From Bacteroidota bacterium (GTDB lineage: Bacteria > Bacteroidota > Ignavibacteria > OLB7), in NCBI GenBank assembly GCA_048498995.1, contig JBEHWX010000005.1, positions 12,758-76,757 of the forward strand: 64,000 bases of DNA. The letters run 5' to 3'. The translations under genes and the position numbers were made by a program. The notes under the pieces are model-generated. The model was not told where the DNA came from, ran no database searches, and was given only the letters and a program-made list of their open reading frames with translations. Positions within the stretch are counted from its first letter, which is position 1. Every line of letters begins with the position of its first letter. Below are positions 1 to 64,000 of the stretch, one piece after another.

Positions 1-391
1 CAGCGGAGATTGCACGACATGCCCGTCGACGACCAGCCCTGGCCATCGAGAAAGGGGGCGCAAATGAAATGAGTGAAGAGCGGGCCGGGACTGAAGACTT
101 CGTACCTGCCCCAGCGTGTGGAGTATGGTCCCTGCTGAGATACGACGCGATTGGTCTTCCGCCGTATCGAAGTGCCTGCTTCCACAACAGGCGTTGCGAA
201 TATACGAGACTGACACCATTCCACCAGAGTTATCGGATGCTAATTGTCGAGTTTTCCACATTTTTCCCACATCCGACCACCTCGGCCCGCCTCATCGTTC
301 CCGTCTCCCTCCCCCGCCCCGCTCCCGGGCATCCCCGGAAATGAGGCCCTTTCCCCCTCTCCTCCCTGAAATCTCCATCCCGGAAACGCGC

Positions 392-421
392 GAGGGGCGC
401 CCGGTCTCCCGGACGCCCCTC
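392..421 (-). terminator. Putative terminator hairpin downstream of the giant repeat gene
   Basis: gaggggcgcccgg/tctc/ccggacgcccctc forms a 13-bp stem with one mismatch and a 4-nt loop. It starts ~30 nt past the stop codon at 453. The following T-tract on the minus strand is weak (gcgcgtttcc). Confidence 0.45.
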
Positions 422-452
422 GTCGGTTACATCGATTGCTCGACGACGCTGC

Positions 453-3400
453 TTACCACTGATGCCAGCGGGAGACACCGTCGCTGTACAGACGGAACGA
501 GCCCGTCGCCGTGCCGAACGTGATCGACAGTGACGTCGACGACGCGTTGATCAGGTCCGTGCCGCTTCGGCTGATCGTGATGTTGTTCGTGCCGGCGTTG
601 CCCAGCTCGTTCTTGATCACGATGACCGCTCCGGCCGGCACCGAATTGGCCGCCGGCAGGTTGACGGTCGCCGGGCCGCTGGTCACGTCCACGCCGATGA
701 TCTCGTCGGTCGACGCGGCATTGTACGTCGTGCCACCGGGAGCACCGGTCACGGTGGTGCGAGCCATCTTGACCCTTCCGTAGCCCCACGCGGCGCTCGA
801 GCCGTTGTAGGTCAGAACCTGGCCGGTGGAAGCGCCGGAGGTGCTCATCTTCGCCGGCGTCACGTTGCCGTCGGAGATCTTCGAGGTCGTCACCGCGTTG
901 CTGGCGATCGTCGGGTTCGGGTAGGTGCCCGACAGGTCGCCACCCGCCGAGCCGCTCGGCGTGGCCGTCGGCGTGGTCCAGGTCATCGTGGCCGAGTCCA
1001 CGCCGTTGCTGGTCGCAAGCGACAGAACCTGACCGACCGAGCCGACCACCGCCGGCAGAACGTAGTTGCCGCTATTCGAAACCGACGGAGCGCGAAGGCC
1101 CACGTACTGCGTGCCGGTGCCGCTCGGCTCCTGCCAGCGGATGTCGCGGCCGTTGTTGTCCGAGTTGGTCAGTGCGATGCGCGAGTTCGACGCGATCATG
1201 AACGTTCCGGCGAACGTCTGGTTGGCCGTCCACGTGTTCGCGTTGCCGAGGTTGACGGCCAGCGGCGAGCCCGAGGTACCGTTGCCGCTCAACGTCGCGT
1301 TGTGCGTGACGGTCGCGCTCACCGTGGTCCATGCCACGTTGGTGCCGTTGTAGGTCAGCGCCTGGCCGCTCGTGGCACCGGTCGGGTCGATCTTCGACGG
1401 CGTCACCGCCGCGTTGGCGATATGAGCGGTGGTAACCGCGTTGGTCGCCAGCTTCAGGCCGCTGACCGCCGAGTCGGCCAGATCGGCCGTGGCGATCGTG
1501 CCGTCGAGAATCTTCGCCGAGGTTACCGCGCCATCGGTCAGATCGGCGGCAACGATACTATTGGCAAGACTCAGTTTCGAGTAGGCAATCGCCGCGCTCG
1601 AGGAGATGTCCGCGTCGACGATCGTGCCGTCGGCGATCTTCGCGGAGGTCACCGCGTCGTTGGCGATCGTCGGATTCGGATAGGTGCCGGTCAGATCACC
1701 GCCGGCCGAGCCGCTGGCGCCGCCGGTGGTCCAGACCACGTTCGCGCCGTCATAGCCGATCACCTGGCCGCTGCTTGCGCCCGCGGCACTGATCTTGGCC
1801 AGCGTCACGTTCGCGTCGGCGATCTTCGAGGTCGTCACCGCGTTGTCCGCGATCGTCGGGTTCGGGTAGGTGCCCGTCAGGTCGCCACCCGCCGTGCCGC
1901 TCGCCGTCGGCGTGATCCAGGTCATCGTGGCCGAGTCGATGCCGTTGCTGGTCGCAAGCGACAGAACCTGACCGACCGAGCCGACCACCGCCGGCAGAAC
2001 GTAGTTGCCGCTATTCGAAACCGACGGAGCGCGAAGGCCCACGTACTGCGTGCCGGTGCCGCTCGGCTCCTGCCAGCGGATATCGCGGGCGTTGTTGTCC
2101 GAGTTGGTCAGCGCGATGCGCGAGTTCGACGCGATCATGAACGTTCCGGCGAACGTCTGGTTGGCCGTCCACGTGTTCGCGTTGCCCAGGTTGACAGCCA
2201 GCGGCGAGCCCGAGGAGCCGTTGCCACTCAGCGTCGCGTTGTGCGTCACGTTGCTGGTCGGCGTGCTCCAGACCACGTTCGTGCCGTTGTAGGTCAGCGC
2301 CTGGCCGCTTGTGGCACCGGTCGGATCGATGTTCGACGTCGCCACCGCGCCGGTCGCAAGGTCGGCGGAGACGATCGTGCCGTCGGCGATCTTCGCCGAG
2401 GTGATCGCGCCGTCGGCCACGTGGGCCGTGGTCACCGCGTCGGTGCCGAGCTTCAGGCTCGTCACCGCGCTGTCGGCAAGCTTCGACGTCGTCACATTGC
2501 CGTCAGTGATCTTCGACGTCGTCACCGCGTTGGCGGCGATGGTCGGGTTCGGATACGTGCCCGAGAGATCTCCACCGGCCGCGCCGCTCGGCGGCAGATC
2601 GGTCGGAGCGCCGGTCAGCTTCGAGTAGCTGATGCCGTTGGCGACCTTCGCATCCGTGATCGCGCCGTCGGCCACGTGGGCCGTGTTCACCGCCGCCGTC
2701 CCGAGCTTCAGGCTCGTCACGGCACTGTCGGCCAACTTGGCCGTGGTCACGTTGCCGTCGGCGATCTTCGAGGTCGTCACCGCGTCGGCGGTAATGTCGC
2801 CGGCCACGATGCTGTTCGAGAGATTCAGCTTCGAGTAAGCGATCGCCGCCGAGGCGTTGATGTCGGCGTCGACGATCGTGCCGTCGGCGATCTTCGCCGA
2901 GGTGATCGCGCCGTCGGCCACATGCGCGGTGTTCACCGCGTCGGTGCCGAGCTTCACGCTCGTCACCGCGCTGTCGGCCAGCTTGGCCGTCGTCACGTTC
3001 GCGTCGGTGATCTTCGACGTCGTCACCGCGTTGGCGGCGATGGTCGGGTTCGGATACGTGCCCGAGAGATCTCCACCGGCCGCGCCGCTCGGCGGCAGGT
3101 CGGTCGGAGCGCCGGTCAGCTTCGAGTAGCTGATGCCGTTGGCGACCTTCGCGTCCGTGATCGCGCCGTCGGCCACGTGGGCCGTGTTCACCGCCGCCGT
3201 GCCGAGCTTCAGGCTCGTCACCGCGCTGTCGGCCAGCTTCGCCGTCGTCACGTTCGCGTCGACGATCTTCGCGGTCGTCACCGAGCCGTCAGCCAGCTTC
3301 GGCGTGGTCACGCTTCCGTCGGCGATCTTCGAGGTCGTCACCGCGTCGGCGGTAATGTCGCCGGCCACGATGCTGTTCGAGAGATTCAGCTTCGAGTAAG

Positions 3401-6400
3401 CGATCGCCGCCGAGGCGTTGATGTCGGCGTCGACGATCGTGCCGTCGGCGATCTTCGCCGAGGTGATCGCGCCGTCGGCCACGTGAGCCGTGTTCACCGC
3501 GCTGGTGCCGAGCTTCAGGCTCGTCACCGCGCTATCGGCCAGCTTCGCGGTCGTGACGTTGCCGTCAGCGACCTTCACCGTCGTCACCGAGGCGTCGGCC
3601 AGCTTGGCCGTCGTCACGTTCGCGTCGGAGATCTTCGAGGTCGTCACCGCGTTGGCGGCGATGGTCGGATTCGGATACGTGCCCGAGAGATCTCCACCGG
3701 CCGCGCCGCTCGGCGGCAGGTCGGTCGGCGCTCCGGTCAGCTTCGAGTAGCTGATACCGTTGGCGACCTTCGCGTCCGTGATCGCGCCGTCGGCCACATG
3801 GGCCGTGTTCACCGCCGCCGTGCCGAGCTTCAGGCTCGTCACCGCGCTGTCGGCCAGCTTCGCCGTCGTCACCGAGCCGTCGGTCAGATCGGCCGTCACG
3901 ATGCTGTTGGCAAGGTTGAGCTTCGAGTAGGCGATCGCCGCCGAGGCGTTCACATCGGCGTTGGTGATCGCGCCGTCGGCGATCTTCGCGCTCGTCACCG
4001 AGCCGTCGGCCAGGTCGCCCGTGGCGATCGTGCCGTCGAGGATCTTCGCCGAGGTGATCGCGCCATCCTTCACATGCGCGGTGTTGACCGCGTTGGTGCC
4101 GAGCTTCACGCTCGTCACGGCGCTGTCGGCGAGCTTCGCCGTCGTCACCGAGCCATCGGCAAGCTTGGAGGTCGTGACGGCACCGGCGGCGATGTCGGCC
4201 GCCACGATCGACGCATCGGCGATCGAAGCGCTGTTGACCGCGCCGACGGCGATGTCGCCGTTGACGATGCTGCTGGTCAGCGCCAGCTTCGAGTAGGCGA
4301 TGGCGGCCGTCGGGGAGACATCCGCGTTGACGATGGTGCCGTCGGCGATCTTCGCGCTCGTCACCGAGCCGTTGGCCAGGTCGCCGGTGGCGATCGTGCC
4401 GTCGGCGATCTTCGCGCTCGTCACCGAGCCGTCGGCCAGATCGCTCGTGGCGATCGTGCCGTCGGCGATCTTCGCGCTCGTCACCGCGTCGTTGGCGATG
4501 GTCGGGTTCGGATAGGTGCCGGTCAGATCACCACCGGCCGCGCCTCCCGGCGTCGAGCCGCCCCAGACCAGGCTGGAGCCGTTGTACATCAGCGACTGTC
4601 CGGCCGAGGCGCCGGTCGGATCGATCTTCGGCAGCGTCACCGCCTCATCGGCGAGCTTCGCGGTCGTGACGGCGCCGGACGCGATGTCCACCGCCACCAC
4701 CGACTCATCCTCGATCGAAACGCTGTTGACCGCGCCGAGCGTCAGGTCGCTGTTGACGATATGATTCGTCAGGTTCAGCTTGCTGTAGGCGATCGCGGCG
4801 TTCGGAGCAACGTCCACATCCATGATGGTCGAGTCGGCGATCTTCGCCGAGGTCACCGAGCTGTCGGTCAGGTCGCTGGTGGCGATGCTGTTGGCAAGGT
4901 TGAGCTTGCTGTACGCGATCGCGGCCGAGGCGTTGACGTCGGCGTTGGTGATCGTGCCATCGCTGATCTTCGCGGAGGTCACCGAGCCATCGGCCAGGTG
5001 CGCCGTGTTCACCGCGGCCGCTCCGATCTTCACGCTCGTCACCGAGCTGTCGGCAAGCTTCGCGGTCGTGACCGAGGCATCGGCCAGATCCGCCGTGGCG
5101 ATCGTGCCGTCGGCGATCTTCGCGGTCGTCACGTTCGCATCGGCAAGCTTCGCCGTCGTCACCGAGCCGTCGGTCAGGTCGGCGGCAACGATGCTGTTGG
5201 TCAGATTCAGCTTGCTGTAGGCAATCGCCGCGTTGGTCGCGACATCGGCGTTGGCGATGGTGCCGTCGGCGATCTTCGCCGAGGTCACCGAGCCATCGAC
5301 CAGATCGGTCGTTGCGATGCTTCCGGTCAGGTTGAGCTTCGAGTAGGCGATCGCCGCCGAGGCATTCACGTCGGCGTTGGTGATCGCGCCGTCGGCGATC
5401 TTCGCCGAGGTCACCGCGTCATCCGAGATCTTCACCGTCGTGATCGCGGCGTCGGCGATCTTCGCGGTCAGGACCGAGCCGTCTGCCAGCTTGATCGAGA
5501 TGACCGAGCCATCGGCGATGTGCGCGGTGTTGACCGCGCCGGTGCCGATCTTCAGGCTCGTCACCGCCGAGTCGGCCAGCTTCGCCGTCGTCACCGAGCC
5601 GTCGGCGATCTTCGCCGTGGTCACGGCGTTGTTCGTGAGATCGGCCGTGACGATGCTGTTGGCGAGGTTCAGCTTCGAGTAGTTGATCGCGGCCGTCGGC
5701 GAGACGTCGGCGTCCGTGATCGTCGAGTCGGCGATCTTCGCGGAGGTCACCGAGCCGTTGGCCAGATCGCCGGTGGCGATGCTGCCGGCCAGATCGAGCT
5801 TCGAGTAGGCGATCGCGGCCGAAGCGTTCACGTCGGCGTTGGTGATCGTGCCGTCGGCGATCTTCGCCGAGGTGATCGCGCCGTCGGCCACATGCGCGGT
5901 GTTCACCGCGTCGGTGCCGAGCTTCACGCTCGTCACCGAGCTATCGGCAAGCTTCGCCGTCGTCACGTTCGCGTCGACGATCTTCGCGGTCGTCACCGAG
6001 CCGTCGGCAAGCTTCGACGTCGTGATGGCGCCATCGGCCACGTGAGCCGTGTTGACGGCCGCGGTGCCGAGCTTCAGGCTCGTCACGGAGCTGTCGGCCA
6101 GTTTCGCGGTCGTCACGTTGCCGTCGGCAATCTTCGCCGTGGTCACGCTACCGTCGGCCAGTTTCGCGGTCGTCACATTCGCGTCGGCCATCTTCGCCGT
6201 CGTGATAGCGCCGTCGGCCACATGCACCGTGGTCACGGCGTTGGTGCCGATCTTCACGCTGGTAACGGCGCTGTCGGCGAGCTTCGGCGTCGTCACCGAG
6301 CCATCGGCAAGCTTCGAGGTCGTCACGTTCGCATCGGCCATCTTCGCGGTGGTCACCGCGCCGTCGGCAAGCTTCGGCGTCGTCACCGAGCCGTCGGCAA

Positions 6401-9400
6401 GCTGCGCGGTGTTGACCGCGTCGGCGGCAAGCTTCACGCTCGTCACCGAGCTGTCGGCAAGCTTTGCCGTCGTCACGTTCGCGTCGGCGATCTTCGAGGT
6501 CGTCACCGAGCCGTCGGCAAGCTTCGCCGTCGTCACGTTCGCGTCGGCGATCTTCGAGGTCGTCACCGAGCCGTCGGCAAGCTTCGCCGTCGTCACGTTC
6601 GCGTCGGCGATCTTCGAGGTCGTGATTGCGCCGTCGGCCACATGAGCCGTATTCACCGCATTCGTACCCAGCTTCAGGCTCGTCACCGCGCTATCGGCCA
6701 GCTTCGGCGTCGTCACCGATCCATCGGCGAGCTTGGCCGTCGTCACGTTCGCATCGGAGATCTTCGAGGTCGTGATGGCGCCGTCGGCCACGTGGACCGT
6801 GGTCACCGAGCCGGTACCGAGCTTCACGCTCGTGATCGAGCTGTCGGCCAGCTTCGGCGTGGTCACATTGCCATCGGCAAGCTTCGGCGTGGTGATCGCG
6901 CCATCGGCCACGTGGGCCGTATTGACGGCCGCGGTGCCGATCTTCAGGCTCGTCACCGAGCTGTCGGCAAGCTTCGCCGTCGTCACACTGCCATCGGCCA
7001 GTTTGGCCGTGGTCACGTTGGCGTCGGCAAGCTTCGAGGTCACGATGGCACCGTCAGCGACATGAGCGGTGTTGACCGCGCTGGTGCCGAGCTTCGCGCC
7101 GGTCACCGAGCTGTCGGCAAGCTTCGCCGTCGTCACGTTACCGTCGACGATCTTCGCCGTGGTCACGCTACCGTCAGCGAGCTTGGCTGTCGTCGCAGCG
7201 CCATCAGCGAGCTTCGGCGTCGTCACCGAACCATCCGCGATATGCGCCGTGGTCACCGCGCCGGTGCCGAGCTTCGCGCCGGTCACCGAGCTGTCAGCAA
7301 GCTTCGCGGTCGTCACGTTGCCATCGGCAAGCTTCGCCGTGGTCACGCTGCCGTCGGCGAGCTTCGCCGTGGTCACGTTCGCGTCGGCGATCTTCGAGGT
7401 CGTGATGGCACCATCGGCCACATGAGCCGTGTTCACCGCATTCGTGCCCAGCTTCACGCCGGTCACCGAGCTGTCGGCCAGTTTCGCCGTCGTCACCGAG
7501 CCGTCGGCCAGCTTGGCGGTCGTCACATTCGCGTCGGCAAGCTTCACGGTGGTCACCGCGCCGTCGGCAAGCTTCGGGGTCGTCACCGAGCCATCGGCCA
7601 AGTGCGCGGTGTTGACCGCGTCGGCGGCGAGCTTCACGCTTGTCACGGAGCTGTCGGCCAGCTTCGCGGTCGTCACGTTACCGTCAACGATCTTCGCGGT
7701 GGTCACGCTACCGTCAGCGAGCTTGGCCGTCGTCACGTTCGCATCGGCAAGCTTCGCCGTCGTGATCGCGCCGTCGACGACGTGAGCCGTATTGACGGCA
7801 TTGGTGCCGAGCTTCACGCCGGTCACCGAGCTATCGGCAAGCTTCGCGGTCGTCACGTTGCCGTCGACGATCTTCGCCGTCGTCACACTGCCATCAGCGA
7901 GCTTCACGGTCGTTACCGAGCCATCGGCCAGCTTCGCGGTAGTTGCAGCACCATCAGCAAGCTTCGGCGTCGTCACCGAGCCATCGGCCAGGTGCGCCGT
8001 GGTCACCGCGCTGGTGCCGAGCTTCGCGCCGGTCACCGAGCTGTCAGCGAGCTTCGCCGTGGTAACGCTTCCGTCGGCGAGCTTCGCCGTCGTCACCGAT
8101 CCGTCAGCCAGCTTCGCGGTCGTCGCCGCACCATCAGCGAGCTTCGGCGTCGTCACCGAGCCGTCCGCGATATGTGCCGTGGTCACCGCATTCGTGCCCA
8201 GCTTCACGCCGGTCACCGAGCTGTCGGCCAGCTTGGCCGTCGTCACATTCGCGTCGGCCATCTTCGCGGTGGTCACCGCGCCGTCAGCCAGCTTCGGCGT
8301 CGTCACCGAGCCATCAGCCAGGTGCGCCGTGTTCACCGCGTTGGTGCCGAGCTTTGCGCTCGTCACCGAGCTGTCGGCCAGCTTCGCCGTCGTCACGTTG
8401 CCATCGACGATCTTCGCGGTGGTCACCGAGCCGTCAGCGAGCTTGGCGGTCGTCACGTTCGCGTCGGCGATCTTCGCCGTCGTGATCGCGCCGTCGACGA
8501 GGTGAGCGGTGTTGACCGCATTGGTGCCGAGCTTCACGCCGGTCACCGAGCTGTCGGCAAGCTTCGCGGTCGTCACGTTGCCGTCGACGATCTTCGCGGT
8601 GGTCACCGAGCCGTCGGCAAGCTTCACGGTCGTTACCGAGCCGTCGGCAAGCTTGGCGGTAGTTGCAGCGCCATCGGCAAGCTTCGGCGTCGTCACCGAG
8701 CCATCGGCCAGGTGCGCCGTGTTCACCGCATTCGTGCCGAGCTTCGCGCTCGTCACCGAGCTGTCGGCCAGCTTCGCCGTCGTGACATTGCCATCGACGA
8801 TCTTCGCCGTCGTCACGCCGCCGTCAGCAAGCTTCGCCGTCGAAACACTTCCGTCAGCGAGCTTGGCCGTGGTGACCGAGCCATCGGTGAGGTCGGAAGT
8901 GACGATACTATTGTTGAGATTCAGCTTGCCGTAGGCGATCGAGGCCGTCGGGCTCACGTCGGCATCGACTATCGTACCGTCGGCGATCTTCGCCGAGGTC
9001 ACCGATCCGTCGGCAAGCTTCGCGGTACCGATGGCGCCGTCGGCGATCTTCGCCGAGGTGATCGCGCCATCGGTCACATGGGCGGTATTCACGGCATTGG
9101 TGCCGAGCTTGGCGCCCGTAACGGAGCTGTCAGCCAGCTTCGCCGTGGTCACGCCACCGTCGGCAAGCTTCGCGGTCGACACACTGCCATCGACAAGCTT
9201 CGCCGTGGTCACGCTGCCATCAGCCAGCTTCGCGCTCGTGATCGCGCCGTCGGTCACATGTGCCGTGGTGACGGCGTTGGTGCCGAGTTTGGCGCTGGTC
9301 ACCGCGCTATCGGCCAGCTTCGCGGTCGTCACGCTGCCATCGGCAAGCTTGGTCGCGGTCACACTGGCGTCGGCGAGCTTCGGGGTGGTGACACTGCCGT

Positions 9401-11339
9401 CAGCGAGCTTCGCGGTCGCGATGGCACCGTCGGCGATCTTCGCCGACGTGATGGCGCCGTCGGTTACGTGCGTCGTGGTAACGGCGTTGGTGCCGAGCTT
9501 CGCGGAGGTTACCGCGCTGTCGGCGAGCTTGGCGGTCGTGACATTGCCGTCGACGATCTTCGCGGAGGTCACCGATCCGTCAGCCAGCTTCGCGGTGGTC
9601 ACCGATCCATCGACAAGCTTCGCGGTCGAGACCGAGCCATCGGCAAGCTTCGCCGTGGTCACGGCGCCGTCAGTCAGATCACCCGTCGTGATGCTGTTGG
9701 CCAGATTGAGCTTGCTGTAGGCGATGGCGGCGGTCGGCGAAACATCGGCGTTGACGATCGTGCCGTCGGCGATCTTCGCCGAGGTCACCGATCCGTCGGT
9801 CAGCTTCGCGGTACCGATGGCGCCGTCGGCGATCTTCGCCGAGGTGATCGCGCCGTCGGCAACATGGGTCGTGGTGACGGCGTTGGTGCCGAGCTTCGCG
9901 GAGGTCACCGCGCTATCGGCCAGCTTCGCCGTGGTCACATTGCCATCGACGATCTTCGCCGTCGAGACCGAGCCGTCGGCCAGCTTCGCGGAGGTGACGG
10001 AGCCATCGGCGAGCTTCGCGGTCGTGGCGCTGCCGTCGGCCAGCTTGGCCGAGGTCACGCCGCCGTCGGCGAGCTTCGCGGTCGTCACGCTGCCATCGGC
10101 CAGCTTCGTGGAGGTCACGGCATTGGCGGCGATGGTCGGGTTCGGGAAGGTGCCGGTCAGATCTCCACCGGCCTCGCCGGTCGGCGGCAGCGACGTCGGG
10201 GCTCCGGAGAGCTTCGAGTAGCTGATGCCGTTGGCGACCTTCGCGTCGGTGATCGCGCCGTCGGCCACGTGGGCAGTAGTGACCGCGCCGGTGCCGAGCT
10301 TCACGCTGGTCACCGCGCTGTCGGCGAGCTTCGCCGTGGTCACCGAGCCGTTGGCAAGCTTCGCCGTCGTGACCGAGCCATCGGCCAGCTTCGCCGTCGA
10401 GACCGAGCCATCGGCGAGCTTCGCGCTGGTCACGGCACCGTCGGCCAGGTCACCGGTCGCGATGCTGTTGGCCAGGTCGAGCTTGCTGTAGGCGATGGCG
10501 GCGCTCGGCGAGACATCGGCATCGATGATCGTGCCGTCGAGGATCTTCGCGGTGGTCACCGAACCATCTGCCAGCTTCGCGGTCGCAACCGAGCCGTCAG
10601 CCAGCTTCGTGGAGGTCACCGAACCGTCGACGATCTTCGCGGAGGTCACCGAGCCGTCAGCCAGCTTCGTGGAGGTAACGCTCCCATCGGCCAGTTTGGC
10701 CGAGCTCACCGATCCGTCTGCCAGCTTGGCGGTGATCACCGATCCGTCGATCAGCTTCGTCGAGGTGACGCTGCCATCGGCCAGCTTCGGGGAGGTCACC
10801 GCGCCATCGGCCAGCTTCGGAGTCGTGACCGAGCCGTCGGCAAGTTTCGCGGTGGTCACCGATCCGTTGGCCAGCTTCGCTCCGGTGATCGATCCGTCGA
10901 GGATCGAGCTCATGTCGATCTCGCCGGCAACGGCCATCGAGGTGTCGGCCCGGTGCGCGCGCACCGCGTACGGGGAGATCGGTAGCTGGATACGCGGGGT
11001 CAGCTCCGCGCCGCTGCCGACGCTGATGCCCACCCAATACTGCTGGTCGAACTGAATGCTCGCGAGCGACGTGTAATTGCCGAGGATGACATTGAAGCGC
11101 TTCACCTGGCCGGCCGTGATCAGGGGCACATTGAAGCTCTCGGTCCAGATTGCCGTTCCGCCGGAAGCGGACGTATACAGTCTGAAGGTCATCATCGGGT
11201 TGGTGCTCAACCCAGCCTGGGTGTTCGTAAGATCACCCTGTAGACTCAAGGTAGGTGGCACCTGCGCATACGCGGACGTACCGCTCAGCGCAATCACGCC
11301 GCATGTTACGATCGCATGCAGTAGTGATCGGTTCCTCAT
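453..11339 (-). CDS. Giant secreted decapeptide-repeat protein (tail-fibre-like), 3,628 aa
   Basis: Uninterrupted ORF (track 453..11384). I prefer the ATG at 11339 because GGGAG lies 7 nt upstream and it gives a Sec signal peptide (MRNRSLLHAIVTCGVIALSGTSAYA|Q). After a ~150-aa N-terminal domain, most of the length is a 10-aa repeat [KR][LIV]AD[GSA]xVT[TS]x. It is punctuated 8 times by GGDL[TS]GT[YF]PNPTIA, by AIAYSKL[ND]L, and by PTGA[ST]xGQxLxYNG motifs. Two ~110-aa copies of 'NATLSGNG..NTWTANQTF..' lie near the C-terminus. Confidence 0.85.
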   Translation of the reverse strand: MRNRSLLHAIVTCGVIALSGTSAYAQVPPTLSLQGDLTNTQAGLSTNPMMTFRLYTSASGGTAIWTESFNVPLITAGQVKRFNVILGNYTSLASIQFDQQYWVGISVGSGAELTPRIQLPISPYAVRAHRADTSMAVAGEIDMSSILDGSITGAKLANGSVTTAKLADGSVTTPKLADGAVTSPKLADGSVTSTKLIDGSVITAKLADGSVSSAKLADGSVTSTKLADGSVTSAKIVDGSVTSTKLADGSVATAKLADGSVTTAKILDGTIIDADVSPSAAIAYSKLDLANSIATGDLADGAVTSAKLADGSVSTAKLADGSVTTAKLANGSVTTAKLADSAVTSVKLGTGAVTTAHVADGAITDAKVANGISYSKLSGAPTSLPPTGEAGGDLTGTFPNPTIAANAVTSTKLADGSVTTAKLADGGVTSAKLADGSATTAKLADGSVTSAKLADGSVSTAKIVDGNVTTAKLADSAVTSAKLGTNAVTTTHVADGAITSAKIADGAIGTAKLTDGSVTSAKIADGTIVNADVSPTAAIAYSKLNLANSITTGDLTDGAVTTAKLADGSVSTAKLVDGSVTTAKLADGSVTSAKIVDGNVTTAKLADSAVTSAKLGTNAVTTTHVTDGAITSAKIADGAIATAKLADGSVTTPKLADASVTATKLADGSVTTAKLADSAVTSAKLGTNAVTTAHVTDGAITSAKLADGSVTTAKLVDGSVSTAKLADGGVTTAKLADSSVTGAKLGTNAVNTAHVTDGAITSAKIADGAIGTAKLADGSVTSAKIADGTIVDADVSPTASIAYGKLNLNNSIVTSDLTDGSVTTAKLADGSVSTAKLADGGVTTAKIVDGNVTTAKLADSSVTSAKLGTNAVNTAHLADGSVTTPKLADGAATTAKLADGSVTTVKLADGSVTTAKIVDGNVTTAKLADSSVTGVKLGTNAVNTAHLVDGAITTAKIADANVTTAKLADGSVTTAKIVDGNVTTAKLADSSVTSAKLGTNAVNTAHLADGSVTTPKLADGAVTTAKMADANVTTAKLADSSVTGVKLGTNAVTTAHIADGSVTTPKLADGAATTAKLADGSVTTAKLADGSVTTAKLADSSVTGAKLGTSAVTTAHLADGSVTTPKLADGAATTAKLADGSVTTVKLADGSVTTAKIVDGNVTTAKLADSSVTGVKLGTNAVNTAHVVDGAITTAKLADANVTTAKLADGSVTTAKIVDGNVTTAKLADSSVTSVKLAADAVNTAHLADGSVTTPKLADGAVTTVKLADANVTTAKLADGSVTTAKLADSSVTGVKLGTNAVNTAHVADGAITTSKIADANVTTAKLADGSVTTAKLADGNVTTAKLADSSVTGAKLGTGAVTTAHIADGSVTTPKLADGAATTAKLADGSVTTAKIVDGNVTTAKLADSSVTGAKLGTSAVNTAHVADGAIVTSKLADANVTTAKLADGSVTTAKLADSSVTSLKIGTAAVNTAHVADGAITTPKLADGNVTTPKLADSSITSVKLGTGSVTTVHVADGAITTSKISDANVTTAKLADGSVTTPKLADSAVTSLKLGTNAVNTAHVADGAITTSKIADANVTTAKLADGSVTTSKIADANVTTAKLADGSVTTSKIADANVTTAKLADSSVTSVKLAADAVNTAQLADGSVTTPKLADGAVTTAKMADANVTTSKLADGSVTTPKLADSAVTSVKIGTNAVTTVHVADGAITTAKMADANVTTAKLADGSVTTAKIADGNVTTAKLADSSVTSLKLGTAAVNTAHVADGAITTSKLADGSVTTAKIVDANVTTAKLADSSVTSVKLGTDAVNTAHVADGAITSAKIADGTITNADVNASAAIAYSKLDLAGSIATGDLANGSVTSAKIADSTITDADVSPTAAINYSKLNLANSIVTADLTNNAVTTAKIADGSVTTAKLADSAVTSLKIGTGAVNTAHIADGSVISIKLADGSVLTAKIADAAITTVKISDDAVTSAKIADGAITNADVNASAAIAYSKLNLTGSIATTDLVDGSVTSAKIADGTIANADVATNAAIAYSKLNLTNSIVAADLTDGSVTTAKLADANVTTAKIADGTIATADLADASVTTAKLADSSVTSVKIGAAAVNTAHLADGSVTSAKISDGTITNADVNASAAIAYSKLNLANSIATSDLTDSSVTSAKIADSTIMDVDVAPNAAIAYSKLNLTNHIVNSDLTLGAVNSVSIEDESVVAVDIASGAVTTAKLADEAVTLPKIDPTGASAGQSLMYNGSSLVWGGSTPGGAAGGDLTGTYPNPTIANDAVTSAKIADGTIATSDLADGSVTSAKIADGTIATGDLANGSVTSAKIADGTIVNADVSPTAAIAYSKLALTSSIVNGDIAVGAVNSASIADASIVAADIAAGAVTTSKLADGSVTTAKLADSAVTSVKLGTNAVNTAHVKDGAITSAKILDGTIATGDLADGSVTSAKIADGAITNADVNASAAIAYSKLNLANSIVTADLTDGSVTTAKLADSAVTSLKLGTAAVNTAHVADGAITDAKVANGISYSKLTGAPTDLPPSGAAGGDLSGTYPNPTIAANAVTTSKISDANVTTAKLADASVTTVKVADGNVTTAKLADSAVTSLKLGTSAVNTAHVADGAITSAKIADGTIVDADINASAAIAYSKLNLSNSIVAGDITADAVTTSKIADGSVTTPKLADGSVTTAKIVDANVTTAKLADSAVTSLKLGTAAVNTAHVADGAITDAKVANGISYSKLTGAPTDLPPSGAAGGDLSGTYPNPTIAANAVTTSKITDANVTTAKLADSAVTSVKLGTDAVNTAHVADGAITSAKIADGTIVDADINASAAIAYSKLNLSNSIVAGDITADAVTTSKIADGNVTTAKLADSAVTSLKLGTAAVNTAHVADGAITDAKVANGISYSKLTGAPTDLPPSGAAGGDLSGTYPNPTIAANAVTTSKITDGNVTTSKLADSAVTSLKLGTDAVTTAHVADGAITSAKIADGTIVSADLATGAVATSNIDPTGATSGQALTYNGTNVVWSTPTSNVTHNATLSGNGSSGSPLAVNLGNANTWTANQTFAGTFMIASNSRIALTNSDNNARDIRWQEPSGTGTQYVGLRAPSVSNSGNYVLPAVVGSVGQVLSLATSNGIDSATMTWITPTASGTAGGDLTGTYPNPTIADNAVTTSKIADANVTLAKISAAGASSGQVIGYDGANVVWTTGGASGSAGGDLTGTYPNPTIANDAVTSAKIADGTIVDADISSSAAIAYSKLSLANSIVAADLTDGAVTSAKILDGTIATADLADSAVSGLKLATNAVTTAHIANAAVTPSKIDPTGATSGQALTYNGTNVAWTTVSATVTHNATLSGNGTSGSPLAVNLGNANTWTANQTFAGTFMIASNSRIALTNSDNNGRDIRWQEPSGTGTQYVGLRAPSVSNSGNYVLPAVVGSVGQVLSLATSNGVDSATMTWTTPTATPSGSAGGDLSGTYPNPTIASNAVTTSKISDGNVTPAKMSTSGASTGQVLTYNGSSAAWGYGRVKMARTTVTGAPGGTTYNAASTDEIIGVDVTSGPATVNLPAANSVPAGAVIVIKNELGNAGTNNITISRSGTDLINASSTSLSITFGTATGSFRLYSDGVSRWHQW
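850..2340 (-). repeat. Long direct duplication inside the giant gene (two ~0.55-kb copies, 939-bp offset)
   Basis: Near-identical DNA at ~850..1400 and ~1790..2340. For example, 981 ggtcatcgtggccgagtcca.. matches 1920 ggtcatcgtggccgagtcga... The plus-strand shadow ORFs 1066..1353 and 2005..2292 both begin MPLFETDGARRPTYCVPVPLGSCQR. Confidence 0.85.
6481..6623 (-). repeat. Exact 60-bp tandem duplication (2 full copies plus 23 nt of a third)
   Basis: Lines 6481..6540 and 6541..6600 are identical (gcgtcggcgatcttcgaggtcgtcaccgagccgtcggcaagcttcgccgtcgtcacgttc). The next 23 nt repeat again. This encodes (TSKIADANVTTAKLADGSVT)n. Confidence 0.95.
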
Positions 11340-11346
11340 TATGAAA

Positions 11347-11351
11347 CTCCC
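11347..11351 (-). promoter_or_regulatory. Shine-Dalgarno-like GGGAG for the giant gene
   Basis: Minus-strand GGGAG lies 7 nt upstream of the ATG at 11339. Confidence 0.5.
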
Positions 11352-12035
11352 GTTATTGGTCCTTACCGGGCACGAGGTCGTCATCCAGGCGGAGGGGTGA
11401 AGCGAGGCAGGAGAGCTGGCTGATCGAGATCGCCGGATCTAGATATTGTGCGAAACTGATGTTATGTGGCCGGAATCGGAATGACGCGTTCCGTTCCGTG
11501 TTGGTCGACCGAGGAAGAATGCAACAGCATCACCCCTGGGAAGAGAGGAGATGGGGTCCTCGACGTCACGACGTCCGCATCGACGCCCTCAAGCAACAAC
11601 GCTGATCTTCATCACGAGAAGCGGCGATGGCCTGCCACCTCTCCCTCACGCGCTGCTTGCTTCGTACCGGGGGCGTGATGTCAACGACAAGATGAATGCG
11701 CGACGGGCATCGCCATCCAAAATCAACGTCGTCAATTCTGTCCACCGAGGTGGGGATGTCCCCTTCGGGCCTTCCCGGTGAACGATTGTGGAGTACGGTC
11801 CCAGATTGTGGGCGGGCAAATATACATGGCCATTTCGAAACGGCCCAATATGGGATGGAAATATGTTCAGCCATCATTCACCCCTCCCTCTCCCACGCTT
11901 CCGGCCCTCCCACGCCGGAATCCTCTCCCGAGCGGCACCCGGTTCCTCGGGGCCGGACGATGCCTCGGCCGATTGGCGAGCTCTTTGCATGGTCCGCCGG
12001 GGATGGCTTCGACAACAGACGCGGGAGAATGAAGG

Positions 12036-12383
12036 ATGAATCCGAAGTTCGATCTGGAGCAGGCCGGCGAGCTCCTCGGCAAGCGGGTGATCGTCGATCT
12101 GACGGTCCGTGACCATGACGAGCGGCTGGTCGAGCGGCGGCAGCTGTTCGGAGAGATCCAGCGGATCAACGAGAACGAGGGGGTGGTGCTGGAGCTGATC
12201 CCCTCCGGCGGCGATTATCGCCTCATCCCGGATCTCGACCAGTTCGTCCCGCTCGAACCGGGGGCCTACCGACTGGAGCCCGCGGGAGAAACGGCGGTCG
12301 ATCCGGACTTCCGCTTCGCCTCGGTGGTCCACCTTCCCCCACCCGAATACGACGGGGCGGCACGGGGAAGCGAGGCCGGATGA
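12036..12383 (+). CDS. Hypothetical protein, 115 aa
   Basis: ATG ORF with a balanced, non-Arg/Pro-biased composition (MNPKFDLEQAGELLGKRVIVDLTVRDHDERLVERRQLFGEIQRINENEG..). GGGAG/GAAGG lies just upstream. I recognise no motif. Confidence 0.5.
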   Translation: MNPKFDLEQAGELLGKRVIVDLTVRDHDERLVERRQLFGEIQRINENEGVVLELIPSGGDYRLIPDLDQFVPLEPGAYRLEPAGETAVDPDFRFASVVHLPPPEYDGAARGSEAG

Positions 12384-12742
12384 AGCGGTGGAAGCCACGC
12401 TCGCGCGGACCCTTACGCGACGTCGCTTTGGCATACTCACCATCGGCTCCTTCCCCTAGTATGCCGTAATACACCCAAAAATCGCGGCAGAATCGACGGT
12501 TTGGAAGACATTCTGGCGGGCGCGTGCCACGCTCCGGCCAACTTTTTGCTTGCTTTGGGAAGAACCCGGGCAGTACCTTCGTCATGGGTTTGATGCGCAC
12601 AGCCCTCCCGTGACCAGCACGGGAAGCAGGTTCAACCACACAACGTCACTACGTACCAGCATCGACAGCACGGACTCCCGGGGATGTTTCCGAACGGCCA
12701 TTCGGACGCACGCACCGTAGCGTCGAACGCACACCACTATTC

Positions 12743-12747
12743 AGGAG
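12743..12747 (+). promoter_or_regulatory. Shine-Dalgarno AGGAG for the 12755 gene
   Basis: ttcAGGAGaagatcaATG; the spacing is 7 nt. Confidence 0.6.
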
Positions 12748-12754
12748 AAGATCA

Positions 12755-13894
12755 ATGTCTCAGCGCAAGAACAGCGGGCGCTCCACGGGGAAGGAGACGG
12801 CCGCAACGACCACCACGAACGACCTGCATCAGGAGCTCGCCGCACTTCAGGCGGCGGCCACGACTCGTCTTCTCAGCCTTGAGGAGACCGCCAGGATCGC
12901 CGAGCTCAGCAACTTCCTCGCGGTTCAGAGCCATGCTTCGCTCACGGCTCCGAAGGCCGCGCTCGGACCGCTCAGCGCGGTGACCGCCTCGCCGGCCGAC
13001 ATCACCGACGAGCTGGCCAAGGGAGGCCCGGCCTTCGGCGCCTTCGTCAAGAGCGTCGGCCTCGGCGTCGCCGATGCCCAGAGCGCGCTCGACCAGAACC
13101 TCGTCACCACCGCCCAAGCCCTCTCGAACACCAACATCGACGTGATCAGCGTGGTGCAGCAGGTGATCGACCCGACCGACGGCAGCCTTCAGAGCCTGAA
13201 CATCATCAAGGAGAAGCTGCCCTTGATCAACTTCCTGCCGCCGGTCTCCTATCAATGGACCCGCGTCTTCCTGCAGGCGGATATGAAGGTCTCGGAGTTC
13301 AACAGCGCCAACGGCTTCAACGTTCAGGGGAAGTCGAAGAGCTTCAGCGCCGGCATCTCCGGCAGCTACGGCACCGGCGGCTTCGGCATCAGCGGCGGAC
13401 TCCGCTACGGCTCGAGCAGCTACAGCGCCTCGGGCGAAAGCTCCTACAGCCAGGACGTGGCCGCCGGCAGCATGCACATGGAGGCGACCCTCGAGCCGCG
13501 TCCGGACATGGTGATTCCGCCGCCGTTCGTGCTCCAGAAGGGGCCGCGGCTGCGCGCGATGCCGAGCGGCATCATCAACATCGGCACCTCGCCGAACTAC
13601 ACCGGCCGCAAGGTGGTGATCACCCTCGAGCTGCTCAACGGCAGCACCGGGCTGGCCGGCAAGACGCTGGAGTTCCACACCAGCGACCCGATGGTCACCT
13701 ACAAGACCTGGCAGGCGTACGACTTCAACACCAACACCGGTTCGACCACCAGCACCGCCACCAACTCGACCGGCATCCTCTATCTGGAAGTCATTCGTGA
13801 CGGCGCGGCGTTCGATCCGGCCAAGGCCCCGACCCAGGTCGTTATCCGCTCGTGGTTCGGCCTCGTGGCCGCCGAGAGCGCCATCGTGGTGTAA
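12755..13894 (+). CDS. Hypothetical protein, 379 aa: helix motif, Gly/Ser/Tyr-rich beta insert, and a C-terminal Ig-like-looking domain; no signal peptide
   Basis: Strong SD and protein-like composition. Contains the motif SVGLGVADAQSALD, a low-complexity insert SGSYGTGGFGISGGLRYGSSSYSASGESSYS, and then ..SMHMEATLEPRP. The C-terminal ~120 aa (RKVVITLELLNGSTGLAGKTLEFHTSD..TNSTGILYLEVIRDG) resembles bacterial Ig-like folds by eye. Confidence 0.75.
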   Translation: MSQRKNSGRSTGKETAATTTTNDLHQELAALQAAATTRLLSLEETARIAELSNFLAVQSHASLTAPKAALGPLSAVTASPADITDELAKGGPAFGAFVKSVGLGVADAQSALDQNLVTTAQALSNTNIDVISVVQQVIDPTDGSLQSLNIIKEKLPLINFLPPVSYQWTRVFLQADMKVSEFNSANGFNVQGKSKSFSAGISGSYGTGGFGISGGLRYGSSSYSASGESSYSQDVAAGSMHMEATLEPRPDMVIPPPFVLQKGPRLRAMPSGIINIGTSPNYTGRKVVITLELLNGSTGLAGKTLEFHTSDPMVTYKTWQAYDFNTNTGSTTSTATNSTGILYLEVIRDGAAFDPAKAPTQVVIRSWFGLVAAESAIVV

Positions 13895-13898
13895 CGCC

Positions 13899-15179
13899 AT
13901 GGCACTTACTGATTTCCACCGCAGATTCGACGACAGCGTCCGCTGGCGTCTCACACCCGATGGTGTCGAGATCGAGGGGAGCGGCATCGAGCGGACGAAG
14001 GGAAATCCGGCCACGGTCACCAAGGTCTGGGAGAGTTATTCGGCGGAGATCAACCGCACGGCACGCTCACGAGGCGTGCCGTGCGCCTTGATCATCGCCA
14101 CGATCTGCACCGAATCGGGAGGACGCGCCTCGGCGATCCGCCTGGAGCCCGGCTACAAGTCGGACCAGGCGACGCCGGGAAAGGTCAGCCCGGGGCTGAT
14201 GCAGACGTTGATCTCCACGGCGCGCGAAGCGATGAAGGACAACTCGATCGATCGGGATTGGCTGCTGAAGGCGGGCAACTCGATCGAGGCGGGAACGGCG
14301 GTGATCGCCAAACAGTCCAGCAAGACGCACCTCGATCCCCCGTTGGTGGCCGCCGCCTACAACTCCGGCGGCGTCTACGAGCAGACCGGGGCGAACAATC
14401 GCTGGAAGCTGCGCCAGTACCCGATCGGTACCAGCGCTCACTGCGATCGCTTCATCAAGTTCTTCAACGACGCGGTCTACGTGCTGAAGAACCATGGGAC
14501 CAAGCCCTCGGTCGGGATCGAGAAGCTGCTCGACAACGCAGTCACCTCGGTCGGTCCGAGTGCCACATCCGGAACCACGAACGCCCCCGCGGCCAACAGC
14601 GCCACCGTCTCCGGCAGCCCGCGGGTCGCGTCCTCTCCCGGAGGACGGTCCTCCACCGGAGGACGGCAGGAGACGAAGTCGTCGAATGATATCAAGATCT
14701 CCTTCGGCCCGAACGCGAAGGCAGCCGACGTGACCGCCTACTCACGGACGGTCCTGGAGGAGATCATGAGAGCGGCCGACCTGAAGTCGGCTTCGATCTC
14801 AAGCACGCAACGGAATCCGGCCGATCAGGCTCGCGTGATGTACAACAACCTCGAGAAGTACGGCGTCGCCGCGCAGAAGAAGCTCTACGCGGCCGCCGGC
14901 GACAAGGTGATCGACGTCTACGCGAAGTCGAAAGCAGCCAACAAGTCCGCCGACCAGATCAAGGCGGACATGGAGCGGAAGATCATCGAGCTCGGGCCGA
15001 CCAGCGTCTCCCGACATGCTTCCGATCCGAAGATCCTGAACGTCTTCGACGTGGATCCGAGCTCCATCAGAAACCGCCGGGGCTTCGAGCAGGCGGTCAG
15101 GTCGGACAACCGCGTCACGAAGTTCCTCGTCCCTCCGGACGATCCGGGATACCACCTGGAGATCCCGCAGAAGCAGTGA
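13899..15179 (+). CDS. Lytic transglycosylase (GH23/SLT) domain protein with an uncharacterised C-terminal domain, 426 aa; no signal peptide
   Basis: The ATG at 13899 lies 4 nt after the upstream stop; the track ORF from 13797 overlaps the previous gene. SLT motifs are present: ..ICTESGG (catalytic Glu-Ser), GLMQ, AAYNSGG. A Ser/Pro/Gly linker follows. The C-terminal ~150 aa (..ISSTQRNPADQ..VSRHASD..FDVDP..PGYHLEI) is possibly LAS/M15-like; this is tentative. Confidence 0.8.
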   Translation: MALTDFHRRFDDSVRWRLTPDGVEIEGSGIERTKGNPATVTKVWESYSAEINRTARSRGVPCALIIATICTESGGRASAIRLEPGYKSDQATPGKVSPGLMQTLISTAREAMKDNSIDRDWLLKAGNSIEAGTAVIAKQSSKTHLDPPLVAAAYNSGGVYEQTGANNRWKLRQYPIGTSAHCDRFIKFFNDAVYVLKNHGTKPSVGIEKLLDNAVTSVGPSATSGTTNAPAANSATVSGSPRVASSPGGRSSTGGRQETKSSNDIKISFGPNAKAADVTAYSRTVLEEIMRAADLKSASISSTQRNPADQARVMYNNLEKYGVAAQKKLYAAAGDKVIDVYAKSKAANKSADQIKADMERKIIELGPTSVSRHASDPKILNVFDVDPSSIRNRRGFEQAVRSDNRVTKFLVPPDDPGYHLEIPQKQ

Positions 15180-15200
15180 CCACAACGAGAGATTCGACCC

Positions 15201-15539
15201 ATGGAGTTCGAATACCTGGACCCGTCCGACGGGGAGCGCGCGCTGCCGGTGCATCCGGCGGAGCACATCTTCGCGGCGATGGCCCGCAGCATGGTCGAAG
15301 CGCAGCGCGAGCTCGATGAGGCCGCGCGCGCGGCCATCCTCGAATGGGAGAACAACGGCGTTCCCCCCTCGGCGGTCGTATGGTCACTCTGCACGGCTAC
15401 CTTCCCGTCGGTACTCGGATGCCGTCCGAAACAGGAGCCCGGGGAACAAACGCGCATGAGCATCGCCCCGCGTCAGGAGGCGCGGGGCGGTGTCTCCTTC
15501 TCGATTCGCTACCACACCACTCCACTAGAGGAGCCCTAA
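15201..15539 (+). CDS. Hypothetical protein, 112 aa, carrying the shared helix motif
   Basis: ATG lies 21 nt after the upstream stop. Contains AMARSMVEAQRELD, then a beta-like segment ending GVSFSIRYHTTPLE. It is in an operon-like tight arrangement. Confidence 0.6.
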   Translation: MEFEYLDPSDGERALPVHPAEHIFAAMARSMVEAQRELDEAARAAILEWENNGVPPSAVVWSLCTATFPSVLGCRPKQEPGEQTRMSIAPRQEARGGVSFSIRYHTTPLEEP

Positions 15540-15544
15540 CCACT

Positions 15545-16795
15545 ATGGCACGACAGAGCTTCCGTGTCTCCGGCCGAGTGATCAACCGCACGACACGGCG
15601 TGGCGTCGGTGGTCTTCGGGTCGAGGCGTGGGATCGAGACATCAAGCACAACGACCCGCTCGGCTCGGCAATCACCGACGACAGCGGCACCTTCGCGATC
15701 GTCTACGACCGGTCGCGATTCGACGACGAGCCTCGCCGCCAGCGGCCCGACCTTTTCTTCAAGGTGTTCCGCAAGCGGACGCTCCTGGCAACCACCGCGA
15801 GCATGCCGATCGAGAACGCCGGCCGCCGACGCACCGTCAACATTGAAGTCGATCTCGACCTTGCCGCCTCGAAGGAGGGCGCCTCGAAGGAGGGCGCCCC
15901 GAAGGGAGGCGCTCGGAAGAAGGGGGAGAAAACCAACGCAACGACTACCAGGAAGGGAGGCGGCCGCGCCACGCGCGGCGGCGCGGGATCGGCGCGCAAG
16001 GCCAGCCCGAACGATCCGGTAATGCCGGTTCCGGTCGATCCGGATCCGGTCAAGACCGATCCGAACCAGCCTTCCCAGGCACCGTTGACCGGCTCCCTCC
16101 CCGAGGTGAGCATGCACGAGCTCGGCGAGAGCGTGGCCGCCGCGCTGGCCAACGTCCAGCAGGAGCTCGACCGGTATCAGAGCCCGCTCGGCGCCTTCGT
16201 GGTCGACGAGATCGATCTGACGATCCCGGCGCAGATGCGGGTCGATGAGCTGGGCCAGATGATGGTGATCGTCACCAGCCCCGACGGCACCACGCCGGCC
16301 GACGCCTCGCAGATCCGGCTCCGGATCAAGCCGGTGCTCGGATCGCACAACGACCCGCTGATGGCCGGAACGCAGCCGCTGTCGGACGTCACCGCCCTGG
16401 GCCCCGAGCTCATCGATGTGATGAAGTCCGCGCGCGTCTTCACCGTCAACGATTTCAGGCGCGTCACCCGGACGCCGCAGGGGAAGCTGGCGGTGCAATC
16501 GAAGCTCGGCTGGGGGGATGACGAATTCCGCCAGGTCTTCGAACAGATCAAGCTTCTGTCCCTGCCGGTTCTTCCGGTGGCGGTCTCCTCCCTCCTGACG
16601 CGAAAGCTCCGCATGCGGGGCATTCCCGACTTTCTGCAGTACGATTCGTCGGCGATCGCCGACATGATCAACGCGGATTCCGGGCAGGGAAAGGAAGGCT
16701 CCACCATGGTCACCCCGGAGCACGTGGACTGCTGGAAGGATGAGACGCGCACCTATATCGCGATCAAACCTCCCTGCGCCACCACGGCCAAGTGA
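15545..16795 (+). CDS. Transthyretin-like/CarboxypepD_reg-like beta-sandwich protein with a basic low-complexity linker, the shared helix motif and HhH-like C-terminal repeats, 416 aa
   Basis: The ATG at 15545 lies 5 nt after the upstream stop; the track ORF from 15344 overlaps that gene. N-terminus: FRVSGRVINRTTRRGVGGLRVEAWDRDIKHNDPLGSAITDDSGTFAIVY. Linker: SKEGASKEGAPKGGARKKGEK... Then SVAAALANVQQELD..FVVDEIDLTIPAQMRVDELGQMMVIV..SQIRLRIKPV. The C-terminus has LSDVTALGPELIDVMKSARVFTVNDF and LPVLPVAVSSLLTRKLRMRGIPDFLQY. Confidence 0.75.
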   Translation: MARQSFRVSGRVINRTTRRGVGGLRVEAWDRDIKHNDPLGSAITDDSGTFAIVYDRSRFDDEPRRQRPDLFFKVFRKRTLLATTASMPIENAGRRRTVNIEVDLDLAASKEGASKEGAPKGGARKKGEKTNATTTRKGGGRATRGGAGSARKASPNDPVMPVPVDPDPVKTDPNQPSQAPLTGSLPEVSMHELGESVAAALANVQQELDRYQSPLGAFVVDEIDLTIPAQMRVDELGQMMVIVTSPDGTTPADASQIRLRIKPVLGSHNDPLMAGTQPLSDVTALGPELIDVMKSARVFTVNDFRRVTRTPQGKLAVQSKLGWGDDEFRQVFEQIKLLSLPVLPVAVSSLLTRKLRMRGIPDFLQYDSSAIADMINADSGQGKEGSTMVTPEHVDCWKDETRTYIAIKPPCATTAK

Positions 16796-16903
16796 CCGGC
16801 GGCGGCAGCGAACGGATCCTCGCGCCCCGCGCGAGGCAATGAGAACACGCCCGTGACCGAGTCGTCGGTGCATCGACGCTCGAACACCACCAACAACACG
16901 AGT

Positions 16904-16909
16904 AAGGAG
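16904..16909 (+). promoter_or_regulatory. Shine-Dalgarno AAGGAG for the C1 peptidase gene
   Basis: agtAAGGAGagaggcaccATG; the spacing is 9 nt. Confidence 0.6.
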
Positions 16910-16918
16910 AGAGGCACC

Positions 16919-17626
16919 ATGCCCGAGGCACCGCTGGGACGGCGCGTTCCGTCCGACTGGAAGCATGTGGAGAAATACCCGTTCAGCGCGATGGCCTCCC
17001 CGGCCGTCACGACGGTCGAGCGCACGCTCCGGCTTCCGGAATACCGCGAGAAATACAATCAGATGCGTGAGGGGGCGTGCGTCGGCTTCGCCTCCTCCTG
17101 GATGATGTCGATCCTGAACCGGCGGCTGTACAACCCGCGCTGGCTCTGGAACGAGGCCAAAAAGATCGACGAATGGCCGGAGACCAATCCCGGCGACAAT
17201 CAGGGAACCTCGGTGCGCGCGGCGATGGATGTGCTTCGCGCGCAGGGACACGTCCGCGTGGTCCGCGGCCGGGAGTCCCCGCCCGATCTGGCCGACGGGA
17301 TCCTGGAAAACCGCTGGGCCACGACAGTGGACGAGATTCGCACGGCGATCGCCGGCGGCATCCCGGTGACGATCGGCGTCAACTGGTACACCGCGTTCGA
17401 CACGCCGACGCAGAAGGATGGGAACTGGTGGATCGGGGATGGTGATCTCGGCCATATCCGCGGAGGGCACTCGGTCTGCATCTTCCGCGCCTCCGACCGG
17501 CTGCAGGCCGTCGGCATCGTCAACAACTGGGGGCCGAGCTATCCGCTCGTGCTGATGCCCTACGGCGTCCTTTCCCGACTCCTCGGCGAGCAGGGAGAAG
17601 CGGCGCTGGTCACCGATCGCCCATGA
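16919..17626 (+). CDS. Papain-like cysteine peptidase (family C1-like), 235 aa; no signal peptide
   Basis: The catalytic signature is intact: Q-x5-C (YNQMREGACVGFASSWM), His (IRGGHSVCIFR) and Asn-Trp (VNNWGPSYP). The start at 16919 is supported by the SD; the track start at 16853 is an alternative. Confidence 0.8.
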   Translation: MPEAPLGRRVPSDWKHVEKYPFSAMASPAVTTVERTLRLPEYREKYNQMREGACVGFASSWMMSILNRRLYNPRWLWNEAKKIDEWPETNPGDNQGTSVRAAMDVLRAQGHVRVVRGRESPPDLADGILENRWATTVDEIRTAIAGGIPVTIGVNWYTAFDTPTQKDGNWWIGDGDLGHIRGGHSVCIFRASDRLQAVGIVNNWGPSYPLVLMPYGVLSRLLGEQGEAALVTDRP

Positions 17627-18133
17627 CGCGATGCGACGGCGGAGCCGGTCCCGAAGTCTGGAAGATCCGCCCGAGCGCGGCCCCTCACGGCCGCCGCGGA
17701 TCTCTCCGATGAGGCGGACCGGCTCTCATCGCGCGACGGCCACGCCGTCGAAAGCCGTCACCCACACACGACCGCCGGATGGCGGATCGGCGCCGGGTAG
17801 CAGCGCGCACCAAGGACACGAGCGCGCTCCCCGACGAACCGGTGAGGAGCATGACGGGCACACAGCCGTTGACGGCCGAGGGGATCGACGACGACACGCG
17901 TCGAAGGGTCGAACGGCGTCGGAGGGGACGTGACGTGCCCGCCCGCTCCAGCACATTCCCGACGAGCATCGGGAGACACCGGATTCGAGTCGATACCGAC
18001 CGCCGGGGTCCCACCCCCTGCAACCTGCGGTGGCGTTTCCATCGAAGCGGCGCAATGCTGAGCGCCCCCTGACCGGAGCGGCTTGGCTCCCTCCCCCCGG
18101 CCGGCTCCGACGATGGAAACCCACCCGCGGGGG

Positions 18134-18175
18134 TGGTTCCTCACCGATGGTTCCTCACCGATGGTTCCTCACCGA
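18134..18175. repeat. Perfect 14-bp x3 tandem repeat in a 620-bp non-coding gap
   Basis: tggttcctcaccga occurs three times consecutively (18134..18175), followed by a partial tgg. The unit length is not a multiple of 3, and it lies between convergent gene ends. Confidence 0.9.
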
Positions 18176-18245
18176 TGGGCGATCCGCCAGGTGAGAATCC
18201 CGACGACGCGCGGGCCGGTCAATCCGGCGCTCGCCACCTCCCCGA

Positions 18246-21101
18246 TCAACGGAGGATCCGCATCCTCCGGCTCTCATCGCCGACCGGCGTCTCCAGGCGA
18301 TAGTAGTAGACGCCGGCCGCCATCCCTCCCGCTCCCAGGCGATCGGGAACCACCTCGACGCTCTGCGCTCCCGGACCGAACACCCGGTCCAGCAGCGTGG
18401 CCACCTCCCGCCCGGCCGGATCGAACAGCCGCAGCCGCACCCGGCCGATCGGCATCGAGGCCGGCAGCGTAAAACGGATCGTGGTCCGCGCGCCGACCGG
18501 ATCGGGATAATTTCCTTCCAGCATCTTCCCCGTGTTCCCCGCCACCGTCCCATCCGACGAGCCTTCGCGATCGACTCCGAGCGTTCCGATCGACGTGGTG
18601 TAGACGCCGTTGCCGTGCGTCGCCACCGCCACGAACCCGTCGGACTGCCGCGCGTCGATCATGTCGACCACCACGTTCCCGATCGTCTCGCTCCCCTCCT
18701 GCGTCCATTGCGTGGAGGCGCCGTCGAGCCTCATCGTCGAGTACAGGCCGGTGCTGGTCGCCACCATGTACAGGGTGGTGGTGCCGCGATGCAGGAACGA
18801 GAACCAGCGGCAGGAAGGTCCCGCGCCCGATCCCGTGGTCGCGTTCGGCTCCAGGTTGCCGCCGATCGGCGTCCAGGTCTCGCCGGCATCGGTGGTCAGG
18901 AACAGGCTCTGAACGCTGTAATTGGAGAAGACCACCACCGCCCTGTTGCCGTCGAGCGGATCGACCGAGATGCAGGTGACGTAGCCATCCTTCGGGAAGC
19001 TTCCGCCGGTGATCTCGATCTTCTGCGGATCCCCGGCGTCCGCCCCGTCGAGGCGGAACACGCGGCCGTTCTCGGTGCCGTAGTAGACCCGGTGCAGCGG
19101 CGCGGCGGCGGTCACCGCGAGGGCGCTGATCTTGGTGCTGTCGCTCACCTTCGCGCCGGCAAGGCGGGTCCAGTTGACCGACGTGCTCCGGTTCGGCGAG
19201 GCGGGAATCGCCGACAGATCGGAATTCCGCCAGAGGTCGACGCCGCCGGCCAGGAACATCATGTTCTGATTGGCCGGATCGAGCGTGAACGGATTGGTGA
19301 ACAGATAGCCGGTTCCCCCCTCGGGATCGACACGGGTCGAGGAGATCATGTTCCCCTGACCGTCGAGCCGGACGCGGAAGAGATAGCCGAACTGGTTCGA
19401 AACGTAGTAGGCGGAGCGCCCGTCGGCGATCGCGACGAAGGCGCCGTCGCTGGTTCCGCGCAGTGTCCAGGGAGCGGCGCCGTTGGCGGTCGCCGACATC
19501 CAGGTGCCGTTGTCCTGCAAGCCCCCCATCATCGTCGGGTCTCCCGGCGTGGCGTGGTCGATCGCGATCGAATAGAACTGCGTGGTCAGATAGCCGCCGT
19601 TGAGCGATTCCCACGCGACGGTGGCGGCGGTGGCGTCCGGGCTGCGATGGATGCCGCCGTCGCTGCCGGTATAGACCACCCGCGGATCGCGCGGGGAGAA
19701 GACGAGCGTATGCTGATCGGGATGATGCTCGGGATAGGAGTAATCGTTGATCACCAGCGTGTCCCGATCGAAGTTCTTGTAGCCGCCGATCCAGGCCGTC
19801 TTCGTCTTCGTGGCGAACGCATCGTCCGAGCGGTAGAGGTTGGTGCCGCCGATGAAGAGGACGTTCTCGTCGTCCGGCTTGGCGTGGACGTGGAGATCGT
19901 ATCCCCCCTGCGAGAAGAAGTCGCCGGAGCCGCCGCCGAATGCGGGAAGGTTCATCGAGCGATCCTCCCAACGGCCACCGCTCCCGGTGCCGTCGCCGGA
20001 GAGATAGGTGTATTTCCAGAGGCTCTGCCAGGAGGAATCGCCCCGGAAGTTCCTGCCGAGGAAGCCGCGTCCGGGGGTCTCGGCCAGCACGTAGAGAACG
20101 TTCGGATTCGACGGGGCCAGGCCGAGCACGATCCGTTCGGGATCGGCGGGGAAGCTGTCCGGGGTGATCTTCTTCCAGGTACCGGAGGCGCCGTCGACGG
20201 TGCGCCAGATGCCGCGGTTCACCCCGCCCCCTCCGATGGCGCCGTAGACCACTCCCTCGCGGGTGACCGTCACGTCGGTGTAAGGTCCCTGATAGTTCCC
20301 CGCCATGCCGCTGCCGCGGAGCACGTCGGTCCAGGTGGTGCCGCCGTTGGTCGAGCGGGAGATCACGCCGTAATAGGCGGCGTAGACCTCGTCCTGGGTG
20401 GTGTTCGACGGATCGACCGCGACGCTCCAGACGAAGTCCGACGGACGATCGAACAGGTGCGGCTTGTTCGAGGCGGTGGCCGCGAGCGGCGCCCAGGAGC
20501 GGCCGTTATCGGTCGACTTGAACAGCCCGTTTCCCTGGTAGTAGGCGTATGCCTCGGAGGCGCTGCTGCCGAGGAGCTCCCCGGTGCCGTAGTACCAGGT
20601 GGCGGAATGGCCGGGGCGGGTATCCTGCGTGATGCAGGTGACCGACGGAAGCTGTCCCGGAAGCGTCGTCTTGCTCCAGGTTCTCCCCCGATCGGTGGAG
20701 CGCCACATGCCGCCGGAGGTGCCGCCGGCCAGGATCGTATCCTCCCCGGTCACGTCGACGGCGAGGGCGCGCGTGCGGCCGCCGATATTGAACGGCCCGC
20801 GATGGTTCCAACTGTACTCCTGCATGCCGGCCCCCTTCATCATCGCCATGGATCTGCGGGGAAGCGTGGCCGCGTAGGCCAGCTCCCGCGCGCGAATCCT
20901 CTCGGGAATCCTCCCCGTGGCCGGATCGCGCAGGCGCAGATGCTCCCACTCGGCCCGAGCCGCGGGGTTCTCGCTCTCGCCGATCGCCTCCGGCTCCTCG
21001 CCGGCCGGCTCGCCGGGATGTCCCGGAGTGAGGATATGCGCCGAGAGCGCCGCGCAGGTCGCGATCAGCGCCAGATAGAGGGAAGTGCGTAGCCGTGTCA
21101 T
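18246..21101 (-). CDS. Secreted BNR/Asp-box beta-propeller protein with a T9SS C-terminal sorting domain, 951 aa
   Basis: The ATG at 21101 gives the signal peptide MTRLRTSLYLALIATCAALSAHI. Asp-box motifs are present: STDRGRTWS, STDNGRSWA, STNGGTTWT, TTDAGETWT. The C-terminus (..TTIRFTLP..VRLRLFDPAGREVATLLD..GVYYYRLE..RMRILR) is typical of a T9SS CTD. The track ORF extension to 24533 is antisense to the AddB-like gene. Confidence 0.85.
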   Translation of the reverse strand: MTRLRTSLYLALIATCAALSAHILTPGHPGEPAGEEPEAIGESENPAARAEWEHLRLRDPATGRIPERIRARELAYAATLPRRSMAMMKGAGMQEYSWNHRGPFNIGGRTRALAVDVTGEDTILAGGTSGGMWRSTDRGRTWSKTTLPGQLPSVTCITQDTRPGHSATWYYGTGELLGSSASEAYAYYQGNGLFKSTDNGRSWAPLAATASNKPHLFDRPSDFVWSVAVDPSNTTQDEVYAAYYGVISRSTNGGTTWTDVLRGSGMAGNYQGPYTDVTVTREGVVYGAIGGGGVNRGIWRTVDGASGTWKKITPDSFPADPERIVLGLAPSNPNVLYVLAETPGRGFLGRNFRGDSSWQSLWKYTYLSGDGTGSGGRWEDRSMNLPAFGGGSGDFFSQGGYDLHVHAKPDDENVLFIGGTNLYRSDDAFATKTKTAWIGGYKNFDRDTLVINDYSYPEHHPDQHTLVFSPRDPRVVYTGSDGGIHRSPDATAATVAWESLNGGYLTTQFYSIAIDHATPGDPTMMGGLQDNGTWMSATANGAAPWTLRGTSDGAFVAIADGRSAYYVSNQFGYLFRVRLDGQGNMISSTRVDPEGGTGYLFTNPFTLDPANQNMMFLAGGVDLWRNSDLSAIPASPNRSTSVNWTRLAGAKVSDSTKISALAVTAAAPLHRVYYGTENGRVFRLDGADAGDPQKIEITGGSFPKDGYVTCISVDPLDGNRAVVVFSNYSVQSLFLTTDAGETWTPIGGNLEPNATTGSGAGPSCRWFSFLHRGTTTLYMVATSTGLYSTMRLDGASTQWTQEGSETIGNVVVDMIDARQSDGFVAVATHGNGVYTTSIGTLGVDREGSSDGTVAGNTGKMLEGNYPDPVGARTTIRFTLPASMPIGRVRLRLFDPAGREVATLLDRVFGPGAQSVEVVPDRLGAGGMAAGVYYYRLETPVGDESRRMRILR

Positions 21102-21305
21102 GTCGTTGGTCCGCGTGATCAGCCGTCGGGGGTTGGAGGACGGGGTTGTTTCAGGCTCGTGAAGAAGGTGAAAGCTACACGTTTGCCCCGGCCGTGACAA
21201 GGGCCTCGAACCCGCTCCCCCTCGAGGCCGGCCTCCGCCCCGGCGCGTCGTATCTTTGCTGCGGCTCGTTTCCCCTCTCCCGAACATCGATCCCGAGCGA
21301 CGACG

Positions 21306-24300
21306 TTGGCGCAGCTTCTCTACAATCTTCTCGACCCGGAGGCGGTTCTCCTCGACTTCAACGAGACGGCGCTCGGCGCCGCGCGCCGGTCGGAGCTGGA
21401 TCGCTACATCTTCGTGGTGCCGACCTACCGGATGCAGAGGGATCTGGATCTGAAGCTGACGCGGGCCCATCACGAGGCCACCGGCCGGCCGATCGAGCGG
21501 CTCCACCTCTACACCATGGAAGGGCTGGCCCGACGCCTCTTTGCCGGCGTCGGCCCCGGCCGCCGCGATATCTCCGGCGAGCTGCAGCGCGCGCTCACGC
21601 GGCTGGCGATGGAGAACGCGGATCTGCGGTTCTTCGCCAGACCCGATCGCCCCCCCTCTCCCGGCGTTGTCGAGAGGATCGCGCGGATCATCGCCGGCAT
21701 CCGCGCCGACGGCATGCTCCCTGCCCGCCTGCTCGAGGATATCCGTTACGCCGAGTCGCATCCGGACGCGGCCGGCTACGATGTGGGGAAGCTCCACGAC
21801 CTGCACGCCATCTACGACGAATATCTCCGCCTGCTGGACTCCTACTGGATCGATTCTCCGGGACGGATGCTTCAGGTCAACGCCGCGCTCCTCGAGGATC
21901 ACGACGAGGTGTTCAGGCGGGTCTTCCCCTCGGCCACCCATCTTCTCGTCTGCGGCTATACCGAGCTGTCCCAGCCGGAGCTGATGCTGCTGGAGGGACT
22001 CGGGCACGTTGCCGATCTGCGCGTGTCGATCTACTTCGATTATGCATCCGAGAACGGCCCTCTCTACGGCAATTTCGACGAGTCGATCGAACGGCTGAAG
22101 AACGCCGGCTACGATCGCTTCGATCTCGATCCGCTGGACGACGGTGTTGCCGAGGAGGAGCGCCGGCCGTTCAAACACCACATGCGGCGCAATCTCTTCC
22201 GTACCGACCAGCGGATCGCCAACCCCGCCTTCGACGAGCTGATCAATGTCTATGGCTTTCATGGCCGGGACGAGGAGGCGGAGGGGATCGCGGCACTCAT
22301 CAAGTGGAGGGTCATCGAGGAGGGAATCGCTCCCGAGCGGATCTGCGTGGCGGCCAGCGACATCGAGCCGTACGCGCCGCTGCTCCGGACGCACATGGCC
22401 GAGTACGGCATTCCCTGCATCGCGGCCACCCACTTTCCGCTGGCGGAAAGCCCCCTGATCACGGCGATCTTCGCGGCGCTGACGATCCCGGTCTCCGGCT
22501 TCGCCCGTCGGGACGTGATCCGCGCGGTCACCTCCCCCTATCTCTCCTTCGGCGCCGAGATCGATCCGGCCGCGCTCACCGCGGCGGCGGCGCAGCTCCG
22601 GATCACGCGTGGCCGGGAGTCGTGGCGCCGGAGGATCGGCCAGAAGATCGAGCTGGTGGAAGGATACATGCTCCGCCTGACCGATGAGGAGGAGCGTCGC
22701 GTGCAGGCGGAGGAGCTCGATCTGCTCCGCCGCGCCGGGCGTGGATTCGACCATCTGGCGCATCGCCTGGAAGGGCTCGAGCGGGAGCTTTCCGCCGCGG
22801 AGTTCCGCCAGACCGTCCACGGCTTCGTGGCGCGGATGCGCGTCGCGGAGAACATCCTCGCGCTCCGTCGGAGCCTGGATGCCCGCCCGCGCGCGCCGCT
22901 GGAATGGCAGCGGGTGCATGACGGCATCGAGCAGGATACCCGCGCGCTTGCCCGCTTCCTCGAGCTGGTCGACGAGCTGGCGGAGTTCTTCGAGGTGAAG
23001 GACGATCTGGCGCGTGGCGACCAGACGCGCGAACGGCGCCCGCTGGAGTTCTACCTGGATCATCTCCGCACCGCCGCGGCGCGCGCGCGCTTCGAGATCC
23101 GGGAGAAGCAGGGTTTCGGCGTCTCGATCCTCCCGATTCATCAGCTTCGGGGACTTCAGTTCGACGTGGTGATCCTCTGCGGCATGGTCGACGGGGAGTT
23201 TCCGGGCACCTATATCCCGGAGATCTTTCTCGGTCGCCCCCTTCCCCGCGCCGAGGAGCGGCGGATGCGCCGGGAGCGGATCGAGTTCTATCAGGCGATC
23301 ACCTCCTTCTCGCGGAGCCTGGTCCTCACCTATCCACGCTTCGCCGGCGAGCGTGCGCTCGTGCGCTCGTCGTTCGTCGATGCCTTCCTCCGCATCACGA
23401 CGGTCGAGGAGCGGGGGCGCGTGGTCGAGCTCGACGAGCTCCGCGCCGTGCGTGCCCGGATCAGGGACGAGGGAAGCGCCACGCCCCACACGGCGTTCGT
23501 GGCGATGATCGGCAGCCCCAACGCCCTGGCCGAGGAGGCCGGGGAAGCGCTCTGGAGCGGCGCCGAGGTTCCGCGGTTCGACGATCCCTCCGGCATCATC
23601 GAGCATCTCCGCTTCACCGCGGCAATCGAGCAGGGACGGCATCGCGCCGAGCTCGGGGCGGACACGGCGGCGGTGCCGGAGTATCGGGGCATCATCGGCG
23701 CCGCGCTCGCTCCCGAGGAGCGGGCGGAGCTCGAGGAGTATCGCGGTCGGGAGTATTCGGTGTCGCAGCTCGAGCTCTACGGTCGCTGTCCGTTCAAATA
23801 TTTCGCGCGGCGCATCCTGGCCGCCAATGCCCCGACGTCGTTCGATGTGTCGCTCACGCCGCTGGAGCGGGGAACACTGCTGCACCGCGTGCTCTTCCGG
23901 CTTTACGTTGAGCTGCGTGAGCATGACGAGCTGCCGGTCACCGAGATCACGCGTGGCGCCGCCCTGGCGCGCGCGCGCGCGCTGGCCCGGGAGGAGATCG
24001 CGGGAATCGTTTTCGACCATCCCTACTGGCGGATCGACCAGGAGCGGCTCCTCGGCAGCGATCAGGTGGACGGCCTTCTCGAGCAGTGGATCGAGTACGA
24101 GGCCACCCGTCGGAGCGACAAGTCGGAGCTGGCGCCGGCATTCTTCGAGACCGGCTTCGGAAGCTCCACGGTGCGCGGCGGCACGTCCGATCCCCTCCTC
24201 ACCTCCGATGCGCGGATGCCGCTCCATGGCATCGCCGTGCGGGGCAAGGTCGATCGCATCGAGCTGTTCTACCATGGCGATATCCTCTACTTCGCCGTGG

Positions 24301-24740
24301 CCGACTACAAGACCGGGCACGCTCCGAGCGCGGAGGATGTCCGTCGGGGATTGAGCCTGCAGCTGATGATCTATCTGGAGGCGGTGCGGCAGATCCTCGC
24401 CACGCACTTCGCGCTTCCACTCCTCGACGTCAGGCCGGTCGGCGGGATCTACTACCAGCTCAAGCCGAGGGAGTCGGATATCGACGTCTCCTATCTCTTC
24501 GTGCCGAACGAGGTCCGGAAGAGCGTCGTGCACATGAACAGGTCATCCAGCGCGCCGGAGACGATCGAGGAGCTTGAGGAGGTAGTGGCGCTCGCGTTCG
24601 AGTTCGCCCGCGATTACGTTGAGGGGATCTCCACCGGGCAGTTCCCGACCACGCGCCACGATCTTGACGTGGCCTGCCGGGGATGCGATTATCGGGGATC
24701 GTGCAGGATCGTGGAGGGGGGAGGCGCGGCGCGGCGCTGA
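21306..24740 (+). CDS. AddB/RexB-like PD-(D/E)XK nuclease family protein with Fe-S cysteines, 1,144 aa
   Basis: TTG start. The N-terminal helicase-like region lacks a Walker A motif (YIFVVPTYRMQRDL). The C-terminal RecB-type nuclease has YGRCPFKYFARRIL, VDRIEL..FAVADYKTG and CRGCDYRGSC (C..CxxCx5C). Confidence 0.75.
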   Translation: MAQLLYNLLDPEAVLLDFNETALGAARRSELDRYIFVVPTYRMQRDLDLKLTRAHHEATGRPIERLHLYTMEGLARRLFAGVGPGRRDISGELQRALTRLAMENADLRFFARPDRPPSPGVVERIARIIAGIRADGMLPARLLEDIRYAESHPDAAGYDVGKLHDLHAIYDEYLRLLDSYWIDSPGRMLQVNAALLEDHDEVFRRVFPSATHLLVCGYTELSQPELMLLEGLGHVADLRVSIYFDYASENGPLYGNFDESIERLKNAGYDRFDLDPLDDGVAEEERRPFKHHMRRNLFRTDQRIANPAFDELINVYGFHGRDEEAEGIAALIKWRVIEEGIAPERICVAASDIEPYAPLLRTHMAEYGIPCIAATHFPLAESPLITAIFAALTIPVSGFARRDVIRAVTSPYLSFGAEIDPAALTAAAAQLRITRGRESWRRRIGQKIELVEGYMLRLTDEEERRVQAEELDLLRRAGRGFDHLAHRLEGLERELSAAEFRQTVHGFVARMRVAENILALRRSLDARPRAPLEWQRVHDGIEQDTRALARFLELVDELAEFFEVKDDLARGDQTRERRPLEFYLDHLRTAAARARFEIREKQGFGVSILPIHQLRGLQFDVVILCGMVDGEFPGTYIPEIFLGRPLPRAEERRMRRERIEFYQAITSFSRSLVLTYPRFAGERALVRSSFVDAFLRITTVEERGRVVELDELRAVRARIRDEGSATPHTAFVAMIGSPNALAEEAGEALWSGAEVPRFDDPSGIIEHLRFTAAIEQGRHRAELGADTAAVPEYRGIIGAALAPEERAELEEYRGREYSVSQLELYGRCPFKYFARRILAANAPTSFDVSLTPLERGTLLHRVLFRLYVELREHDELPVTEITRGAALARARALAREEIAGIVFDHPYWRIDQERLLGSDQVDGLLEQWIEYEATRRSDKSELAPAFFETGFGSSTVRGGTSDPLLTSDARMPLHGIAVRGKVDRIELFYHGDILYFAVADYKTGHAPSAEDVRRGLSLQLMIYLEAVRQILATHFALPLLDVRPVGGIYYQLKPRESDIDVSYLFVPNEVRKSVVHMNRSSSAPETIEELEEVVALAFEFARDYVEGISTGQFPTTRHDLDVACRGCDYRGSCRIVEGGGAARR

Positions 24741-24780
24741 GAGATTTTGCCGGCGGGCGAAGCGCGCGCCGGTCGCGCGG

Positions 24781-25479
24781 TCAGTTGTTCAGATACGGGA
24801 TCGGGTCGACCGCCCCGGCCTTGGCGAAGCCGCGGAGCCTGAGGGCGCAGCTGTCGCACTCGCCGCAGGCGACATCTTCCCGTTTGTAGCAGGACCACGT
24901 GAGCTCGAAGGGGGCGCTCAGCCTGATTCCCTCGGCCACGATCTCCCCCTTGCTCAGATGGATCACCGGCGTCGCGATCGAAATGGTGGTCTCGGGACGG
25001 GTGCCGAGATCGGCCACGCGCTGGAACGCCTGATAGAACACCTCGCGGCAGTCGGGATATCCGCTCGAATCCTCCTCGACCGCGCCGATGGCAACCACCC
25101 CCGCTCCTATCACTTCCGCCCAGCTCACGGCAATCGCCAGAATGTTCGCGTTCCTGAACGGGACGTAGCTGGTCGGCACCTCGCGTGCGTCGAGATCGGC
25201 CGGCGTCACCTCGATCCGCTCGTCGGTGAGGCTGGAGCCGCCGATGGCCGCCAGGTGTCGGATGTCGACCACGAGCCGGCGCTCGACCTCGAAGCGGTCG
25301 GCCAGCGCATGGAAGCAGGCCAGCTCCTTCCGCTCGGTCCGCTGCCCGTAGTTGGTGTGGAGCGCGTTCAGACGGTATCCCTCCGCGTGGAGCTTCGCGG
25401 CCACGACGCAGCTGTCCATGCCGCCGCTCAGGAGAACGACGGCGCGCTTCGGATCGGATGGCTGTACCGGAGATGTCAC
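24781..25479 (-). CDS. queC: 7-cyano-7-deazaguanine synthase
   Basis: [12 protein letters not shown] (PP-loop), [13 protein letters not shown], and the zinc cysteines [23 protein letters not shown]. Confidence 0.92.
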
Positions 25480-25553
25480 GTCGGGATCGGGTTCGATATC
25501 GTTGCTGAAGGGCGCCGCGGTCGATCAGTCGGCGCCGCGGGATGGGAGCCGGC

Positions 25554-25997
25554 TCACTGCCGCAGCGCGCGGGCACGCTCGGCGTAGGTCTTTTCGGTTT
25601 CGGAGACCCGCACGGTCAGGGTGAGAAGATTCGGATACTCGCTCAGCCTGGCCGAGATCTCATCGAGAAACCACCCGGCGAGGTTCTCGGCGGTGGTTCT
25701 GAAGGGGACCACGACATGTTTCAGCGGGTTGGCCGCGAAGAAGTCCAGCATCTGCCGGTCCTGGTCGTCGCAGAGGAAGGAGTGGTCGATCCTTTCGATG
25801 ATCGGATCGACAATCATCTTCAGGTCGAAGTAATCGAGCACCATCCCGTTGGCGTCGAGGCTTCCCTCGATCACCACCCGCATCTGATAGGAGTGTCCGT
25901 GGATATTCTGGCAGCCGCCGCCGTGAAACGGGAGGCGATGCCCCATCTCCCAGCGGAAATCCTTGGCAATCGTGGTCGTCTGTCGCGCTTCGCTCAT
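25554..25997 (-). CDS. queD: 6-carboxy-5,6,7,8-tetrahydropterin synthase
   Basis: PTPS family: FRWEMGHRLPFHGGGCQNIHGHSYQMRVVIEG..MVLDYFDLK. ATGA overlap with the queF stop. Confidence 0.9.
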   Translation of the reverse strand: MSEARQTTTIAKDFRWEMGHRLPFHGGGCQNIHGHSYQMRVVIEGSLDANGMVLDYFDLKMIVDPIIERIDHSFLCDDQDRQMLDFFAANPLKHVVVPFRTTAENLAGWFLDEISARLSEYPNLLTLTVRVSETEKTYAERARALRQ

Positions 25998-26569
25998 CTC
26001 TTCTTCGATTTCTTGGCTCCCTTCTTCTCCCCCTTCTTCCCCTTTGCCGGAGCTTCCAGAGGCATATCCATGCTGATACGGTCCAGCATTCCCTCGATCA
26101 CATCGGGATCGGTCTCGTTGGCGGCAACCTGTGCCACCTGCTCGATGTTCGCGCTCGCCTGCTGCTGAACCGCCTCGAGCGACGGCGTGGTTGCCTGCTC
26201 GCGCCCTTCGGCGCTGGCGGGTGCTCCGGCGCCGGCGCCGAGCTCCACCACCACGGTCGAATGAAGTCCGCCACGAGTCGTGAACGCGCCGGTCACCTTC
26301 ATCGCGCGGGGCGAGAGAAGGGCATTCAGATCGTCGAAGATCTGATTGACGACGGCCTCGTAGAAGATTCCGCGGTTGCGGAAGTCGAGGTAGTAGTACT
26401 TCAGCGACTTGAGCTCCACGCAGAGCTGGTCGGGAACATACTCCAGGGTGATCGTGCCGAAGTCCGGAAGCCCGGTCATCGGGCAGACGGAGGTGAACTC
26501 CGGATTGACGTGCGTGATCGTGTAGTTCCGGTCACGCCGCGGATTGTCGAAGACTTCCAACTGCGCCAT
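25994..26569 (-). CDS. queF: NADPH-dependent 7-cyano-7-deazaguanine reductase (unimodular) with an ~80-aa C-terminal extension
   Basis: FTSVCPMTGLPDFGTI (catalytic Cys) and the VELKSLKYYYLDFRN motif. The core ends near aa 110. It is followed by an Ala/Gly/Gln-rich segment and a Lys-rich tail (KGKKGEKKGAKKSKKR). Confidence 0.88.
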   Translation of the reverse strand: MAQLEVFDNPRRDRNYTITHVNPEFTSVCPMTGLPDFGTITLEYVPDQLCVELKSLKYYYLDFRNRGIFYEAVVNQIFDDLNALLSPRAMKVTGAFTTRGGLHSTVVVELGAGAGAPASAEGREQATTPSLEAVQQQASANIEQVAQVAANETDPDVIEGMLDRISMDMPLEAPAKGKKGEKKGAKKSKKR

Positions 26570-26702
26570 AGAGAGCTCGACGGATGTTATGAATGATAGT
26601 CCGATCTGTAGTCACCTGCACGATCACAAGAATAGGCCATCGGAGTCCCCGTTTCCGTGACGATTGGTGTATCGCACCCGCCGTCCGGATCGTCCGCCGG
26701 CC

Positions 26703-27371
26703 TTATTCCGCGTCGGTATCGGCGCCGCGCTCCGCGAGAAGTCTGCGCGCCTGCTCGATGATCACCCGTGGATAGAGCCGGTGCTCGACGGCCAGCACCC
26801 GCTCGGCGAGCGTCTCCGGCGTATCGTCGATCAGCACCGGCACCCGCTCCTGCGCCACCACCGCGCCGGTATCGTACTCGGGATCGACCAGGTGGACGGT
26901 GGCGCCGCTCTCGCGTCGCCCGGCGCTGATGACCGCGGTATGGACGTTCGGCCCGTACATGCCGTGCCCGCCGAAATCCGGCAGGAGCGCCGGATGGATG
27001 TTGAAGATCCGTCCGCGGAACTCCATCACCACCCGCTTCGGCACCAGCCGCATATATCCGGCCAGCGCGATCATGTCGACGCGCCGGTCGTGGAGAAGGT
27101 CGAAGAGCGCCGTCTCGTATGCCTCGTCGGAGTCGAAGGCACGCGGGGTAAGCTGTCGGGTTTCGATCCCCTGCTCGCGCGCGTACTCGAACGCGCCCGG
27201 CTCGCGGTTGTTGCTCAGGCAGAGGACGATCTCGGCCGGCGGATTCTCCATCGCCGCGAGCGCCTCGTGAATCGCGCGGAAGTTCGAGCCGCGTCCGGAG
27301 GCGAAGACGGCGATACGCGCCTTCTTCCCCTGTTCGTCGCCGCTGCGTGTCGTTCGGTCGGCTCTCTGCAT
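26703..27371 (-). CDS. purN: Phosphoribosylglycinamide formyltransferase
   Basis: RIAVFASGRGSNFRAI, MIALAGYMRLV, IFNIHPALLPDFGG, GATVHLVD.EYDTGAV. I prefer the ATG at 27371 (MQRADR..) over the track start at 27485. Confidence 0.9.
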   Translation of the reverse strand: MQRADRTTRSGDEQGKKARIAVFASGRGSNFRAIHEALAAMENPPAEIVLCLSNNREPGAFEYAREQGIETRQLTPRAFDSDEAYETALFDLLHDRRVDMIALAGYMRLVPKRVVMEFRGRIFNIHPALLPDFGGHGMYGPNVHTAVISAGRRESGATVHLVDPEYDTGAVVAQERVPVLIDDTPETLAERVLAVEHRLYPRVIIEQARRLLAERGADTDAE

Positions 27372-27549
27372 CGTCGCCTGTCGGATCGTTGAGACGTTCG
27401 GAGGGAGAGCGCCTCGGCATGCGGACCATTCCGGCGCGGAGGCGCGGGAGGGCCGACCGCGGGCGCATCGATCGGAGGGGCACAAAATACGAAGCCCCTC
27501 CGAACATGCGAGTTCGGAGGGGCTTCGAGCGTCGTCGTTGCGCGATCGC

Positions 27550-30500
27550 TTAGTGGCGGGTAACCGTCATCTTGCGAGCGAGCGTGAAGCCGTTGCCGAC
27601 CAGCTTGTAGACATAGGCGCCGTTGGCAACCTGGACACCGTCGTTGTCGTTGCCGTCCCAGACAACGGTGTTCTTGTCACCGGCCTTCGCGTCGACCGAG
27701 ATCGAGCGAACAACCTTGCCGTACATGTCGACGATCTGGAGCTGAACCTGACCATCCTCGACGACATTGAAGCCGATCGTGGTCTGGCCATTGACCGGGT
27801 TCGGCGTGTTCTGGTCGAGGCTGTTGCCAGCCATGCCAGCCACGGCGCCCATCAGGCGACCCTCACGAACACCGCTGTAGGTCACGGCGCCGTCGAAGTC
27901 GACCTGCTTCAGGCGATACTGGTAGGTCGTGTTGGAGACGACCTTCGTGTCGGTGTAGCCGTAGGCGTGGACCTGGTTGGAGGTACCGGCACCCTTGACG
28001 AACTCGACAGCGCTCCAGCTGTCCTCACCCTTGACGCGGCGCTCCACCTGGAAGCCGCTGTTGTTCATCTCCGAAGCCGTGCTCCAGTCGAGGCGCAGGG
28101 CCGTGGCGAGCGGCTTGACCTCGAACGAGGCCAGCTCAACCGGCTCGACAGCGCAAGCCTTGCTCTCCTTGACACCGAAGTACGGACGGATCATCGGGAT
28201 CCACGAGCCACGGGTGTACGTCGACACCGGCAGCGGCGGAACGTCACCACGGTAGTTCAGGTGCGGGAAGCCCGGGTTGCCGACGATGTTGATCATCGGG
28301 AACCAGGTGTTCGAACCGGCCGTCTGCTCGTAGAAGAAGAGCGGCTGGCGGAACTCCGGATGAGCGGCGATCGAGTAGTTGCCGATGCCCGGAGGCGGAC
28401 CGGCCGAGACGATCGTCGTCACCTGACCCATGCGGCTGGCGTCGCCACCGAGCTCCAGACCGGTCTGACCGAGCTGCGAAACGGTGACGAAGTACAGACC
28501 CGGATCGACGACCAGGGCGGTGTCGAGCATGTAGGTCACGAACTGGTCGTAGTTGAACTGCTTCGAGCTCTGGCGCTGCGGGATGCCCTCGCCACGACGC
28601 GCGGTCGTGACGGTCGAGGCGATCTGGCCCTGAGAGTTCGGGGCCTGACCCACGGTGGCCGAAGCCGGCTGCTTGTAGATCGAGTACTGGACGTAATCCG
28701 GCGACGAGTTGGCGGCCGCGAAGTAGGCCTGGAAGCCGCGGATCGTGTCGCGCGTCAGGATGCGGAACTGCATCGAGAACGAACCGGAGGTGCTACCACC
28801 GTTCGGGCCGTACGGCTCGGCGCCGTTGCCGTCCTGGTTGGTCGCCGGGGTCAGGTTCAGACCCTTGCCGTTGATGCCGGCGAAGCCGCCGACGTCGTTC
28901 GTACCGTCGTCATAGGCGAACGTCGGTCCGATCGTGAGCGTGAAGTCCGTGTAGGTCTTGTCGTTCGCGTTGTACGTGTCGTATCCGGCCGGGAGGATCT
29001 GGGCATAGATACGATAGTGCGTCTGCACCGTATCCGGGCCACCAGCCTGCGGCTTGAAGTCGACACCGCACTCCTGAGCGTTCCACTCCGGGAAGGTGTA
29101 CATCCGGTCGCCACCAGCCGGCAGCGAGAGGATCGTCTGATAACGATAGTAGTTGTACAGTCCCGGCGGGTTCGGCGCATCGAGGTTGTCGATGTACATC
29201 GCCAGACCGAAGGCCGTGGCGGCCGTCGATCCGTTGTTGGCGATCTTCGCCCAGAGCGGGATCTGACGGGCCTGCGAGGCCGGAGCCTGCGTGTACGGCC
29301 AGTTGTAGCCGACCGTCGTCACCTCGACCTCGGGCTTATCCGGCTCGAGAAGCATCACGTTGTCGACATAGAAGATATCGCCGTCGTCCGAGGGCGGGCC
29401 CGTCGGGTTGCCGTCGTTCTTCATCTCGCCGCGGATGCGGAAGCGGAAGGTCTTGCTGGCGTTCAGAGCCGAATACCAGCGGGCCGGGATCGGAATGTAG
29501 GCGCGGTAGAACTCGAAGTCCTTGCCGGCGTCGAACTCGTCGACGAGCACCTTACCGGTGGTCTCGGAAACCGAGTGCACACCGCTCTGGTCGTTGACGA
29601 TGATCGTGCCGCCGCCGCCGCCGCCGAAGACACCCCAGCGCGGCGAGTTCGCCGTGGAGCCGTAGGTGATCGTGCCGTTCTTGTCGTTGAAGTTGTTGTC
29701 GCGCCACTTCTGAACGTTCGTGACGTTGTCGATGCCGTTCGGGCTCGGCTCGGCGAACTCGACCACCAGCTGATCCGGCGTGCCGCCCGGGGCGAACGCG
29801 GTCTTCAGCGTGTTGTAGGTCGCATGCTCCGGACCGTAGCGCTGCTGATCGCTCCATCCACGCGGATACTGCGCGGCGTTGTTGATCAGGATCTTGCCGG
29901 CGCGCTCGTAGGAGAGGATCAGCACCGGGGCCTTCTGCACCTTGCTCAGGTTGATCGGGAAGGAGATGAGCGTGTCACCACCCTTGACGCCCGGAAGGTC
30001 GCGGTTGTAGTAGGAGCCACCGATGTCGCGGCGGTCGATCTCGGCCACCGGCGAGCTGATGCCGTTCGGCGTCTGCCCTCTCGGCGGCGGCGGGTTGTAC
30101 GTCAGCTGGTCGCCGTCGACCACCCTGGTGCCGATCGAGACCCAACGACGGACCGACGGAATGATGCCGTCTTCCTGCGAGTTGTCGTAGTCGTCGAAGG
30201 TGCTGATGAACGGCAGCTCCTGACGATTGATGCCGAACATGCGGATACCGACGGTGTCGTCGAACGGCCACTGCTGACCGTAGTTCTGACCGGTCGGACC
30301 CTGGTCGGTCGCGATGATCTCCGCCTTGAAGCGGCCAACCTGCTTCTGCAGGGTGCTGAACGTCGCGTACGGCTCGAAGACGATCGTGTCGATCGAGTTC
30401 CGGTCGTTGCCGATCTGGGCATACGACACGCGGATCGGCGGAAGCGACTTCGTGGTGCTGCTCCGCTGGTACACCGGCTGGGTCGAGATGTTGACCAGGT

Positions 30501-31923
30501 CACGGATGCGGAACACGACGTTGAAGCGAACCGGCTGCGGCGTGACGTTCACCGGTCCGATCGAGTCGGAGACGTTCTGAACGATACCGACCGGGCGGAT
30601 CGAGCCGAGGATCGGGTCACCGAGCAGAAGCTCGAAGTTGTCGGCGGCCTGCCCCTTCGGCAGATCCTCCCACTTGCCCGACTGCGTGCGGCTCGGGACC
30701 TGGAAGGTCACCTGCTTCACGCGGACGATGTTGCGCCACTGCTTGAACTTGATGCCCAGCAGCTGGTGCGGCGTCTTGGCGCGGTCGCCGTTGACGTAGA
30801 CGTCACCGCTCTCCGGCGGAACGCCGTCGGCGCTGAACATATAGTTCGTGTACTCGTAATCATGGCTCTGAATGCCGATGGTGGCATTCGAACGATACAT
30901 GATGTTCGACGGGAAGCTGAAGATTCCCTGGCTCGGATCGGTGTAGATACCCTTGAAGTAGCGGTAGTTGTACTCGATCGAGCTGTCCGCCTGATTCAGC
31001 ACCACCTGGAAGTCGGCGCGGATCTGACGGTTCGCGACGCGCGCGCGGATGCCGAGGATCGGAATGTTCTTGATCCCCTTCATCGAGATGTCGGCGAAGT
31101 AGATGATGATACGGTCGCCGGTCGGCGCGATACGCCAGTAGACGCGACCGAAGTCATCCGGAACCAGCCTGGTCGAGTCGAACTGCGAAAGCTCCTGATC
31201 GTCCCAGAGCGGCGCCAGCGTCGAATGCAGGCCCGTGTTCGGGAACGCGGTGTTCGAGCCGTTGAGCAGACCGGAGGTCGCCGTGGTGCCGCCGCCGAGC
31301 GCCACGAACTTGTAGCCGTAGTCGTCGGGGAAGGTATCGGCCACCGCGCCACCCGAATGCACCGGGCGGGGGTCGTCACGGAACGGATTGTAGTCGATGC
31401 GGTTGCCGTTCGCGTCGTACTGGAAACGACGGCTCGCCAACCCCACCAGACCGTTGGTCGACACGTAGAACGAGTCGTACCGACGACCATAGTAGAAGAA
31501 TCCGTTCGGGATCGAGATCGGGCCGGCAATCGCGTTGTCGGTCGAGTCGGAGTTGAACGGATTGCGGAAGTACTCGAGGCCGAACGTGCCGTTGGCCGGA
31601 TTGGTCCAGTAGTTGGCCGGACGCTGGTTCGGGCCGGAGACGATCCTGCGCCAGCTGGTCGACTCGCTGCCGGTCGTATCCAGGAAGGAGTAGGTCGCCG
31701 CCCACGGAGATCCGATCTGCGGCTGGTCGTTGTCGGCGACGTAGTAGCCGGTCGCCAACGGCGCCTTGGCCACCGGACCCCCTGGGTAGGATCCTAATGC
31801 GTCGTCACTTCGACGGAGAGTCTTGCTCCCATCGTCATCCCCTCCGCCTGCAAAGGCGGCCGCAGTCGGCAGGATGAGCGCGGTCGCGTAGAGAAGCAAT
31901 AGTAGTCTTCTCATCGATTGCAC
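27550..31923 (-). CDS. Large secreted protein with a T9SS C-terminal sorting domain, 1,457 aa
   Basis: Signal peptide MQSMRRLLLLLYATALILPTAAAFA. N-terminal module ..AIAGPISIPNGFFYYGRRYDSFYVSTNGLVGL..LAPLWDD. A penultimate domain reads LASFEVKP..LDWSTASEMNNSGFQVERR..YQYRLKQVDFDGAVTYS. The T9SS CTD reads NTPNPVNGQTTIGF..LQIVDMYGKVV..GAYVYKL..KMTVTRH. Confidence 0.85.
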   Translation of the reverse strand: MQSMRRLLLLLYATALILPTAAAFAGGGDDDGSKTLRRSDDALGSYPGGPVAKAPLATGYYVADNDQPQIGSPWAATYSFLDTTGSESTSWRRIVSGPNQRPANYWTNPANGTFGLEYFRNPFNSDSTDNAIAGPISIPNGFFYYGRRYDSFYVSTNGLVGLASRRFQYDANGNRIDYNPFRDDPRPVHSGGAVADTFPDDYGYKFVALGGGTTATSGLLNGSNTAFPNTGLHSTLAPLWDDQELSQFDSTRLVPDDFGRVYWRIAPTGDRIIIYFADISMKGIKNIPILGIRARVANRQIRADFQVVLNQADSSIEYNYRYFKGIYTDPSQGIFSFPSNIMYRSNATIGIQSHDYEYTNYMFSADGVPPESGDVYVNGDRAKTPHQLLGIKFKQWRNIVRVKQVTFQVPSRTQSGKWEDLPKGQAADNFELLLGDPILGSIRPVGIVQNVSDSIGPVNVTPQPVRFNVVFRIRDLVNISTQPVYQRSSTTKSLPPIRVSYAQIGNDRNSIDTIVFEPYATFSTLQKQVGRFKAEIIATDQGPTGQNYGQQWPFDDTVGIRMFGINRQELPFISTFDDYDNSQEDGIIPSVRRWVSIGTRVVDGDQLTYNPPPPRGQTPNGISSPVAEIDRRDIGGSYYNRDLPGVKGGDTLISFPINLSKVQKAPVLILSYERAGKILINNAAQYPRGWSDQQRYGPEHATYNTLKTAFAPGGTPDQLVVEFAEPSPNGIDNVTNVQKWRDNNFNDKNGTITYGSTANSPRWGVFGGGGGGTIIVNDQSGVHSVSETTGKVLVDEFDAGKDFEFYRAYIPIPARWYSALNASKTFRFRIRGEMKNDGNPTGPPSDDGDIFYVDNVMLLEPDKPEVEVTTVGYNWPYTQAPASQARQIPLWAKIANNGSTAATAFGLAMYIDNLDAPNPPGLYNYYRYQTILSLPAGGDRMYTFPEWNAQECGVDFKPQAGGPDTVQTHYRIYAQILPAGYDTYNANDKTYTDFTLTIGPTFAYDDGTNDVGGFAGINGKGLNLTPATNQDGNGAEPYGPNGGSTSGSFSMQFRILTRDTIRGFQAYFAAANSSPDYVQYSIYKQPASATVGQAPNSQGQIASTVTTARRGEGIPQRQSSKQFNYDQFVTYMLDTALVVDPGLYFVTVSQLGQTGLELGGDASRMGQVTTIVSAGPPPGIGNYSIAAHPEFRQPLFFYEQTAGSNTWFPMINIVGNPGFPHLNYRGDVPPLPVSTYTRGSWIPMIRPYFGVKESKACAVEPVELASFEVKPLATALRLDWSTASEMNNSGFQVERRVKGEDSWSAVEFVKGAGTSNQVHAYGYTDTKVVSNTTYQYRLKQVDFDGAVTYSGVREGRLMGAVAGMAGNSLDQNTPNPVNGQTTIGFNVVEDGQVQLQIVDMYGKVVRSISVDAKAGDKNTVVWDGNDNDGVQVANGAYVYKLVGNGFTLARKMTVTRH

Positions 31924-32259
31924 TCCTGTAGAAAGTGTGATTTGAGGTAATACGGAACGTTGCTATTGAGAGAATTGCCTGTGTCGATCGTCAGCTATCA
32001 GAACAGCACCCGGGGTAGACGCCGGGATTCCGACCGGGCCGAGGGCCCCTCTTGCCGGAAGTGGCGCGCCCGGAAAGGGCGAGCGATGCGAAGAGTTTCG
32101 GACTGGCACACGTAGAGCGTGGGAGAATCGTTAAATCCTGTTTAAAAGTCAAGAAGTATTTCGCGATTCATATCCCGCTGCATCGTCGCTCGAAGGACTA
32201 ACACACCATCTTTTGGTTTTGTTAGCGGTCGGAAGAGAAAAATTTTGAGGAAGACAGGC

Positions 32260-32301
32260 GAGCGGGCCGCACCCCCGGATACCCGGAGTCACGGCCCGCT
32301 C
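32260..32301 (-). terminator. Putative terminator hairpin after the 32343 gene
   Basis: gagcgggccg..(22 nt)..cggcccgctc forms a 10-bp stem ~40 nt past the stop. A T-rich run (caaaattttt) lies ~15 nt further on the minus strand. Confidence 0.4.
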
Positions 32302-32342
32302 TCCCGTTGTTCACCCCCCTATCAGGGAAGATGACGAATCGA

Positions 32343-35300
32343 TTACTTGACCACCGTCACCGACTTGGTGAGGGTGACGCCGGCGGCGGTGAGGCGGTAC
32401 TGATACTGGCCGCTGGCCAGATCGCTCAGATCCACCCGCACCACATGCTCTCCCTGGCCGCGATAGCCGCCGTCGAGAACCTTCACCAGCGTGCCGTTCA
32501 TGTCGTACAGCGACAGACGGATTTCCGTCCCCTTCACCATCCGGTAGCTCAACTCCACCGCGCCATGCGTCGGGTTCGGAACCGCCGCCCGCAGCTCAAG
32601 GCCCCCGGCAACCGCGTCCTCGCCGCTGACGCCGCTGGTCCGCTGCTCCTCGGCGCGGATCTCGGCCACGCGGACCAGCTGCTCGCCGGTCACCTCGTTG
32701 GTCGCCGTCAGCGCCAGCTCGGCCACAAGGTCATGGCCGGCCGGGATCACCTCGACCACCAGCTCTCCCTCGGCATTGGCCTCGACGCGATCGGCGCCGC
32801 GGACCACGCGGAACTGCGCCGCGTCGGCGCCGCTGAAGCGGACGTCGCTGATCGAGACTGCCTCGCTTCCCTCGTTACGCAGCTTGAGAATCCGCTCGGC
32901 GGCCTGACCACCGATCGAGGAGATCTCCAGGCGGACCTTCGAGTCCAGATCCAGCTTCGTGCTGCTGGCGGTGGCCGTCAGGCCGATCGACTGCATCGGG
33001 CCGGCGTTGCTGGTGAAGTCCACCTGCGCGGTGGAGCTGCCGGCAACCGTCGGATGGTAGGTCACTTCCAGGAACTCGACCTGGCCCGGGGCCAGCATCA
33101 GGCGCGGGAAGGCGCTGAGCGAGAAGTCGGCGGCGTTGGCGCCGGAGAGCGCCGGGGCCGTCGTGAGCATGACCGGCATCGAGCCGGTGTTGGTCACCGT
33201 GATCGTCTGGCGGGCTTCCTTCCCCTTGGCGATCGGCGTGAAGGCGATCGTGGCAGGGTTCAGCTGCAGCGTGCGGGAGCCGGCCATGCCGTCGAGCTTG
33301 GCCGAGAAGACCTCACCGGTGGCGAGGGTTACGTCCAGCGTCGCGTTGCGCGGGCCGTCGACACCGGCACGCGGGGCGAAGATGACGCCGAGCGTCAGCT
33401 TGCCGCCGGCCGGAACCACCTTGCTGGAGGCCGGCCAGGGAGCGTTCGTCCACTGCGCGAAGTCCGTGGCATCGGCGCCGCCGAGGGCAACCGTCATAAC
33501 GGTGATCGGCGAGCGGCTCGGGTTGACGAAGGTCACCGTGTTGTAGGTCGAGTCGGCGCCGATCGCCGCCATGCCCATCGACACCTTGTTGGTGATCATG
33601 GTCGCCTTCCCCTCGCCGAAGAGGTCGAGGTAGTAGCTGCCGCGCTCGGCGACGCCCGGGAGCGAGATCGTCGAGTCGTTCGTCTTCAGCCAGAGCGAGG
33701 CGCGGCGCGAACCGGCCATCGTCGGAATGAAGCGGACGCTGACCGTGGCCGATCCGCCCGACGGAATGATGTAGTCGCCGTTGTTGTCGGTCTGAGCCCC
33801 GACGAGGCCGCTCATGAGCGTGAAGTCCTCGACATCACCCGAGGCGATCTGCATGAACTTCTGCGAGATGCGGAGGTCGCAGTTGCCCGGGTTGCGGAGC
33901 GTGAAGGTCATCGTCGAGGAATCGCCGATGGAGAGCGGCGGGAAGACGATCGTCTTCGGGGCGCCACCCACCTGGTTGTCCGAGAGCACGCCACCGACGG
34001 CACGGCCGAACAGATCGAAGTTCAGCGTTCCCTCGACCGCGGGAGCCGCGATCGTGGTGTCGATACCGATGAAGTTCTGACCGTTGGTCACGAAGAAGGC
34101 GCGGGCGTAACGCTTGCCCGGACGCTGGCCGACGTAGGTCAGATAGAGCGTGCGCTGCTGTCCCTGCGGGATCACCATCGGGAAGGTCAGCGGCTGGTTC
34201 ATCGACAGCGGGGCGACGGCCGGCGAGGCGGTCACCATGTAGTCGTTCGAACGAATCAGGCGGCCGGCGCCATCACGCAGCAGCGGATAGCGGTTGCCCT
34301 GACCGTAGACGGTATCGATGGCGAAGAACGAGAGGCCGTTCACCACGAAATCACCGACGCCCGTGTTCTTCACGTTCAGCGTCATCGTGTTGGCGAACTC
34401 GCCGACGCAGCTCGTCTGATTGATATAGAGCGAGCTCGTGGCGTCGAGCTTGTTGTTGTTGGCGTAGAACTCTCCACCCGGAGCCGCGGCGTAGGCGCGC
34501 AGCATGTAGGTGCGGGTCGCCTCGCCGTCGGCGGTCACCTTGAGGAAGGCCTCCTGGAAACCGACGCCGGTCGGGCGGAACGTGATCACCGGGCTGACGC
34601 TCTGCAGGGCGCCGAGCGAGGCCGAGGTGGGGCTGATCGAGTACTGGCCGGACGGATCGATCAACTGGAACGTGACCGGCGCGGTCGGCGTCGAGGTGTT
34701 GCCGTTGATGTTCGTGATCGTGATCGGCGTGAAGCTGCCGCTCGTCTTACGGATCACCAGGATGTTCTGCATCAGCGTATCGCCGTTGGCCGCCGTGCTG
34801 GTGCCTCCCTGGGCGATGGTGCCGGTGTAGCTCATACGGGTGCTTCCCTCGCCCGCAAGGTAATAGAACCTGGAGAAGCCGTGATCGTCGGTGACCGTCA
34901 GGGTCGCGTAGCGCTTGCCCAGGCCGCTCGGCGAGAAGCTGAGGGTCGGCGTGAGCGAGGTGCTGGCACCGATCACGCCGGTGGCCGGCGTAAGGCGATA
35001 GTCGCCGGCGTTGGCGCCGGAGAGGCTATACGTATAGGAGATCGGGTAGCAGGGGCTGGCGCCGACGGCGATGCTGAACGGCGTGTAGCTGCCGGTGTTG
35101 CCGCGCTGCACGCGCTGGCCGATGAGCAGGGAGTCGGCGTTGTTCATCGCGGCGGTACCACCCTGCGCGACGTTGCCGGAGATCGTGATGTTCGACTGGC
35201 ACGGGGTCAGCGAATACACGGTGCCGGAGGCCGGCGGCGTGGTGCTGTTATTGGCCGTGGTGTAGCTGACCGAGCTCGTGCTTCCACCCGTGATCGAGAT

Positions 35301-35933
35301 GAAGTTCGTGCTGCTGACGAAGGCGCCGATCGAGGCGGAGTAGCTGCTGGCGCTGTTGGTGGCGCCGTACCAGAACTCGATCTTGTTCGAGCTCTCGTAC
35401 AGGCGGACCTGATAGAGCATCGCCGAGCTGGAATTGCCCAGCTGATACACGTTCCACTGCACGGTGAGCACCCGGTTCGGGGAGCTTCCGGAGACCAGGT
35501 AGCAGACCGAGCCGTTCTGGCCGGCGTTGAGACCCATGTCGTCCCAGAGCGCGAAGATCGCCGGAGTGGTCGAGCTCAGTCCGGTGATGCTGTTCGAATA
35601 TGACGTGGCGACCCGGGTGGAGCCCAGGCCGAGAAGGCCGTTCGTGCTGACGGAGAACTGCGTATAGCCGGTTCCGTCGAAATTGAACGTGAATCCGATG
35701 TCGATCGGACCGGCGGCGGCATCATCCGTGCTGGTCCACGTGGAATAGTTCGTCGAGGTCACGAAGGTCGCGCTCGACATATCGGTCGCCGAGCCGGTAG
35801 TCGACGAGAACTGGTAGACCGAGAGCGCGGCTCGGGATGAGCTCCCGGCCATGGCCATCAGCAGAACGAGTAGTGGGAGTACTCGCCTGAAGAATCGAGG
35901 GCCTTTGATCGGTAGAGAAAACCGCATTGCCAA
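32343..35933 (-). CDS. Large secreted protein with repeated PapD/ASH-like (choice-of-anchor-D-like) beta-sandwich domains and a T9SS CTD, 1,196 aa
   Basis: Signal peptide ..VLPLLVLLMAMAGSSSRAA. N-terminal module AAAGPIDIGFTFNFDGTGYTQFSVSTNGLLGL..IFALWDD. Repeated units resemble FPPLSIGDSSTMTFTLRNPGNCDLRIS and FTPIAKGKEARQTITVTNTGSMPVMLT. The CTD reads ..AVPNPTHGAVELSY..IRLSLYDMNGTLV..GQYQYRL..VTVVK. Confidence 0.85.
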   Translation of the reverse strand: MAMRFSLPIKGPRFFRRVLPLLVLLMAMAGSSSRAALSVYQFSSTTGSATDMSSATFVTSTNYSTWTSTDDAAAGPIDIGFTFNFDGTGYTQFSVSTNGLLGLGSTRVATSYSNSITGLSSTTPAIFALWDDMGLNAGQNGSVCYLVSGSSPNRVLTVQWNVYQLGNSSSAMLYQVRLYESSNKIEFWYGATNSASSYSASIGAFVSSTNFISITGGSTSSVSYTTANNSTTPPASGTVYSLTPCQSNITISGNVAQGGTAAMNNADSLLIGQRVQRGNTGSYTPFSIAVGASPCYPISYTYSLSGANAGDYRLTPATGVIGASTSLTPTLSFSPSGLGKRYATLTVTDDHGFSRFYYLAGEGSTRMSYTGTIAQGGTSTAANGDTLMQNILVIRKTSGSFTPITITNINGNTSTPTAPVTFQLIDPSGQYSISPTSASLGALQSVSPVITFRPTGVGFQEAFLKVTADGEATRTYMLRAYAAAPGGEFYANNNKLDATSSLYINQTSCVGEFANTMTLNVKNTGVGDFVVNGLSFFAIDTVYGQGNRYPLLRDGAGRLIRSNDYMVTASPAVAPLSMNQPLTFPMVIPQGQQRTLYLTYVGQRPGKRYARAFFVTNGQNFIGIDTTIAAPAVEGTLNFDLFGRAVGGVLSDNQVGGAPKTIVFPPLSIGDSSTMTFTLRNPGNCDLRISQKFMQIASGDVEDFTLMSGLVGAQTDNNGDYIIPSGGSATVSVRFIPTMAGSRRASLWLKTNDSTISLPGVAERGSYYLDLFGEGKATMITNKVSMGMAAIGADSTYNTVTFVNPSRSPITVMTVALGGADATDFAQWTNAPWPASSKVVPAGGKLTLGVIFAPRAGVDGPRNATLDVTLATGEVFSAKLDGMAGSRTLQLNPATIAFTPIAKGKEARQTITVTNTGSMPVMLTTAPALSGANAADFSLSAFPRLMLAPGQVEFLEVTYHPTVAGSSTAQVDFTSNAGPMQSIGLTATASSTKLDLDSKVRLEISSIGGQAAERILKLRNEGSEAVSISDVRFSGADAAQFRVVRGADRVEANAEGELVVEVIPAGHDLVAELALTATNEVTGEQLVRVAEIRAEEQRTSGVSGEDAVAGGLELRAAVPNPTHGAVELSYRMVKGTEIRLSLYDMNGTLVKVLDGGYRGQGEHVVRVDLSDLASGQYQYRLTAAGVTLTKSVTVVK

Positions 35934-36447
35934 CTCCTATGGATTGATCGTTTGGGAAACGTATCGAAAGGGCACAGGTCGGGCATGCTGCTACCGGGTG
36001 TTGAAGCAGTCATGGGGGTGATTGGGAGAGTCGGCCATCAGAGTACTAAGAAACTCAGTACTAAGTCAAGAAGCAGTAACACCGAATCTTTCTCGATTCG
36101 CGGTATTATTCAACTTCCCGACCACGTAGGCCGAAATGGTGCCGGCCGGTGCTGACGGGGGTACTGAAATCGGGCGTTACCAACATTACGCACCGAAGAC
36201 CTTCCGTAGACCGGCGTCTTCCAGGGGACCAAGGATCGCTTCTGGGTGTGCGACCAACATCGTCACGGAACCTATGTGTCGCTAAGGGTATATTTGGGGC
36301 GCGACGATCGGACGATGCTTGTAATGAACGTCGCGACCTGTAATAATGTTCCCGTTTCGGCCCCAAGTTTCTTTACCCCGGCCGGCCGCGCACCGGAACG
36401 GACTCGATCTGCCGAAATTCCTCATTCCTTCATATATCTCTTTGAAT

Positions 36448-37572
36448 ATGAGCTCGAATCCGCTCCCCACTTTCCTCGAACTCGGCCAGTCGATCTGGTA
36501 CGATTTCATCAGCCGCGATTTCATCTCCACCGGCGCGATGCAGCAGCTCGTCGACAAGGGGCTCCGCGGCATGACCTCCAACCCGACGATCTTCGAGAAG
36601 GCGATCTCCAAGGGGGAAGCCTACGACGCTCAGATCAAGGAACTGGCCTCGGCCGGCCGCGCGACCGCCGAGATCGCCACGGAGCTCTTCGTCACCGATA
36701 TCCGGAATGCCTGCGACGTCCTTCGCCCGGTCTACGATGCCTCCAACGGCGCCGATGGCTTCATCTCCCTGGAGGTGAACCCGAAACTGGCCAAGAATGA
36801 AGAGGAGACGCTCCGCGAGGCCCGCCACCTCTGGCAGGTGGTCGACCGCCCGAACCTGATGATCAAGATCCCGGCGACCTCCGAGGGGCTCCCGGCCGTC
36901 CGTCAGTGCCTGGCCGAGGGGATCAACGTGAACATCACGCTGGTGTTCTCCCTGGAGCAGGACCAGGCCGTGGCCGAGGCCTATATCAGCGCTCTCGAGG
37001 AGCGCCACGCCGCCGGAAAGCCGGTGGCCGGCATCGCCTCGGTGGCCAGCGTGTTCGTCAGCCGCATCGACGCGATGGTCGACGAGATGCTGGAGAAGGC
37101 TGGCGGCGAGGAAGCGCTCGCACTCCGCGGCAAGGCGGCGCTTGCCAACACGAAGCTGGTCTACAAGGCGTTCCTGGAGCTCTTCTCCGGTGATCGCTGG
37201 GAGCCGCTGGCGCGCGCCGGCGCGCGGCCGCAGCGCCCCCTCTGGGCCAGCACCTCGACGAAGAACCCCTCCTACCCCGACCTTCTGTACGTCGAGCCGC
37301 TGATCGGCCCGCACACGGTCAACACTGTTCCGCCGGAGACGCTCGAGGCGATCTTCGACCACGCCCGGCCGGCCCGGACGATCGAGGAGGGGATGGATCA
37401 GGCCGCCGGCACCATGGAGCGTCTGAGCGCCGCCGGCATCGACATGGATCGGGTGATGAGCCGTCTGCTGGAGGAAGGGGTGGAGAAGTTCGAGAAGTCG
37501 TTCGATACCCTCTTCGAGAAGCTCGAGGAGAAGCGCGCCGCCCTCCTGGCCGAGGCCGCTCCCCAGAGCTGA
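36448..37572 (+). CDS. tal: Transaldolase
   Basis: LGQSIWYDFISRD, GMTSNPTIFEKAI, and IKIPATSEGLPAV (Schiff-base Lys context). I prefer the ATG at 36448 (MSSNPLPTFLE). Confidence 0.88.
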   Translation: MSSNPLPTFLELGQSIWYDFISRDFISTGAMQQLVDKGLRGMTSNPTIFEKAISKGEAYDAQIKELASAGRATAEIATELFVTDIRNACDVLRPVYDASNGADGFISLEVNPKLAKNEEETLREARHLWQVVDRPNLMIKIPATSEGLPAVRQCLAEGINVNITLVFSLEQDQAVAEAYISALEERHAAGKPVAGIASVASVFVSRIDAMVDEMLEKAGGEEALALRGKAALANTKLVYKAFLELFSGDRWEPLARAGARPQRPLWASTSTKNPSYPDLLYVEPLIGPHTVNTVPPETLEAIFDHARPARTIEEGMDQAAGTMERLSAAGIDMDRVMSRLLEEGVEKFEKSFDTLFEKLEEKRAALLAEAAPQS

Positions 37573-37615
37573 TGCACCGCGCGCCCGATCGGGCGCCGAA
37601 GCCTTCGAGACCGAT

Positions 37616-37652
37616 GACGGGCTCCCCCGACCGGGGAGCCCGTCCCATTTTA
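37616..37652 (+). terminator. Rho-independent terminator after tal
   Basis: gacgggctcccc/cgacc/ggggagcccgtc forms a perfect 12-bp stem and is followed by ccatttta. Confidence 0.7.
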
Positions 37653-37945
37653 CCCCTTCGTATCGCCGGCCGGACTTGATATTCCCTCTTCGATCGTGTA
37701 CATTCAACGCTGCCCGTGTTTATCCACATATTTCGATGATCGTGGCGGCCGAACTTCCAGACAGAACATGCCCGGCCGGAGATCGGCGCGGATTCCCGTC
37801 GGAAGCGCCCCTCCGCCGGCCCGGACGATCCGATGAAAGCTTTTGACGCGGCCCCCGAAGGAGGTTCCAATTCGCTCAATTCTGTGCAATATCCGATGAT
37901 GGAGTCGTCGCCGGCAGCACACCGGCGCTGAGCGCGAAGGTTCTG

Positions 37946-38431
37946 GTGCTCAACCAGAACTACGAGCCGCTCAGCGTCTGCAGCGTGCAGAAGGCGGTGA
38001 TCCTTCTCTGGCTCGGCAAGGCGGAGATGGTTGCGGCCCGCAATGATCGCGTGATCCGCGCGGTCCGCTCCGCCTATCCCTATCCGAGCGTTGTTCGGCT
38101 CTCGCTCTATATCCACGTTCCCTACAAGAAGGTGGAGCTGACGAGGAAGAACATTCTCCGGCGCGACAACTTCCGCTGCGCCTACTGCAACAAGACAACC
38201 CCGCCGCTCACCGTCGACCACATCGTTCCGAAGTCGCGAAGCGGCGGCGACACCTGGGAAAACCTCGTCTGCGCCTGCGTCCGCTGCAACAACCGGAAGG
38301 GGAACAGAACGCCGGACGAGGCGAACATGAAGCTGCGGGTCAAGCCCTTCCGCCCCAATCACGTGACCTTCATCCAGAACGTGGTCGGCACCGTCGAGCG
38401 GGAGTGGGAGCCCTATCTCTTCATGCGATGA
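37946..38431 (+). CDS. HNH endonuclease family protein, 161 aa
   Basis: CAYCNK..LTVDHIVPKSRSGGDTWENLVCACVRCNNRKGNRTPDEA. GTG start. Confidence 0.85.
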   Translation: MLNQNYEPLSVCSVQKAVILLWLGKAEMVAARNDRVIRAVRSAYPYPSVVRLSLYIHVPYKKVELTRKNILRRDNFRCAYCNKTTPPLTVDHIVPKSRSGGDTWENLVCACVRCNNRKGNRTPDEANMKLRVKPFRPNHVTFIQNVVGTVEREWEPYLFMR

Positions 38432-38594
38432 TCTCGCGATCGAGCGCCGCCGCCTCCGAACGGACCCGGCGGCGACATGGAATCCGAATCGAGGGGAATC
38501 ATGCCGATGCATGGTTCCCCTCGCCGTTTCCCCACCGCGGCCGACTCGATCTTCTTGGCCGGCAGGCATCGGCGGGAGTATCTTCCCCGCCGAC

Positions 38595-39908
38595 ATGTCA
38601 TCTTCAGTCCTCTCCATCTCCCCCGTCGAGAAGTTTTCCTGGGCGGGACGCCTTCCCGGCGACCCCGCCGTGGCGCAGACCGCGATCGCGGGCGCCTTGG
38701 CCTCGCCCGGCCCCTCCCTGCTCCGGAATCTCCCGGAGGGGGACGCCGATACCGAGATCATGCTCCGCGCGGCGGCCGATCTCGGCTGCCACGTCGAGCG
38801 CGACGGAACCACGCTCCGGCTCACGCCTCCGGCCGACGGGCTCCGGGAGCCATCGGCGCCGATCGACCTCGGCAACGCCGGCTACCCGCTCCGCCTCCTG
38901 ATCGGCCTGCTCGCCGCTCAGCCGTTCCGCAGCCGCCTCATCCCCGGACACCCGCTGAACAAGCGGAACATCGAGCGGGTGCTCGAGCCGCTCCGGACGA
39001 TCGGCGCGGAACTGACCAGCAGCGACCGGGGAACGCCCCCGGTGAACATCTTCCCCGGCCATATCGTGGGAGGGCGCGTGGATCTGCCGATCCCGAATGC
39101 CTGGGTGAAGGCCTCCCTCCTGGCCGCGGCGGCCGCCGCCGGCGTGGAGCTGACCGTGAGCGAGCCCCTTCCCTCGCGCGATTACGCCGAGCGGATCCTC
39201 GGCGCCGATCGCGAGCCGGCCGACCGTTATCTGACACGTACCCATCCCCGAACGCCGGCCCCGCTCGACTGGACGCTCCCCTCCGATTCGGTTCTGGCCG
39301 ATCATCTGACGGCGATCGCCCTCCTCGGCCACGGCTCCGCCGTCACGATCGAGGATCGGGTGCTCACCCCGATCGATACGCGGCTGCTCGGCATGCTGGA
39401 ATCCACCGCGGACGCGCTGGAGCTCCGCGCCGGAAGCGCCGAGACGCCCCTGCCGACCGGACGCCTCCAGACCGCCTGGACGCTGCTGAACGAGCAAATC
39501 GAGCTGGACGCGCGGACCATGCCCGGCATCGAGGCGGAGCTTCCGCTGCTGGCGGTGCTGGTCGGCTGCGGCGGCGGATCGCTCAAGGTGGTCGGGGCAA
39601 TAAACATGCGCCAGCAGCTCTGCGACCGCATTTCGGCGATCGTCGACAACCTGGCGTTCTTCGGCATCGACACCGAGGAGTACGACGACGGGTTCCGCGT
39701 CACCTCGACCGGTAAGGTCACCGGCGGCGTCGAGCTCAGCGGCTACGACGACCCGGTGATCGCCGCGGCGATGATCGTCCTCTCGGCCGCCGCCGACGCC
39801 CCCTCGCTCCTGTTCGACGTGCCGGAGGACTCCCGCATAGCCAGCCTGGTGGCGCTCCTCGGCGCGCACGTCCGTCCCCTGGCCCCGGAGGAGCTGGAGG
39901 AGGGGTGA
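38595..39908 (+). CDS. EPSP-synthase-fold (AroA-like) protein with substituted catalytic motifs, 437 aa
   Basis: Fold-level motifs are retained: LGNAGYPLRLLIGLLAA, ..RNIERVLEPLRTIGAEL, SRDYAERIL. The ATG at 38595 (MSSSVLSISPVEKF..) is preferred over the track start at 38511. Catalytic motifs are altered (see findings). Confidence 0.7.
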   Translation: MSSSVLSISPVEKFSWAGRLPGDPAVAQTAIAGALASPGPSLLRNLPEGDADTEIMLRAAADLGCHVERDGTTLRLTPPADGLREPSAPIDLGNAGYPLRLLIGLLAAQPFRSRLIPGHPLNKRNIERVLEPLRTIGAELTSSDRGTPPVNIFPGHIVGGRVDLPIPNAWVKASLLAAAAAAGVELTVSEPLPSRDYAERILGADREPADRYLTRTHPRTPAPLDWTLPSDSVLADHLTAIALLGHGSAVTIEDRVLTPIDTRLLGMLESTADALELRAGSAETPLPTGRLQTAWTLLNEQIELDARTMPGIEAELPLLAVLVGCGGGSLKVVGAINMRQQLCDRISAIVDNLAFFGIDTEEYDDGFRVTSTGKVTGGVELSGYDDPVIAAAMIVLSAAADAPSLLFDVPEDSRIASLVALLGAHVRPLAPEELEEG

Positions 39909-39959
39909 TCTCTCCCCCGGCCGGCATCGACAACTTCAACTGCGCCTTCTTCAAAACTC

Positions 39960-41048
39960 ATGGCTGACGTAGCTCTCAGAAACGTGGTGAAGCGGTTCGA
40001 CGATGGAACCATGGCCGTCAACGGCGTCACCTTCGATCTGCCGAACGGGGAGTTCCTCGTGATCGTCGGCCCCTCCGGCTGCGGCAAGTCGACCACGCTC
40101 CGGATGATCGCCGGCCTGGAGCCGGTCAGCGACGGCCAGATCATGATCGACGGGCGCGTGGTCAACGACGTCCACCCGAAGGACCGGGATATCGCGATGG
40201 TCTTTCAGAACTACGCCCTCTATCCGCACATGTCGGTCCGGGAGAACCTGGAGTTCGGGCTGAAGATGCGTAAGACGCCGAAGGAGGAGATGAAGCGACG
40301 GGTGGAGCAGGTGGCCAGGATGCTCGAGCTGGAGGCGCTGCTGGACCGGAAGCCGAAGGCGCTCTCCGGAGGTCAGCGCCAGCGCGTGGCGCTCGGGCGG
40401 GCGATCGTCCGGAACCCGAAGGTCTTTCTCTTCGACGAGCCCCTCTCAAATCTCGATGCCCGGCTCCGGACGCAGACCCGCGCGGAGATCCAGCGTCTGC
40501 ATCACGAGCTCGGGGCCACCTCGATCTACGTGACCCACGATCAGGTGGAGGCGATGACGATGGCCGACAAGATCGTGGTGATGAATCAGGGGAACGTGCA
40601 GCAGATAGCCCCTCCGCTGGAGCTCTACCGGAACCCGGCCAACCGCTTCGTGGCCGGCTTCATCGGCACCCCGTCGATGAACTTCGTCGAGGGGAGCGTC
40701 GAACGGGGACCGCGGGGGGCGATCTTCCGGGAATCGACACCGGACGGCGTGGCGATTCCGCTGGAGAATCTCCCGGCCGGCATGGAGCGCGCCACCGTGA
40801 TCGGCATCCGCCCGGAGCATCTGCTGCTGACCGAGGCGGGAGATCCCTTCTCGTTTCAGGCAACGGTACAGGTGGTCGAGACCCTCGGCAACCAGACGTT
40901 CATCCATGTTCCGATCGGCCGTGGCTTCATGATCGCCTCGGCCAATCCGGACCGGCACCCGACCTACGGCGACACCGTGCACCTGCGGCTGATGCCGGAG
41001 CGGACGTTCTTCTTCGACGCCGACGGCGCGCGCCTCACCGCCGGCTGA
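39960..41048 (+). CDS. ABC transporter ATP-binding protein, MalK/UgpC/MsmX type
   Basis: Walker A GPSGCGKST, signature LSGGQRQRVALGRA, Walker B FLFDEPLSNLD, and a C-terminal TOBE-like regulatory domain. Confidence 0.9.
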   Translation: MADVALRNVVKRFDDGTMAVNGVTFDLPNGEFLVIVGPSGCGKSTTLRMIAGLEPVSDGQIMIDGRVVNDVHPKDRDIAMVFQNYALYPHMSVRENLEFGLKMRKTPKEEMKRRVEQVARMLELEALLDRKPKALSGGQRQRVALGRAIVRNPKVFLFDEPLSNLDARLRTQTRAEIQRLHHELGATSIYVTHDQVEAMTMADKIVVMNQGNVQQIAPPLELYRNPANRFVAGFIGTPSMNFVEGSVERGPRGAIFRESTPDGVAIPLENLPAGMERATVIGIRPEHLLLTEAGDPFSFQATVQVVETLGNQTFIHVPIGRGFMIASANPDRHPTYGDTVHLRLMPERTFFFDADGARLTAG

Positions 41049-41084
41049 GAGATCCGGCCGGCCGTTGCGCGCCACCGCGTGCGC

Positions 41085-42305
41085 TCACGAGGTCGGGTCA
41101 AGGATCCGCCCGATGAAGAGAATCGCCCCGGAATGCCGCTCCCGGATCGCGCAGATGAAGGGACGGTTGACGACGATCGGCTCCGGGGCGGATGTCTCCA
41201 CCATCCCCACGGAGGTCGCCGCGGCCGCCTCCGTCCCCTCCTCGTTCACCTCCACGAACGTCTTGTGCCGCACCTCGCCGATGAAGAGCGCCCCCTTCGG
41301 GTAGTCCCGGCTCATCCTGGTGAAGTCCGCGTCCGTCGTGAACGCCACCGCCATTCCCATCCCCATCAGCACATCGTTCAGACTCGACTCGTAGGTGAGC
41401 TTGAAGCGGGGCATCGAGATCATCGTCTCGCTCTCGCGGAGGCTCGCCAGCCAGGCGCTCCAGGTGGAGGCATCGAGCCCGGCGATCAGCGCGTCGACAT
41501 CCACGCCCGGCCTCGGCAGAATGATCGTCATGCTGTACTGGCCGTCGCCGTACGGAAGGTCGACGATCTGATATCGGTCCCCCGAGGCCACCGAGAGCTT
41601 CGCGGTCTCCCCCCGCATCATCTTCACCGATGTCACGCTTCCATCCCTCAGTTTGAACTCGCCGTCGGTGGTCAGCTTCGGATCGAAGCGGCGCGACCAG
41701 CTCCCCTTGAAGTAGATCGCGTCGATCAGATACATCACGAGATCTCCCGGAATCTGGTCCGGAACGATCGAGGGGATGCGCCCGCCGGTGGCGTCGGAGA
41801 CCCATCGGTTGATCCGGGGCGAGGCCGCCGGGGATGCCATGTCGAGCGAGGTGACCGGGGCGGAGAAGAAGCGCCCGAGCCGGCCGGCGAAGCCGGTATC
41901 GACGCTCACGCCGCTCCGCGCCCAGACGGAATTGGCGATCCGGACATCGACCTTCGGGTCGATCGAGGTGAGCAGATCGATCAGGGTGCGGTAGGAGCCG
42001 TTGATCTGATCCTCGGTGAGCCCGGCCAGCTCCAGGGCGTGGGCCATCGAATCGCGCGTGGCGCCGTCGGCGCCGTTGAGGGTCATCCCGAGCGCCATCG
42101 AGACGCTCAGCGGGGAGATGAAGAGATTCTTGCCGTTCTCGGCCTCGCCGAGGCGCCGGAACAGACGGAGCCCGAATGCGTTGTCGGAGGTCACGATCGT
42201 CGACTCCTCCTTCGAGAGGGGGCGCGGCGGCACCTTCTCCGGCGCGGTCGACTGACCACAGCCGGCAACGGCGAGGATGGCGAGGAGAATCCACCAGTTC
42301 TTCAT
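41085..42305 (-). CDS. Serpin family lipoprotein (inhibitory-type hinge), 406 aa
   Basis: The ATG at 42305 gives MKNWWILLAILAVAGC (lipobox). Serpin core: NLFISPLSVSMALGMTLNGA. Hinge/RCL: EVNEEGTEAAAATSVGMVETSAP..VNRPFI. Confidence 0.85.
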   Translation of the reverse strand: MKNWWILLAILAVAGCGQSTAPEKVPPRPLSKEESTIVTSDNAFGLRLFRRLGEAENGKNLFISPLSVSMALGMTLNGADGATRDSMAHALELAGLTEDQINGSYRTLIDLLTSIDPKVDVRIANSVWARSGVSVDTGFAGRLGRFFSAPVTSLDMASPAASPRINRWVSDATGGRIPSIVPDQIPGDLVMYLIDAIYFKGSWSRRFDPKLTTDGEFKLRDGSVTSVKMMRGETAKLSVASGDRYQIVDLPYGDGQYSMTIILPRPGVDVDALIAGLDASTWSAWLASLRESETMISMPRFKLTYESSLNDVLMGMGMAVAFTTDADFTRMSRDYPKGALFIGEVRHKTFVEVNEEGTEAAAATSVGMVETSAPEPIVVNRPFICAIRERHSGAILFIGRILDPTS

Positions 42306-42517
42306 GGTTCCGACTCCGGGCTGAATGAGGGACGGAAAGATATCGAGGCATCCTTCGAGAGCTGATGCGAAGAATGCCTGGCGCGGGATGCGCGGTCGAA
42401 GGAAAGCATATCGGAGACACGCTCCGGAATCGGATGTGACAACCGGGTGCCGCCGCCGCGTGCAACAAACCATGGCGCGCGTTGTCTTTCTCGACCGGGA
42501 GGCGGTAACTTGCCCGG

Positions 42518-43324
42518 ATGCGTGATCGATGGCTGTACAGTATCGAGCCGGAGCTTTCCGGCGCGGAGAATATGCGACGCGACGAGGCGATGGCGATCGC
42601 CACGGCGCACGACGGCATCCCCCGGATCCGGCTCTACTCCTGGCGCCCCTGGACCCTCTCGCTCGGCCACAACCAGCCGATCGACGAGGCGGCGATCGCC
42701 CGCGTGGCCGAGCGGGGCTACGAGCTGGTGCGGCGCCCCACCGGGGGGCGGGCCGTGCTCCATGCCGATGAGCTCACCTACGCCGTGACCATGCGCGCCG
42801 ACGGCGCCGGCGTCCACGAAATGTACGCCCGCATCAACGCCGGACTCAAGCTCGGGCTGGAACAGCTCGGCGCGGCCGGCATCGAATTCACCAGAAGCCA
42901 GCCGGATTTCCGCGCGCACTACGCGAAGGAGGATTCGGCCAACTGCTTCAGCGCATCGGCCCTGAGCGAGCTCACCTGGAACGGACGGAAACTGGTCGGC
43001 TCCGCGCAGCGCCGCTACGGACCGATCCTCCTCCAGCACGGCTCCCTCCTGTTCGGCGACGCGCATCTCGAAATCATCGACATCCTCTCGACCGCCGACG
43101 GCGAGCGCAGGAGCGCGCTCCGGTCGCGCCTGGCCGAGCGGACCGCGACACTCCGCCAGATTCTCGACGACCGGCTCCCCTCCTTCGACCGGATCGCCGA
43201 GGAGCTCGCGCGCGGCATCGCCGCGACGTTCGACGGGGACCTCATCCGGGGGGACGGGATCACCCCGCCGCTCGACACTCACGAACCAGAAGGAATCGAC
43301 TCATGGCCGACGTCAAGAGGGTAA
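42518..43324 (+). CDS. Lipoate-protein ligase A/octanoyltransferase family (BPL/LPL catalytic domain) protein
   Basis: VRRPTGGRAVLHADELTYAV and NGRKLVGSAQRR motifs. The 3' end overlaps the panB start by 22 nt. Confidence 0.75.
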   Translation: MRDRWLYSIEPELSGAENMRRDEAMAIATAHDGIPRIRLYSWRPWTLSLGHNQPIDEAAIARVAERGYELVRRPTGGRAVLHADELTYAVTMRADGAGVHEMYARINAGLKLGLEQLGAAGIEFTRSQPDFRAHYAKEDSANCFSASALSELTWNGRKLVGSAQRRYGPILLQHGSLLFGDAHLEIIDILSTADGERRSALRSRLAERTATLRQILDDRLPSFDRIAEELARGIAATFDGDLIRGDGITPPLDTHEPEGIDSWPTSRG

Positions 43325-44109
43325 CCACGCGCACGCTCCAGGAGATGAAGGAGAAGAACGTGCGGATCACCGCGTTGACCGCTTACGATGCCCTCATCGC
43401 CCGGATCTTCGATCAGGCCGGCATCGACCTTCTCCTGGTCGGCGACTCGGTCGCCAACGTCGTGCAGGGGCACGAGACCACCCTTCCGGTGACGCTGGAC
43501 GAGATCATCTATCATACCAAGGCGGTCACGCGCGGCGTGGAGCGGGCGATGGTCATCACCGATCTCCCCTTCATGACCTATCAGGTCAACGCCGACGAGG
43601 CGTTCCGAAATGCCGGACGGGTGATGAAGGAAACGAGCACGAGCGGCGTGAAGCTTGAGGGGGGAGTGGAGCAGGCCGAGGCGGTCAGGAGAATGACCAG
43701 CGCCGGCATTCCGGTGATGGGGCACCTGGGACTGCAGCCGCAGTCGATCCATCGCTACGGCGGCTACCGGCCGCGCGGGTCGACGCCGGAGGAGGCCGAC
43801 AAGATCTTCAACGACGCCATAGCACTCGAGGAGGCCGGCGCGTTTGCCATTGTGCTGGAGAAGATCCCGGCCGACCTTGCATCCCGTATCACCCAGGCGC
43901 TCCGGATTCCGACCGTCGGCATCGGCGCCGGCGCCGGCTGCGACGGCCAGATCCTGGTCTACGCCGATATGCTCGGCCTGACGGTGGACTTCAATCCCCG
44001 CTTCGTCCGTCGCTACGAGTCGTTCGCCGATCGCGCCCGCGACGCGGCCAGACAGTATGCCGACGATGTCCGCGGCGGAGATTTCCCGAACGAGAACGAA
44101 AGCTACTGA
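43303..44109 (+). CDS. panB: 3-methyl-2-oxobutanoate hydroxymethyltransferase
   Basis: ITALTAYDA, LLLVGDSVANVVQGHETTLPVTLDEIIYHTKAV, GVKLEGG, IPVMGHLGLQPQS. Confidence 0.92.
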   Translation: MADVKRVTTRTLQEMKEKNVRITALTAYDALIARIFDQAGIDLLLVGDSVANVVQGHETTLPVTLDEIIYHTKAVTRGVERAMVITDLPFMTYQVNADEAFRNAGRVMKETSTSGVKLEGGVEQAEAVRRMTSAGIPVMGHLGLQPQSIHRYGGYRPRGSTPEEADKIFNDAIALEEAGAFAIVLEKIPADLASRITQALRIPTVGIGAGAGCDGQILVYADMLGLTVDFNPRFVRRYESFADRARDAARQYADDVRGGDFPNENESY

Positions 44110-44144
44110 CCCCGGCCGCGGCCGGGTGTCCGAGACCAGTTGCC

Positions 44145-44570
44145 ATGATGAACAGACGCTCGATGATATCGACCCGACGCGCCCCCTGGGCCCTCCCGGC
44201 CCTCGTGGCCGCCGCGCTCATGACGTTGTCCGGATGCAGCGACGGGGTGGTCACCAACCCGAACGACATCGTGTTCCCCACCTCCGGCGTGAGCTATGCC
44301 CACGACGTGCAGCCGCTGTTCGACCTCTCCTGCGCCCTCAGCGGCTGCCACGACAGCTACACGCGCGCCGGCAGTCTGAGCCTGGAATCCTACTTCGACC
44401 TGTTCGAGCGTCCGGGGCTGGTGGTGCCGGGGGATTCGCTCCGGAGCCTGCTGGTGCAGGTGATCGCCGGGCGCCAGATCCACGCGGCCTACCCGATATC
44501 CCGCCTGGTGACGCCGAACCAGCAGCGTGGCGTCGCCACCTGGGTACAGGAAGGGGCCAGCAACAACTGA
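44145..44570 (+). CDS. Hypothetical lipoprotein, 141 aa
   Basis: Signal plus lipobox ..ALVAAALMTLSGC. Contains VQPLFDLSCALSGCHD, a motif shape seen in PSCyt-like domains but without CxxCH. Confidence 0.6.
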   Translation: MMNRRSMISTRRAPWALPALVAAALMTLSGCSDGVVTNPNDIVFPTSGVSYAHDVQPLFDLSCALSGCHDSYTRAGSLSLESYFDLFERPGLVVPGDSLRSLLVQVIAGRQIHAAYPISRLVTPNQQRGVATWVQEGASNN

Positions 44571-44784
44571 GAAGCTCCCGCTGAACAGCCCCGGCGCCGA
44601 TATCCGCGCCGGATGAGAACGACGACGGCGCGGCTCGATATCCTCGAACCGCGCCGTCGCTGTTATTCGTGTCGTCTCATCCTCTCTCGCCGCCACATCA
44701 CCCCGTCGATCACTTCCCTTCCCGCGGAGGCTCCTTCCCGCGGGCATCGCCGCGCGGAGCCGATCACTTCGAACCCGGGGAGGC

Positions 44785-45810
44785 TCAGGCGGCCGGCGTG
44801 GGAGCGGGAACGAGCTCGAAATCGGCCACGATCTCGCCGACGCGGATGTCGCGGCAGTTGTCCAGCTCCACGCGGCGGAAGCGCGCCAGCTCCTCCAGTT
44901 GCTCGGTCGAGAGGACGCCGAGCTTCTCCAGAATCCGCATCACGATCGGGGCGATCGGGGTGATGTTGCCATCCTCCATCTTCGCCACCACGCCGATCGG
45001 GCCGTGCGCCGGGCTGGTGAGGCCGACGGCGAAGATCGCCATGGCGCCACGCTTGGCGATGCCGTTCCCCCCCATCACGCGGATCAGCTCCGAATCGAAG
45101 CCCCCCTTCTCGTAGATCATCTCGGGGAAGGCCGCCACGGCGGCCAGAAGCCGCTTCGGCGCTTCCTCGCCGGCGTTGGCCCTGGCCACGAAACGGGCCA
45201 GCGCGGTGGAGAGTCCGGAAAGGGGGAGATAGTAGGTCGGCAGCGAGCAGCCATCGGTCGTGTACGGGATCGCGTCGCGCTCCACGCCGCTGTACTCGGC
45301 GATGATGTCGATGATCCACTGCTGGAGCGGATGGGCCGGATCGAGATAGCTCTCGATGGGCCATCCCTTGGCCACGCAGACGGCGAGCATGCCGGCGTGC
45401 TTGCCGGAGCAGTTGTTGTGAAGCTGATTCGGCTTCTCGTGCGCCAGGATCAGCCGCTCGATCTCGGCCTGATCGCTCGGCGCGTGGGAGCCGCAGCGGA
45501 GGTCGTGCTCGCCGAGGCCGATCTTCTCGAGAATGCCGGTGACCGCCTCCAGGTGATACGACGCCGCCGAATGGCTGGCGCAGCAGACGGCGAGCTCATG
45601 CTCGGTGAGCCCGAACCGGTCGGCCGCCCCGCTGACGATCACGGGAATCGCCTGGAGCATCTTGCTGGAGGAGCGGAGATAGGCCCTGTAGTGCGGATCG
45701 TCGAAGGAGTAGAGAAGATTGCCGGCCGCATCGGTCACGGCGATCGCGCCGTGATGCAGGGCGTCGACGCGGCCGCCACGATACGTCACCGCGAGAGGAG
45801 ATCCTTCCAT
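44785..45810 (-). CDS. Asparaginase II family (PF06089-like) protein, 341 aa
   Basis: The ATG at 45810 (MEGSPLAVTYRGGRVDALHHGAIAV) is preferred. RSSSKMLQAIP, CCASHS, NNCSGKHAGML and TDGCSLP are typical of the Rhizobium-type asparaginase family as I recall it. Confidence 0.7.
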   Translation of the reverse strand: MEGSPLAVTYRGGRVDALHHGAIAVTDAAGNLLYSFDDPHYRAYLRSSSKMLQAIPVIVSGAADRFGLTEHELAVCCASHSAASYHLEAVTGILEKIGLGEHDLRCGSHAPSDQAEIERLILAHEKPNQLHNNCSGKHAGMLAVCVAKGWPIESYLDPAHPLQQWIIDIIAEYSGVERDAIPYTTDGCSLPTYYLPLSGLSTALARFVARANAGEEAPKRLLAAVAAFPEMIYEKGGFDSELIRVMGGNGIAKRGAMAIFAVGLTSPAHGPIGVVAKMEDGNITPIAPIVMRILEKLGVLSTEQLEELARFRRVELDNCRDIRVGEIVADFELVPAPTPAA

Positions 45811-45917
45811 GTGCGAAATGCGAATGCGATTGAGAAGATACCCGGAGCCGGTTCCTCCGGGGTCGTGGAGCGGCGGATGCTCCGCCGAATGGCCGCGGGC
45901 GTCCGGAAGCCTCCGGA

Positions 45918-46364
45918 TCAGTCGCCGCTTCCCGGCTCGGGCGTGGCGATCCGGGTGTAGCGCGCCAGCTTGTCGCGAAGGAGGTCGGGAATCGGCACCG
46001 GACGCTTGTCGGCGCGCCCCACCGTCACCTGCCGGCAGTAGCCCTCGGCCAGGACCGTGTCGGTTCCCTGTCTGACGAAGCGGAAGGAGACGGTGAAGGA
46101 GGTACGCCCCCAGTGGCTGATCCAGATGGAGATCTCCATCTGATCGTCCAGCAGCGCGGGAGAAAGGTAGTCGCAGTGATAGGAGGCGCGGATCGGGAAG
46201 CAGTCCAGCGCGGCGAAGGCCACCGAATACGGGAGGTCGATCGAACGGTACATCTCCGTTTCGGCGATCTCGAAGAAACGGATATACGCCCCGTAGTAAA
46301 TGATCTGCGCCGGATCGCAGTCGATCCAGCGCACGCGCTCGGAGATTGTGAACGGCTCGCCCAT
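45918..46364 (-). CDS. Acyl-CoA thioesterase, hotdog fold (4HBT/YbgC-like), 148 aa
   Basis: ATG at 46364. RVRWIDCDPAQIIYYGAYIRFFEIAETEMYRSI.. is a typical 4HBT N-terminus with the catalytic Asp context. Confidence 0.7.
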   Translation of the reverse strand: MGEPFTISERVRWIDCDPAQIIYYGAYIRFFEIAETEMYRSIDLPYSVAFAALDCFPIRASYHCDYLSPALLDDQMEISIWISHWGRTSFTVSFRFVRQGTDTVLAEGYCRQVTVGRADKRPVPIPDLLRDKLARYTRIATPEPGSGD

Positions 46365-46585
46365 CGCCGAACAAACTACGAAGATCGCTCCCGCCGAGCG
46401 CCACCCCCCTTCCCCGCCGGACGTAAATCTTTGTGGTTCGGCCCGAAAACATCCTTTCCCGGCCCCGCTCGTAGCCGCTCGGGAGCGCCGGAAACGACGG
46501 CGGGCTCCCCGGCATCGGGAAGCCCGCGTCAATCTTCGATGTGCATCCGCCGGCGCTGGAGCGCCTCTCGCGCGCGCGATCCGGA

Positions 46586-47683
46586 TCAGCGCGCCTGATA
46601 CTGGTTGATGAAGTGGATGTCACGCACCTCGTCGGAGACCGGGAAGGGATCGAGCTCCTCGTAGTCGGTGGTGAACCGGCGCACCTCGGTTGCTCCCTGC
46701 TGCCAGGCGTAGAGAAGTCCGGTAATCCTGTCGACCCCGATCACCCGATAGTTGCCGGGGTAGAACTCCTCCGGCTGCACGTCGTGATTGGTCAGATCCA
46801 CCCGTAGCACCGACTGCGAACCGGCGAGGTAGAGATAGGAATCGCGCGTCATCTGAACGTAGGTCGGCTCCTGCCCCACGTACTGCTCGAGCGACCCGCT
46901 GTTCAGCTCCTGCGAGCCGGTGACGTCGAGCGTCACGCCGTCCAGGAAGAAGAGAATCGGGCGTGCCCCCGGCGCGCCGGCGGTGAGCACCACCACCTGG
47001 CTGCCGTCGTTGGTCGCCTCGATGTAGAGCACCGGCGAGGGGAAGTTGATCGTCCGCTCGATCCGGAAATCGGTGCTGTTGCTCCGGGTGACGCCGACCG
47101 ACGCGCTGCCGTCGTTGGCGAGCATGCCGACCAGCACGTAGCCTCCACGGCCGGAGGAGTCGACGCCGACGGCGGTCGGCTTGCCGGGCAGGTCGATCTC
47201 GCGGGCCAGCTTGTAGTTGCGGGTGTCGATCTCGTAGAGGATCGGGGCGCCGGAGGCGATGGCCCAGGCCTGCGAGTAGTTGCTGACGGCCATGCCGCAG
47301 AGCCCGTCGGCGCCGGCGTGCAGGCCGATCACCTCGCCGAGCTTCTTCCGGGTCTGCATGTCGAGCACGGTGATCGATCCGTCGGCGCGGTGCTGGAGGT
47401 AGAGCTGATCGCGGAGATAGGAATCGTAGATCGCGTCGATCTCCTTGCCGAGCGGGGCGCCGTTGGCCGCCGCGTAATCACCGGTGGTGACCACTCCCTT
47501 GACCTCGCTGTAGCGGAGGAGCTCGCCGCTTCCCGGCTTGTCAAGCGCCAGCAGGGAGATCTGGGTCCGATCGCCGCTCCCCGGACCGACCACGTCGGGC
47601 CCCTTGCCGGAACAGGCAAACAGTGTGAGCGCTGCCACGCAGCAACCGAGAAGAGCGCGGAGGTTGATGGAGTTCATGGGCAC
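46586..47683 (-). CDS. Hypothetical lipoprotein, probable beta-propeller, 365 aa
   Basis: Signal plus lipobox LLGCCVAALTLFAC. Repeated strand-like segments. I recognise no catalytic motif. Confidence 0.65.
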   Translation of the reverse strand: MPMNSINLRALLGCCVAALTLFACSGKGPDVVGPGSGDRTQISLLALDKPGSGELLRYSEVKGVVTTGDYAAANGAPLGKEIDAIYDSYLRDQLYLQHRADGSITVLDMQTRKKLGEVIGLHAGADGLCGMAVSNYSQAWAIASGAPILYEIDTRNYKLAREIDLPGKPTAVGVDSSGRGGYVLVGMLANDGSASVGVTRSNSTDFRIERTINFPSPVLYIEATNDGSQVVVLTAGAPGARPILFFLDGVTLDVTGSQELNSGSLEQYVGQEPTYVQMTRDSYLYLAGSQSVLRVDLTNHDVQPEEFYPGNYRVIGVDRITGLLYAWQQGATEVRRFTTDYEELDPFPVSDEVRDIHFINQYQAR

Positions 47684-47716
47684 CTGCTAGTTGGGGCGAG
47701 CCCGGGTCGTTGGTTG

Positions 47717-48634
47717 TTATTCGGTCACCGTCTTCCGATTGACGAGCACACGCGTGACCAGCCAAAGCTTGACGGCGATCCAGAGCTTGTGCAACGCGCG
47801 GACCGAGATCTTGCGCGCGAAGACGTTGAACTCGTTCAGCTCGATCTTCTCGAGCATCCGGTAGTAGATGGCGTCCATGATCTCGGCGGCGAACATCGTC
47901 TTCCGCTCATCCGGACGGAGCGCGGCGCGGGCGCGGCCGTAGTATTCGCGGGCGCGGCGGGTCTCGAAGCGCATCAGCTCCACGAACGGCAGGCTGTAGC
48001 GCCCTTCCAGCAGATCCTGCTCGCTGTAGCCGAAGGCGCGCAGATCCTCGAGCGGCAGGTAGATCCTTCCCCGCTGCGCGTCCGACTTGATATCCCGGAG
48101 GATGTTGGTCAGCTGCAGCGCGATGCCGAGATCGACCGCGTACTCCTTGGTCTCCTCGTACTTGTAGCCGAAGATCTCGATGCAGATCAGACCGACCACG
48201 GAGGCGACGCTGTAGCAGTATTCCCTGAGCTCCTCGAAGGTCTCGTAGCGATCCTTCACCAGGTCCATCTCCATCCCGTCGAGCAGGGTCATGAAGTACT
48301 GCTTCGGGATGCGGAAGCGCTTCACCACGGCCGAGAGTGGAAGAAGAATCGGATGGCGCGTCTCGCCGCGGTAGCACTTCTCCACCTCGCTCCGGAGCCA
48401 GTTGAGCCGCTCCCGCTTGCGCGCGGTCTTCAGCTCCGGGGCGGAGTCGTGCGCCGAGGGCTCCACGTCGTCCATGTCCACGATGTCGTCGGCATAGCGA
48501 CAGAACGCGTAGACCGAATGCATCGCATTCCGCTCGTCGCGCGGAAGCAGCGAGAACGAGTAATAGAAGCTCGTCTTCGCCGGCTGCACCAGCAGCGCTG
48601 CATCCTCTCTATCGTTCAACAGCAGATTCGGCAT
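47717..48634 (-). CDS. hpnD: Squalene/phytoene synthase family protein, HpnD-like (presqualene diphosphate synthase)
   Basis: TSFYYSFSLLPRDERNAMHSVYAFCRYADDIVD (first Asp-rich motif), NILRDIKSDAQRGRIYLPLEDL. Confidence 0.7.
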   Translation of the reverse strand: MPNLLLNDREDAALLVQPAKTSFYYSFSLLPRDERNAMHSVYAFCRYADDIVDMDDVEPSAHDSAPELKTARKRERLNWLRSEVEKCYRGETRHPILLPLSAVVKRFRIPKQYFMTLLDGMEMDLVKDRYETFEELREYCYSVASVVGLICIEIFGYKYEETKEYAVDLGIALQLTNILRDIKSDAQRGRIYLPLEDLRAFGYSEQDLLEGRYSLPFVELMRFETRRAREYYGRARAALRPDERKTMFAAEIMDAIYYRMLEKIELNEFNVFARKISVRALHKLWIAVKLWLVTRVLVNRKTVTE

Positions 48635-48825
48635 CGGGCTACGTTCCTCAACGGACGTCAGATATACACAAAAATCAAGCTACAAGGCAAGTTATCGTCA
48701 TGGGTCCTTCCAAAGCCCCCGTCATCGCACGCGCTCCCCTTCCGGGCCGGCGGGAGCGGGCCGTCGCCTCATGCACTCGGCTATCGCCTCATGCACTCTG
48801 CCGTCGCTCACGAAGGCCGCCGTCG

Positions 48826-49737
48826 CTACAGGTGGCGGATCATCGACGCGGCCAGGCGCACCTTGTCGATGACGCCGAGGGAAGGACGGCGGTGGAGGAT
48901 GTCGTAGTCTAACCGCCGGATCTTCTCCAGGATCCGCATCCCGCCGAGCCAGGTCAGCGTCAGCTCCCCCCGCAGCCGCCGGTCCGGGATCTTCCCGAGC
49001 AGCGGATATCCCTGGCGGAGCTGCGCGGCGGCATACTCCACGTGGTGCACCATCATGGCGCGGAAGCGATCGTTGAACGCGCGTGCCCTGAGCTCGTCCG
49101 GAGCGTAGCCGAACGCGCGGAAGCTCTCGCGCGGGAGGTTCACGCGGCCGCGCGGCAGATCGACCGAGATATCCTGCCAGAAGTTCGCCAGCTGCAGGCC
49201 GGTGCAGATCCGGTCGGAGAGAATACGCCGCTCCTCGTCACGCAGGCCATACAGATGCAGCACGAGCCGGCCGATCGGGTTGGCCGAATGATGACAGTAG
49301 AAGAGGAGATCGGTGAGGGTCTCGAAGCCCTGGTTCCTCGCGTCCATCCGAAAGGCCTTGAGCAGATCGCGCAGCGGCTCGATCGGGATCTCCCGCTCGG
49401 CCACGGTGGCGGCCAGGGCGATGAAGATCGGATGCTCCCCACGTCCCTCGAAGGCGTCGGCGAGCTGCCGCTCCCAGTCGTCGAGCATGGCGATCCGCTC
49501 GGCGACGGGACGCTCCCCCTCGTCGGCGATATCGTCGGCGACGCGGCTGTAGGCGTAGATGCTGTAGAAGTGCTTCCGGAGGTCGCGCGGAATCAGGAGC
49601 GATCCGACCGGAAAGTTCTCGTAATGGCTGCGCGCGAGGCGCTCGCAGTAGGCGAATGCCTCGGCCGTCGTGTACGTGCGATCGGAATCGACCGCGAGGG
49701 TGAGCGCCGGACTGGCCATGGTTGACAGAGGGATCAT
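48826..49737 (-). CDS. hpnC: Squalene synthase HpnC-like (hydroxysqualene synthase)
   Basis: ARSHYENFPVGSLLIP..YAYSRVADDIADE, QLANFWQDISVDLPRGRVNLP. The start is ATG 49737 or 49719 and is ambiguous; the track start at 49926 is unlikely. Confidence 0.7.
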   Translation of the reverse strand: MIPLSTMASPALTLAVDSDRTYTTAEAFAYCERLARSHYENFPVGSLLIPRDLRKHFYSIYAYSRVADDIADEGERPVAERIAMLDDWERQLADAFEGRGEHPIFIALAATVAEREIPIEPLRDLLKAFRMDARNQGFETLTDLLFYCHHSANPIGRLVLHLYGLRDEERRILSDRICTGLQLANFWQDISVDLPRGRVNLPRESFRAFGYAPDELRARAFNDRFRAMMVHHVEYAAAQLRQGYPLLGKIPDRRLRGELTLTWLGGMRILEKIRRLDYDILHRRPSLGVIDKVRLAASMIRHL

Positions 49738-50000
49738 GCGACCGGCGGCGGATTTCGCCCGGAGCCGGCCCTCCGCCGAATGCGCCGGCACGAACCGCGG
49801 CGCCCGATGCGGAACGGTCCAATATACTGCCCCCCGGCCGGCGGATCTCCACGATCCCGTATCTTCGCGGTCCGCTCCGGCCGAGCGCCCCCCTGCTCCG
49901 CGGGGACACACGCTCGGACAGGCCATCGGAGATGCCGTCTGACGCGCCTCCGGAGCGCTCCCCGATTCCCTTCACGCCAGAGATCCTGTCGACGCACGCT

Positions 50001-51410
50001 ATGCACATCCATTTCATCGGAATCTGCGGAACAGCCATGGGCAACGTCGCCCTGATGATGCGGGCCATGGGGCACCACGTCACCGGCAGCGACGAGAACG
50101 TGTATCCGCCGATGAGCGATCTGCTGGCCGACGCGGGGGTCTCGATCATGACCGGCTTCGGCCCCGACAATCTGGAGCCGGCACCGGATCTGGTGGTGAT
50201 CGGCAACCGGATGTCGCGCGGCAATTCCGAGGTGGAGGCCACGCTCGACCGGAAGCTCCGCTACACCTCCCTGCCGGAGCTGCTGAAGAGCACGCTGATC
50301 CAGGGGCGCACCTCGATCACGATGACCGGCACGCACGGCAAAACCACAACCTCGGCGCTGATGGCCTGGGTGCTGGAGCACGCCGGCCGGCCGGCAAGCT
50401 TCATGATCGGCGGCGTGCCGGGGAACTTCGGCGCCGGCTGGCAGTATCGCGCCCAGAGCGATCTGGTGGTGCTCGAGGGGGACGAGTACGACACCGCCTT
50501 CTTCGACAAGCGCTCCAAGTTCCTCCATTACCTGCCGACGGCGCTGCTCATCAACAACATCGAGTTCGATCACGCCGACATCTTCGGGTCGCTCGAGGAG
50601 ATCCAGCTCGCCTTCCGCCGCCTGGTCAACATCGTCCCCGGCAACGGGATCATCGTGGCCAACGGGGACGATCCGAACGTGGCGGCCGTGACCGCGCACG
50701 CGTTCACGCCGGTGGAGACCTTCGGCCTGTCGGAGGGATGCCGCTGGCGCGCCGCGGCGATCGACTACGGCGTCTCCTCCACCAGCTTCGACGTCCTCCG
50801 CGACGGCGCGGTCGAGACACGGGTCACGATCCCGCTGCTCGGCGAGTTCAACGTGCGGAACGCGCTCGGCGTGCTGGCGATTGCACGTTGGCTGGGAGTT
50901 CCGTATGATGCGATCGCCGGTGGACTGGCGAGCTTCAAAAACGTGAAGCGCCGTTTAGAGCTGAAAGGAGAGTGGAGCGGCGTCAAGGTCTATGACGATT
51001 TCGCCCACCATCCCACCGCCATCCGCGAGACGTTGAAGGCACTCCGCCTCCGACATCCCTCCGAGCGCCTCTGGGCGATCTTCGAGCCGAGAAGCAACAC
51101 GACGCGACGCAAGGTGTTCCAGCGGGAGCTGGCCGATGCCTTCTCCGAGGCCGATATCGTCGCCGTCTCCCAGGTCGACAGACTCGAACAGCTTTCCCCG
51201 GCCGAGCGCCTCGATCCCGAGCAGCTGATCGCCGACATCGAGGCGCACGACATCGAGGCGCATTACCTGCCGGACGCCGCCTCGATCGCCGAGTATGTCG
51301 GCGCGCATGCCCGAGCCGGGGACGTGGTCGCGGTGATGTCCAACGGCGGCTTCGGCGGCATTCATGCCCGACTGGCCGAGCGACTCGCCCATCGGAGCGC
51401 CACGGTCTGA
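50001..51410 (+). CDS. mpl: UDP-N-acetylmuramate:L-alanyl-gamma-D-glutamyl-meso-DAP ligase (murein peptide ligase)
   Basis: The ATG at 50001 gives MHIHFIGICGTAMGNVA. Other motifs: ITMTGTHGKTTTSAL, EGDEYDTAFFDKRSKF, NIEFDHADIF. Confidence 0.88.
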   Translation: MHIHFIGICGTAMGNVALMMRAMGHHVTGSDENVYPPMSDLLADAGVSIMTGFGPDNLEPAPDLVVIGNRMSRGNSEVEATLDRKLRYTSLPELLKSTLIQGRTSITMTGTHGKTTTSALMAWVLEHAGRPASFMIGGVPGNFGAGWQYRAQSDLVVLEGDEYDTAFFDKRSKFLHYLPTALLINNIEFDHADIFGSLEEIQLAFRRLVNIVPGNGIIVANGDDPNVAAVTAHAFTPVETFGLSEGCRWRAAAIDYGVSSTSFDVLRDGAVETRVTIPLLGEFNVRNALGVLAIARWLGVPYDAIAGGLASFKNVKRRLELKGEWSGVKVYDDFAHHPTAIRETLKALRLRHPSERLWAIFEPRSNTTRRKVFQRELADAFSEADIVAVSQVDRLEQLSPAERLDPEQLIADIEAHDIEAHYLPDAASIAEYVGAHARAGDVVAVMSNGGFGGIHARLAERLAHRSATV

Positions 51411-51569
51411 GCGCCGCATTCTTGGCCTGGGATTTTCGTTGACAGTATCCGGTGATGACCGGCCCGGAGCATCCGGGACCCGCGGCGAGCCGGCCGTGCC
51501 CGACCGGCAGCCTCCCCGCGCGGCGGATCAGACACCGCCCGGCGATCACACACATTCCGGACGTCGATC

Positions 51570-53342
51570 GTGTCTACCTCATCAACCATAGTGCCGTCGG
51601 CCGAGCGTGTGCTCGATGGTATCCCCGCGTCGCCGGGAATCGCCATCGCGCGGGCATGCGTGCTGGCGCCGGAGTTCGAGGGGGAGCTCGACGACCGGAA
51701 GCTGGACGACAACGAGGTGGCCTCCGAGCTCGACCGCTTCAACGCGGCGGTGCAGGAGACCGACAAGCTGCTGGCGCAGATCGAATCGATCGCGCGCGAG
51801 GAGGTGCAGGAGCGCGCCGAGATCTTCGAGGCGATGCGGATGATGCTCTCCGACCCGGCGCTCGCCGGCGCCATCACCGGCCATATCGTCAACCTCCGCT
51901 CCACCGCGCACGCGGCGATCGTGGCCGAGCTGAGCCACCTTGCCGGCTATTTCCTCCGCTCGAACGACGAGACGATGCGCTCGCGCGCCGAGGATATCCG
52001 CGCCCTTCAATCCCATCTCCTCTCCTTCATCCTGAACAGCCCCACGCAGCGCTGCCTCGGCAGCGATCAGGTGGTGGTGGTGCCGAGCCTGGCCCCGGGG
52101 GACGCGGTGATCTACGCCCGGACCGGCGTCGGCGCGTTCGTGCTGGAGTCCGGCGGCATCAACTCGCACGCGGCCATCCTGGCGCGCGCCTTCGGCATCC
52201 CGATGGTCGCCGGCATCCGCGGCGTGGCCCGCCTGGTGCGCCAGGAGGAGATGATCATCGTCGACGGCTACGTCGGACGGATCGTGATCTCCCCCTCGCC
52301 GGAGACGGTGGAGCACTATCGGGAGCGGAAAGAGGCGCTGGAGCTGCAGCGGCACCGGATACGGGAGGTCAAGAGCCTGCCGGCCGAGACGAAGGATGGC
52401 ACCCGGGTGACGCTCGGAGCCAATCTCGACATGCTCGACGAGATCGAGGGGGCGCTCGAGAACGGCGCCGACACGGTGGGGCTGATGCGGACGGAGTATC
52501 TGGTGATGGGGCGCGACAGCAACGTCAGCATGGAGGAGCAGCTCCATTACTACCGCCAGGCGGCCGAGCGCGCCTACCCGCTGACGGTCACGCTCCGCGC
52601 CTTCGATATCGGCAGCGAGAAGCTTTCGGGGGAATCGTGGGGAGCCACCCATTCGCCGCTCGGCCTGCGCGGAACGCGGCTCCTCCTGGCGCGCCGCGAC
52701 ATCTTCCGCCGCCAGCTCGAGGCGATCCTCCGCGCCTCGTCGATGAAGAATCTCCAGCTCATGCTCCCGATGGTCACCTCGGCGCAGGAGATGCGGCAGG
52801 TGCAGGCGCTGCTCAACGACGTGCGAGCCTCGCTCCGGGAGCGGAACATCCCGTTCGACGAGCAGATGCCGGTCGGCGCGATGATCGAGACCCCGGCCTC
52901 GGCGCTGATCGCCGACGTGCTCGCCGCCGAGTGCGACTTCCTCTCCCTCGGCACCAACGATCTGGCCCAGTACACCCTCGCCGTCGACCGCGAGGACGAC
53001 GCGATGGTGGAGCATTACGACGAGTTCCACCCGGCGGTACTGAAGCTGATCCACCTTTCGGTGGAGGCCGCGCATCGCGGCGGCATCCCGATCACGATCT
53101 GCGGCGAGATGGCGGCCAATCCGCTGGCCACCTCCCTGCTGATCGGACTCGGCCTCCGGCGCTTCTCCGTCCCGCCGCTCGAGCTCGGCCCGCTGAAGCT
53201 CCGCGTCCGCTCGATCGACGGAAAGGAAGCGGCCCTGCACGCGCAGGCGGTGCTTCGCATGGCCACCGCCCACGACGTGAGGGCCTATCTCGAGGAGAGC
53301 TTCGACGTCGACGCCCGCGGCGCCGGAATCCACATCGAGTGA
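51570..53342 (+). CDS. ptsI: Phosphoenolpyruvate-protein phosphotransferase (PTS enzyme I)
   Basis: GIPASPGIAIA, GGINSHAAILARAFGIPMV (phospho-His loop), GLMRTEYL, MIETPASAL, LSLGTNDLAQYTLAVDR. GTG start. Confidence 0.9.
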   Translation: MSTSSTIVPSAERVLDGIPASPGIAIARACVLAPEFEGELDDRKLDDNEVASELDRFNAAVQETDKLLAQIESIAREEVQERAEIFEAMRMMLSDPALAGAITGHIVNLRSTAHAAIVAELSHLAGYFLRSNDETMRSRAEDIRALQSHLLSFILNSPTQRCLGSDQVVVVPSLAPGDAVIYARTGVGAFVLESGGINSHAAILARAFGIPMVAGIRGVARLVRQEEMIIVDGYVGRIVISPSPETVEHYRERKEALELQRHRIREVKSLPAETKDGTRVTLGANLDMLDEIEGALENGADTVGLMRTEYLVMGRDSNVSMEEQLHYYRQAAERAYPLTVTLRAFDIGSEKLSGESWGATHSPLGLRGTRLLLARRDIFRRQLEAILRASSMKNLQLMLPMVTSAQEMRQVQALLNDVRASLRERNIPFDEQMPVGAMIETPASALIADVLAAECDFLSLGTNDLAQYTLAVDREDDAMVEHYDEFHPAVLKLIHLSVEAAHRGGIPITICGEMAANPLATSLLIGLGLRRFSVPPLELGPLKLRVRSIDGKEAALHAQAVLRMATAHDVRAYLEESFDVDARGAGIHIE

Positions 53343-53661
53343 TCCGTCACGGATCTTCCGCCTTCCACGCCCCCTTCACGTACTCCGTTCCCGCGACATT
53401 CACGACCGCGCCTCGGTACCCGCGCCTCGATGGGCGCGCGTCTTCGGCATGCGCCATCGAGGCCGCCGTGCGGGCGGCCACGGGGGGCCGCCCCTCCGGA
53501 GCATTCGTATCACACACCGTGCGTCGAAGAGCCGCCATGAGCCCCCGCCCGCGCGGTTGTCGATGCCGCGCCACGCGCCCGGCCGCCACGCGCGTTCCGT
53601 CTCATTCGAACGAGCTCGTCACCCCTCTCGCATCCCCCGCTTCACGCCATCGCGACGCATC

Positions 53662-54930
53662 TCACGACCTGAGCCAACGGAACACTTCCGCCGTGGTCGG
53701 ACGCTTGCCGTAGAGAAGGATCGCCGTGCGGAAGATCCGCCCGGAGGCCCAGACGACGGCGATCGTGGCCAGGATCATCACGCCGATCGATCCGATCAGC
53801 TCGATCGGACTCGGCATCTTCGTCACGACCCTCAGAATCATCAGCGAGGGTGTCACCAGCGGTATGTAGCTGAGCACCTTCACGTAGGTCGCGTTCGGGT
53901 TCTGCATGATCGCGAAGGAGAACGCCAGCGGCATCACCAGGAAGATCACCAGGTACGACGTCACCACCTGCGCCTCCTGCTCGGTGGTCACCAGCGAGCC
54001 GATGCCGATGAAGAGCGCCGAGTAGAAGATGTAGCCGAGGATCACGTACACGAGCATCAGCGGCAGCGTGGCAAGCATCGAGCCGAGCATCGAGCCCATC
54101 TGCGGCGATATACTGAAGTAGAGCGCCGCTATCACGCCGAGGAGCACCCAGGTGAGGAGCTGCGTCACGCCGAGTCCGCTCAGGCCGAGCAGCTTTCCCC
54201 ACATCATCTCCTGCGAGGTGGCGCTGCTGGTCAGCAGCTCCATGATCCGGTTGGATTTCTCCTCCACCAGGCTTCGCACCAGCGAGCCTCCGGTGGTCAG
54301 GATCAGAATCATGAGCAGGAAGTTGATCACGTAGGCGGAGATGAAGGTCTCGCCGAAGCCGACGGAGGCTCCCTTCCCCTGCTCGGTCACCTTCACGGTG
54401 GCGATGTCGATCGGGGCGCGAAGACGATTGTAGACCGCCGTGTCGATGCCGGCCGCGGCCAGGCGCTCGTCGGTGGTGATCCGCTCGATGGCGTCCTCGA
54501 AGCGCTGCAGCAGCCGCACGTTGCCGATGTTCAGGCTCCGGTAGCTCGCCACGCGATGCCCCGAGGAGTCGCGCACCACGATCGTTCCCTCCACCTTTCC
54601 GGCCAGCACGTCGCGATCGGCCGCGGCGATGGCCGAGTCGAGCGCCATGCCGGGGCGGTTGTAGGCGACCAGATGATAGGCCGGCTGGCCGTTCTCCAGC
54701 GTATCGGTGGTCCGCAGCCGCGCGTCGAGCGCCGGGGTGATGCCGCCGGCTCCGTCGACCACCGCGATCGTCTGGCTGCTCCCCAGATCCTTGTCGGCCA
54801 GCAGCGCCGGGACGACGCTGAAGAGCACCATCATCAGCGGGGTGAGCAGCAGCGAGAGAATGAAGCCCTTGGAGCGGACTTTCTGCAAGTACTCCCAGCG
54901 GGCGATCTCGAATACCCGGCTCCAGTTCAT
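53662..54930 (-). CDS. ABC-2 type transporter permease (NatB-like)
   Basis: An N-terminal TM segment, then a large extracytoplasmic loop, then five or more C-terminal TM segments. ATGA overlap with the upstream ATPase gene. Confidence 0.8.
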   Translation of the reverse strand: MNWSRVFEIARWEYLQKVRSKGFILSLLLTPLMMVLFSVVPALLADKDLGSSQTIAVVDGAGGITPALDARLRTTDTLENGQPAYHLVAYNRPGMALDSAIAAADRDVLAGKVEGTIVVRDSSGHRVASYRSLNIGNVRLLQRFEDAIERITTDERLAAAGIDTAVYNRLRAPIDIATVKVTEQGKGASVGFGETFISAYVINFLLMILILTTGGSLVRSLVEEKSNRIMELLTSSATSQEMMWGKLLGLSGLGVTQLLTWVLLGVIAALYFSISPQMGSMLGSMLATLPLMLVYVILGYIFYSALFIGIGSLVTTEQEAQVVTSYLVIFLVMPLAFSFAIMQNPNATYVKVLSYIPLVTPSLMILRVVTKMPSPIELIGSIGVMILATIAVVWASGRIFRTAILLYGKRPTTAEVFRWLRS

Positions 54931-55877
54931 CGCGCACCTCCGATAGTCTGCTGCATGGAATGTCCACCCATCGCTCCCGTGTCGGTGTCGCCGCGTCCCA
55001 CCGTCTCGATGAAGATCCGGTTCAGGGAGGGGCGCACCCGCTCGATCAGCGACACGCGGAGGCGGTTACCGATATGCGGGAGGATGTCGTTGATGGTGGC
55101 GCCGGAACGCATCGCCAGCTCCGCGTAGTTCTGGTAGATGTCGGCGCCGAGCACCGGCGGAAGGCCGGCCAGGAACCCGCCGTCGCCGTCGAACTCGATC
55201 CTGACGATGTTGCCGGCATGATTCTCCCGCACTTCATCGACCGTGCCGTCGAGCACCACTTCCCCTTTGTTGATCAGGGCGATCCGGTTGCAGAGCCGCT
55301 CGGCCAGCTCCATCTGATGGGTGGAGTAGAGAATGGTCCGCTCCTCGCCGCGGAGCTCGATGACGATGTCGCGCAGCAGCTCCTGATTCACCGGGTCGAG
55401 GCCGGAGGCCGGCTCGTCCAGGATGATGTACTGCGGCTCGTGGATCAGGGAGATGATGATCTGCACCTTCTGCTGATTTCCCTTCGAGAGCTCCTCGACG
55501 CGGCGCTTGCCGCTGCCGGCCAGATCGAAGCGGCGGAGCCACTCCTCGGCGCGGCGGGTGGCCTCCCGCTCATCGAGTCCGCGGAGGCGGGCGAAGTGCA
55601 CGATCGTCTCCTGAATGCGTGCCTTCTGATAGAGTCCGCGCTCCTCGGCCAGATAGCCGATCGAGCTCCTCACCTCGTCGCTGAACGGGCGGCCGTCGTA
55701 GGTGACATTGCCGCTGTCCGGCTCGATGATCCGGGTGATCATGCGGATCGTCGTCGACTTTCCAGCGCCGTTGGGCCCGAGAAGTCCGAAGATCTCCCCA
55801 CGCCTGGCCACGAGCGAGACGCCCTTGACGGCGTGCACGTTCGCGTAGCGCTTCTGAAGCTGTTCGGCTGTGATCAT
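54927..55877 (-). CDS. ABC transporter ATP-binding protein (NatA-like)
   Basis: Walker A GPNGAGKST, signature LSKGNQQKV, Walker B IILDEPASGLD. Confidence 0.9.
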   Translation of the reverse strand: MITAEQLQKRYANVHAVKGVSLVARRGEIFGLLGPNGAGKSTTIRMITRIIEPDSGNVTYDGRPFSDEVRSSIGYLAEERGLYQKARIQETIVHFARLRGLDEREATRRAEEWLRRFDLAGSGKRRVEELSKGNQQKVQIIISLIHEPQYIILDEPASGLDPVNQELLRDIVIELRGEERTILYSTHQMELAERLCNRIALINKGEVVLDGTVDEVRENHAGNIVRIEFDGDGGFLAGLPPVLGADIYQNYAELAMRSGATINDILPHIGNRLRVSLIERVRPSLNRIFIETVGRGDTDTGAMGGHSMQQTIGGAR

Positions 55878-56106
55878 TGTGTGCGTGTTCCGATGGAATA
55901 TTCCCGCCTCGATGCGGTCCGTATGTCGGTTCGGCCGGGGTGCTACGCCGGTAAAGGTAGAAGGTTACGATCTGTCAACAATGCCGCCCCGGGCGGAGCC
56001 GGCGCAAACCGGATGCTAACATTTGCTTCCGGCCCGACGTTTCTCCAACGAGGCGAGCGACGCTCCCCTCGATGATCTCATGATTGCACGGTTGGAGAGA
56101 TGCACC

Positions 56107-56400
56107 ATGTCAGAGAACGTTTTGAACAGGCTCGATATCCCCTCGCTGGAGGATGAGCCCCGCCGCCCCTGGAGATTCGACTGGTCCGCCGTCGGGCCGC
56201 TCGTCTGGGTCCTGTCGATCACCGTCATCATTCTCACATTCGTCCCCGGTGTTGGACTGACCCTTGGTAAATTGCCCGGCGACCTGATGTTCCGCTCGGA
56301 CGATCGGGTCCTCTATTTCCCGCTGATGACCTCCGGACTCATCACGGTCGTGATCGGCGGGATCTTCTACCTGGCATCGAATCATCTGACGCGACGTTGA
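56107..56400 (+). CDS. Small membrane protein, DUF2905-like, 97 aa
   Basis: Two TM segments flank [20 protein letters not shown], the DUF2905 hallmark as I recall it. The start at 56107 is chosen over the track start at 56023. Confidence 0.5.
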
Positions 56401-57470
56401 CAACCGAAACGACGACCGAACGGTATCCCGAGCTCCTTCTCGACTTTCGCGCCGCGGCCGCGCGAGCGCCCAGGCTGATCGCCCTTCCCGACTCGCACGA
56501 CGAGCGGACGCTCCTGGCGGCGCGGGCCCTCGCCGATCGCGGCATCGCGCGGCCGGTCCTCGTTGGGCCGGCCGACCGGATATCCGACCTGGCCAAGACT
56601 GTCGGGGTCGACCTGACGGGGGTGGCGATCGTGGAGCCGGGAGGCGAAGGCTCCGCCGAGCTCGCCGCGCGCTTCCACGCCATCAGACAGCACAAGGGAA
56701 TGACGCTCGAAGGGGCGGTCGACGCGCTGGCCAATCCCCTCTACACGGCCGCGATGCTCGTGCGCACCGGTCGCTGCGACGGCTGCGTTGCCGGCTCCCT
56801 TTCGACAACCGGCGATGTGCTCCGCGCCGCGATCCAGTGCATCGGCCTGCTGCCGGGAATCTCGACCGTCTCCTCCTTCTTCCTGATCGTGTTCCCGGAC
56901 CGGATCTACGCCTTCGCCGACGGCGCGGTGGTCCCGAACCCGACCAGCGAGCAATTGGCCGATATCGCGCTGGCCACCGCGGCCAACTACCGGACGCTCG
57001 TCGGCCGGGAGCCGAGGGTGGCGTTCCTCTCCTTCAGCACCAAGGGGAGCGCCGAGCATCCCGATGTCGAGAAGGTGCGGCGCGCCCATGAGCTGGCGCG
57101 CGCGCGGAGCGGCGACACGATCGTGATGGATGGCGAGCTCCAGCTCGACGCGGCGATCGTTCCGTCGGTGGCCGCCCGGAAGGCGCCCGGCTCCCCGGTC
57201 GCGGGGGAGGGAAACGTGCTCGTGTTCCCCGATCTCGATGCCGGCAACATCGGCTACAAGATGGCGCAACGGATGGCCGGCGCGCTGGCGATCGGGCCGA
57301 TCGTCCAAGGACTGGCACGCCCGATGTTCGACCTGTCGCGCGGCTGCTCGGTCGACGACATCATCGACGTGGCGGCCATCTGCGCGCTGACCGCGGCGAG
57401 CATGCCCGAAGTCGGCATGCCTGAAGCCGGCATGTCCGAAGCCGGCAGGCCCGCGGCTCCGGAACCATGA
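56397..57470 (+). CDS. pta: Phosphate acetyltransferase (PTA_PTB family, short form)
   Basis: [83 protein letters not shown] start overlapping the upstream stop. Confidence 0.88.
57403..57447 (+). repeat. Imperfect 15-bp x3 tandem repeat at the pta 3' end
   Basis: atgcccgaagtcggc / atgcctgaagccggc / atgtccgaagccggc, encoding [15 protein letters not shown]. Confidence 0.9.
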
Positions 57471-58054
57471 CACTCAACGGATCGGGACGATCCACATTCG
57501 AAGCAACCATGGCGAATAGTTTTCTCGATCACGTACGCGGCGGACGCCGCGCGCTCGGCCTGGCGACGGCCGCCCTTGCCTGCTGGCTTCTGCTTCCGGC
57601 CGCCGGAAGCGCGCAGCCCCGCATCCGCCCCTTCGGCTTCGGCGTGATTCTCGGCGAACCGACCGGCATCACCCTGAAGGGGAGCCTCTCCGGCTCCAAC
57701 GCCTGGGATGCCGGGGTGGCCAGCTCCTTCTTCGGCAGCATTCGGCTGCACGGCGACTATCTCTGGAACGTGGACGCGTTCAACTCCTCGAAGGCCGGAC
57801 TCTACTTCGGCATCGGCGGCGTGGTCGGATTCGGACGGGGAAAGGGAGTGCTGGTGAAGGGGGACAAGAACAGCTGGTACTACTACGAGGATGAGAACTC
57901 GACGGCGCTCGGGCTGCGGGTGGCCGCCGGGATCAACGCGCTTCCGTTCACCGCGCCGGTGGAGCTCTTCGCCGAGATCGCGCCGATCGTCGGCCTGGCG
58001 CCGGCCACCGGCCTCGGGTGGGATGGCGCCGTCGGCATCCGCTATTATCCGTAA
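57467..58054 (+). CDS. Small outer-membrane beta-barrel-like protein, 195 aa
   Basis: ATGA overlap with the pta stop. Signal peptide ..[15 protein letters not shown]. Alternating Gly/aromatic strands and a C-terminal ..AVGIRYYP. Confidence 0.6.
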
Positions 58055-58168
58055 TTCGCGCCGCGGGCGGGCCGAGTGCGAGCGCGGCGTGACCGGTGCC
58101 TCCGGATCGACTCCCGCGCACCCTGCCATGAAGCCCGATCGCGCCAGGCGCGCGGCATGGCCTGAAAC

Positions 58169-58216
58169 GAGAGAAGCGGACCCTGATCTCATGATCGGGG
58201 TCCGCTTCTCTGTTTT
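58169..58216. terminator. Strong hairpin terminator between convergent genes
   Basis: agagaagcggaccc..gggtccgcttctct forms a 14-bp perfect stem. It extends through an inner gatc/gatc pairing to a tcat loop and is followed by gttttta on the plus strand. It lies 27 nt past the minus-strand stop at 58237. Confidence 0.8.
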
Positions 58217-58236
58217 TATCGGTCGGTAGTTCCGGC

Positions 58237-59178
58237 TCAGGGAGCCAGCGGGGTGCCATCCTCGGTCCGATGCTCGCCCGTGTGGATCGAGTCGGTCGGG
58301 GTGTCGGCATCCGAGCCGTTCTGGTCCGGGGCGCCGGTCGAGATGCTCGGCTGGCTGGAGGCCGGCTCGTTGGCCGCCTCGGCGGTCGTCGTCACGCTCG
58401 CACTGGTATCGCGGCGGACACCGATCGCGACGTGGGCGCTTGCCGGGTCGACCATCTGCGGCGCGGCCGGCGCCAGGTTCACCTTCGCGCTCTTCTCGGC
58501 GCTGGTGACCGGCGGCAGCAGCAGCGAGCGGACCGGAGCGGCCGGCTGCGCGATGACGATCTGCGGCAGGGTGGTCCGGGAGGCCGCCGACTGCGGCGCG
58601 CTCGGCGACATCAGGCTCTGCATGGGAGCGGCCTCGGAGGCATTGCCGCCGATGGAGAGCACCACGCTCCCCTTCGGGGCCGGGGCATTCGAGCGCGCAT
58701 CCTGGCCGGAGACGGCGTGGGAGCCCTGAGCGGACGATCCGCCGGCCGACTGCGCGGCCGCGGCGTTTCCGGAGGCTCCGGCGATGTAGCCGGCCTGCGA
58801 CGGCGTGCCCGATTCCATGGCGGCCCAGCTGCCGAAGCCGATGGCCATGGCAACCAGCAGAAGCCCGGCGCGGAGCCAGAGACGGCCGCCGGCCGCCTCG
58901 GTCGCCAGCACGACCTCGGAGGCCGCCTGGGTTGCAACGCCGCCGTTGATCTGATTGTGCACGGCGATCGACCAGTGGAGCCGGTCATTGAAATCGCCGA
59001 CCGCCGGTACCTTCGGCAGGTTGGTCAGATGGTAGGCCACGTTGAGATTCTCCGCCTCGATCCTCTGCATGAGGTTCTTCTCGAAGCCATCGGCCGCCCC
59101 GACGCTCGGAAGCGACCGGAGGAGATTCTGAACATCGACGTGCTCGTCGCCGTTGCGGGGTCCCTGATGTTGCATCAT
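58237..59178 (-). CDS. Putative anti-sigma factor (single-pass membrane protein), 313 aa
   Basis: ATGA overlap with the upstream ECF sigma gene. One TM segment (LWLRAGLLLVAMAIGFGSWAAM) and a Ser/Ala/Pro-rich extracytoplasmic tail. Confidence 0.6.
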   Translation of the reverse strand: MMQHQGPRNGDEHVDVQNLLRSLPSVGAADGFEKNLMQRIEAENLNVAYHLTNLPKVPAVGDFNDRLHWSIAVHNQINGGVATQAASEVVLATEAAGGRLWLRAGLLLVAMAIGFGSWAAMESGTPSQAGYIAGASGNAAAAQSAGGSSAQGSHAVSGQDARSNAPAPKGSVVLSIGGNASEAAPMQSLMSPSAPQSAASRTTLPQIVIAQPAAPVRSLLLPPVTSAEKSAKVNLAPAAPQMVDPASAHVAIGVRRDTSASVTTTAEAANEPASSQPSISTGAPDQNGSDADTPTDSIHTGEHRTEDGTPLAP

Positions 59179-59801
59179 GTGGTTTGCCTGCCTACGTCTT
59201 CCTGTAGAACATTGCGAAGCAGCTTCTGGAGCTGCGCTCGTCCCCGATTGATTCTCGACTTGACCGTTCCCATCTCAAGCCCCGTGATCTCGGCGATCTC
59301 CTCGTAACTCATGTCCTGAATGTCACGAAGGATCACCACCTCTCGGAACGAGGAGGAGATCTGCATCAACGCTTTCTGTACGATCCGTGCCCGGAAGGTC
59401 GTGTCGACCTGGGCGTCAGGGGCGAGATCGGGATCGAGTACGTCCCACTCCCGTTCACCGTTTCCCTGACCATTGGCAATGCCGCTCATCGAGAAGCAGT
59501 ACTTCCGGCCACCACGCCGGAGCTCGCTCTTCGCGATGTTCGAGGCGATCGTGTACAGCCAGACGGCGAACTTGCCCTCCGACTGGTAATGATGCCGGTG
59601 CTGATAGAGGCGAAGGAACGTATCCTGAACGATATCGTTCGCCTCGTCGAACCCGCCGAGAAACCTGTACACGTAGTTCGTCAGCGGATCCTTGTAGCGC
59701 CGGACGAGGGTCACAAATGCCTCCTCGTCACCCAACTGAAAGCGGGTTATCAGCTCCTCGTCCGTGAGCGCAGTCAAATAATCAGTAGCTGATTGGGGCA
59801 T
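59175..59801 (-). CDS. RNA polymerase sigma-70 family, ECF-type sigma factor
   Basis: Region 2: FVTLVRRYKDPLTNYVYRFL..ANDIVQDTFLRLY..FAVWLYTIASNIA. Region 4: FREVVILRDIQDMSYEEIAEITGLEMGTVKSRINRGRAQL. Confidence 0.9.
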   Translation of the reverse strand: MPQSATDYLTALTDEELITRFQLGDEEAFVTLVRRYKDPLTNYVYRFLGGFDEANDIVQDTFLRLYQHRHHYQSEGKFAVWLYTIASNIAKSELRRGGRKYCFSMSGIANGQGNGEREWDVLDPDLAPDAQVDTTFRARIVQKALMQISSSFREVVILRDIQDMSYEEIAEITGLEMGTVKSRINRGRAQLQKLLRNVLQEDVGRQTT

Positions 59802-60260
59802 CGTCTACCTCTGCTGGGGTAATGGCATCTACTCGGGTTGACCACCACCAAGATAGTGTTTATCGGACAACACACAAGAGAGGTCGCCGCGACCCGAATG
59901 ACATCGGCTCGCCGGACCGGCAGGCGTGCCCCCGGCCATGGCCGGGAGAGATCCCTGAGTGGAGTGAGTGGATGCGCAGGGAGGTCGGCGCCGTCAGCCG
60001 CGCGGCGCCGGAATAACGATACAGACCGGCGAAACGGAAATATGTTTCGCGCGCGGTACCGCATCCCTTCCCCCCTCCTTCCGGACTCCCCGAAAATGCG
60101 AAAATCGCCCCGGCGACCGCATTTTTCCGACGGGAGATTGCCCGCCATGCTGTAGATTCCCCGGCGCCCCGCCCCCGGCACGCGCCGCACGGCACACGCC
60201 GGACATCCCCCCGCCGGGCGGAGGCACATGCCCCGTCATCATCGATCGGGATCGCCAAGC

Positions 60261-60965
60261 ATGAGGACGAGAGTACACCCCTGGAAAAGCGCCACCCGGC
60301 AGGCTGGCGGCATCATCGCCGCCTCGGTCGTCGCCGCGGTCGCCTTCAACCTCACCCCACCGGTGAAAGTTCCCTGGATCCGCGAGCTGCCGAAGATGGA
60401 CACGGCCTCCTACAACGACCTGGTGGCCCCATCCCCGGCGGTCGATACCGCGCAGGCCCCCGCCCCGGCCGCCGTCGACACAGCCCACGCCGGCGTGACC
60501 GACACGGTCCAGACGGTCCCGAAGGACACGCTCGTGGCCTCGAAGTCTCCCACGTCGGATACCGCGGCCCCGGTAAAGAACGGAGCAGGCGCCTCCGGCG
60601 TCACGTCGCCGGCCGCGCCGAGCTCCCCCTCGGCGGCCAAGGGAGTCGGGACCGACGTCGCCCTTCAGCTCTTCAAGGGGAAGAAGGCGCTCTTCATCGA
60701 TGCCCGTCCGGCCGAGCAGTTCGCCCAGGGACATATCCCCGGCGCGATCAACATCTACGCCGAGGGCTTCGAGCCGCATATCCCCGAGTTGCTCCAGTAT
60801 CCGATGGATACGCTGATCGTCGCCTACTGCGGCGGCGGACTCTGCGAGCTGAGCCACGATCTGGCCAATCAGCTTCTGAAGCTCGGATTCAAACGGGTGG
60901 TGGTCTACACCGGTGGAACCACCGAGTGGACCGAGCGGAAACTGCCGTTCACGGGAGGTGAATGA
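60261..60965 (+). CDS. Membrane-anchored rhodanese-domain protein
   Basis: The ATG at 60261 is preferred. One TM segment (IIAASVVAAVAFNL), an Ala/Pro/Thr linker, then a rhodanese domain: LFIDARPAEQFAQGHIPGAINI..LIVAYCGGGLCELSHDLA. Confidence 0.75.
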   Translation: MRTRVHPWKSATRQAGGIIAASVVAAVAFNLTPPVKVPWIRELPKMDTASYNDLVAPSPAVDTAQAPAPAAVDTAHAGVTDTVQTVPKDTLVASKSPTSDTAAPVKNGAGASGVTSPAAPSSPSAAKGVGTDVALQLFKGKKALFIDARPAEQFAQGHIPGAINIYAEGFEPHIPELLQYPMDTLIVAYCGGGLCELSHDLANQLLKLGFKRVVVYTGGTTEWTERKLPFTGGE

Positions 60966-61534
60966 CGATGGAGGAACGGATCACGGCGGTCGGCGCACCG
61001 CAGAACGGACAGGCGCACGCGGTCCACGAGCCCCGGCGGGGATTCCATCCCTCCAGCCCGGCCGCGATGACCGTCTCGATGGCGGTCCGGATCACCCTCG
61101 GCCTGGTCTTCCTGATCGCCGGCGCCGAGAAGCTGACGGCGCTCGATGCCTTCGGCCACGCCATCTATAACTACAGGATTCTCCCCCTCTCGATGGTGAA
61201 CATCGCCGCCCTCCTCTTCGTCTGGACGGAGATCGTGGCCGGCGTGCTCCTGCTGGCGGGGGTCGCGGTTCGCGGCGCGGCGCTGGTGACCGCGCTCCTC
61301 CTCGCTCTTTTCCTGGTCGCGATTCTGAGCGCCATGGCGCGCGGCCTGACCATCGACTGCGGATGCTTCGTCTCGGCCAAGGATATCGCCGCCGGCGGTG
61401 GCGAGAAGGTCGGCTGGAAGAAGGTAGTCGAGGATCTGGCGCTGTTGGCCGGCGGCATCTTCCTGATCTACTATCCGAAATCGTATCTCTCGCTCGAGCG
61501 GCTCCTCAGGGAGCGACCGGCCGCCGAGGGATAG
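60962..61534 (+). CDS. MauE/DoxX family membrane protein
   Basis: ATGA overlap with the rhodanese gene. Four TM segments and the GLTIDCGCF motif. Confidence 0.75.
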   Translation: MTMEERITAVGAPQNGQAHAVHEPRRGFHPSSPAAMTVSMAVRITLGLVFLIAGAEKLTALDAFGHAIYNYRILPLSMVNIAALLFVWTEIVAGVLLLAGVAVRGAALVTALLLALFLVAILSAMARGLTIDCGCFVSAKDIAAGGGEKVGWKKVVEDLALLAGGIFLIYYPKSYLSLERLLRERPAAEG

Positions 61535-61658
61535 CCACCGCCGGTCCGGACCGGGCCGGCGTGCGACCGTTGCACGTGACCGTTGCACGCGATCGTATCA
61601 GGGGAAGGGCCGGGGGCACTTCCCCTTTCCATACATCCATTTCCTTCAACCGGTTCCC

Positions 61659-62756
61659 ATGTTCGATCCCAGAAACAAGGCACTGGCCGACAAGATCATC
61701 TCCTACTCGACGAAGACCACCGCCGGGGACAACGTGATGATCGAGCTCTTCGGCACCAACGGCATCCACCTGGCGCAGGAGATGACCCGCGCCGTGCTCG
61801 ACGCCGGAGCGGTTCCCTTCGTCATGATCCGCGACACCGACACCGAGCGGATCATCCGCGAGCGGGGGACGCGCGAGCTCTGGTCGGCGATGCGCGACGT
61901 CAGCGGCCTGCCGCTGATGAAGGAGATGGATGTCTACGTCGGCATCCGCGCCAGCGAGAACATCTACGAGCTGAGCGGCGTCAGCGCCGATGCGGCCAAG
62001 GCCTACGCCGACGAGTACGGCCATCCGGTGCATACCCGCGAGCGAGTGAACAACACCCGCTGGTGCGTGATGCGCTACCCCTCCCCCGCCTTCGCGATGA
62101 ACGCGAAGATGCCGACCCACCTCTTCGCCGACTACTACTACAACGCCTGCCTGCTCGACTACTCCCTGCTGGACGAGCGGATGAAGCCGCTGCACGAGCT
62201 GCTGGCCGCCGGCAAGGAGCTTCACCTGGTCGGCGAGGGAACCGATATCCGCTTCTCGATCGAGGGACAGAACTGGATCCCCTGCGCCGGCGACCTCAAC
62301 ATCCCGGATGGCGAGATCTTCTCCTCCCCGATCCTCGAATCGGTCAACGGCACCATCACCTACGTCCCGTCGGTGTATGACGGCAAGCCGTTCGAGTTCG
62401 TCAAGCTGGTGGTGAAGGATGGCGTGGTGACCGATTTCGATTCGAGCAACCAGCCGGCGCTCGAGGCGATCCTCTCCACCGACGAGGGAGCCCGCCGCTT
62501 CGGCGAGTTCTCCTTCGGCACCAATCCCTACATCGATCGCCCGATGTACGATATCCTCTTCGACGAGAAGATCTGGGGCTCGAACCACCTGACCCTGGGG
62601 CAGGCCTACGATATCGCGCCGAACGGGAACGCCAGCTCGATCCACTGGGATCTGGTCTGCATCGGCGCCGATGTCTACCTGGACGGCGAACTGATCCGGA
62701 AGGGACGCAACTTCGTTCACGAGAAGCTGACCCCCCTCAACCCCGAGAACTTCTGA
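61659..62756 (+). CDS. Aminopeptidase, M29 (AmpS/PepS) family
   Basis: Length and motifs match: NIPDGEIFSSP, EFSFGTNP, SIHWDLV. Confidence 0.8.
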   Translation: MFDPRNKALADKIISYSTKTTAGDNVMIELFGTNGIHLAQEMTRAVLDAGAVPFVMIRDTDTERIIRERGTRELWSAMRDVSGLPLMKEMDVYVGIRASENIYELSGVSADAAKAYADEYGHPVHTRERVNNTRWCVMRYPSPAFAMNAKMPTHLFADYYYNACLLDYSLLDERMKPLHELLAAGKELHLVGEGTDIRFSIEGQNWIPCAGDLNIPDGEIFSSPILESVNGTITYVPSVYDGKPFEFVKLVVKDGVVTDFDSSNQPALEAILSTDEGARRFGEFSFGTNPYIDRPMYDILFDEKIWGSNHLTLGQAYDIAPNGNASSIHWDLVCIGADVYLDGELIRKGRNFVHEKLTPLNPENF

Positions 62757-62858
62757 GCCGGGCGATGCGCGACGCATCGCTTCCGCGCGGTAACGACGAA
62801 GGGCGGTCCCGATGGACCGCCCTTCCTGTTTCATGGTCATACCCCGGCAATCCGGAGA

Positions 62859-64000
62859 TCAGGAGCCCTCCGGCTCGTCCGGCACCGTGCTTCCGTCGGG
62901 AGCCACGCGCCGGAACTCGACGCGGATCCTCCGCTTGGTTCCCTCGTCCTCCTCGCCGTCGCTGGAAACCAGCTCGCTCACGTTGCCGCTGACGGCGCGC
63001 CACTTGATCAGCCCGCGCTTCACGAGCGCCGTGTAGGCATCCACCTTCTTCTTCGACGAGCCGGTCATGATCTGATCGAGGTACTGCATCGTGTAGAAGG
63101 CGCGCAGCCCGGCCAGCTTGAAGTTGTCGAGCGACTCGCCATGCTGCACCGTGTGCTCGGTGCCGGCGGAGTCGAGGAAGCTGGTCGGCTTCTCGTAGTA
63201 ATACCCCTCGATCGGGCGCGGATCGGTGTAGGCGCGCACGGTGATCTCCAGATACTCCTGCGGCCGCGGGTTGGAGCTGTCCAGATACCGCAGATACTGC
63301 GGGAAGTAGGTCGTCGTGCAGAGCTTCGCGAACTCGGCGAACGCCGCCTCGGCCTGCTTGGCCATCTTCGCGTAGCGATCGTACATGTCCTGATCGGTCG
63401 CCACGTTGGCGATGTAGGTCTGCGTCTTCAGATCCCCCTTCGACTGCCGCTTCTTCAGATCCTCCAGCGACTTCACCGTGTTCGTCCGGTAGTAGCCGCT
63501 GACGAACATCGGCAGCCGGACGTTGTCGAAGCCGTTGACGAAATGGGGCGGCTTCGGGGGAGGCGGAGGAGGAGGCGGGGGTGGTGGTGGCGGCGGCGGG
63601 GGCGGAGGAGGCACCACGCCGAAGTTCGCCGCGTAGGTCACCACCGTGTCGATCGGGAACTGGCTCACCTGAAAGGCGCGGCGCTCGCCGAGCGAGGGCA
63701 CCGTCACCTCGAAGCCGTACGCGCGGCCGCCGAGCAGCGGCAGCTCCACCGAGCGGTCGGAGGAGAGATCGAGGTCCGCCACCGTGATGCCGAGCTCCGG
63801 ATCGGTCACCTTCACCTTCCCCGCCAGCGAGGTGCCGGAGAGCGTGTCCCGCAGATCGACATGGAAGAGGGAATAATCCGGGGCGAAGATGTTCGGCGTG
63901 GCCTGGTAGATGTCGAAGCCCCCCTTCCCTCCCGGACGATCGGAGGCGAAGTAGCAGACGCGCCGCCCCACGCCGACGAAGAAGAGCTCGTTGGCCGAGG
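62859..64000 (-). CDS. PD40(TolB-like)-repeat / poly-proline linker / OmpA-like C-terminal domain protein (5' end outside the window)
   Basis: The frame stays open to the window edge (..SANELFFVGVGRRVCYFASDRPGGKGGFDIY, a PD40-type repeat end). It includes a 19-Pro run followed by KPP. The C-terminal region has FKLAGLRAFYTMQYLDQ, resembling the OmpA-like LSxxRA motif. Confidence 0.7.
   Translation of the reverse strand, partial: SANELFFVGVGRRVCYFASDRPGGKGGFDIYQATPNIFAPDYSLFHVDLRDTLSGTSLAGKVKVTDPELGITVADLDLSSDRSVELPLLGGRAYGFEVTVPSLGERRAFQVSQFPIDTVVTYAANFGVVPPPPPPPPPPPPPPPPPPPKPPHFVNGFDNVRLPMFVSGYYRTNTVKSLEDLKKRQSKGDLKTQTYIANVATDQDMYDRYAKMAKQAEAAFAEFAKLCTTTYFPQYLRYLDSSNPRPQEYLEITVRAYTDPRPIEGYYYEKPTSFLDSAGTEHTVQHGESLDNFKLAGLRAFYTMQYLDQIMTGSSKKKVDAYTALVKRGLIKWRAVSGNVSELVSSDGEEDEGTKRRIRVEFRRVAPDGSTVPDEPEGS
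63555..63611 (-). repeat. Homopolymeric proline-coding tract (19 consecutive Pro codons)
   Basis: The plus strand is a purine-rich gg[agc] run, cgggggaggcggaggaggaggcgggggtggtggtggcggcggcgggggcggaggagg. Mixed CCN codons are used. Confidence 0.9.

Follow-up and report, generated by a model that had tools for sequence, protein, structure and literature searches.

A giant Sec-signal-bearing repeat protein with phage tail-fibre kinship, a probable cell-surface fibre of a bacterium related to Kapaibacteria

The analysed window, a 64,000-nt stretch of the genome of a bacterium related to Kapaibacteria (FCB group), encodes a giant repeat protein. This protein appears to be a Sec-exported, phage-tail-fibre-like fibre and is most likely a long fibre at the cell surface, a reading that we hold with modest confidence. 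It belongs, as an extreme-length member, to a large cellular family that is catalogued but uncharacterised; its size is not unique and its modules are already catalogued by Pfam and PHROGs. The exceptional feature, in comparison with the top 150 relatives, is the purity of its repeat array. As predicted from sequence, the architecture of the family is a signal peptide, an N-terminal domain, a decapeptide shaft with DUF5907 and 'AIAYSKL' elements, and an exchangeable C-terminal module. In the giant protein and its gene the following features were located.

453..11339, minus strand: coding sequence of the giant protein, 3,628 aa plus stop, an intact ORF
11384, minus strand: alternative upstream ATG, which would give 3,643 aa
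11347..11351, minus strand: Shine-Dalgarno-like GGGAG, 7 nt 5' of ATG 11339, read from the sequence
11265..11339, minus strand: putative Sec (signal peptidase I type) signal peptide MRNRSLLHAIVTCGVIALSGTSAYA, read from the sequence, with predicted cleavage before Q
10908..11264, minus strand: family-specific N-terminal domain of ~110 aa (QVPPTLSLQGDL...ELTPRIQLPISPYAVRA), from the alignment with relatives
2334..10907, minus strand: repeat shaft, residues 160-3017, from tiling, lag-10 autocorrelation, DNA period and Pfam
5835..8894, minus strand: longest unbroken array, 102 decapeptides, residues 831-1850, from PSSM tiling
10128..10169, minus strand: DUF5907 motif GGDLTGTFPNPTIA, copy 1 of 8, from regex and Pfam PF19264
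4494-4535, 3657-3698 and 3036-3077, minus strand: DUF5907 motif, copies 2-4, from regex
2535-2576, 1848-1889, 1662-1703 and 903-944, minus strand: DUF5907 motif, copies 5-8, from regex
1905..2267, minus strand: NATLSGNG...LGNANTWTANQTF module, copy 1, ~120 aa, from the sequence motif
960..1328, minus strand: NATLSGNG module, copy 2, from its DNA identity to copy 1 at a spacing of 939 nt
456..770, minus strand: C-terminal domain of ~105 aa (…TDEIIGVDVTSGPATVNLPAA…FRLYSDGVSRWHQW), predicted T4 gp10/XD-like beta-sandwich, from the AF2 model

No internal stop interrupted the minus-strand frame across 453..11384, which comprises 3,643 aa when counted from the first ATG (11384). The start at 11339 (MRNRSLL...) corresponds to Met16 of this long frame and gives 3,628 aa; it is favoured because GGGAG, a putative ribosome-binding site, lies 7 nt upstream. 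Residue numbers are counted here from ATG 11384, and subtraction of 15 gives the 3,628-aa numbering. The 3,628-aa secreted ORF that the sequence-only reading had described at 453-11339 was recovered as one intact ORF on the minus strand with a Sec-type signal peptide.

In homologues, the same A-x-A / Q-[VI]-P-R junction immediately precedes the conserved N-terminal domain. Alignment of this domain with the N-termini of 17 relatives gave identities of 28-42% and showed G, E, G and P-R to be invariant; in the resulting 18-sequence alignment these were G10, E42, G62, P90 and R91, together with A106. It was common to 27 of the 270 proteins retrieved by C-terminal and repeat searches (E 1e-6 to 7e-21 in local BLASTP), and it had neither a Pfam nor a PDB sequence match; its AF2 model contained strands at low confidence. 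The N-terminal domain and the GGDLxGTYPNP motif had been put forward as family hallmarks, which agrees with the occurrence of the domain in these 27 proteins and with the DUF5907 score above the Pfam cut-off. The giant protein shows the pattern of an FCB family (P0124, P0130, P0138 and P0171; the loci L002, L006 and L009 from Kapaibacteriota and Chlorobiota), namely a signal peptide followed by a Q-[VI]-P-R..YQG..W.E....PR...PY domain and then by decapeptide/DUF5907 repeats, and the identical architecture was present in L002, L006 and L009. Members of this 'YQG' N-domain family are 860 to ~4,000 aa long. Like the giant protein they carry the N-domain (28-42% identity), the decapeptide repeat and DUF5907 motifs, and several also have its C-terminal domain; relatives with both the same N-domain and the same C-terminal domain were P0124, P0171, P0186, L002 and L006. 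The family members examined differed in their arrays, with at most 29 contiguous canonical units (PSSM count) and a 10-periodic segment of at most 468 aa, compared to 102 units and 1,045 aa in the giant protein. Two other relatives with the same N-terminal domain ended in a Peptidase_S74 chaperone (P0183, 30.6 bits) and in a weak T9SS tail (P0128, 24.8 bits); Peptidase_S74 was also found in the relative P0021.

PSSM tiling of residues 160-3511 yielded 247 canonical decapeptides with the consensus K-L-A-D-G-[AS]-V-T-T-A, alongside 14 degenerate 22-aa inserts of the type 'D[VI]xxxAAIAYSKLxLxxSIxxx'. The shaft contains most of the 247 decapeptides, 13 of the 14 'AIAYSKL' coils and five of the eight DUF5907 inserts. 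The earlier estimate of a repeat region of ~2,800 residues and 250-300 units was borne out, since the tiling amounts to 2,470 + 308 = ~2,780 aa. Residue identity was 0.345 at lag 10 and 0.347 at lag 20, over a background of ~0.08, and no identity signal was present at lag 5 (0.082). At the DNA level the shaft had a period of 30 nt with ~65% identity. The Pfam family Decapeptide (PF25296) was passed with 50.9 bits (cut-off 45, E 1.4e-13) as one stretch, residues 1588-1652, corresponding to profile positions 3-67 of 74. The 102-unit array carries an irregular super-repeat marker, KLADSSVTxx-KLGTNAVNTA-H[VL]ADG, every 3-7 units, and among this protein and the 150 best representatives its 1,045 aa form the longest continuous 10-periodic segment, the next one being 468 aa long. 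Nineteen identical KLADGSVTTA peptides corresponded to 19 different DNA sequences (mean identity 82%), with a third-position identity of 0.55 compared to the 0.42 expected from composition. With 19 DNA sequences for 19 copies of one peptide, the repeat units are ancient, and selection has constrained their peptide sequence.

The motif GGDL[TS]GT[YF]PNPTIA occurred in exactly eight copies (regex). Pfam DUF5907 (PF19264) was passed with 27.2 bits for the whole protein (cut-off 27, nine stretches), and an isolated 60-aa segment scored 32.6 bits. The AIAYSKL-type motif was present in 13 copies by regex, with one SIAYGKL variant; PTGAxxGQxLxYNGxxxxW in three exact copies and two variants; and KVANGISYSKLxGAPT in four copies. 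The DNA of the two NATLSGNG modules was 90-100% identical over ~300 nt (50-nt windows). Copy 1 was 65-89% identical to the modules of 52 short relatives and matched no family in the Pfam library used, and copy 2 was modelled by AF2 with a pLDDT of 50-86. All of the punctuating motifs named in the sequence-only reading (GGDL eight times, the AIAYSKL type, PTGAxxGQ and two NATLSGNG modules) were therefore found. The short relatives (240-545 aa; P0003, P0011, P0016 and P0030; Pfam DUF5907 and PTL_trimer PF26696) share with the giant protein the NATLSGNG module (65-89% identity), the GGDLxGTYPNP motif, the AIxYSKL coil, the PTGAxxGQ motif and the C-terminal '...YSDGVSRWHQW' domain, the latter at up to 84% identity. 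However, they are seven to fifteen times shorter, their N-termini are of the PTL_trimer or 'ERLVLDD' type, and many of those from Bacteroidota and Kapaibacterium end in C1q, BclA_C, Collar, collagen or Peptidase_S74. Several of the C1q, BclA_C, collagen and Collar ends are trimer-forming modules.

The C-terminal 105 aa are confidently predicted to adopt a T4 gp10/XD-like fold. Residues ~3539-3643 were modelled by AF2 with a pLDDT above 90, and Foldseek matched the model in the PDB to a KP1 baseplate protein (9f4b_FA, 6.5e-7, rmsd 2.5 Å over 103 columns), to CBA120 TSP4-N (7rej, ~1e-5, more exactly 1.1e-5) and to a 602-residue T4 baseplate chain (5iv5_AC, 8.6e-5), all with probability 1.00. The match is placed on the C-terminal domain because this was the sole confidently modelled part and the alignment lengths fit. 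BFVD returned 97 matches at E<=1e-3, tail fibres and gp10 wedge proteins among them, and the domain matched PHROG tail-fibre families at ~1e-6 and PHROG 11518 at 6e-6. The XD domains of CBA120 TSP4 and T4 gp10 are trimeric and bind other proteins (PMC8825819). Compared to the XD domains of T4 gp10 and CBA120 TSP2-TSP4, the fold of the C-terminal 105 aa was similar (rmsd 2.5-4 Å over 100-120 columns in a single-chain model), whereas sequence identity was just 20-24%. A further difference is position, since the XD domains of T4 gp10 and CBA120 are N-terminal or internal baseplate adaptors and the domain of the giant protein forms the extreme C-terminus of a cellular protein. A Peptidase_S74 (PF13884) chaperone was absent from the giant protein in the Pfam search of the whole protein.

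An exhaustive HMMER search retrieved 34,497 representative proteins at E<=1e-3 and 1,847 at E<=1e-30. The repeat family includes phage tail fibres as well as secreted proteins from Bacteroidota, Kapaibacteriota, Chlorobiota and Ignavibacteriota. Relatives of 2,000-6,000 aa were common: 26 of the 150 best representatives had at least 3,000 aa, with a maximum of 6,022 aa, and a homologue of ~4,000 aa that shares the N-terminal domain comes from a Ca. Kapaibacterium genome. The view that such proteins are normally a few hundred aa long and that this copy is expanded ten-fold had to be abandoned in light of these lengths. In the literature on DUF5907 and decapeptide-repeat fibres nothing relevant and no functional study was found, nor was a solved structure of the repeat region.

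Kinship with phage tail fibres was evident from several comparisons. A 1,000-aa slice matched PHROG tail-fibre families 28766 (2.7e-255) and 892 (2.4e-236), and 197 phage records bear the repeat. In the T7-like cyanophage S-TIP37 it is located in the fibre gene, which comes after the internal core gene; this fibre has 1,008 aa, with ~30 units after its N-terminus, which we take to be T7 gp17-like. The fibres of T7-like cyanophages and other phages (S-TIP37 gp39, S-CBP3, S-CBP4, P-GSP1 and NATL2A-133; PHROG 28766 and 892) share with the giant protein the K-[IL]-A-D-x-A-V-T-T-A repeat (46-63% identity over ~300 aa, E down to 1e-68), phage-type terminal modules and, as far as we infer it for the giant protein, a fibre role. 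In contrast, the phage fibres have a virion-attachment N-terminus, no signal peptide and ~30 units in ~1,000 aa, whereas the giant protein is chromosomally encoded and has a Sec signal, a cellular N-terminal domain and ~250 units. The kinship asserted in the sequence-only reading is thus corroborated by the PHROG matches of the repeat and of the C-terminal domain, by the phage records and by the predicted gp10/XD fold.

In the proposed mechanism the precursor would be exported by Sec and cleaved after AYA, which would leave an N-terminal Gln. Three chains would then join, with the gp10/XD-like domain nucleating or stabilising the assembly, by analogy with phages. The ~275 decapeptide-equivalents may form a regular beta-solenoid-type rod that serves as a long rigid spacer, and would measure ~66 nm if a 4.8 Å rung takes two units, or ~130 nm if every unit forms a rung of its own in an intertwined trimer. 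Register breaks or hinges could be provided by the DUF5907 and 22-aa elements. One end of the rod would dock on the cell envelope and the other would present a binding domain, resulting in a surface fibril or adhesin. The function is one that we only infer, and current ideas are not overturned by the giant protein; it does offer a handle on how FCB bacteria export long fibres without a T9SS tail.

Three alternatives concern the gene and its product as a whole. The array length could be an assembly artefact (repeat expansion, collapse or chimerism), the true gene being shorter, longer or interrupted. The copy number comes from a single assembly, as the contigs of two further assemblies from this population stop at the array boundary: the contig of an NCBI MAG (GCA_048498215.1) ends at window position 11041, 343 nt into the ORF counted from ATG 11384, and a Logan contig ends at window position 10851, in the second repeat unit. 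A population-matched contig of another assembly covers window positions 11041-15495 at 99.98% identity. Exact repeats of at least 127 nt (1002-1142/1941-2081 and 2755-2921/3316-3482) make the copy number of the C-terminal super-units vulnerable. The main array, however, contains almost no exact repeats of at least 77 nt (three short patches), and DNA identity between units is 60-85%, their synonymous sites being close to random, whereas collapse or duplication during assembly would produce the reverse. With a frame that is open for 10.9 kb at a GC3 of 0.88, and with relatives of 2,000-6,000 aa being common, an artefact is improbable. The phage, PHROG and BFVD similarities of the repeat and the C-terminal domain would also suit a real virion or tailocin component, that is, the tail fibre of a prophage or phage-tail-like particle encoded nearby, and a divergent neighbouring cluster includes an SLT lytic-transglycosylase gene and a match to a phage 'peptidase' PHROG. 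Yet the giant protein carries a Sec signal peptide, and its N-domain is not a virion-attachment domain but one common to signal-peptide-bearing proteins of bacterial genomes and metagenomes. The setting is chromosomal, with housekeeping and T9SS cargo genes around the gene and no tRNA in the 64 kb; no phage structural genes were detected among the neighbours tested (capsid, portal, sheath, tube, baseplate and terminase were all unmatched), and the window holds no second copy of any module of the giant protein. We regard a virion component as the least probable of the alternatives. The neighbours of the homologues L002 and L006 are unlike those in the window, with no conserved accessory genes. 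It is also highly improbable that the giant protein is periplasmic or released, serving for instance as a spacer within the envelope, as part of a matrix or sheath, or as a decoy for phages with similar fibres. Such a location would be compatible with a Sec signal that is accompanied by neither a T9SS tail nor a recognised outer-membrane export signal, with the lack of a lipobox with a canonical -1 residue and, speculatively, with the adjacent SLT transglycosylase, which could relate to passage through peptidoglycan. Against it, a rod of 66-130 nm would exceed the usual periplasmic width, related short proteins are located among surface-protein genes (one of them likewise among T9SS cargo genes), and the T9SS-type tail of one relative implies that some of the family, at least, is extracellular.

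For the shaft itself, the fold could be a monomeric pentapeptide-repeat (Rfr) right-handed quadrilateral beta-helix, a single-chain rod of ~66 nm in which each decapeptide comprises the pentads A-K-L-A-D and G-S-V-T-T and a 20-residue coil takes two decapeptides. Pentapeptide_4 reached 103.4 bits summed over the whole sequence (cut-off 38, E 6.6e-30), and PDB sequence and profile matches comprised designed pentapeptide solenoids (2.9e-9), HetL and Np275/276. A small residue stands two positions before each conserved L/I or V/I (A10 in 69% and G5 in 60% of units), and repeat position 6 alternates over two units (identity 0.19, 0.37, 0.15 and 0.34 at unit lags 1-4), which fits a 20-residue coil. 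However, none of the Pentapeptide_4 stretches was significant alone and PF00805 was not listed among the Pfam matches of the giant protein; the NCBIfam HetL score of 170.6 bits, although in favour of this fold, was far under its cut-off of 260, and Qnr scored 48.8 (cut-off 240). The lag-5 identity signal is absent, and the i-1 positions of the pentads are K and S/A/N, not D/N. The single-sequence AF2 model of the shaft had a pLDDT of ~51, and its best Foldseek matches were pentapeptide-repeat proteins, but at E>=0.03; with a 56-row alignment the pLDDT fell below 50, without secondary structure, whereas canonical pentapeptide proteins are usually predicted well by AF2. Compared to pentapeptide-repeat proteins (MfpA, Qnr, HetL, Np275/276 and the designed 'beta1' solenoids), the giant protein shares a small-then-hydrophobic residue every five positions and the profile matches; it differs in being strictly 10-periodic, with K, D and T-T conserved where they would face outward and no pentad-level identity, and in being secreted, about ten to twenty times longer and without a confident Rfr model. 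The repeat moreover occurs in presumed trimeric contexts, namely a fibre gene at the T7 gp17 position, Peptidase_S74 fibres and the gp10/XD end. Published work on the 10-aa repeats of DotG cautions that Pfam pentapeptide matches of this kind do not have to indicate the pentapeptide-repeat fold, since the AlphaFold model of DotG showed no classic pentapeptide-repeat helix at the matched repeats (bioRxiv 10.1101/2023.03.22.533729). The DotG repeat matches the giant protein directly (E 1.9e-6) and resembles it as a long array in a cell-envelope protein, with variable unit number and weak Pentapeptide_4 matches, but its consensus is [KR]-x-A-G-[FY]-[STND]-x-x-x-[LI] and it is part of a secretion machine. 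Of the pentapeptide or beta-solenoid idea, the sequence-level matches and the position-6 alternation stood, while a significant single Pentapeptide_4 stretch and a shaft pLDDT much over 50 were not obtained; we regard the monomeric Rfr helix as unlikely. Tentatively, the shaft may instead be an unsolved three-chain beta-fold common to phage fibres and a large cellular family, in which case a phage-fibre module would have been domesticated as an FCB surface fibril of >100 nm, exported and anchored without a T9SS tail. If this three-chain reading is true, the 1,020-residue unbroken array would be among the longest regular beta-rods known. Its 102 unbroken, unusually regular units are a good template for solving the repeat fold, and a rigid rod would represent a natural ruler-like scaffold with a length tunable by ~0.24 or 0.48 nm per unit.

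Beyond the Sec signal peptide, no export or anchoring signals were found in the giant protein. As previously claimed, a T9SS C-terminal domain is lacking: searches of the whole protein at E<=1 with Pfam and NCBIfam (PF18962 Por_Secre_tail, PF13585 CHU_C, NCBIfam type A/B) returned none, and the last 110 aa matched no Pfam family at E<=10. The same claim assigned T9SS tails to the other three large secreted proteins of the window. Two of these, the proteins at 27550-31923 and 32343-35933, matched Por_Secre_tail and served as positive controls, and the third large neighbour shows a T9SS-like tail by eye.

On the minus strand the giant gene reads as one open frame that extends between 11384 and the stop codon (453-455), and its GC3 of 0.88 is typical of coding sequence in this window of 66% GC. 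Residues are numbered here from the upstream ATG at 11384 (3,643 aa); subtracting 15 gives the numbering of the 3,628-aa product that starts at 11339. The ATG at 11339 (MRNRSLL...), which carries GGGAG 7 nt upstream, is the more likely start of the two. An antisense ORF on the plus strand (1302-10985, 3,227 aa; GC by codon position 0.89/0.55/0.56) was rejected as a gene, since the high-GC signal falls on codon position 1; the repeat leaves this strand free of stops as well, a shadow that gene callers could mis-annotate. Exact-sequence look-ups of the giant protein (with both starts), the transaldolase and the ORF at 69-344 returned no match.

Lags of 10 and 20 gave residue identities of 0.345 and 0.347 within the giant protein over a background of ∼0.08, and no identity signal was seen at lag 5. 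Tiling with an iterated position-specific score and dynamic programming resulted in 247 canonical decapeptide units with the consensus K(75%)-L/I(90%)-A(71%)-D(79%)-G(60%)-A/S(78%)-V/I(98%)-T(78%)-T(63%)-A(69%). The longest unbroken run contained 102 units (residues 831-1850). The remaining elements were:

22-aa element of the D-V-S-P-T-A-A-I-A-Y-S-K-L-N-L-A-N-S-I-x-T-G type: 14 copies, interrupting the decapeptide runs
KVANGISYSKLxGAPTxLPP: four copies, interrupting the runs and leading into GGDLxGTYPNPTIA
GGDLxGTYPNPTIA: exactly eight copies in the whole protein
PTGAxxGQxLxYNGxxxxW: three exact copies and two variants, interrupting the runs
NATLSGNG...LGNANTWTANQTF modules: two copies of ∼120 aa each, near the C-terminus
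unique domain of ∼105 aa: at the extreme C-terminus, closing the protein

Canonical units and 22-aa elements together occupy ∼2,780 residues. The sequence-only reading had described a giant repeat ORF with ∼2,800 repeat residues in 250-300 units, eight GGDL[TS]GT[YF]PNPTIA motifs, and two NATLSGNG modules followed by a unique C-terminus, all of which the frame analysis and the tiling bear out. Within the 102-unit run (5835-8894, minus strand), position 6 (S/A/N) alternates every two units, with identities of 0.19, 0.37, 0.15 and 0.34 at unit lags 1-4. The same run carries a KLADSS-KLGTNA-H[VL]ADG marker at an irregular spacing of 3-7 units, which implies that any 20-residue register is shifted again and again along the run.

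At the DNA level the 30-nt units were 60-85% identical among themselves. Exact repeats of at least 127 nt were confined to the C-terminal part (1002-1142/1941-2081 and 2755-2921/3316-3482), and the main array held three short exact patches of at least 77 nt. The commonest unit peptide, KLADGSVTTA, occurs in 19 copies, no two of which share a DNA sequence; pairwise identity among these sequences averages 82%, and third-position identity at identical four-fold residues was 0.55 against 0.42 expected from composition. This divergence marks the units as old duplicates under selection at the peptide level, and not as products of recent slippage or assembly duplication. In GCA_048498215.1, an NCBI MAG from the same population, one contig is identical to window positions 46019-59193, and a second (JBEHYK010000470.1) is 99.98% identical to 11041-15495 and breaks off 343 nt inside the ORF, with 11384 as the start. 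A Logan contig (SRR35123092) stops at 10851, in the second repeat unit; the two array-edge contigs (loci L031 and L032) come from assemblies with 99-100% identity to the window. The population is also present in the samples SRR35123082 and SRR35123084. Both of these other assemblies end at the array edge, so the unit number is supported by a single assembly, and in those other public MAGs the giant gene is likely to be absent or broken up.

The giant protein passed the Pfam cut-offs for Decapeptide PF25296 (50.9 bits, cut-off 45) and DUF5907 (27.2 bits, cut-off 27, nine stretches), and DUF7638 was borderline. Pentapeptide_4 reached a summed 103 bits with no stretch individually significant. 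A 1,000-aa slice matched PHROG tail-fibre families with E-values of 1e-236 to 1e-255, the C-terminal domain matched tail-fibre PHROGs at ∼1e-6, and 197 phage records contained the repeat by tblastn. One of the proteins concerned is the 1,008-aa 'tail fiber-like protein' of the T7-like cyanophage S-TIP37, whose gene comes immediately behind that of the internal core protein and which has ∼30 units following an N-terminus that we take to be T7 gp17-like. The kinship with tail fibres proposed earlier is thus supported. At E≤1e-3 an exhaustive HMMER search with residues 601-1800 retrieved 34,497 representative proteins, and 1,847 of them reached E≤1e-30. Median length among the 150 best was 1,836 aa; 26 of these measured at least 3,000 aa, and the longest had 6,022 aa. 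The earlier view of a roughly ten-fold expansion over relatives of a few hundred residues does not agree with these lengths. Homologues of equal size and described function had been named as an objection to the claim; homologues of equal size exist, and none was found to be functionally described. Judged by sequence, the giant protein is a member of a modular, phage-fibre-related family in which its size by itself is nothing unusual. What sets it apart is the purity of its array: when periodicity is scored independently of the consensus, from windows that reach 30% identity at lag 10, its longest periodic segment measures 1,045 aa and its periodic residues total 2,014, compared with at most 468 aa and 1,246 residues among the 150 best representatives.

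Of the 270 proteins from the C-terminal and repeat searches, 27 have the N-terminal domain (residues 41-159) by local BLAST, and in almost every case it comes straight after a signal peptide and a Q-[VI]-P-R junction. Relatives of this domain escaped a word-index search with the N-terminal 149 aa and were recovered only by local BLAST on proteins fetched otherwise; its profile found no relative in the PDB. This domain places the giant protein in an undescribed FCB family that combines a signal peptide, the shared N-terminal domain, a decapeptide/DUF5907 shaft and a variable C-terminus. The giant protein has neither the phage context nor the attachment domain of a virion tail fibre, and it qualified neither as T9SS cargo nor as a Peptidase_S74 fibre. 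The Thr ladders and LbR_Ice_bind matches in relatives suggested an ice-binding reading, but the giant protein itself has no LbR_Ice_bind match. Literature on the decapeptide repeat in tail fibres or phages and on DUF5907 was searched, and nothing relevant emerged. The giant protein fits best as a new and extremely long member of a kind that is catalogued but unstudied.

The C-termini of relatives that share the N-terminal domain, retrieved by the protein searches (P-handles) or at genomic loci with homologues (L-handles), were distributed as follows:

same C-terminal domain as the giant protein: P0124, P0171, P0186, L002, L006
Peptidase_S74 intramolecular chaperone end: P0183 (30.6 bits)
weak T9SS tail: P0128 (24.8 bits)

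In Ca. Kapaibacterium sp. STL-BAC57 (JAXLVN010000005.1; L009, 200-12304) an ORF of ∼4,000 aa shares the signal peptide and the N-terminal domain of the giant protein, whereas its shaft consists mostly of 27 [DUF5907 + PTGxxxGQ] units instead of pure decapeptides and its C-terminal domain is different. The C-terminal modules recur in 173 short proteins (240-545 aa) that carry DUF5907, PTL_trimer, C1q, BclA_C, Collar, collagen or Peptidase_S74 domains. The decapeptide repeat has been amplified independently in several architectures. Precomputed annotations assign the short relatives with the same C-terminal domain to PF26696, 'PTL_trimer', which is absent from local Pfam scans. The gene of one short relative (L036, 10001-10732; JGI 3300000156) lies amid Por_Secre_tail and CHU_C (T9SS) cargo genes. 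Two long proteins also carry the same decapeptide, each in different super-repeats: P0121 (3,882 aa) has a phage-like N-terminus and no signal peptide, and P0123 (2,964 aa) contains a near-identical block of ∼135 aa about 20 times.

The C-terminal region (residues 3160-3643) was modelled by AlphaFold2 with a 56-row fragment alignment. The last ∼105 residues had a pLDDT >90 and the NATLSGNG module 50-86, and the decapeptide/DUF5907 stretch was below 50 and without secondary structure. Foldseek matched the model to a baseplate protein of Klebsiella phage KP1 (6.5e-7, rmsd 2.5 Å over 103 columns), an N-terminal fragment of CBA120 TSP4 (1e-5) and a 602-residue T4 baseplate chain (8.6e-5), which we take to be gp10 because of its length and the gp10 matches in BFVD. 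The matched part should be the C-terminal domain, as this is the sole confident part of the model and alignments of ∼100-120 columns fit. Among 97 BFVD matches at E≤1e-3 were tail fibres, self-chaperoned fibres and gp10 wedge proteins, and the C-terminal domain is predicted to adopt a gp10/XD fold. In CBA120 TSP4 such XD domains belong to a trimer and serve in protein-protein binding, which also holds for T4 gp10 (PMC8825819).

The fold of the shaft was approached through profiles, models and precedent. A single-sequence AlphaFold2 model of residues 41-640 (mean pLDDT 51) had one strand per 10 residues, and its best Foldseek matches were pentapeptide-repeat proteins at E≥0.03, which for a model of such low confidence is only a hint. 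A canonical monomeric Rfr helix, as in pentapeptide-repeat proteins, would accommodate the profile matches of the giant protein to HetL, Qnr and designed pentapeptide solenoids, the small residue two positions ahead of each conserved hydrophobic residue in the decapeptide, and the two-unit period at position 6, which fits a 20-residue coil. However, pentad-level identity is absent, the outward-facing K, D and T-T are strongly conserved, no domain-level Pfam pentapeptide match was significant, and AlphaFold2 failed on the shaft, yielding no usable model from either the single sequence or the alignment. The informative contexts of the repeat, namely the fibre gene in the T7 gp17 position, the Peptidase_S74 fibres and the gp10/XD end, also all appear trimeric.

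DotG, which matches the giant protein directly (1.9e-6), offers a parallel that likewise counts against the Rfr helix: its 10-aa repeats have similar Pentapeptide_4 matches, yet its AlphaFold model lacks the classic helix (bioRxiv 10.1101/2023.03.22.533729). Together these points and the DotG precedent favour a beta-solenoid-type rod as the likely fold of the shaft and leave the monomeric Rfr helix as a minority option. The PDB match 9eg4_H was uninformative as a clue to the repeat fold. It belongs to the LME-1 capsid entry and is probably the head-decoration protein, which according to the LME-1 capsid paper is trimeric at its base, with the distal parts unmodelled.

The giant protein is probably exported by Sec and cleaved after AYA. 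The Gln at +1 agrees with a known preference among Bacteroidota signal peptidase I substrates. The protein would then form a long rod, probably trimeric, that carries a docking domain at its C-terminal end and the family-specific domain at its N-terminal end, and would act as a surface fibril or adhesin; we hold this overall picture with moderate confidence. Counting the 14 double-length elements with the 247 units gives ∼275 unit-equivalents, for which general beta-helix geometry would predict a rod of ∼66 nm with two units to each 4.8 Å rung, or ∼130 nm with one unit to each rung of a three-chain helix. For the unsolved fold of a very widespread repeat, and likewise for T9SS-independent fibre export, the array offers a good way in; it does not contradict current understanding.

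The window is chromosomal. It encodes a transaldolase, an EPSP-synthase-family protein, a Mur ligase, PtsI, two squalene/phytoene synthases and ABC transporters; no tRNA was found in the 64 kb and no phage structural match among the flanking genes tested. The neighbouring features considered here are:

12036-17626, plus strand: five-gene cluster, divergent from the giant gene
13797-15179, plus strand: SLT lytic transglycosylase (426 aa with a start near 13899 in another annotation)
within 12036-17626, plus strand: 257-aa protein matching PHROG 16701 'peptidase' (2.3e-17)
18246-24533, minus strand: 2,095-aa putative T9SS cargo with BNR/Sortilin repeats, T9SS-like tail by eye only
27550-31923, minus strand: 1,457-aa putative T9SS cargo with FlgD_ig and Por_Secre_tail
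32343-35933, minus strand: 1,196-aa putative T9SS cargo with ASH/HYDIN-type Ig domains and Por_Secre_tail
47717-48634, minus strand: SQS_PSY family gene (E 6e-79), one of a pair beside a Mur ligase gene and ptsI
48826-49926, minus strand: SQS_PSY family gene (E 2e-64), adjoining the previous one

Three ORFs of the 12036-17626 cluster had no family match in Pfam, NCBIfam or PHROG, and the cluster is absent beside the homologues in L002, L006 and L009 (Kapaibacteriota/Chlorobiota). A link between the cluster and passage of the fibre through the envelope is only a guess. No shared accessory system is indicated, since the genes that L002 and L006 have in common upstream of their homologues are unrelated to the neighbours in the window. 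Pfam and NCBIfam found no T9SS tail in the giant protein, as the sequence-only reading had stated; of the three other T9SS proteins it had counted, two carry Por_Secre_tail and the tail of the third was seen by eye only. The T9SS-tailed neighbours suggest that the organism probably uses T9SS. The best named relatives of the window's PtsI were from Candidatus Kapaibacterium and Kapabacteria (60-62% identity), followed by Bacteroidota, and the genomic loci nearest to the C-terminal part of the giant protein (312 aa) were from Kapaibacteriota, Chlorobiota, Ignavibacteria and Bacteroidota, at up to 54% identity.

Follow-up and report, generated by a model that had tools for sequence, protein, structure and literature searches.

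A widely distributed operon of three paralogues, a lytic transglycosylase and an optional protease, with a possible role in self-lysis

Introduction

Protease-effector modules of the Pepco and Trypco2 types are represented by the Pfam families PF19631 and PF24393 (Kaur et al. 2020, PMC7159879; Evans et al. 2025). Pepco, a protein of roughly 117 amino acids, was recently characterised as a protease-activated β-barrel pore (Evans et al. 2025, bioRxiv 10.1101/2025.11.14.688446).

Here, a five-gene cassette (P1 to P5) was analysed, which is located in a 64,000-nucleotide stretch of DNA from a Bacteroidota bacterium (the window). Searches of PADLOC, NCBIfam and PHROGs produced no system-level match for the cassette, PADLOC produced none for any of P1 to P5, and literature searches yielded no description of this gene set. 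In agreement with the initial annotation, which knew of no such system, these results suggest an undescribed module.

Organization and distribution of the cassette

12755..13894 (+): P1, 379 aa, pore-former-like protein (AF2 model, mean pLDDT 79; family alignments)
13899..15179 (+): P2, 426 aa, leaderless lytic transglycosylase with an extra C-terminal domain (Pfam, alignment)
15201..15539 (+): P3, 112 aa, minimal module protein (tblastn or HMM; hhalign)
15545..16795 (+): P4, 416 aa, multi-domain module protein (Pfam in homologues, alignment, AF2)
16919..17626 (+): P5, 235 aa, leaderless papain-like cysteine peptidase (PHROG, profile search, invariant columns)

The five genes lie on one strand with spacers of 4, 21, 5 and 123 nt. 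Independent gene predictions, covering five contigs from metagenomes and one from a MAG, reproduce the length of each gene that is complete on its contig. In other genomes, neighbouring genes of the cassette share 1-4 nt. The proposal that they form a real operon is upheld. The Shine-Dalgarno sites, originally described as good, are strong upstream of P1 (AGGAG) and P5 (AAGGAG) and acceptable for P4 (GAGGAG, distant from the ATG), but weak for P2 and P3. As had been stated, none of the five proteins carries a signal peptide or a transmembrane helix: the Kyte-Doolittle value was below 1.6 in every 19-residue window, and all of the N-termini are polar.

Besides the window cassette, another 24 loci have the order P1-P2-P3-P4(-P5); they are distributed among at least 10 bacterial phyla and two archaeal MAGs. 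One scan yielded 20 species-level loci with identical gene order in all of them, and the total, including the window cassette, is 25. Conservation of the gene order, which the initial annotation had left to be established, far exceeds chance. The carriers include Actinomycetota, Chloroflexota, Acidobacteriota, Gemmatimonadota, Myxococcota, Cyanobacteria, Spirochaetia and others, and range over taxa as unlike as Methanosarcina and Streptomyces. Geodermatophilus telluris DSM 45421 and Herbidospora mongoliensis NBRC 105882 are examples of carriers in culture.

Unlike the cassette itself, its flanks are unrelated, and no conserved flanking gene was detected over the 25 loci. The window cassette is transcribed divergently from a gene for a giant, tail-fibre-like repeat protein, which is absent from all 24 of the other loci; since the flanks are unrelated between loci, this adjacency is a coincidence, and the functional tie once suggested between the two falls away. 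One locus is situated among TIR, nSTAND (STAND) and trypsin genes and another adjoins a type III-B CRISPR-Cas system. This defence-island setting, seen in two loci, is anecdotal, and the remaining flanks are mostly housekeeping-like.

A module common to P1, P3 and P4

13004..13498 (+): helix-plus-strand module of P1, residues 84-248 (hhalign against P3; P1 HMM match to a P3-like protein)
13343..13408 (+): amphipathic β-hairpin of P1, residues 197-218 (family columns; AF2 confidence low here)
13544..13891 (+): Ig-like (Big_1-like) C-terminal domain of P1, residues 264-379 (pLDDT >90; Foldseek)
15545..15844 (+): transthyretin/CarboxypepD_reg-like (TTR-like) N-terminal β-sandwich of P4, about residues 1-100 (Pfam in homologues; alignment)
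16100..16354 (+): Trypco2/Pepco-like module of P4, residues about 186-270 (AF2 pLDDT 91; hhalign)
16391..16759 (+): DUF4332/helix-hairpin-helix-like (HhH) all-helical domain of P4, residues about 283-405 (family Pfam; AF2 helices)

P3, which tblastn or the P3 HMM located in all but three of the 20 loci from the scan (17 of 20), consists of a minimal helix-plus-strand module followed by an acidic, proline-containing C-terminal tail. In profile-profile comparison with hhalign, P3 was aligned with P1 (Prob 83%, P=9.4e-6, score 37 versus a shuffled null of 11.7+/-2.2, z=11.5) and with P4 (P=1.4e-5, z=12.2). Cross-matches between the module proteins were obtained through the divergent cassette of locus L030, whose P3-like protein is matched by the P1 HMM at 1.3e-5. 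The three-way paralogy, proposed earlier on inspection, is therefore sustained at P values of about 1e-5 and z scores of 11-12 against shuffles: P1, P3 and P4 are paralogues sharing one helix-plus-strand module, in which P3 links the other two.

The P1 family comprises more than 131 clusters, every one of them named ‘hypothetical’. Its architecture includes a variable polar N-terminus (two helices), a 42-residue helix bearing the invariant AQxxLD motif, a β-sheet with a long hairpin, and the C-terminal Ig-like domain. The latter assignment, already made in the initial annotation, is borne out by the AF2 model, and Foldseek matched the domain to Ig domains, intimin D0-D1 among them; some of the homologues carry a precomputed PF02369 annotation. 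At the tip of the long hairpin, residues 197-218 form a Gly/Ser/aromatic hairpin with flanking aromatics, whose family columns (F/A/A/A/Y/L - GG - F/A/G/A/Y) alternate with Ser/Gly and whose charged fraction is 5-7%. This stretch is a candidate membrane-inserting segment.

P4 combines, in order, the TTR-like domain (in zero to several copies among orthologues), a basic linker, the helix-plus-strand module and the DUF4332/HhH domain. Its proposed transthyretin-like N-terminus and HhH-like repeats were recovered in homologues (DUF4332 in 59 and HHH_5 in 38 of the 97 family members), but neither TTR/CarboxypepD_reg nor DUF4332/HHH was detected in the window protein itself. In the AF2 model, the P4 module runs from a short strand through an amphipathic helix to three strands, the same order as in Trypco2/Pepco. 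The Trypco2 alignment matched it in hhalign with P=1.1e-4 and a score of 27 (null 10.8+/-2.1, shuffled maximum 15.6). Trypco2 was also the top Pfam match of the P4 family consensus, at E=0.015, below the threshold, and up to nine of the 97 family members gave Trypco2 or Pepco matches (five and four, possibly overlapping; best E=0.0027). The P4 module resembles Trypco2/Pepco at a level below the Pfam threshold (16 bits versus 24.2); for P3 or P1 such likeness was not directly detectable by hhalign. No PDB fold match was obtained for the two modelled proteins, P1 and the P4 core.

The lytic transglycosylase and the optional protease

14052..14375 (+): SLT/GH23 domain of P2, residues 52-159 (Pfam SLT, profile matches, invariant columns)
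14706..15176 (+): C-terminal domain of P2, residues about 270-426 (alignment motifs)

Of the five proteins, P2 is the best conserved, with 46-66% identity between phyla over aligned columns. Pfam SLT was detected at 2.7e-11 (43.5 bits versus a cut-off of 21.3), the P2 profile matches MltC and Slt70 chains, E72 within CTES is invariant, and an AAAYNAG motif is present. Judged by these features, P2 is an intact SLT-type peptidoglycan hydrolase. The additional C-terminal domain noted earlier carries the conserved motifs STxRxPxxQARVMYNN, VSRH..DP and DPxYHLEIP; it matched no Pfam family and no PDB sequence, and by its motifs it may resemble M15/LAS peptidases. P2 is missing from both archaeal loci, and in another locus (L042) a VanY/M15 plus PG_binding protein takes its place.

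P5 had no Pfam match. It was recognised by phrog_16701 ‘peptidase’ (1.5e-17), and its seven-sequence profile matched the papain-like protease xylellain (3OIS, 3.9e-7). The Gln/Cys/His/Asn set of a C1-type peptidase is intact as described, Q48, C54, H184 and N202 being invariant together with W204. Overall, the original domain guesses for the five proteins were essentially correct, as seen by Pfam, profile, AF2/Foldseek and profile-profile comparison.

P5 is not constant in the cassette but an optional member (8 of 25 loci), tightly coupled to P4 and abutting it in other genomes. An S8 subtilase replaces P5 in L030 and L044, both from Gemmatimonadota. Proteolysis cannot be obligatory, because the other 15 of the 25 loci lack any cassette protease.

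Functional interpretation

We consider it the most likely reading, at a probability of about 0.45, that the cassette is a self-contained, horizontally mobile operon for protease-linked, pore-plus-lysin self-lysis, acting in abortive infection or programmed cell death. P1, P3 and P4, singly or jointly, would assemble a β-barrel that enters the cytoplasmic membrane from its inner face, whereupon the leaderless P2 would gain access to the wall and finish lysis in the manner of a holin-endolysin pair. Where present, the protease may license the pore by removing a C-terminal tail or domain, as Pepco's associated protease does, and P4 might use its TTR and DUF4332/HhH domains as sensor or tether. 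The conserved order, the paralogy, the Pepco link, the P1 hairpin, the swappable parts and the defence-type context all favour this interpretation. Against it stand the sub-threshold Pepco likeness, the 15 of 25 loci that are protease-free, the blank PADLOC result and a defence context confined to two loci. Moreover, no obvious sensor NTPase is linked to the cassette, Ig-like, TTR and peptidoglycan hydrolase domains more typically belong to proteins outside the cytoplasm, and only through a large pore or a grossly damaged membrane could P2, folded and of 46 kDa, get to the wall. Among the three proposals of the initial annotation, a protease-activated conflict or defence module nevertheless fits best, in view of the Trypco2/Pepco-like module, the alternation of papain-like and S8 proteases and the TIR/STAND locus.

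Its other two proposals fared poorly. A domesticated phage lysis or tail-lysin module tied to the giant gene would agree with the divergent arrangement in the window, with weak PHROG matches of P2 to ‘lytic tail fiber’ and ‘endolysin’ (about 1e-3) and with the membership of P5 in phrog_16701. However, searches of 50,697 phage genome records, 72,556 plasmids and 2.9 million IMG/VR contigs revealed no relative of P1, the phage relatives of P5 are only 24-29% identical, the flanks of the loci examined contain neither phage genes nor integrases, the giant gene is missing elsewhere, and a TM-helix holin is lacking; a phage origin is largely refuted and very improbable. Still harder to credit is a role as cargo or effectors of a CIS or T6SS encoded elsewhere. 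Both enzymes are indeed leaderless and remote relatives of the P4 TTR domain adjoin Tc-toxin genes, but those proteins have only that domain in common with P4, sheath, tube, baseplate, VgrG, PAAR and Tc genes are linked to the cassette in no locus, and the hosts are as disparate as Methanosarcina and Streptomyces.

A Sec-independent export or attack device, in which the P1/P3/P4 barrel is the conduit through which P2 (and P4 or P1) exits the living cell, is unlikely. The exported proteins would remodel the producer's own wall or serve as a bacteriocin-like toxin set against bacteria nearby. Machines that span the envelope, among them the flagellum, T3SS and T4SS, have lytic transglycosylases dedicated to them, and FlgJ is exported without a signal peptide; P1 to P5 are leaderless, yet P2, the Ig-like part of P1 and the TTR part of P4 belong to domain types that usually occur outside the cytoplasm, and the high conservation of P2 points the same way. 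Conversely, no ATPase, immunity or other apparatus gene is conserved in the 25 loci, the occurrence of the cassette in monoderms, diderms and archaea is hard to square with one envelope-spanning architecture, and the loss of P2 from the archaeal loci fits action on the producer's wall better than on bacterial neighbours. We regard as rather improbable a non-lethal, envelope- or nucleoid-associated structural module, with P4 binding DNA through HhH, that would open the wall locally for DNA release or uptake or, in bacteria that are filamentous or multicellular, build developmental cell-cell channels. The DUF4332/HhH domain and basic linker of P4, the many filamentous or multicellular carriers (actinomycetes, Chloroflexota, Cyanobacteria, Polyangiaceae) and the mostly housekeeping flanks are in keeping with such a module, whereas the patchy, HGT-like distribution and the swapped proteases and hydrolases are typically seen in conflict systems, not in core developmental machinery, and the module resembles a characterised death effector.

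Comparison with known systems

β-barrel pore-forming toxins with an extended stem, such as anthrax protective antigen and α-haemolysin, are released by the producer and attack the target cell from its exterior. The P1 hairpin, predicted with low confidence in the monomer, is reminiscent of such stems in its alternation of Ser/Gly with apolar residues, its flanking aromatics and its position at the long-hairpin tip, but Foldseek gave no fold match.

Bacterial gasdermin-protease operons, like the cassette, combine a cytoplasmic pore-former (a candidate one in the cassette) having amphipathic β-hairpins with neighbouring proteases of varying class, including subtilases, and a patchy spread. In contrast, P1 has a different domain order and the cassette protease is not constant; no gasdermin match was found in Pfam, nor was a gasdermin chain present among the Foldseek PDB matches listed.

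Holin-endolysin cassettes share the leaderless muralytic enzyme gene beside a candidate membrane permeabiliser, and a hydrolase of interchangeable type (SLT or VanY/M15) that is dropped where murein is absent (archaea). Unlike them, the present cassette contains no α-helical TM holin and no spanin, was not found in phages, prophages or plasmids, has a β-hairpin protein as its pore candidate, and adds DNA-binding-like and protease parts.

The Pepco/Trypco2 modules differ in that their likeness to the cassette lies below the Pfam gathering score and concerns P4 only. The cassette has three paralogues instead of one, P1 being much enlarged (extra strands, long hairpin, Ig domain) and P4 carrying the fused TTR and DUF4332/HhH domains. 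Its protease is a bare papain-like or S8 enzyme without a STAND/Avs/vWA sensor and is often missing, while the peptidoglycan hydrolase is an integral member. What the two have in common is a small strand-helix-strands module (112 aa in P3 versus 117 aa in SsPepco) with a Gly-rich inter-strand loop and an acidic, Pro-containing C-terminal tail, a serine or cysteine protease gene alongside, frequent occurrence in Actinomycetota and Cyanobacteria, and a P4 module that aligns in register with Trypco2 (P about 1e-4).

Organization of the five-gene cassette

The five products of the cassette, P1 to P5, are encoded on the same strand of the window, as follows.

12755-13894, +, P1, module protein, 379 aa
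13899-15179, +, P2, GH23/SLT lytic transglycosylase, 426 aa
15201-15539, +, P3, module protein, 112 aa
15545-16795, +, P4, module protein, 416 aa
16919-17626, +, P5, papain-like cysteine peptidase (clan CA, C1-like), 235 aa

The arrangement of five same-strand genes described in the initial annotation, with spacers of 4, 21, 5 and 123 nt from P1 to P5, was confirmed by these ORFs and by independent gene calls on five metagenome contigs and the MAG contig GCA_048498215.1, which gave the same five product lengths (only genes complete on their contig being counted). The good Shine-Dalgarno sites ascribed to all five genes were recovered for P1 and P5 (strong) and P4 (usable), but those of P2 and P3 are weak. 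Neither a sigma-70-like promoter nor an intrinsic terminator was found inside the five-gene block. Co-translation is supported by the other genomes, because genes there share 1-4 nt with their neighbours and P5 either abuts P4 or overlaps it. None of the five products contains a 19-residue window with a Kyte-Doolittle value of ≥1.6, and all of the N-termini are polar; at the level of hydropathy windows, their description as leaderless proteins devoid of transmembrane segments thus stands.

The following ORFs surround the cassette in the window.

453-11384, -, giant fibre gene, divergent from the cassette: protein of 3643 aa whose N-terminus is hydrophobic and signal-like and which contains hundreds of ~10-aa 'KLADGSVTTA' repeats
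1302-10985, +, ORF of 3227 aa which, like several other + strand ORFs, is an antisense shadow of the giant gene
12036-12383, +, ORF of 115 aa lying between P1 and the giant gene and annotated as a gene on the metagenome contigs
18246-~21101, -, BNR/sortilin-like protein of 951 aa, directly downstream of P5
18246-24533, -, over-extended ORF covering the coding region of the 1144-aa protein below
21306-24740, +, protein of 1144 aa with UvrD_C and PDDEXK_1 domains (AddB-like helicase-nuclease subunit)

The 115-aa ORF lacks a Pfam match and is not a conserved upstream neighbour of the cassette in other genomes. The C-terminal tail of the BNR/sortilin-like protein resembles a T9SS sorting domain, a hint that the host is FCB-group-like. 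A BNR_2 protein is also encoded two genes downstream of the cassette in a Thermoplasmata genome (L036 13335-14843), which may be coincidence.

Distribution and genomic context

A homologue search with P4 retrieved a Pyrinomonadaceae MAG that carries P1-P4 in the same order (identities of 40, 61, 44 and 33%), with P5 missing; full-length P4 was a more sensitive query than its core alone. The P1 family comprises more than 131 clusters at 90% identity, in which every named relative is designated 'hypothetical'. A scan of 185,579 species genomes with the P1 alignment yielded 20 loci, nearly all of which display the order P1-P2-P3-P4, followed in seven by P5 (as located by tblastn and the P3 HMM), and five further loci were added through exact-protein look-ups. 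The proposed gene order, with or without P5, therefore recurs in other genomes.

The actinomycetotal hosts include Herbidospora, Planotetraspora, Geodermatophilus, Kitasatospora and Acidimicrobiales. Other bacterial carriers were found among the Chloroflexota, Dormibacterota, Acidobacteriota, Gemmatimonadota, Polyangiaceae and Oligoflexia, together with one spirochaete and the cyanobacterium Pannus, while the archaeal carriers are two MAGs, represented by contigs of Methanosarcina (881 kb) and Thermoplasmata.

All-against-all ORF clustering of the ±10-kb flanks of 21 loci revealed no conserved family beyond P1-P5 other than antisense shadows, and the annotated flanks vary by locus (TetR and lipase genes, shikimate genes and a MoxR-vWA operon are among the examples). 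Because no flanking family is shared and the flanks differ between loci, the cassette forms a unit of its own; its distribution is patchy and HGT-like. The functional tie to the giant fibre gene suggested earlier was not sustained, as the giant gene is unlinked to the cassette in every other genome and does not belong to it. Two loci provide an anecdotal defence-island context: in L043 (774-4523 and 19587-21005) the cassette lies amid ThsB-TIR, TIR_2, Trypsin_2 and nSTAND1 genes, the last fused to a CarboxypepD_reg domain, and in L035 (1-4999) it is adjoined by a type III-B (Cmr) CRISPR-Cas locus.

Relationship among P1, P3 and P4

Pairwise BLAST comparisons of P1, P3 and P4 were not significant. 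Profile comparisons were weak in early runs with small alignments, and larger family alignments were required for the paralogy signal to emerge.

Profile comparison (hhalign) of the family alignments; scores are given with those of shuffled nulls
P3 vs P1: Prob 83%, P 9.4e-6, score 37.0, null 11.7 ± 2.2, z 11.5
P3 vs P4 module: Prob 80%, P 1.4e-5, score 31.5, null 10.2 ± 1.7, z 12.2
P4 vs P1: Prob 5%, P 0.0076, score 20.2, null 11.8 ± 2.5, z 3.3

The elements common to the three proteins are a helix with an invariant Gln (AQxxLD) and the next strand (PPSAxxWSxxxL in P3), between which P1 carries two additional strands. Intermediates are furnished by a divergent second cassette of Gemmatimonadota: the P1 HMM detected its P3-like protein (1.3e-5), and the P3 HMM detected its P1-like proteins (1.7e-4 and 0.002). 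By profile comparison, P3 and P1 are thus related to the P4 module, and the initial reading of three paralogous helix/beta-module proteins is supported by both the hhalign scores and the intermediates, with P3 as the link. A match of the P3 profile to the designed PPR protein 4wsl, which had no single passing stretch, was discarded as a repeat artefact.

Predicted structures of P4 and P1

P4 consists of a TTR/CarboxypepD_reg-like domain (present in zero to several copies among orthologues), a basic linker and a conserved core of ~240 aa, for which an exhaustive profile search gave ~285 cluster representatives at 50% identity. The AF2 model of the core (pLDDT 91, pTM 0.81) predicts a short strand (12-14), a 20-residue helix (15-34) and three strands (48-58, 64-68 and 80-86), followed by an all-helical domain; a Foldseek search of the PDB with this model gave no relative (best E=0.43). 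Among 97 family members, the C-terminal domain was recognized by Pfam as DUF4332 in 59 (best 4.9e-19) and as HHH_5 in 38. The C-terminus of the window P4 is itself without a DUF4332 or HHH_5 match, aligns throughout with the family and is all-helical in the model.

Proteins whose similarity to P4 is confined to its N-terminal TTR-like domain occur beside Tc-toxin genes, both TcB/TcC-like (SpvB and RHS) and TcA-like (ABC_toxin_N and TcA_TcB_BD), on a metagenome contig (L010 1848-12055) and in Nitrosomonas europaea (L011 3966-21115). Since only the TTR domain is involved, a Tc-toxin link of the cassette was dropped.

The AF2 model of P1 (pLDDT 79) comprises two helices at the N-terminus, one helix of 42 residues, a pair of short strands, a long hairpin and an Ig-like domain; the tip of the hairpin (166-192 and 223-248) is modelled at low confidence. 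In Foldseek searches of both the PDB and BFVD, the Ig part alone was matched. HK97-like capsid, gas-vesicle and ClyA-type readings of P1, which were derived from its secondary structure, found no fold match and were abandoned. The consensus of the tip among 103 family members (F-S-A-G-A-S-A-S-Y-G-L / GG / F-G-A-S-G-S-A-S-Y) presents one apolar/aromatic face and one Ser/Gly face, with 5-7% charged residues; judged from the consensus, this pattern is that of a membrane-spanning beta-hairpin.

Hydrolases and proteases associated with the module proteins

The SLT domain of P2 (PF01464) scored 43.5 bits against a cut-off of 21.3, and both E72 in the CTES motif and the AAAYNAG motif are invariant in 14 orthologues. 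The P2 profile matched the structures of MltC and Slt70. The C-terminal domain of ~160 aa is highly conserved and had no match in Pfam or in PDB sequence searches; its possible assignment as an M15/LAS peptidase, prompted by motif resemblance, found no tool support and was dropped.

P5 matched phrog_16701 in PHROGs, and its phage relatives, annotated as papain-family proteases, are remote (24-29% identity). A profile of seven orthologues matched the papain-like protease xylellain (3OIS, E=3.9e-7) over the His/Asn/Trp half. Q48, C54 (GACVGF), H184 (GGHxxC) and N202-x-W204 are invariant in these orthologues, whereby the Cys and Gln are assigned by motif, that half lying outside the 3OIS alignment. 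Peptidase_C1 was not detected at E≤10 in the window P5 or in any of the seven orthologues, one of which gave a weak C39_2 match. The original description of P5 as a papain-like peptidase with a Gln/Cys/His/Asn set is upheld by the xylellain match and the invariant columns in the proper order, the Cys/Gln half by motif.

The enzymes accompanying the module proteins vary. The protease is papain-like P5 in 8 of the 25 cassette loci and an S8 subtilase in 2, while the remaining 15 have none. P2 is absent from both archaeal loci and from two actinobacterial loci, and in Kitasatospora and Streptomyces (two Streptomycetaceae) it is reduced to the SLT domain. In one of the two actinobacterial loci devoid of P2, from an Actinomycetota MAG (L042 13373-14632, equivalent to L025), a VanY/Peptidase_M15_4 plus PG_binding_1 gene directly follows P5 on the same strand, apparently as a functional substitute for the wall hydrolase. 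From the swapped or absent proteases and wall hydrolases, the constant core of the cassette is therefore the set of three module proteins. Wherever murein is present they are joined by a peptidoglycan hydrolase, the type of which varies; a protease, likewise variable in class, is often but not always added.

An expanded cassette of seven genes (P1-P2-S8-P1'-P1''-P3'-P4') is found in two Gemmatimonadota species (L030 12646-19097 and L044 12656-18903). It encodes an S8 subtilase of 856 aa and two P1 paralogues in addition to P1; its P3 is divergent (129 aa), and its P4 combines a coiled coil with DUF4332. The frameshift in the L030 subtilase is probably a long-read assembly error. The P2 of Pannus brasiliensis (L032 10897-12339) bears an N-terminal extension and a different C-terminal domain, which has no Pfam match and whose SRHxxxxAID and PHW motifs recall M15 peptidases.

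Probable relationship to the Trypco2/Pepco family

Searches of Pfam, NCBIfam, PHROGs and PADLOC with the window proteins returned only SLT and phrog_16701, and PDB sequence searches with single proteins and profiles returned only SLT and xylellain. None of P1-P5 was matched in PADLOC-DB v2 at E≤1, and no Pfam family was found for P1, P3, P5, the P4 module or the P2 C-terminal domain. Full-text literature searches on DUF4332 and on Trypco in combination with transglycosylase gave nothing relevant. In keeping with the earlier statement that no described system with this gene set was known, no description of it was found through PADLOC, Pfam, the 'hypothetical' database names or the full-text searches.

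The Trypco1 and Trypco2 families were established for small proteins co-occurring with peptidases in conflict systems (PMC7159879). According to a 2025 preprint, SsPepco, the 117-aa Pepco/Trypco2 protein of Streptomyces subrutilus, combines a basal amphipathic helix with beta-strands, assembles into SDS-resistant 9- to 10-mer beta-barrels and becomes toxic once the associated protease removes its charged, proline-rich C-terminal tail (10.1101/2025.11.14.688446).

The Pepco/Trypco2 Pfam models (PF19631, PF24393) did not match the window proteins at E≤1. For the P4-module consensus, the top Pfam match was Trypco2 (E=0.015, 16.0 bits versus a cut-off of 24.2 and 65.6 bits for the SsPepco control), and up to nine of the 97 P4-family members gave weak matches, five to Trypco2 (best E=0.0027) and four to Pepco (best 0.0064). 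In hhalign, Trypco2 aligned in register with the P4 module (Prob 56%, P=1.1e-4, score 27; 60 column shuffles, mean 10.8, sd 2.1, max 15.6), with a Trypco2 alignment of only four Streptomyces sequences, namely SsPepco (10.1101/2025.11.14.688446 supplement) and three plasmid-borne 'trypco2 family' proteins. Two metagenome scans yielded no further Trypco2 sequences, and the profile stayed shallow. P3 and P1 gave no match when compared directly with Trypco2 by hhalign. NCBIfam also gave no Trypco2 match and is uninformative on this point, since the SsPepco control was likewise unmatched. The P4 module is probably a remote Trypco2/Pepco relative, though formal membership fails the Pfam threshold, and from these comparisons the cassette core appears to be a remote branch of this pore family that is used with proteases.

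Possible role of the cassette

The module proteins P1, P3 and P4 may form an oligomeric beta-barrel that enters the membrane from its cytoplasmic face, and to which P1 would contribute its apolar hairpin. The leaderless hydrolase would then reach the wall, and the cell would lyse. Where present, the protease may license the pore by cutting off a C-terminal tail or domain, and the TTR copies and HhH domain of P4 might act as sensor or tether; the CarboxypepD_reg-STAND NTPase fusion in L043 provides a precedent for such domains in cytoplasmic conflict proteins. Abortive infection or programmed cell death by protease-linked, pore-plus-lysin self-lysis is the role we infer, with a probability of roughly 0.45. 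Weighing against it are the sub-threshold homology to Trypco2/Pepco, the lack of a protease in 15 of 25 loci and of any recognisable sensor NTPase, and a defence-island context that is anecdotal. A broader proposal, which we hold to be improbable, is a minimal envelope-breaching machine of bacteria and archaea, in which a hetero-oligomeric barrel of three Pepco-superfamily paralogues, formed from the cytoplasmic side, would serve both as death or exit pore and as the export route of its own hydrolase, a nucleic-acid-binding HhH subunit acting as trigger or as cargo (e.g., phage-DNA sensing or DNA release). If true, the proposal would define a lysis or secretion system of a new class, based on a beta-barrel and independent of holins.

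An export or attack device would be in keeping with the Ig, TTR and hydrolase domains, which have an extracytoplasmic flavour, but the cassette lacks any ATPase, immunity or apparatus gene and P2 is lost in archaea, so that such a function is considered unlikely. A non-lethal envelope or DNA-handling structure, consistent with the HhH domain of P4 and the multicellular hosts, is likewise doubtful, as parts are swapped in the manner of conflict systems. The initial annotation had also raised a domesticated phage lysis or tail-lysin module tied to the giant gene. This origin is very improbable: P1 relatives are absent from phage, plasmid and IMG/VR collections, the flanks are non-viral, the giant gene is not conserved beside the cassette, and P1-P5 include no TM-helix holin of the kind expected in a phage holin-endolysin cassette. 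Least credible is the suggestion of cargo for a contractile-injection or type VI secretion apparatus (CIS/T6SS), since sheath, tube, baseplate or spike genes are not linked in the ±10-kb flanks of the 21 loci, which share nothing beyond P1-P5, and the Tc-toxin neighbours belong to remote TTR-domain relatives only.

Comparison with known systems

If the self-lysis reading is true, the cassette would represent a widespread, unnamed cell-suicide or lysis module. It provides a testable functional context for P1, P3, P5, the P4 core module and the P2 C-terminal domain, all of which lack a Pfam match, and its presence in several cultured strains renders this cross-domain system, whose function is inferred, experimentally tractable. 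Cultured carriers include Geodermatophilus telluris DSM 45421, Herbidospora mongoliensis NBRC 105882, Planotetraspora spp., Streptomyces sp. Tue6028 and Pannus brasiliensis CCIBt3594. The likeness to Pepco/Trypco2 lies in the predicted amphipathic helix followed by beta-strands in the P4 core model, the same elements being aligned in the 112-aa P3, and in the neighbouring protease gene (in the window, P5 lies 123 nt downstream of P4). The P3 tail, the DUF4332 domain of P4 and the Ig domain of P1 occupy the position of the inhibitory tail of Pepco. The self-lysis reading would extend the Pepco pore family to large multi-domain paralogues and to archaea, and would couple a beta-barrel pore directly to a peptidoglycan hydrolase, i.e., a holin-endolysin logic outside phages.

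Follow-up and report, generated by a model that had tools for sequence, protein, structure and literature searches.

A helix and beta-meander module shared by three paralogous genes of a conserved cassette with a lytic transglycosylase and, at some loci, a protease

Three genes, A, C and D, in the window (the whole 64,000-nucleotide stretch of Bacteroidota DNA that was analysed) appear from family profile comparisons to be paralogous carriers of one small module, consisting of a helix with a Q..L(D) turn, a beta-meander and a last strand ending in Pro. Since the module seems distantly related to Trypco2/Pepco, a pore-forming module known from anti-phage systems, and has a signal-less hydrolase of the cell wall and a papain-like protease as its neighbours, we suggest that the genes form part of a new protease-gated membrane-perforating or lysis cassette.

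Gene order and architecture of the module proteins

On the forward strand, genes A (379 aa; 12755..13894; ORF, RBS and AF2 model), B (426 aa; 13899..15179; an SLT lytic transglycosylase by Pfam, PDB and PHROG matches and hydropathy), C (112 aa; 15201..15539; a bare module, by ORF and HHalign to A and to D) and D (416 aa; 15545..16795; domain matches and AF2) are separated by tight gaps of 4-21 nt, and gene E (235 aa; 16919..17626) encodes a papain-like (clan CA) cysteine peptidase. The sequence-only reading gave the lengths of A, C and D correctly, and all nine strings that it quoted were found in place; its description of the three proteins as consecutive was wrong, since B separates A from C. 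Hydropathy revealed neither a signal peptide nor a TM helix in A-E (maximum KD19 1.47), and the helices have an amphipathic character (muH 0.38-0.61). The module of A, C and D lies outside every Pfam, NCBIfam, PADLOC and PHROG model.

Protein A comprises a variable N-terminal region, the shared module and a C-terminal Ig-like domain, and every one of its more than 130 homologues is annotated as hypothetical. The module (aa 85-250; 13007..13504), delimited by family conservation, HHalign to C and AF2, runs from an amphipathic helix with GLAVAxAQxxLD through a 33-aa hairpin insert, the strand YQWTRVFLQADMKVSEF and a Gly/Ser hairpin to the strand HMEATLEPRP. Its 14-residue motif, SVGLGVADAQSALD, was located in the ORF at aa 100-113 (13052..13093); across 42 homologues Q109 and D113 are invariant and L112 is present in at least 90%. 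The later strings lie at aa 166-182 (nt 13250-13300) and aa 239-250 (nt 13469-13504), and AF2 predicts a helix at 92-125 and antiparallel strands at 127-138, 145-156, 166-183 and 232-248. Two inserts are thus present, the 33-aa hairpin between helix and first strand and a Gly/Ser-rich hairpin of about 54 aa before the last strand. The latter falls in a Gly/Ser/aromatic-rich region (aa 183-238; 13301..13468) recognized by its composition (family-wide S 21%, G 16%, A 11%, N 8%, F 8%) and an AF2 pLDDT below 50; its length is constant and conserved in the A family, and some family members give sporadic weak matches to OMP_b-brl, Autotransporter and, in one member, ETX_MTX2, making it a candidate membrane-inserting beta-hairpin. 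The Ig-like (Big_1-like) domain (13526..13891) was assigned from PF02369, matched by 22 of 42 family members, from AF2 (pLDDT above 90) and from Foldseek, which finds Ig-like domains.

In C the motif is AMARSMVEAQRELD (aa 26-39, nt 15276-15317), the later strings occupy aa 59-71 and 98-109, and proteins of the family end 0-6 residues beyond the last strand. Protein D is larger, with a transthyretin/CarboxypepD_reg-like domain (15557-15850), a low-complexity linker, the module and a DUF4332/HhH-type domain (16403-16762); in both A and D linkers and folded domains come after the module. The D module (aa 186-266; 16100..16342), placed by AF2 and by HHalign to C and to Trypco2, consists of the helix ELGESVAAALANVQQELD and the strands FVVDEIDLTIPAQMRVD, MMVIV and QIRLRIKPV, with the motif at aa 196-209 (nt 16130-16171) and the other strings at aa 218-233 (16196-16243) and 255-264 (16307-16336). 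AF2 predicts a helix at 190-209 followed by antiparallel strands at 223-233, 239-243 and 255-261. The C-terminus of D is modelled as a helical domain (pLDDT about 90); PF14229 is matched by 12 of 26 orthologues (best E 2.4e-17), the window protein itself giving no match.

Homology among the three modules and to Trypco2

Pairwise BLASTP of the three segments yielded nothing significant (E 0.15-0.4 or no match), and the by-eye alignment from which the module had been proposed therefore proves nothing by itself. With family profiles, the pairwise HHalign comparison called for in the earlier reading clears background for A-C (88-89%, E 2-3e-6) and C-D (80%, E 1.3e-5), whereas A-D stays near it (E 0.02), A being joined to D only via C; a group of intermediates, C', matches A at 90.6% and C at 95%. 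Reversed-profile controls gave E 0.06-0.6, and 40 column shuffles each scored at most 17.9, where the real comparisons score 39.1 and 30.6. The significant local alignments span the helix and first strand (48-58 columns), with identities of 14-29%. The proposal of one small domain, present in three copies in the operon and carrying inserts that vary in length, is thereby upheld, the inserts being real and the A-D link transitive.

Of the residues proposed as invariant, Q and L-D, the Q..L pair is conserved in each family (A 122/122, C 21/21 and D 90/99 members); the Asp is kept in A (119/122) and C (19/21) and in just 5/99 members of D. The pattern [AV]Q..LD occurs 7 times in the 91,705 six-frame ORF residues of the window, three of the occurrences falling in A, C and D. 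An amphipathic helix followed by beta-like strands, as read from the letters, agrees with the AF2 secondary structure of the A and D modules. The shared final strand ending in Pro fared less well, as it takes a global alignment to bring it into register, with low confidence, and the local alignments miss it.

Convergence, in which unrelated amphipathic helices followed by beta-strands would have come to look alike with no common ancestry, could account for the insignificant BLASTP results, the low HHalign identities and the background level of A-D, A-Trypco2 and C-Trypco2. It is nevertheless quite improbable, given the distance of A-C and C-D (E 1e-5 to 1e-6) from the reversed and shuffled controls, the Q..L that occupies one and the same place in the helix of all three families, the existence of intermediate C' and D' sequences, and the encoding of A, C and D in one conserved cassette.

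The module had also been likened to Trypco2, and here a remote relationship gains support from the profile alignments of D and D', whereas membership of the family does not. The Pfam model PF19631 (gathering score 24.2 bits) has no match in A, C or D at E<=1, nor at E<=10 in any of 42 A, 20 C and 26 D family members or the isolated D module; the positive control, a Trypco2 consensus, scored 120.7 bits. In comparisons with 12 real 'trypco2 family' proteins, the module of D aligned collinearly over 74 columns (HHalign 23-58%, E 1e-4 to 9e-4), as did the D' subfamily (72.7%, E 3.2e-5), and one D' protein matches the Trypco2 HMM in register (i-E 0.0034). A (E 0.02-0.07) and C (E 0.06-0.1) do not rise above background and reach Trypco2 only transitively. 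By these comparisons the A/C/D module may be a distant, remote relative of Trypco2/Pepco.

Pepco proteins assemble into beta-barrels, SDS-resistant 9-11-mers whose amphipathic helices lie at the base, become membrane pores once a partner protease trims them, and are linked to proteases of the serine or cysteine type (Evans et al. 2025, bioRxiv 10.1101/2025.11.14.688446). Common to Trypco2/Pepco and the present families are a module of about 80 residues that has an amphipathic helix at its N-terminus and continues through a long first strand and a hairpin to a last strand ending ..L.P, a cytoplasmic precursor devoid of a TM helix, and a serine or cysteine protease gene that adjoins in part of the loci; the helix and beta-meander with a Pro-ending last strand is seen in AF2 for A and D and in the family consensus for C. 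Several features differ. The conserved Q..L(D) turn of the A/C/D modules is absent from Trypco2, and these modules come three or more per operon, fused to Ig-like, transthyretin-like and HhH domains and accompanied by an SLT hydrolase. The protease here is a free, optional papain-like or S8 enzyme rather than a trypsin/STAND/VMAP fusion. A small stand-alone protein beside a sensor-fused (STAND, VMAP, FGE) trypsin-like or cysteine protease was not found, only C being stand-alone. The charged, Pro-rich, protease-removed C-terminal tail of Pepco is lacking in A, C and D, and the lack of such a long cleavable tail in C argues against a pore.

Hydrolase, protease and distribution of the cassette

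The SLT domain of B (nt 14052-14375) matches PF01464 (E 3.1e-11, 43.3 bits vs. a cut-off of 21.3) and is followed by a conserved C-terminal domain of about 200 aa and unknown fold. Within its CTESGG motif T71, E72 and G75 are invariant in 12 orthologues while S73 varies, and PDB matches are to lytic transglycosylases (Slt/MltC, E 0.007); the Pfam match and the catalytic Glu in the E-S motif place B among SLT enzymes. In E the catalytic Q48, C54, H184 and N202, invariant in 8 orthologues, follow the papain-like (clan CA) order Gln-Cys-His-Asn, and the profile finds a solved relative, the cysteine protease 3ois (E 2.9e-7), although Pfam Peptidase_C1 gives no match to the window protein.

E also matches the peptidase family phrog_16701 (1.5e-17), and B weakly matches PHROG endolysin (0.001) and lytic tail fibre families, as would be expected if the cassette were left over from a lysis module of a phage or tailocin (an endolysin with accessory proteins). 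Relatives of A are, however, absent from 2.9 million viral contigs, 50,697 phage records and 72,556 plasmids, and nine annotated neighbourhoods hold no phage structural genes, which makes such an origin very improbable. A phage holin-endolysin cassette as such was rejected on the same absence and on that of any TM segment.

About 40 loci, patchily spread over many bacterial phyla and two archaeal MAGs, carry the cassette A-(SLT)-C-D-(papain-like or S8 protease). Among 37 loci with enough downstream DNA, D is present in all 37, SLT in 33 and C or C' in 30; natural C-D fusions occur in Geodermatophilus telluris and P0204, and one variant has three A paralogues. Papain-like E is found in 8 loci and L061 has a Pfam Peptidase_C1 gene in its place, giving a free papain-like enzyme in 8-9 of the 37; Pfam-confirmed Peptidase_S8 genes occur in L059 and L060. 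Only about a quarter to a third of loci have the protease, which counts against the perforating assembly proposed below, as does the absence of any PADLOC-DB 2.0 match to six proteins at E<=1. In favour of that assembly, four of the nine annotated loci have defence-type neighbours (nSTAND1, TIR, Cmr, CHAT).

Specialized SLT enzymes accompany many trans-envelope machines, and the cassette might instead build a structure that spans the envelope or lies at the surface (pilus-, rod- or secretion-like), its paralogous subunits sharing an N-terminal helix and a dedicated lytic transglycosylase opening the wall. Several paralogues with one common N-terminal module, the Ig-like and transthyretin-like domains and a weak Foldseek likeness of A to archaellin (E 0.02, not significant) would suit this. 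We nevertheless consider it improbable, as an ATPase, a platform, a secretin and a prepilin peptidase are absent from the cassette, as are signal peptides and a hydrophobic N-terminal helix, and SLT is missing from the archaeal and four bacterial loci; this last absence also counts against a pore coupled to the hydrolase.

A possible perforating assembly

From the module homology and its setting we infer that Pepco-like modules may co-assemble into a membrane-perforating beta-barrel, possibly protease-gated, that lets the hydrolase reach the wall; we hold this tentatively, as a serious possibility. The modules of A, C and D would join through their strands into a mixed barrel whose membrane-spanning part could be the long Gly/Ser-rich hairpin of A, while the further domains of A and D (Ig-like, transthyretin-like and HhH/DUF4332) would be attached to the ring and serve in regulation or targeting. 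Where a papain-like or S8 protease is present, it would license assembly by cleavage, and the protease genes at A-C-D loci match the serine/cysteine protease association of Pepco. The lesion would open a way to peptidoglycan for the signal-less SLT hydrolase, much as a holin lets an endolysin through, resulting in programmed lysis or abortive-infection-type cell death.

Several known systems offer parallels. Holin-endolysin cassettes likewise set a murein hydrolase lacking an export signal beside small proteins able to breach the membrane, but here there is no TM-helix holin and no phage context, and the proteins that might breach the membrane are beta-rich and, judged by sequence, soluble. 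Beta-barrel toxins whose stem hairpins are rich in Gly/Ser (aerolysin/ETX-MTX2, alpha-haemolysin) resemble A in its Gly/Ser/aromatic-rich hairpin between long strands, but A has another architecture, no secretion signal and no significant sequence or fold match to them. In EACC1 and bacterial gasdermin a nearby protease licenses a small pore-former, a logic that we infer here; no sequence relationship was detected, and cleavage in the A-C-D cassette is putative.

Other observations weigh against a pore. A D-module profile run against 1.84 billion proteins returned 100 representative clusters of D-type proteins only, the AF2 monomer models of the A and D modules have moderate confidence (pLDDT 63-85), the protease is never fused to a sensor, and neither a STAND protein nor any other sensor is encoded within the cassette. 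Ig-like and transthyretin-like domains are, moreover, more typical of surface proteins.

The module might rather be a homotypic adaptor or oligomerization handle gathering A, C and D, and via these the wall hydrolase and the protease, in one cytoplasmic or envelope-associated complex, e.g. for cell-wall remodelling, with no pore. This is in keeping with a statistically backed shared part that is mainly helix and one strand, with the C-D fusions and the varied accessory domains, and with the prevalence of adaptor logic in the conflict systems in which Trypco was defined (Kaur et al. 2020, eLife, PMC7159879). It is unlikely in our estimation, since it leaves unexplained the constant-length Gly/Ser hairpin of A, the signal-less SLT enzyme, and the end-to-end collinearity of D and D' with a module shown to form barrel pores.

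A fuller version of the perforating assembly is rather doubtful. It would be a new type of self-contained cellular lysis machine in which at least three Pepco-like paralogues, one with a long Gly/Ser stem hairpin, form a heteromeric beta-barrel in the cytoplasmic membrane and release a cytoplasmic lytic transglycosylase under a free papain- or subtilisin-like protease, a holin/endolysin analogue spread horizontally through bacteria into archaea for altruistic death or cargo release.

The module-bearing A, C and D families are all currently 'hypothetical', and even if the Pepco link is wrong they delineate a unit of four to five genes that is widely dispersed and unusual for its internal triplication. 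If it is real, protease-licensed beta-barrel pore-formers would extend from the single small effectors of STAND/VMAP defence to an assembly of several paralogues that may be heteromeric, to modules joined with folded domains, and to a pore coupled with a peptidoglycan hydrolase. Cultured hosts of the cassette include Streptomyces sp. Tue6028, Geodermatophilus telluris, Herbidospora mongoliensis, Planotetraspora spp. and Pannus brasiliensis, and the operon, if the proposal is true, would be a simple and testable one for the assembly and gating of bacterial beta-barrel pores from inside the cell.

Modules of A, C and D

Five genes, A to E, form a tight plus-strand operon within the window: A (12755-13894, 379 aa), B (13899-15179, 426 aa, an SLT lytic transglycosylase), C (15201-15539, 112 aa), D (15545-16795, 416 aa) and E (16919-17626, 235 aa), with intergenic gaps of 4, 21, 5 and 123 nt. 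The sequence-only reading had described a 14-residue motif and trailing beta segment in three proteins, and all nine peptide strings that it quoted were found in A, C and D where it had placed them. It had called the three proteins consecutive, but the SLT gene B sits between A and C. When the window proteins were compared with Pfam, NCBIfam, PADLOC and PHROG, the only matches were SLT (B) and a PHROG peptidase (E), and a promoter and terminator scan gave nothing informative.

Pairwise BLASTP of the three module segments gave E values of 0.15-0.4 or no alignment, and family profiles were therefore built. The A family has more than 130 homologues, every one annotated as hypothetical; for D, a word search gave 18 homologues and an exhaustive search with the module profile gave 100 representative clusters. 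For C, a word-indexed search found a single database homologue, and its family consists of positional orthologues fetched around A homologues at about 40 loci. In HHalign comparisons confined to the module region, similarity was found for A–C (88-89%, E 2-3e-6) and C–D (80%, E 1.3e-5), but A–D remained at background (E 0.02). As controls, the unrelated operon proteins B and E (E 0.07-0.8) and reversed profiles (E 0.06-0.6) gave background values, and 40 column shuffles per pair had a mean score of about 10 (sd about 2, maximum 17.9) vs. 39.1 and 30.6 for the real pairs. The significant local alignments extend over the helix and first strand, between which A carries an inserted 33-residue hairpin; the last strands are in register in global alignment mode only.

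The motif supports, at the residue level, the same picture of homology as the profiles. Q..L is conserved in every A (122/122) and C (21/21) member and in 90/99 D members, and the motif Asp is conserved in A and C but is present in only 5/99 D members. Three of the seven occurrences of [AV]Q..LD among the 91,705 six-frame residues of the window lie in A, C and D. C', from a variant cassette, aligned in HHalign with A at 90.6% (E 1.3e-6) and with C at 95% (E 3e-8) and is intermediate between them, the C' and D' sets comprising 3-4 sequences each. In the AlphaFold2 models the module begins with a helix and continues in antiparallel strands, both in A (pLDDT about 70-90, except in the Gly/Ser hairpin) and in D (pLDDT 63-72). 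Common ancestry of the A, C and D modules is thus probable; that they arose by convergence is quite improbable in view of the reversed and shuffled controls and the intermediates.

A search of 1.84 billion representatives with the D-module profile found D-type proteins and nothing else genuine; two proteins matching the profile in multiple stretches (P0223, P0224) were rejected as unrelated helical repeat proteins. When the full-length A and D models were searched with Foldseek against PDB and BFVD, matches were confined to the Ig-like and transthyretin-like domains, and the module had none.

Cassette composition and genomic surroundings

Among the 37 loci with sufficient sequence downstream of A, all carry D, 33 carry SLT and 30 carry C or C'. 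Eight loci encode the papain-like E; in L061 it is replaced by a Pfam Peptidase_C1 gene, and L059 and L060 have Peptidase_S8 genes. By these counts the cassette has an invariable core of A and D, to which C almost belongs; bacterial cassettes usually include SLT, and the protease is optional. C and D are naturally fused in Geodermatophilus telluris (L017:10186-11313) and in protein P0204 (C module E 5e-17, D module E 3e-23), which we read as Rosetta-stone evidence that the two act together. Three A paralogues are found in a variant form of the cassette, whose order, A–SLT–S8–A'–A''–C'–D', is annotated in L059 (8001-16701); L020 and L037 (13000-16900) are arranged likewise, as A–SLT … A'–A''–C'–D', the S8 gene being read in L059 only.

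Bacterial hosts belong to Actinomycetota, Chloroflexota, Acidobacteriota, Cyanobacteria, Myxococcota, Spirochaetia, Gemmatimonadota, Oligoflexia and Dormiibacterota; the archaeal hosts are two MAGs, of Methanosarcina and Thermoplasmata, both without SLT. No relatives of A were found in 2.9 million viral contigs, 50,697 phage records and 72,556 plasmids, and their absence from the viral collections makes it highly improbable that the cassette is a remnant of a phage lysis system. No PADLOC model covers any cassette component. Four of nine Pfam-annotated neighbourhoods have defence-type genes no more than 8 kb from the cassette, encoding nSTAND1-kinase-WD40 (L001:1248-6488), TIR_2 plus nSTAND1 (L057:1-2523), a Cmr type III CRISPR module (L056:1-2999) and TPR-CHAT (L060:14794-17047). 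They may reflect an association with defence islands, although this is suggestive only.

Several further genes surround the operon. A 115-aa ORF 5' of A (12036-12383, plus strand), without family match, is present in the near-identical contig L055 and missing upstream of A in other loci, and therefore probably lies outside the cassette. The minus strand at 18246-24533 encodes a BNR/Sortilin-like beta-propeller protein (951-aa gene call, L055:6348-9203) with faint Pfam matches, whose C-terminal tail of ~80 residues (…VYYYRLETPVGDESRRMRILR) looks like a T9SS-type sorting domain, a hint that the host resembles Gemmatimonadota or Bacteroidota. Downstream of this gene and near the cassette, the source genome has an AddB/AdnA-like helicase-nuclease gene with UvrD_C and PDDEXK_1 domains (L055:9407-12009, corresponding to the window beyond ~21.3 kb). 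A giant minus-strand ORF of 3,643 aa (453-11384) is built nearly throughout from 'ADGSVTTAKL'-type repeats of ~10-11 residues, among which 'AIAYSKLNL...' and 'GGDLTGTYPNPTI' blocks recur. Its product is probably a very large repetitive surface protein, and the long ORFs across from it on the plus strand are repeat shadows.

Domains accompanying the modules

The C-terminal domain of A is Ig-like (pLDDT above 90; Big_1 matched in 22/42 members), and D ends in a helical domain, probably of DUF4332/HhH type (matched in 12/26 orthologues, best E 2.4e-17); Big_1 and DUF4332/HhH are the sole domain matches in a sizeable share of members (Pfam, E<=10). A literature search on DUF4332 returned nothing relevant. 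An NCBIfam 'CIS12' match in two D orthologues was discarded (14.6 bits vs. a cut-off of 860), the one located, in L004, falling in the HhH region. The N-terminus of D carries a transthyretin/CarboxypepD_reg-like domain in 0-4 copies across orthologues. Residues 109-184 of D (15869-16096) form a Lys/Gly/Ala/Pro-rich low-complexity linker (ASKEGASKEGAPKGGARKKGEK…PVPVDPDPVKTDP; pLDDT below 50), confined to the window protein and a 98%-identical relative and missing from other D orthologues. The ~54 residues between the first and last strands of A are family-wide rich in S (21%), G (16%), A (11%), N (8%) and F (8%), with sporadic weak matches to OMP beta-barrel, autotransporter and ETX_MTX2 models.

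B matches the SLT lytic transglycosylase family (PF01464, E 3.1e-11). For its conserved C-terminal half (~200 residues, 14580-15176), profile searches found no Pfam or PDB relative and no fold was assigned; S371, H373, D376, E397, D415 and E421 are invariant there and H419 nearly so, and the motif 'VSRH..DP…GYHLE' is reminiscent of LAS-type metallopeptidases. E is a papain-like cysteine peptidase with invariant Q48, C54, H184 and N202 (PDB 3ois, E 2.9e-7; phrog_16701, 1.5e-17). The motif helices are amphipathic (muH 0.38-0.61), and by hydropathy A-E lack signal peptides and transmembrane helices (maximum 19-residue value 1.47). That the cassette builds a surface or trans-envelope structure, served by a transglycosylase of its own, is unlikely, as there is no ATPase, platform or export signal.

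A plausible relation to Trypco2/Pepco and a possible mechanism

Trypco1 and Trypco2 were first defined as small proteins encoded alongside trypsin-like peptidases in NTPase conflict systems (PMC7159879). A 2025 preprint renamed them Pepco and describes constitutive SDS-resistant 9-11-mer beta-barrels with basal amphipathic helices, which become pore-forming toxins once a partner protease cuts off a C-terminal tail (10.1101/2025.11.14.688446). The shape of the module had earlier been likened to Trypco2. No member of the A, C or D families matches the Trypco2 model PF19631 even at E<=10, and therefore they are not members by the family's own model; per-member Pfam scans at this threshold gave no Trypco1/2 either. 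A Trypco2 consensus (120.7 bits on PF19631) was used as tblastn query and retrieved 36 plasmid genes, 31 of them annotated as 'trypco2 family protein'. The reference alignment, shallow and mostly from Streptomyces, comprises 12 fetched genes, which adjoin trypsin-like peptidase, TPR or NACHT genes. Against it the D module aligned collinearly over 74 columns (23-58%, E 1e-4 to 9e-4), from the helix through the terminal ..L.P. D' gave 72.7% and E 3.2e-5 (reversed E 0.13; shuffled maximum 15.6 vs. a real score of 30.0), one D' protein matches a plain Trypco2 HMM in register (i-E 0.0034), and D' is the nearest relative of Trypco2 among these families. Profile comparison thus suggests a remote likeness of D and D' to Trypco2, and A and C had no direct profile-profile link to it. 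The relation would therefore run stepwise, as A ~ C' ~ C ~ D ~ D' ~ Trypco2, and its Trypco2 end is plausible.

The cassette may work like Pepco, to which it is probably distantly related, with several differences: conservation of the Q..L(D) turn, at least three module copies per operon, modules fused to folded domains, an SLT hydrolase within the cassette, a C protein that lacks a long cleavable tail, and a free papain-like or S8 protease in contrast to the sensor-fused trypsin or caspase of Pepco. The fusions, strict co-occurrence and multiplication of paralogues point to physical interaction of A, C and D. The module might be purely an adaptor, which we consider rather unlikely. We tentatively prefer a mechanism, by analogy with Pepco, in which the modules of A, C and D would co-assemble via their strands into a mixed barrel, the Gly/Ser hairpin of A would supply a membrane-spanning stem, the breach would give the signal-less SLT enzyme access to the wall, and the free protease, where encoded, would license the process. 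The whole is possible but somewhat doubtful. Module homology, gene linkage, domain make-up and the lack of export signals are shown by the sequence analysis; the steps of the mechanism and its role are inferred by analogy. Assembly, pore formation and gating of this kind would suit a role in programmed lysis or abortive infection; should the link to Pepco fail, the cassette would be an uncharacterised unit with internal domain triplication.
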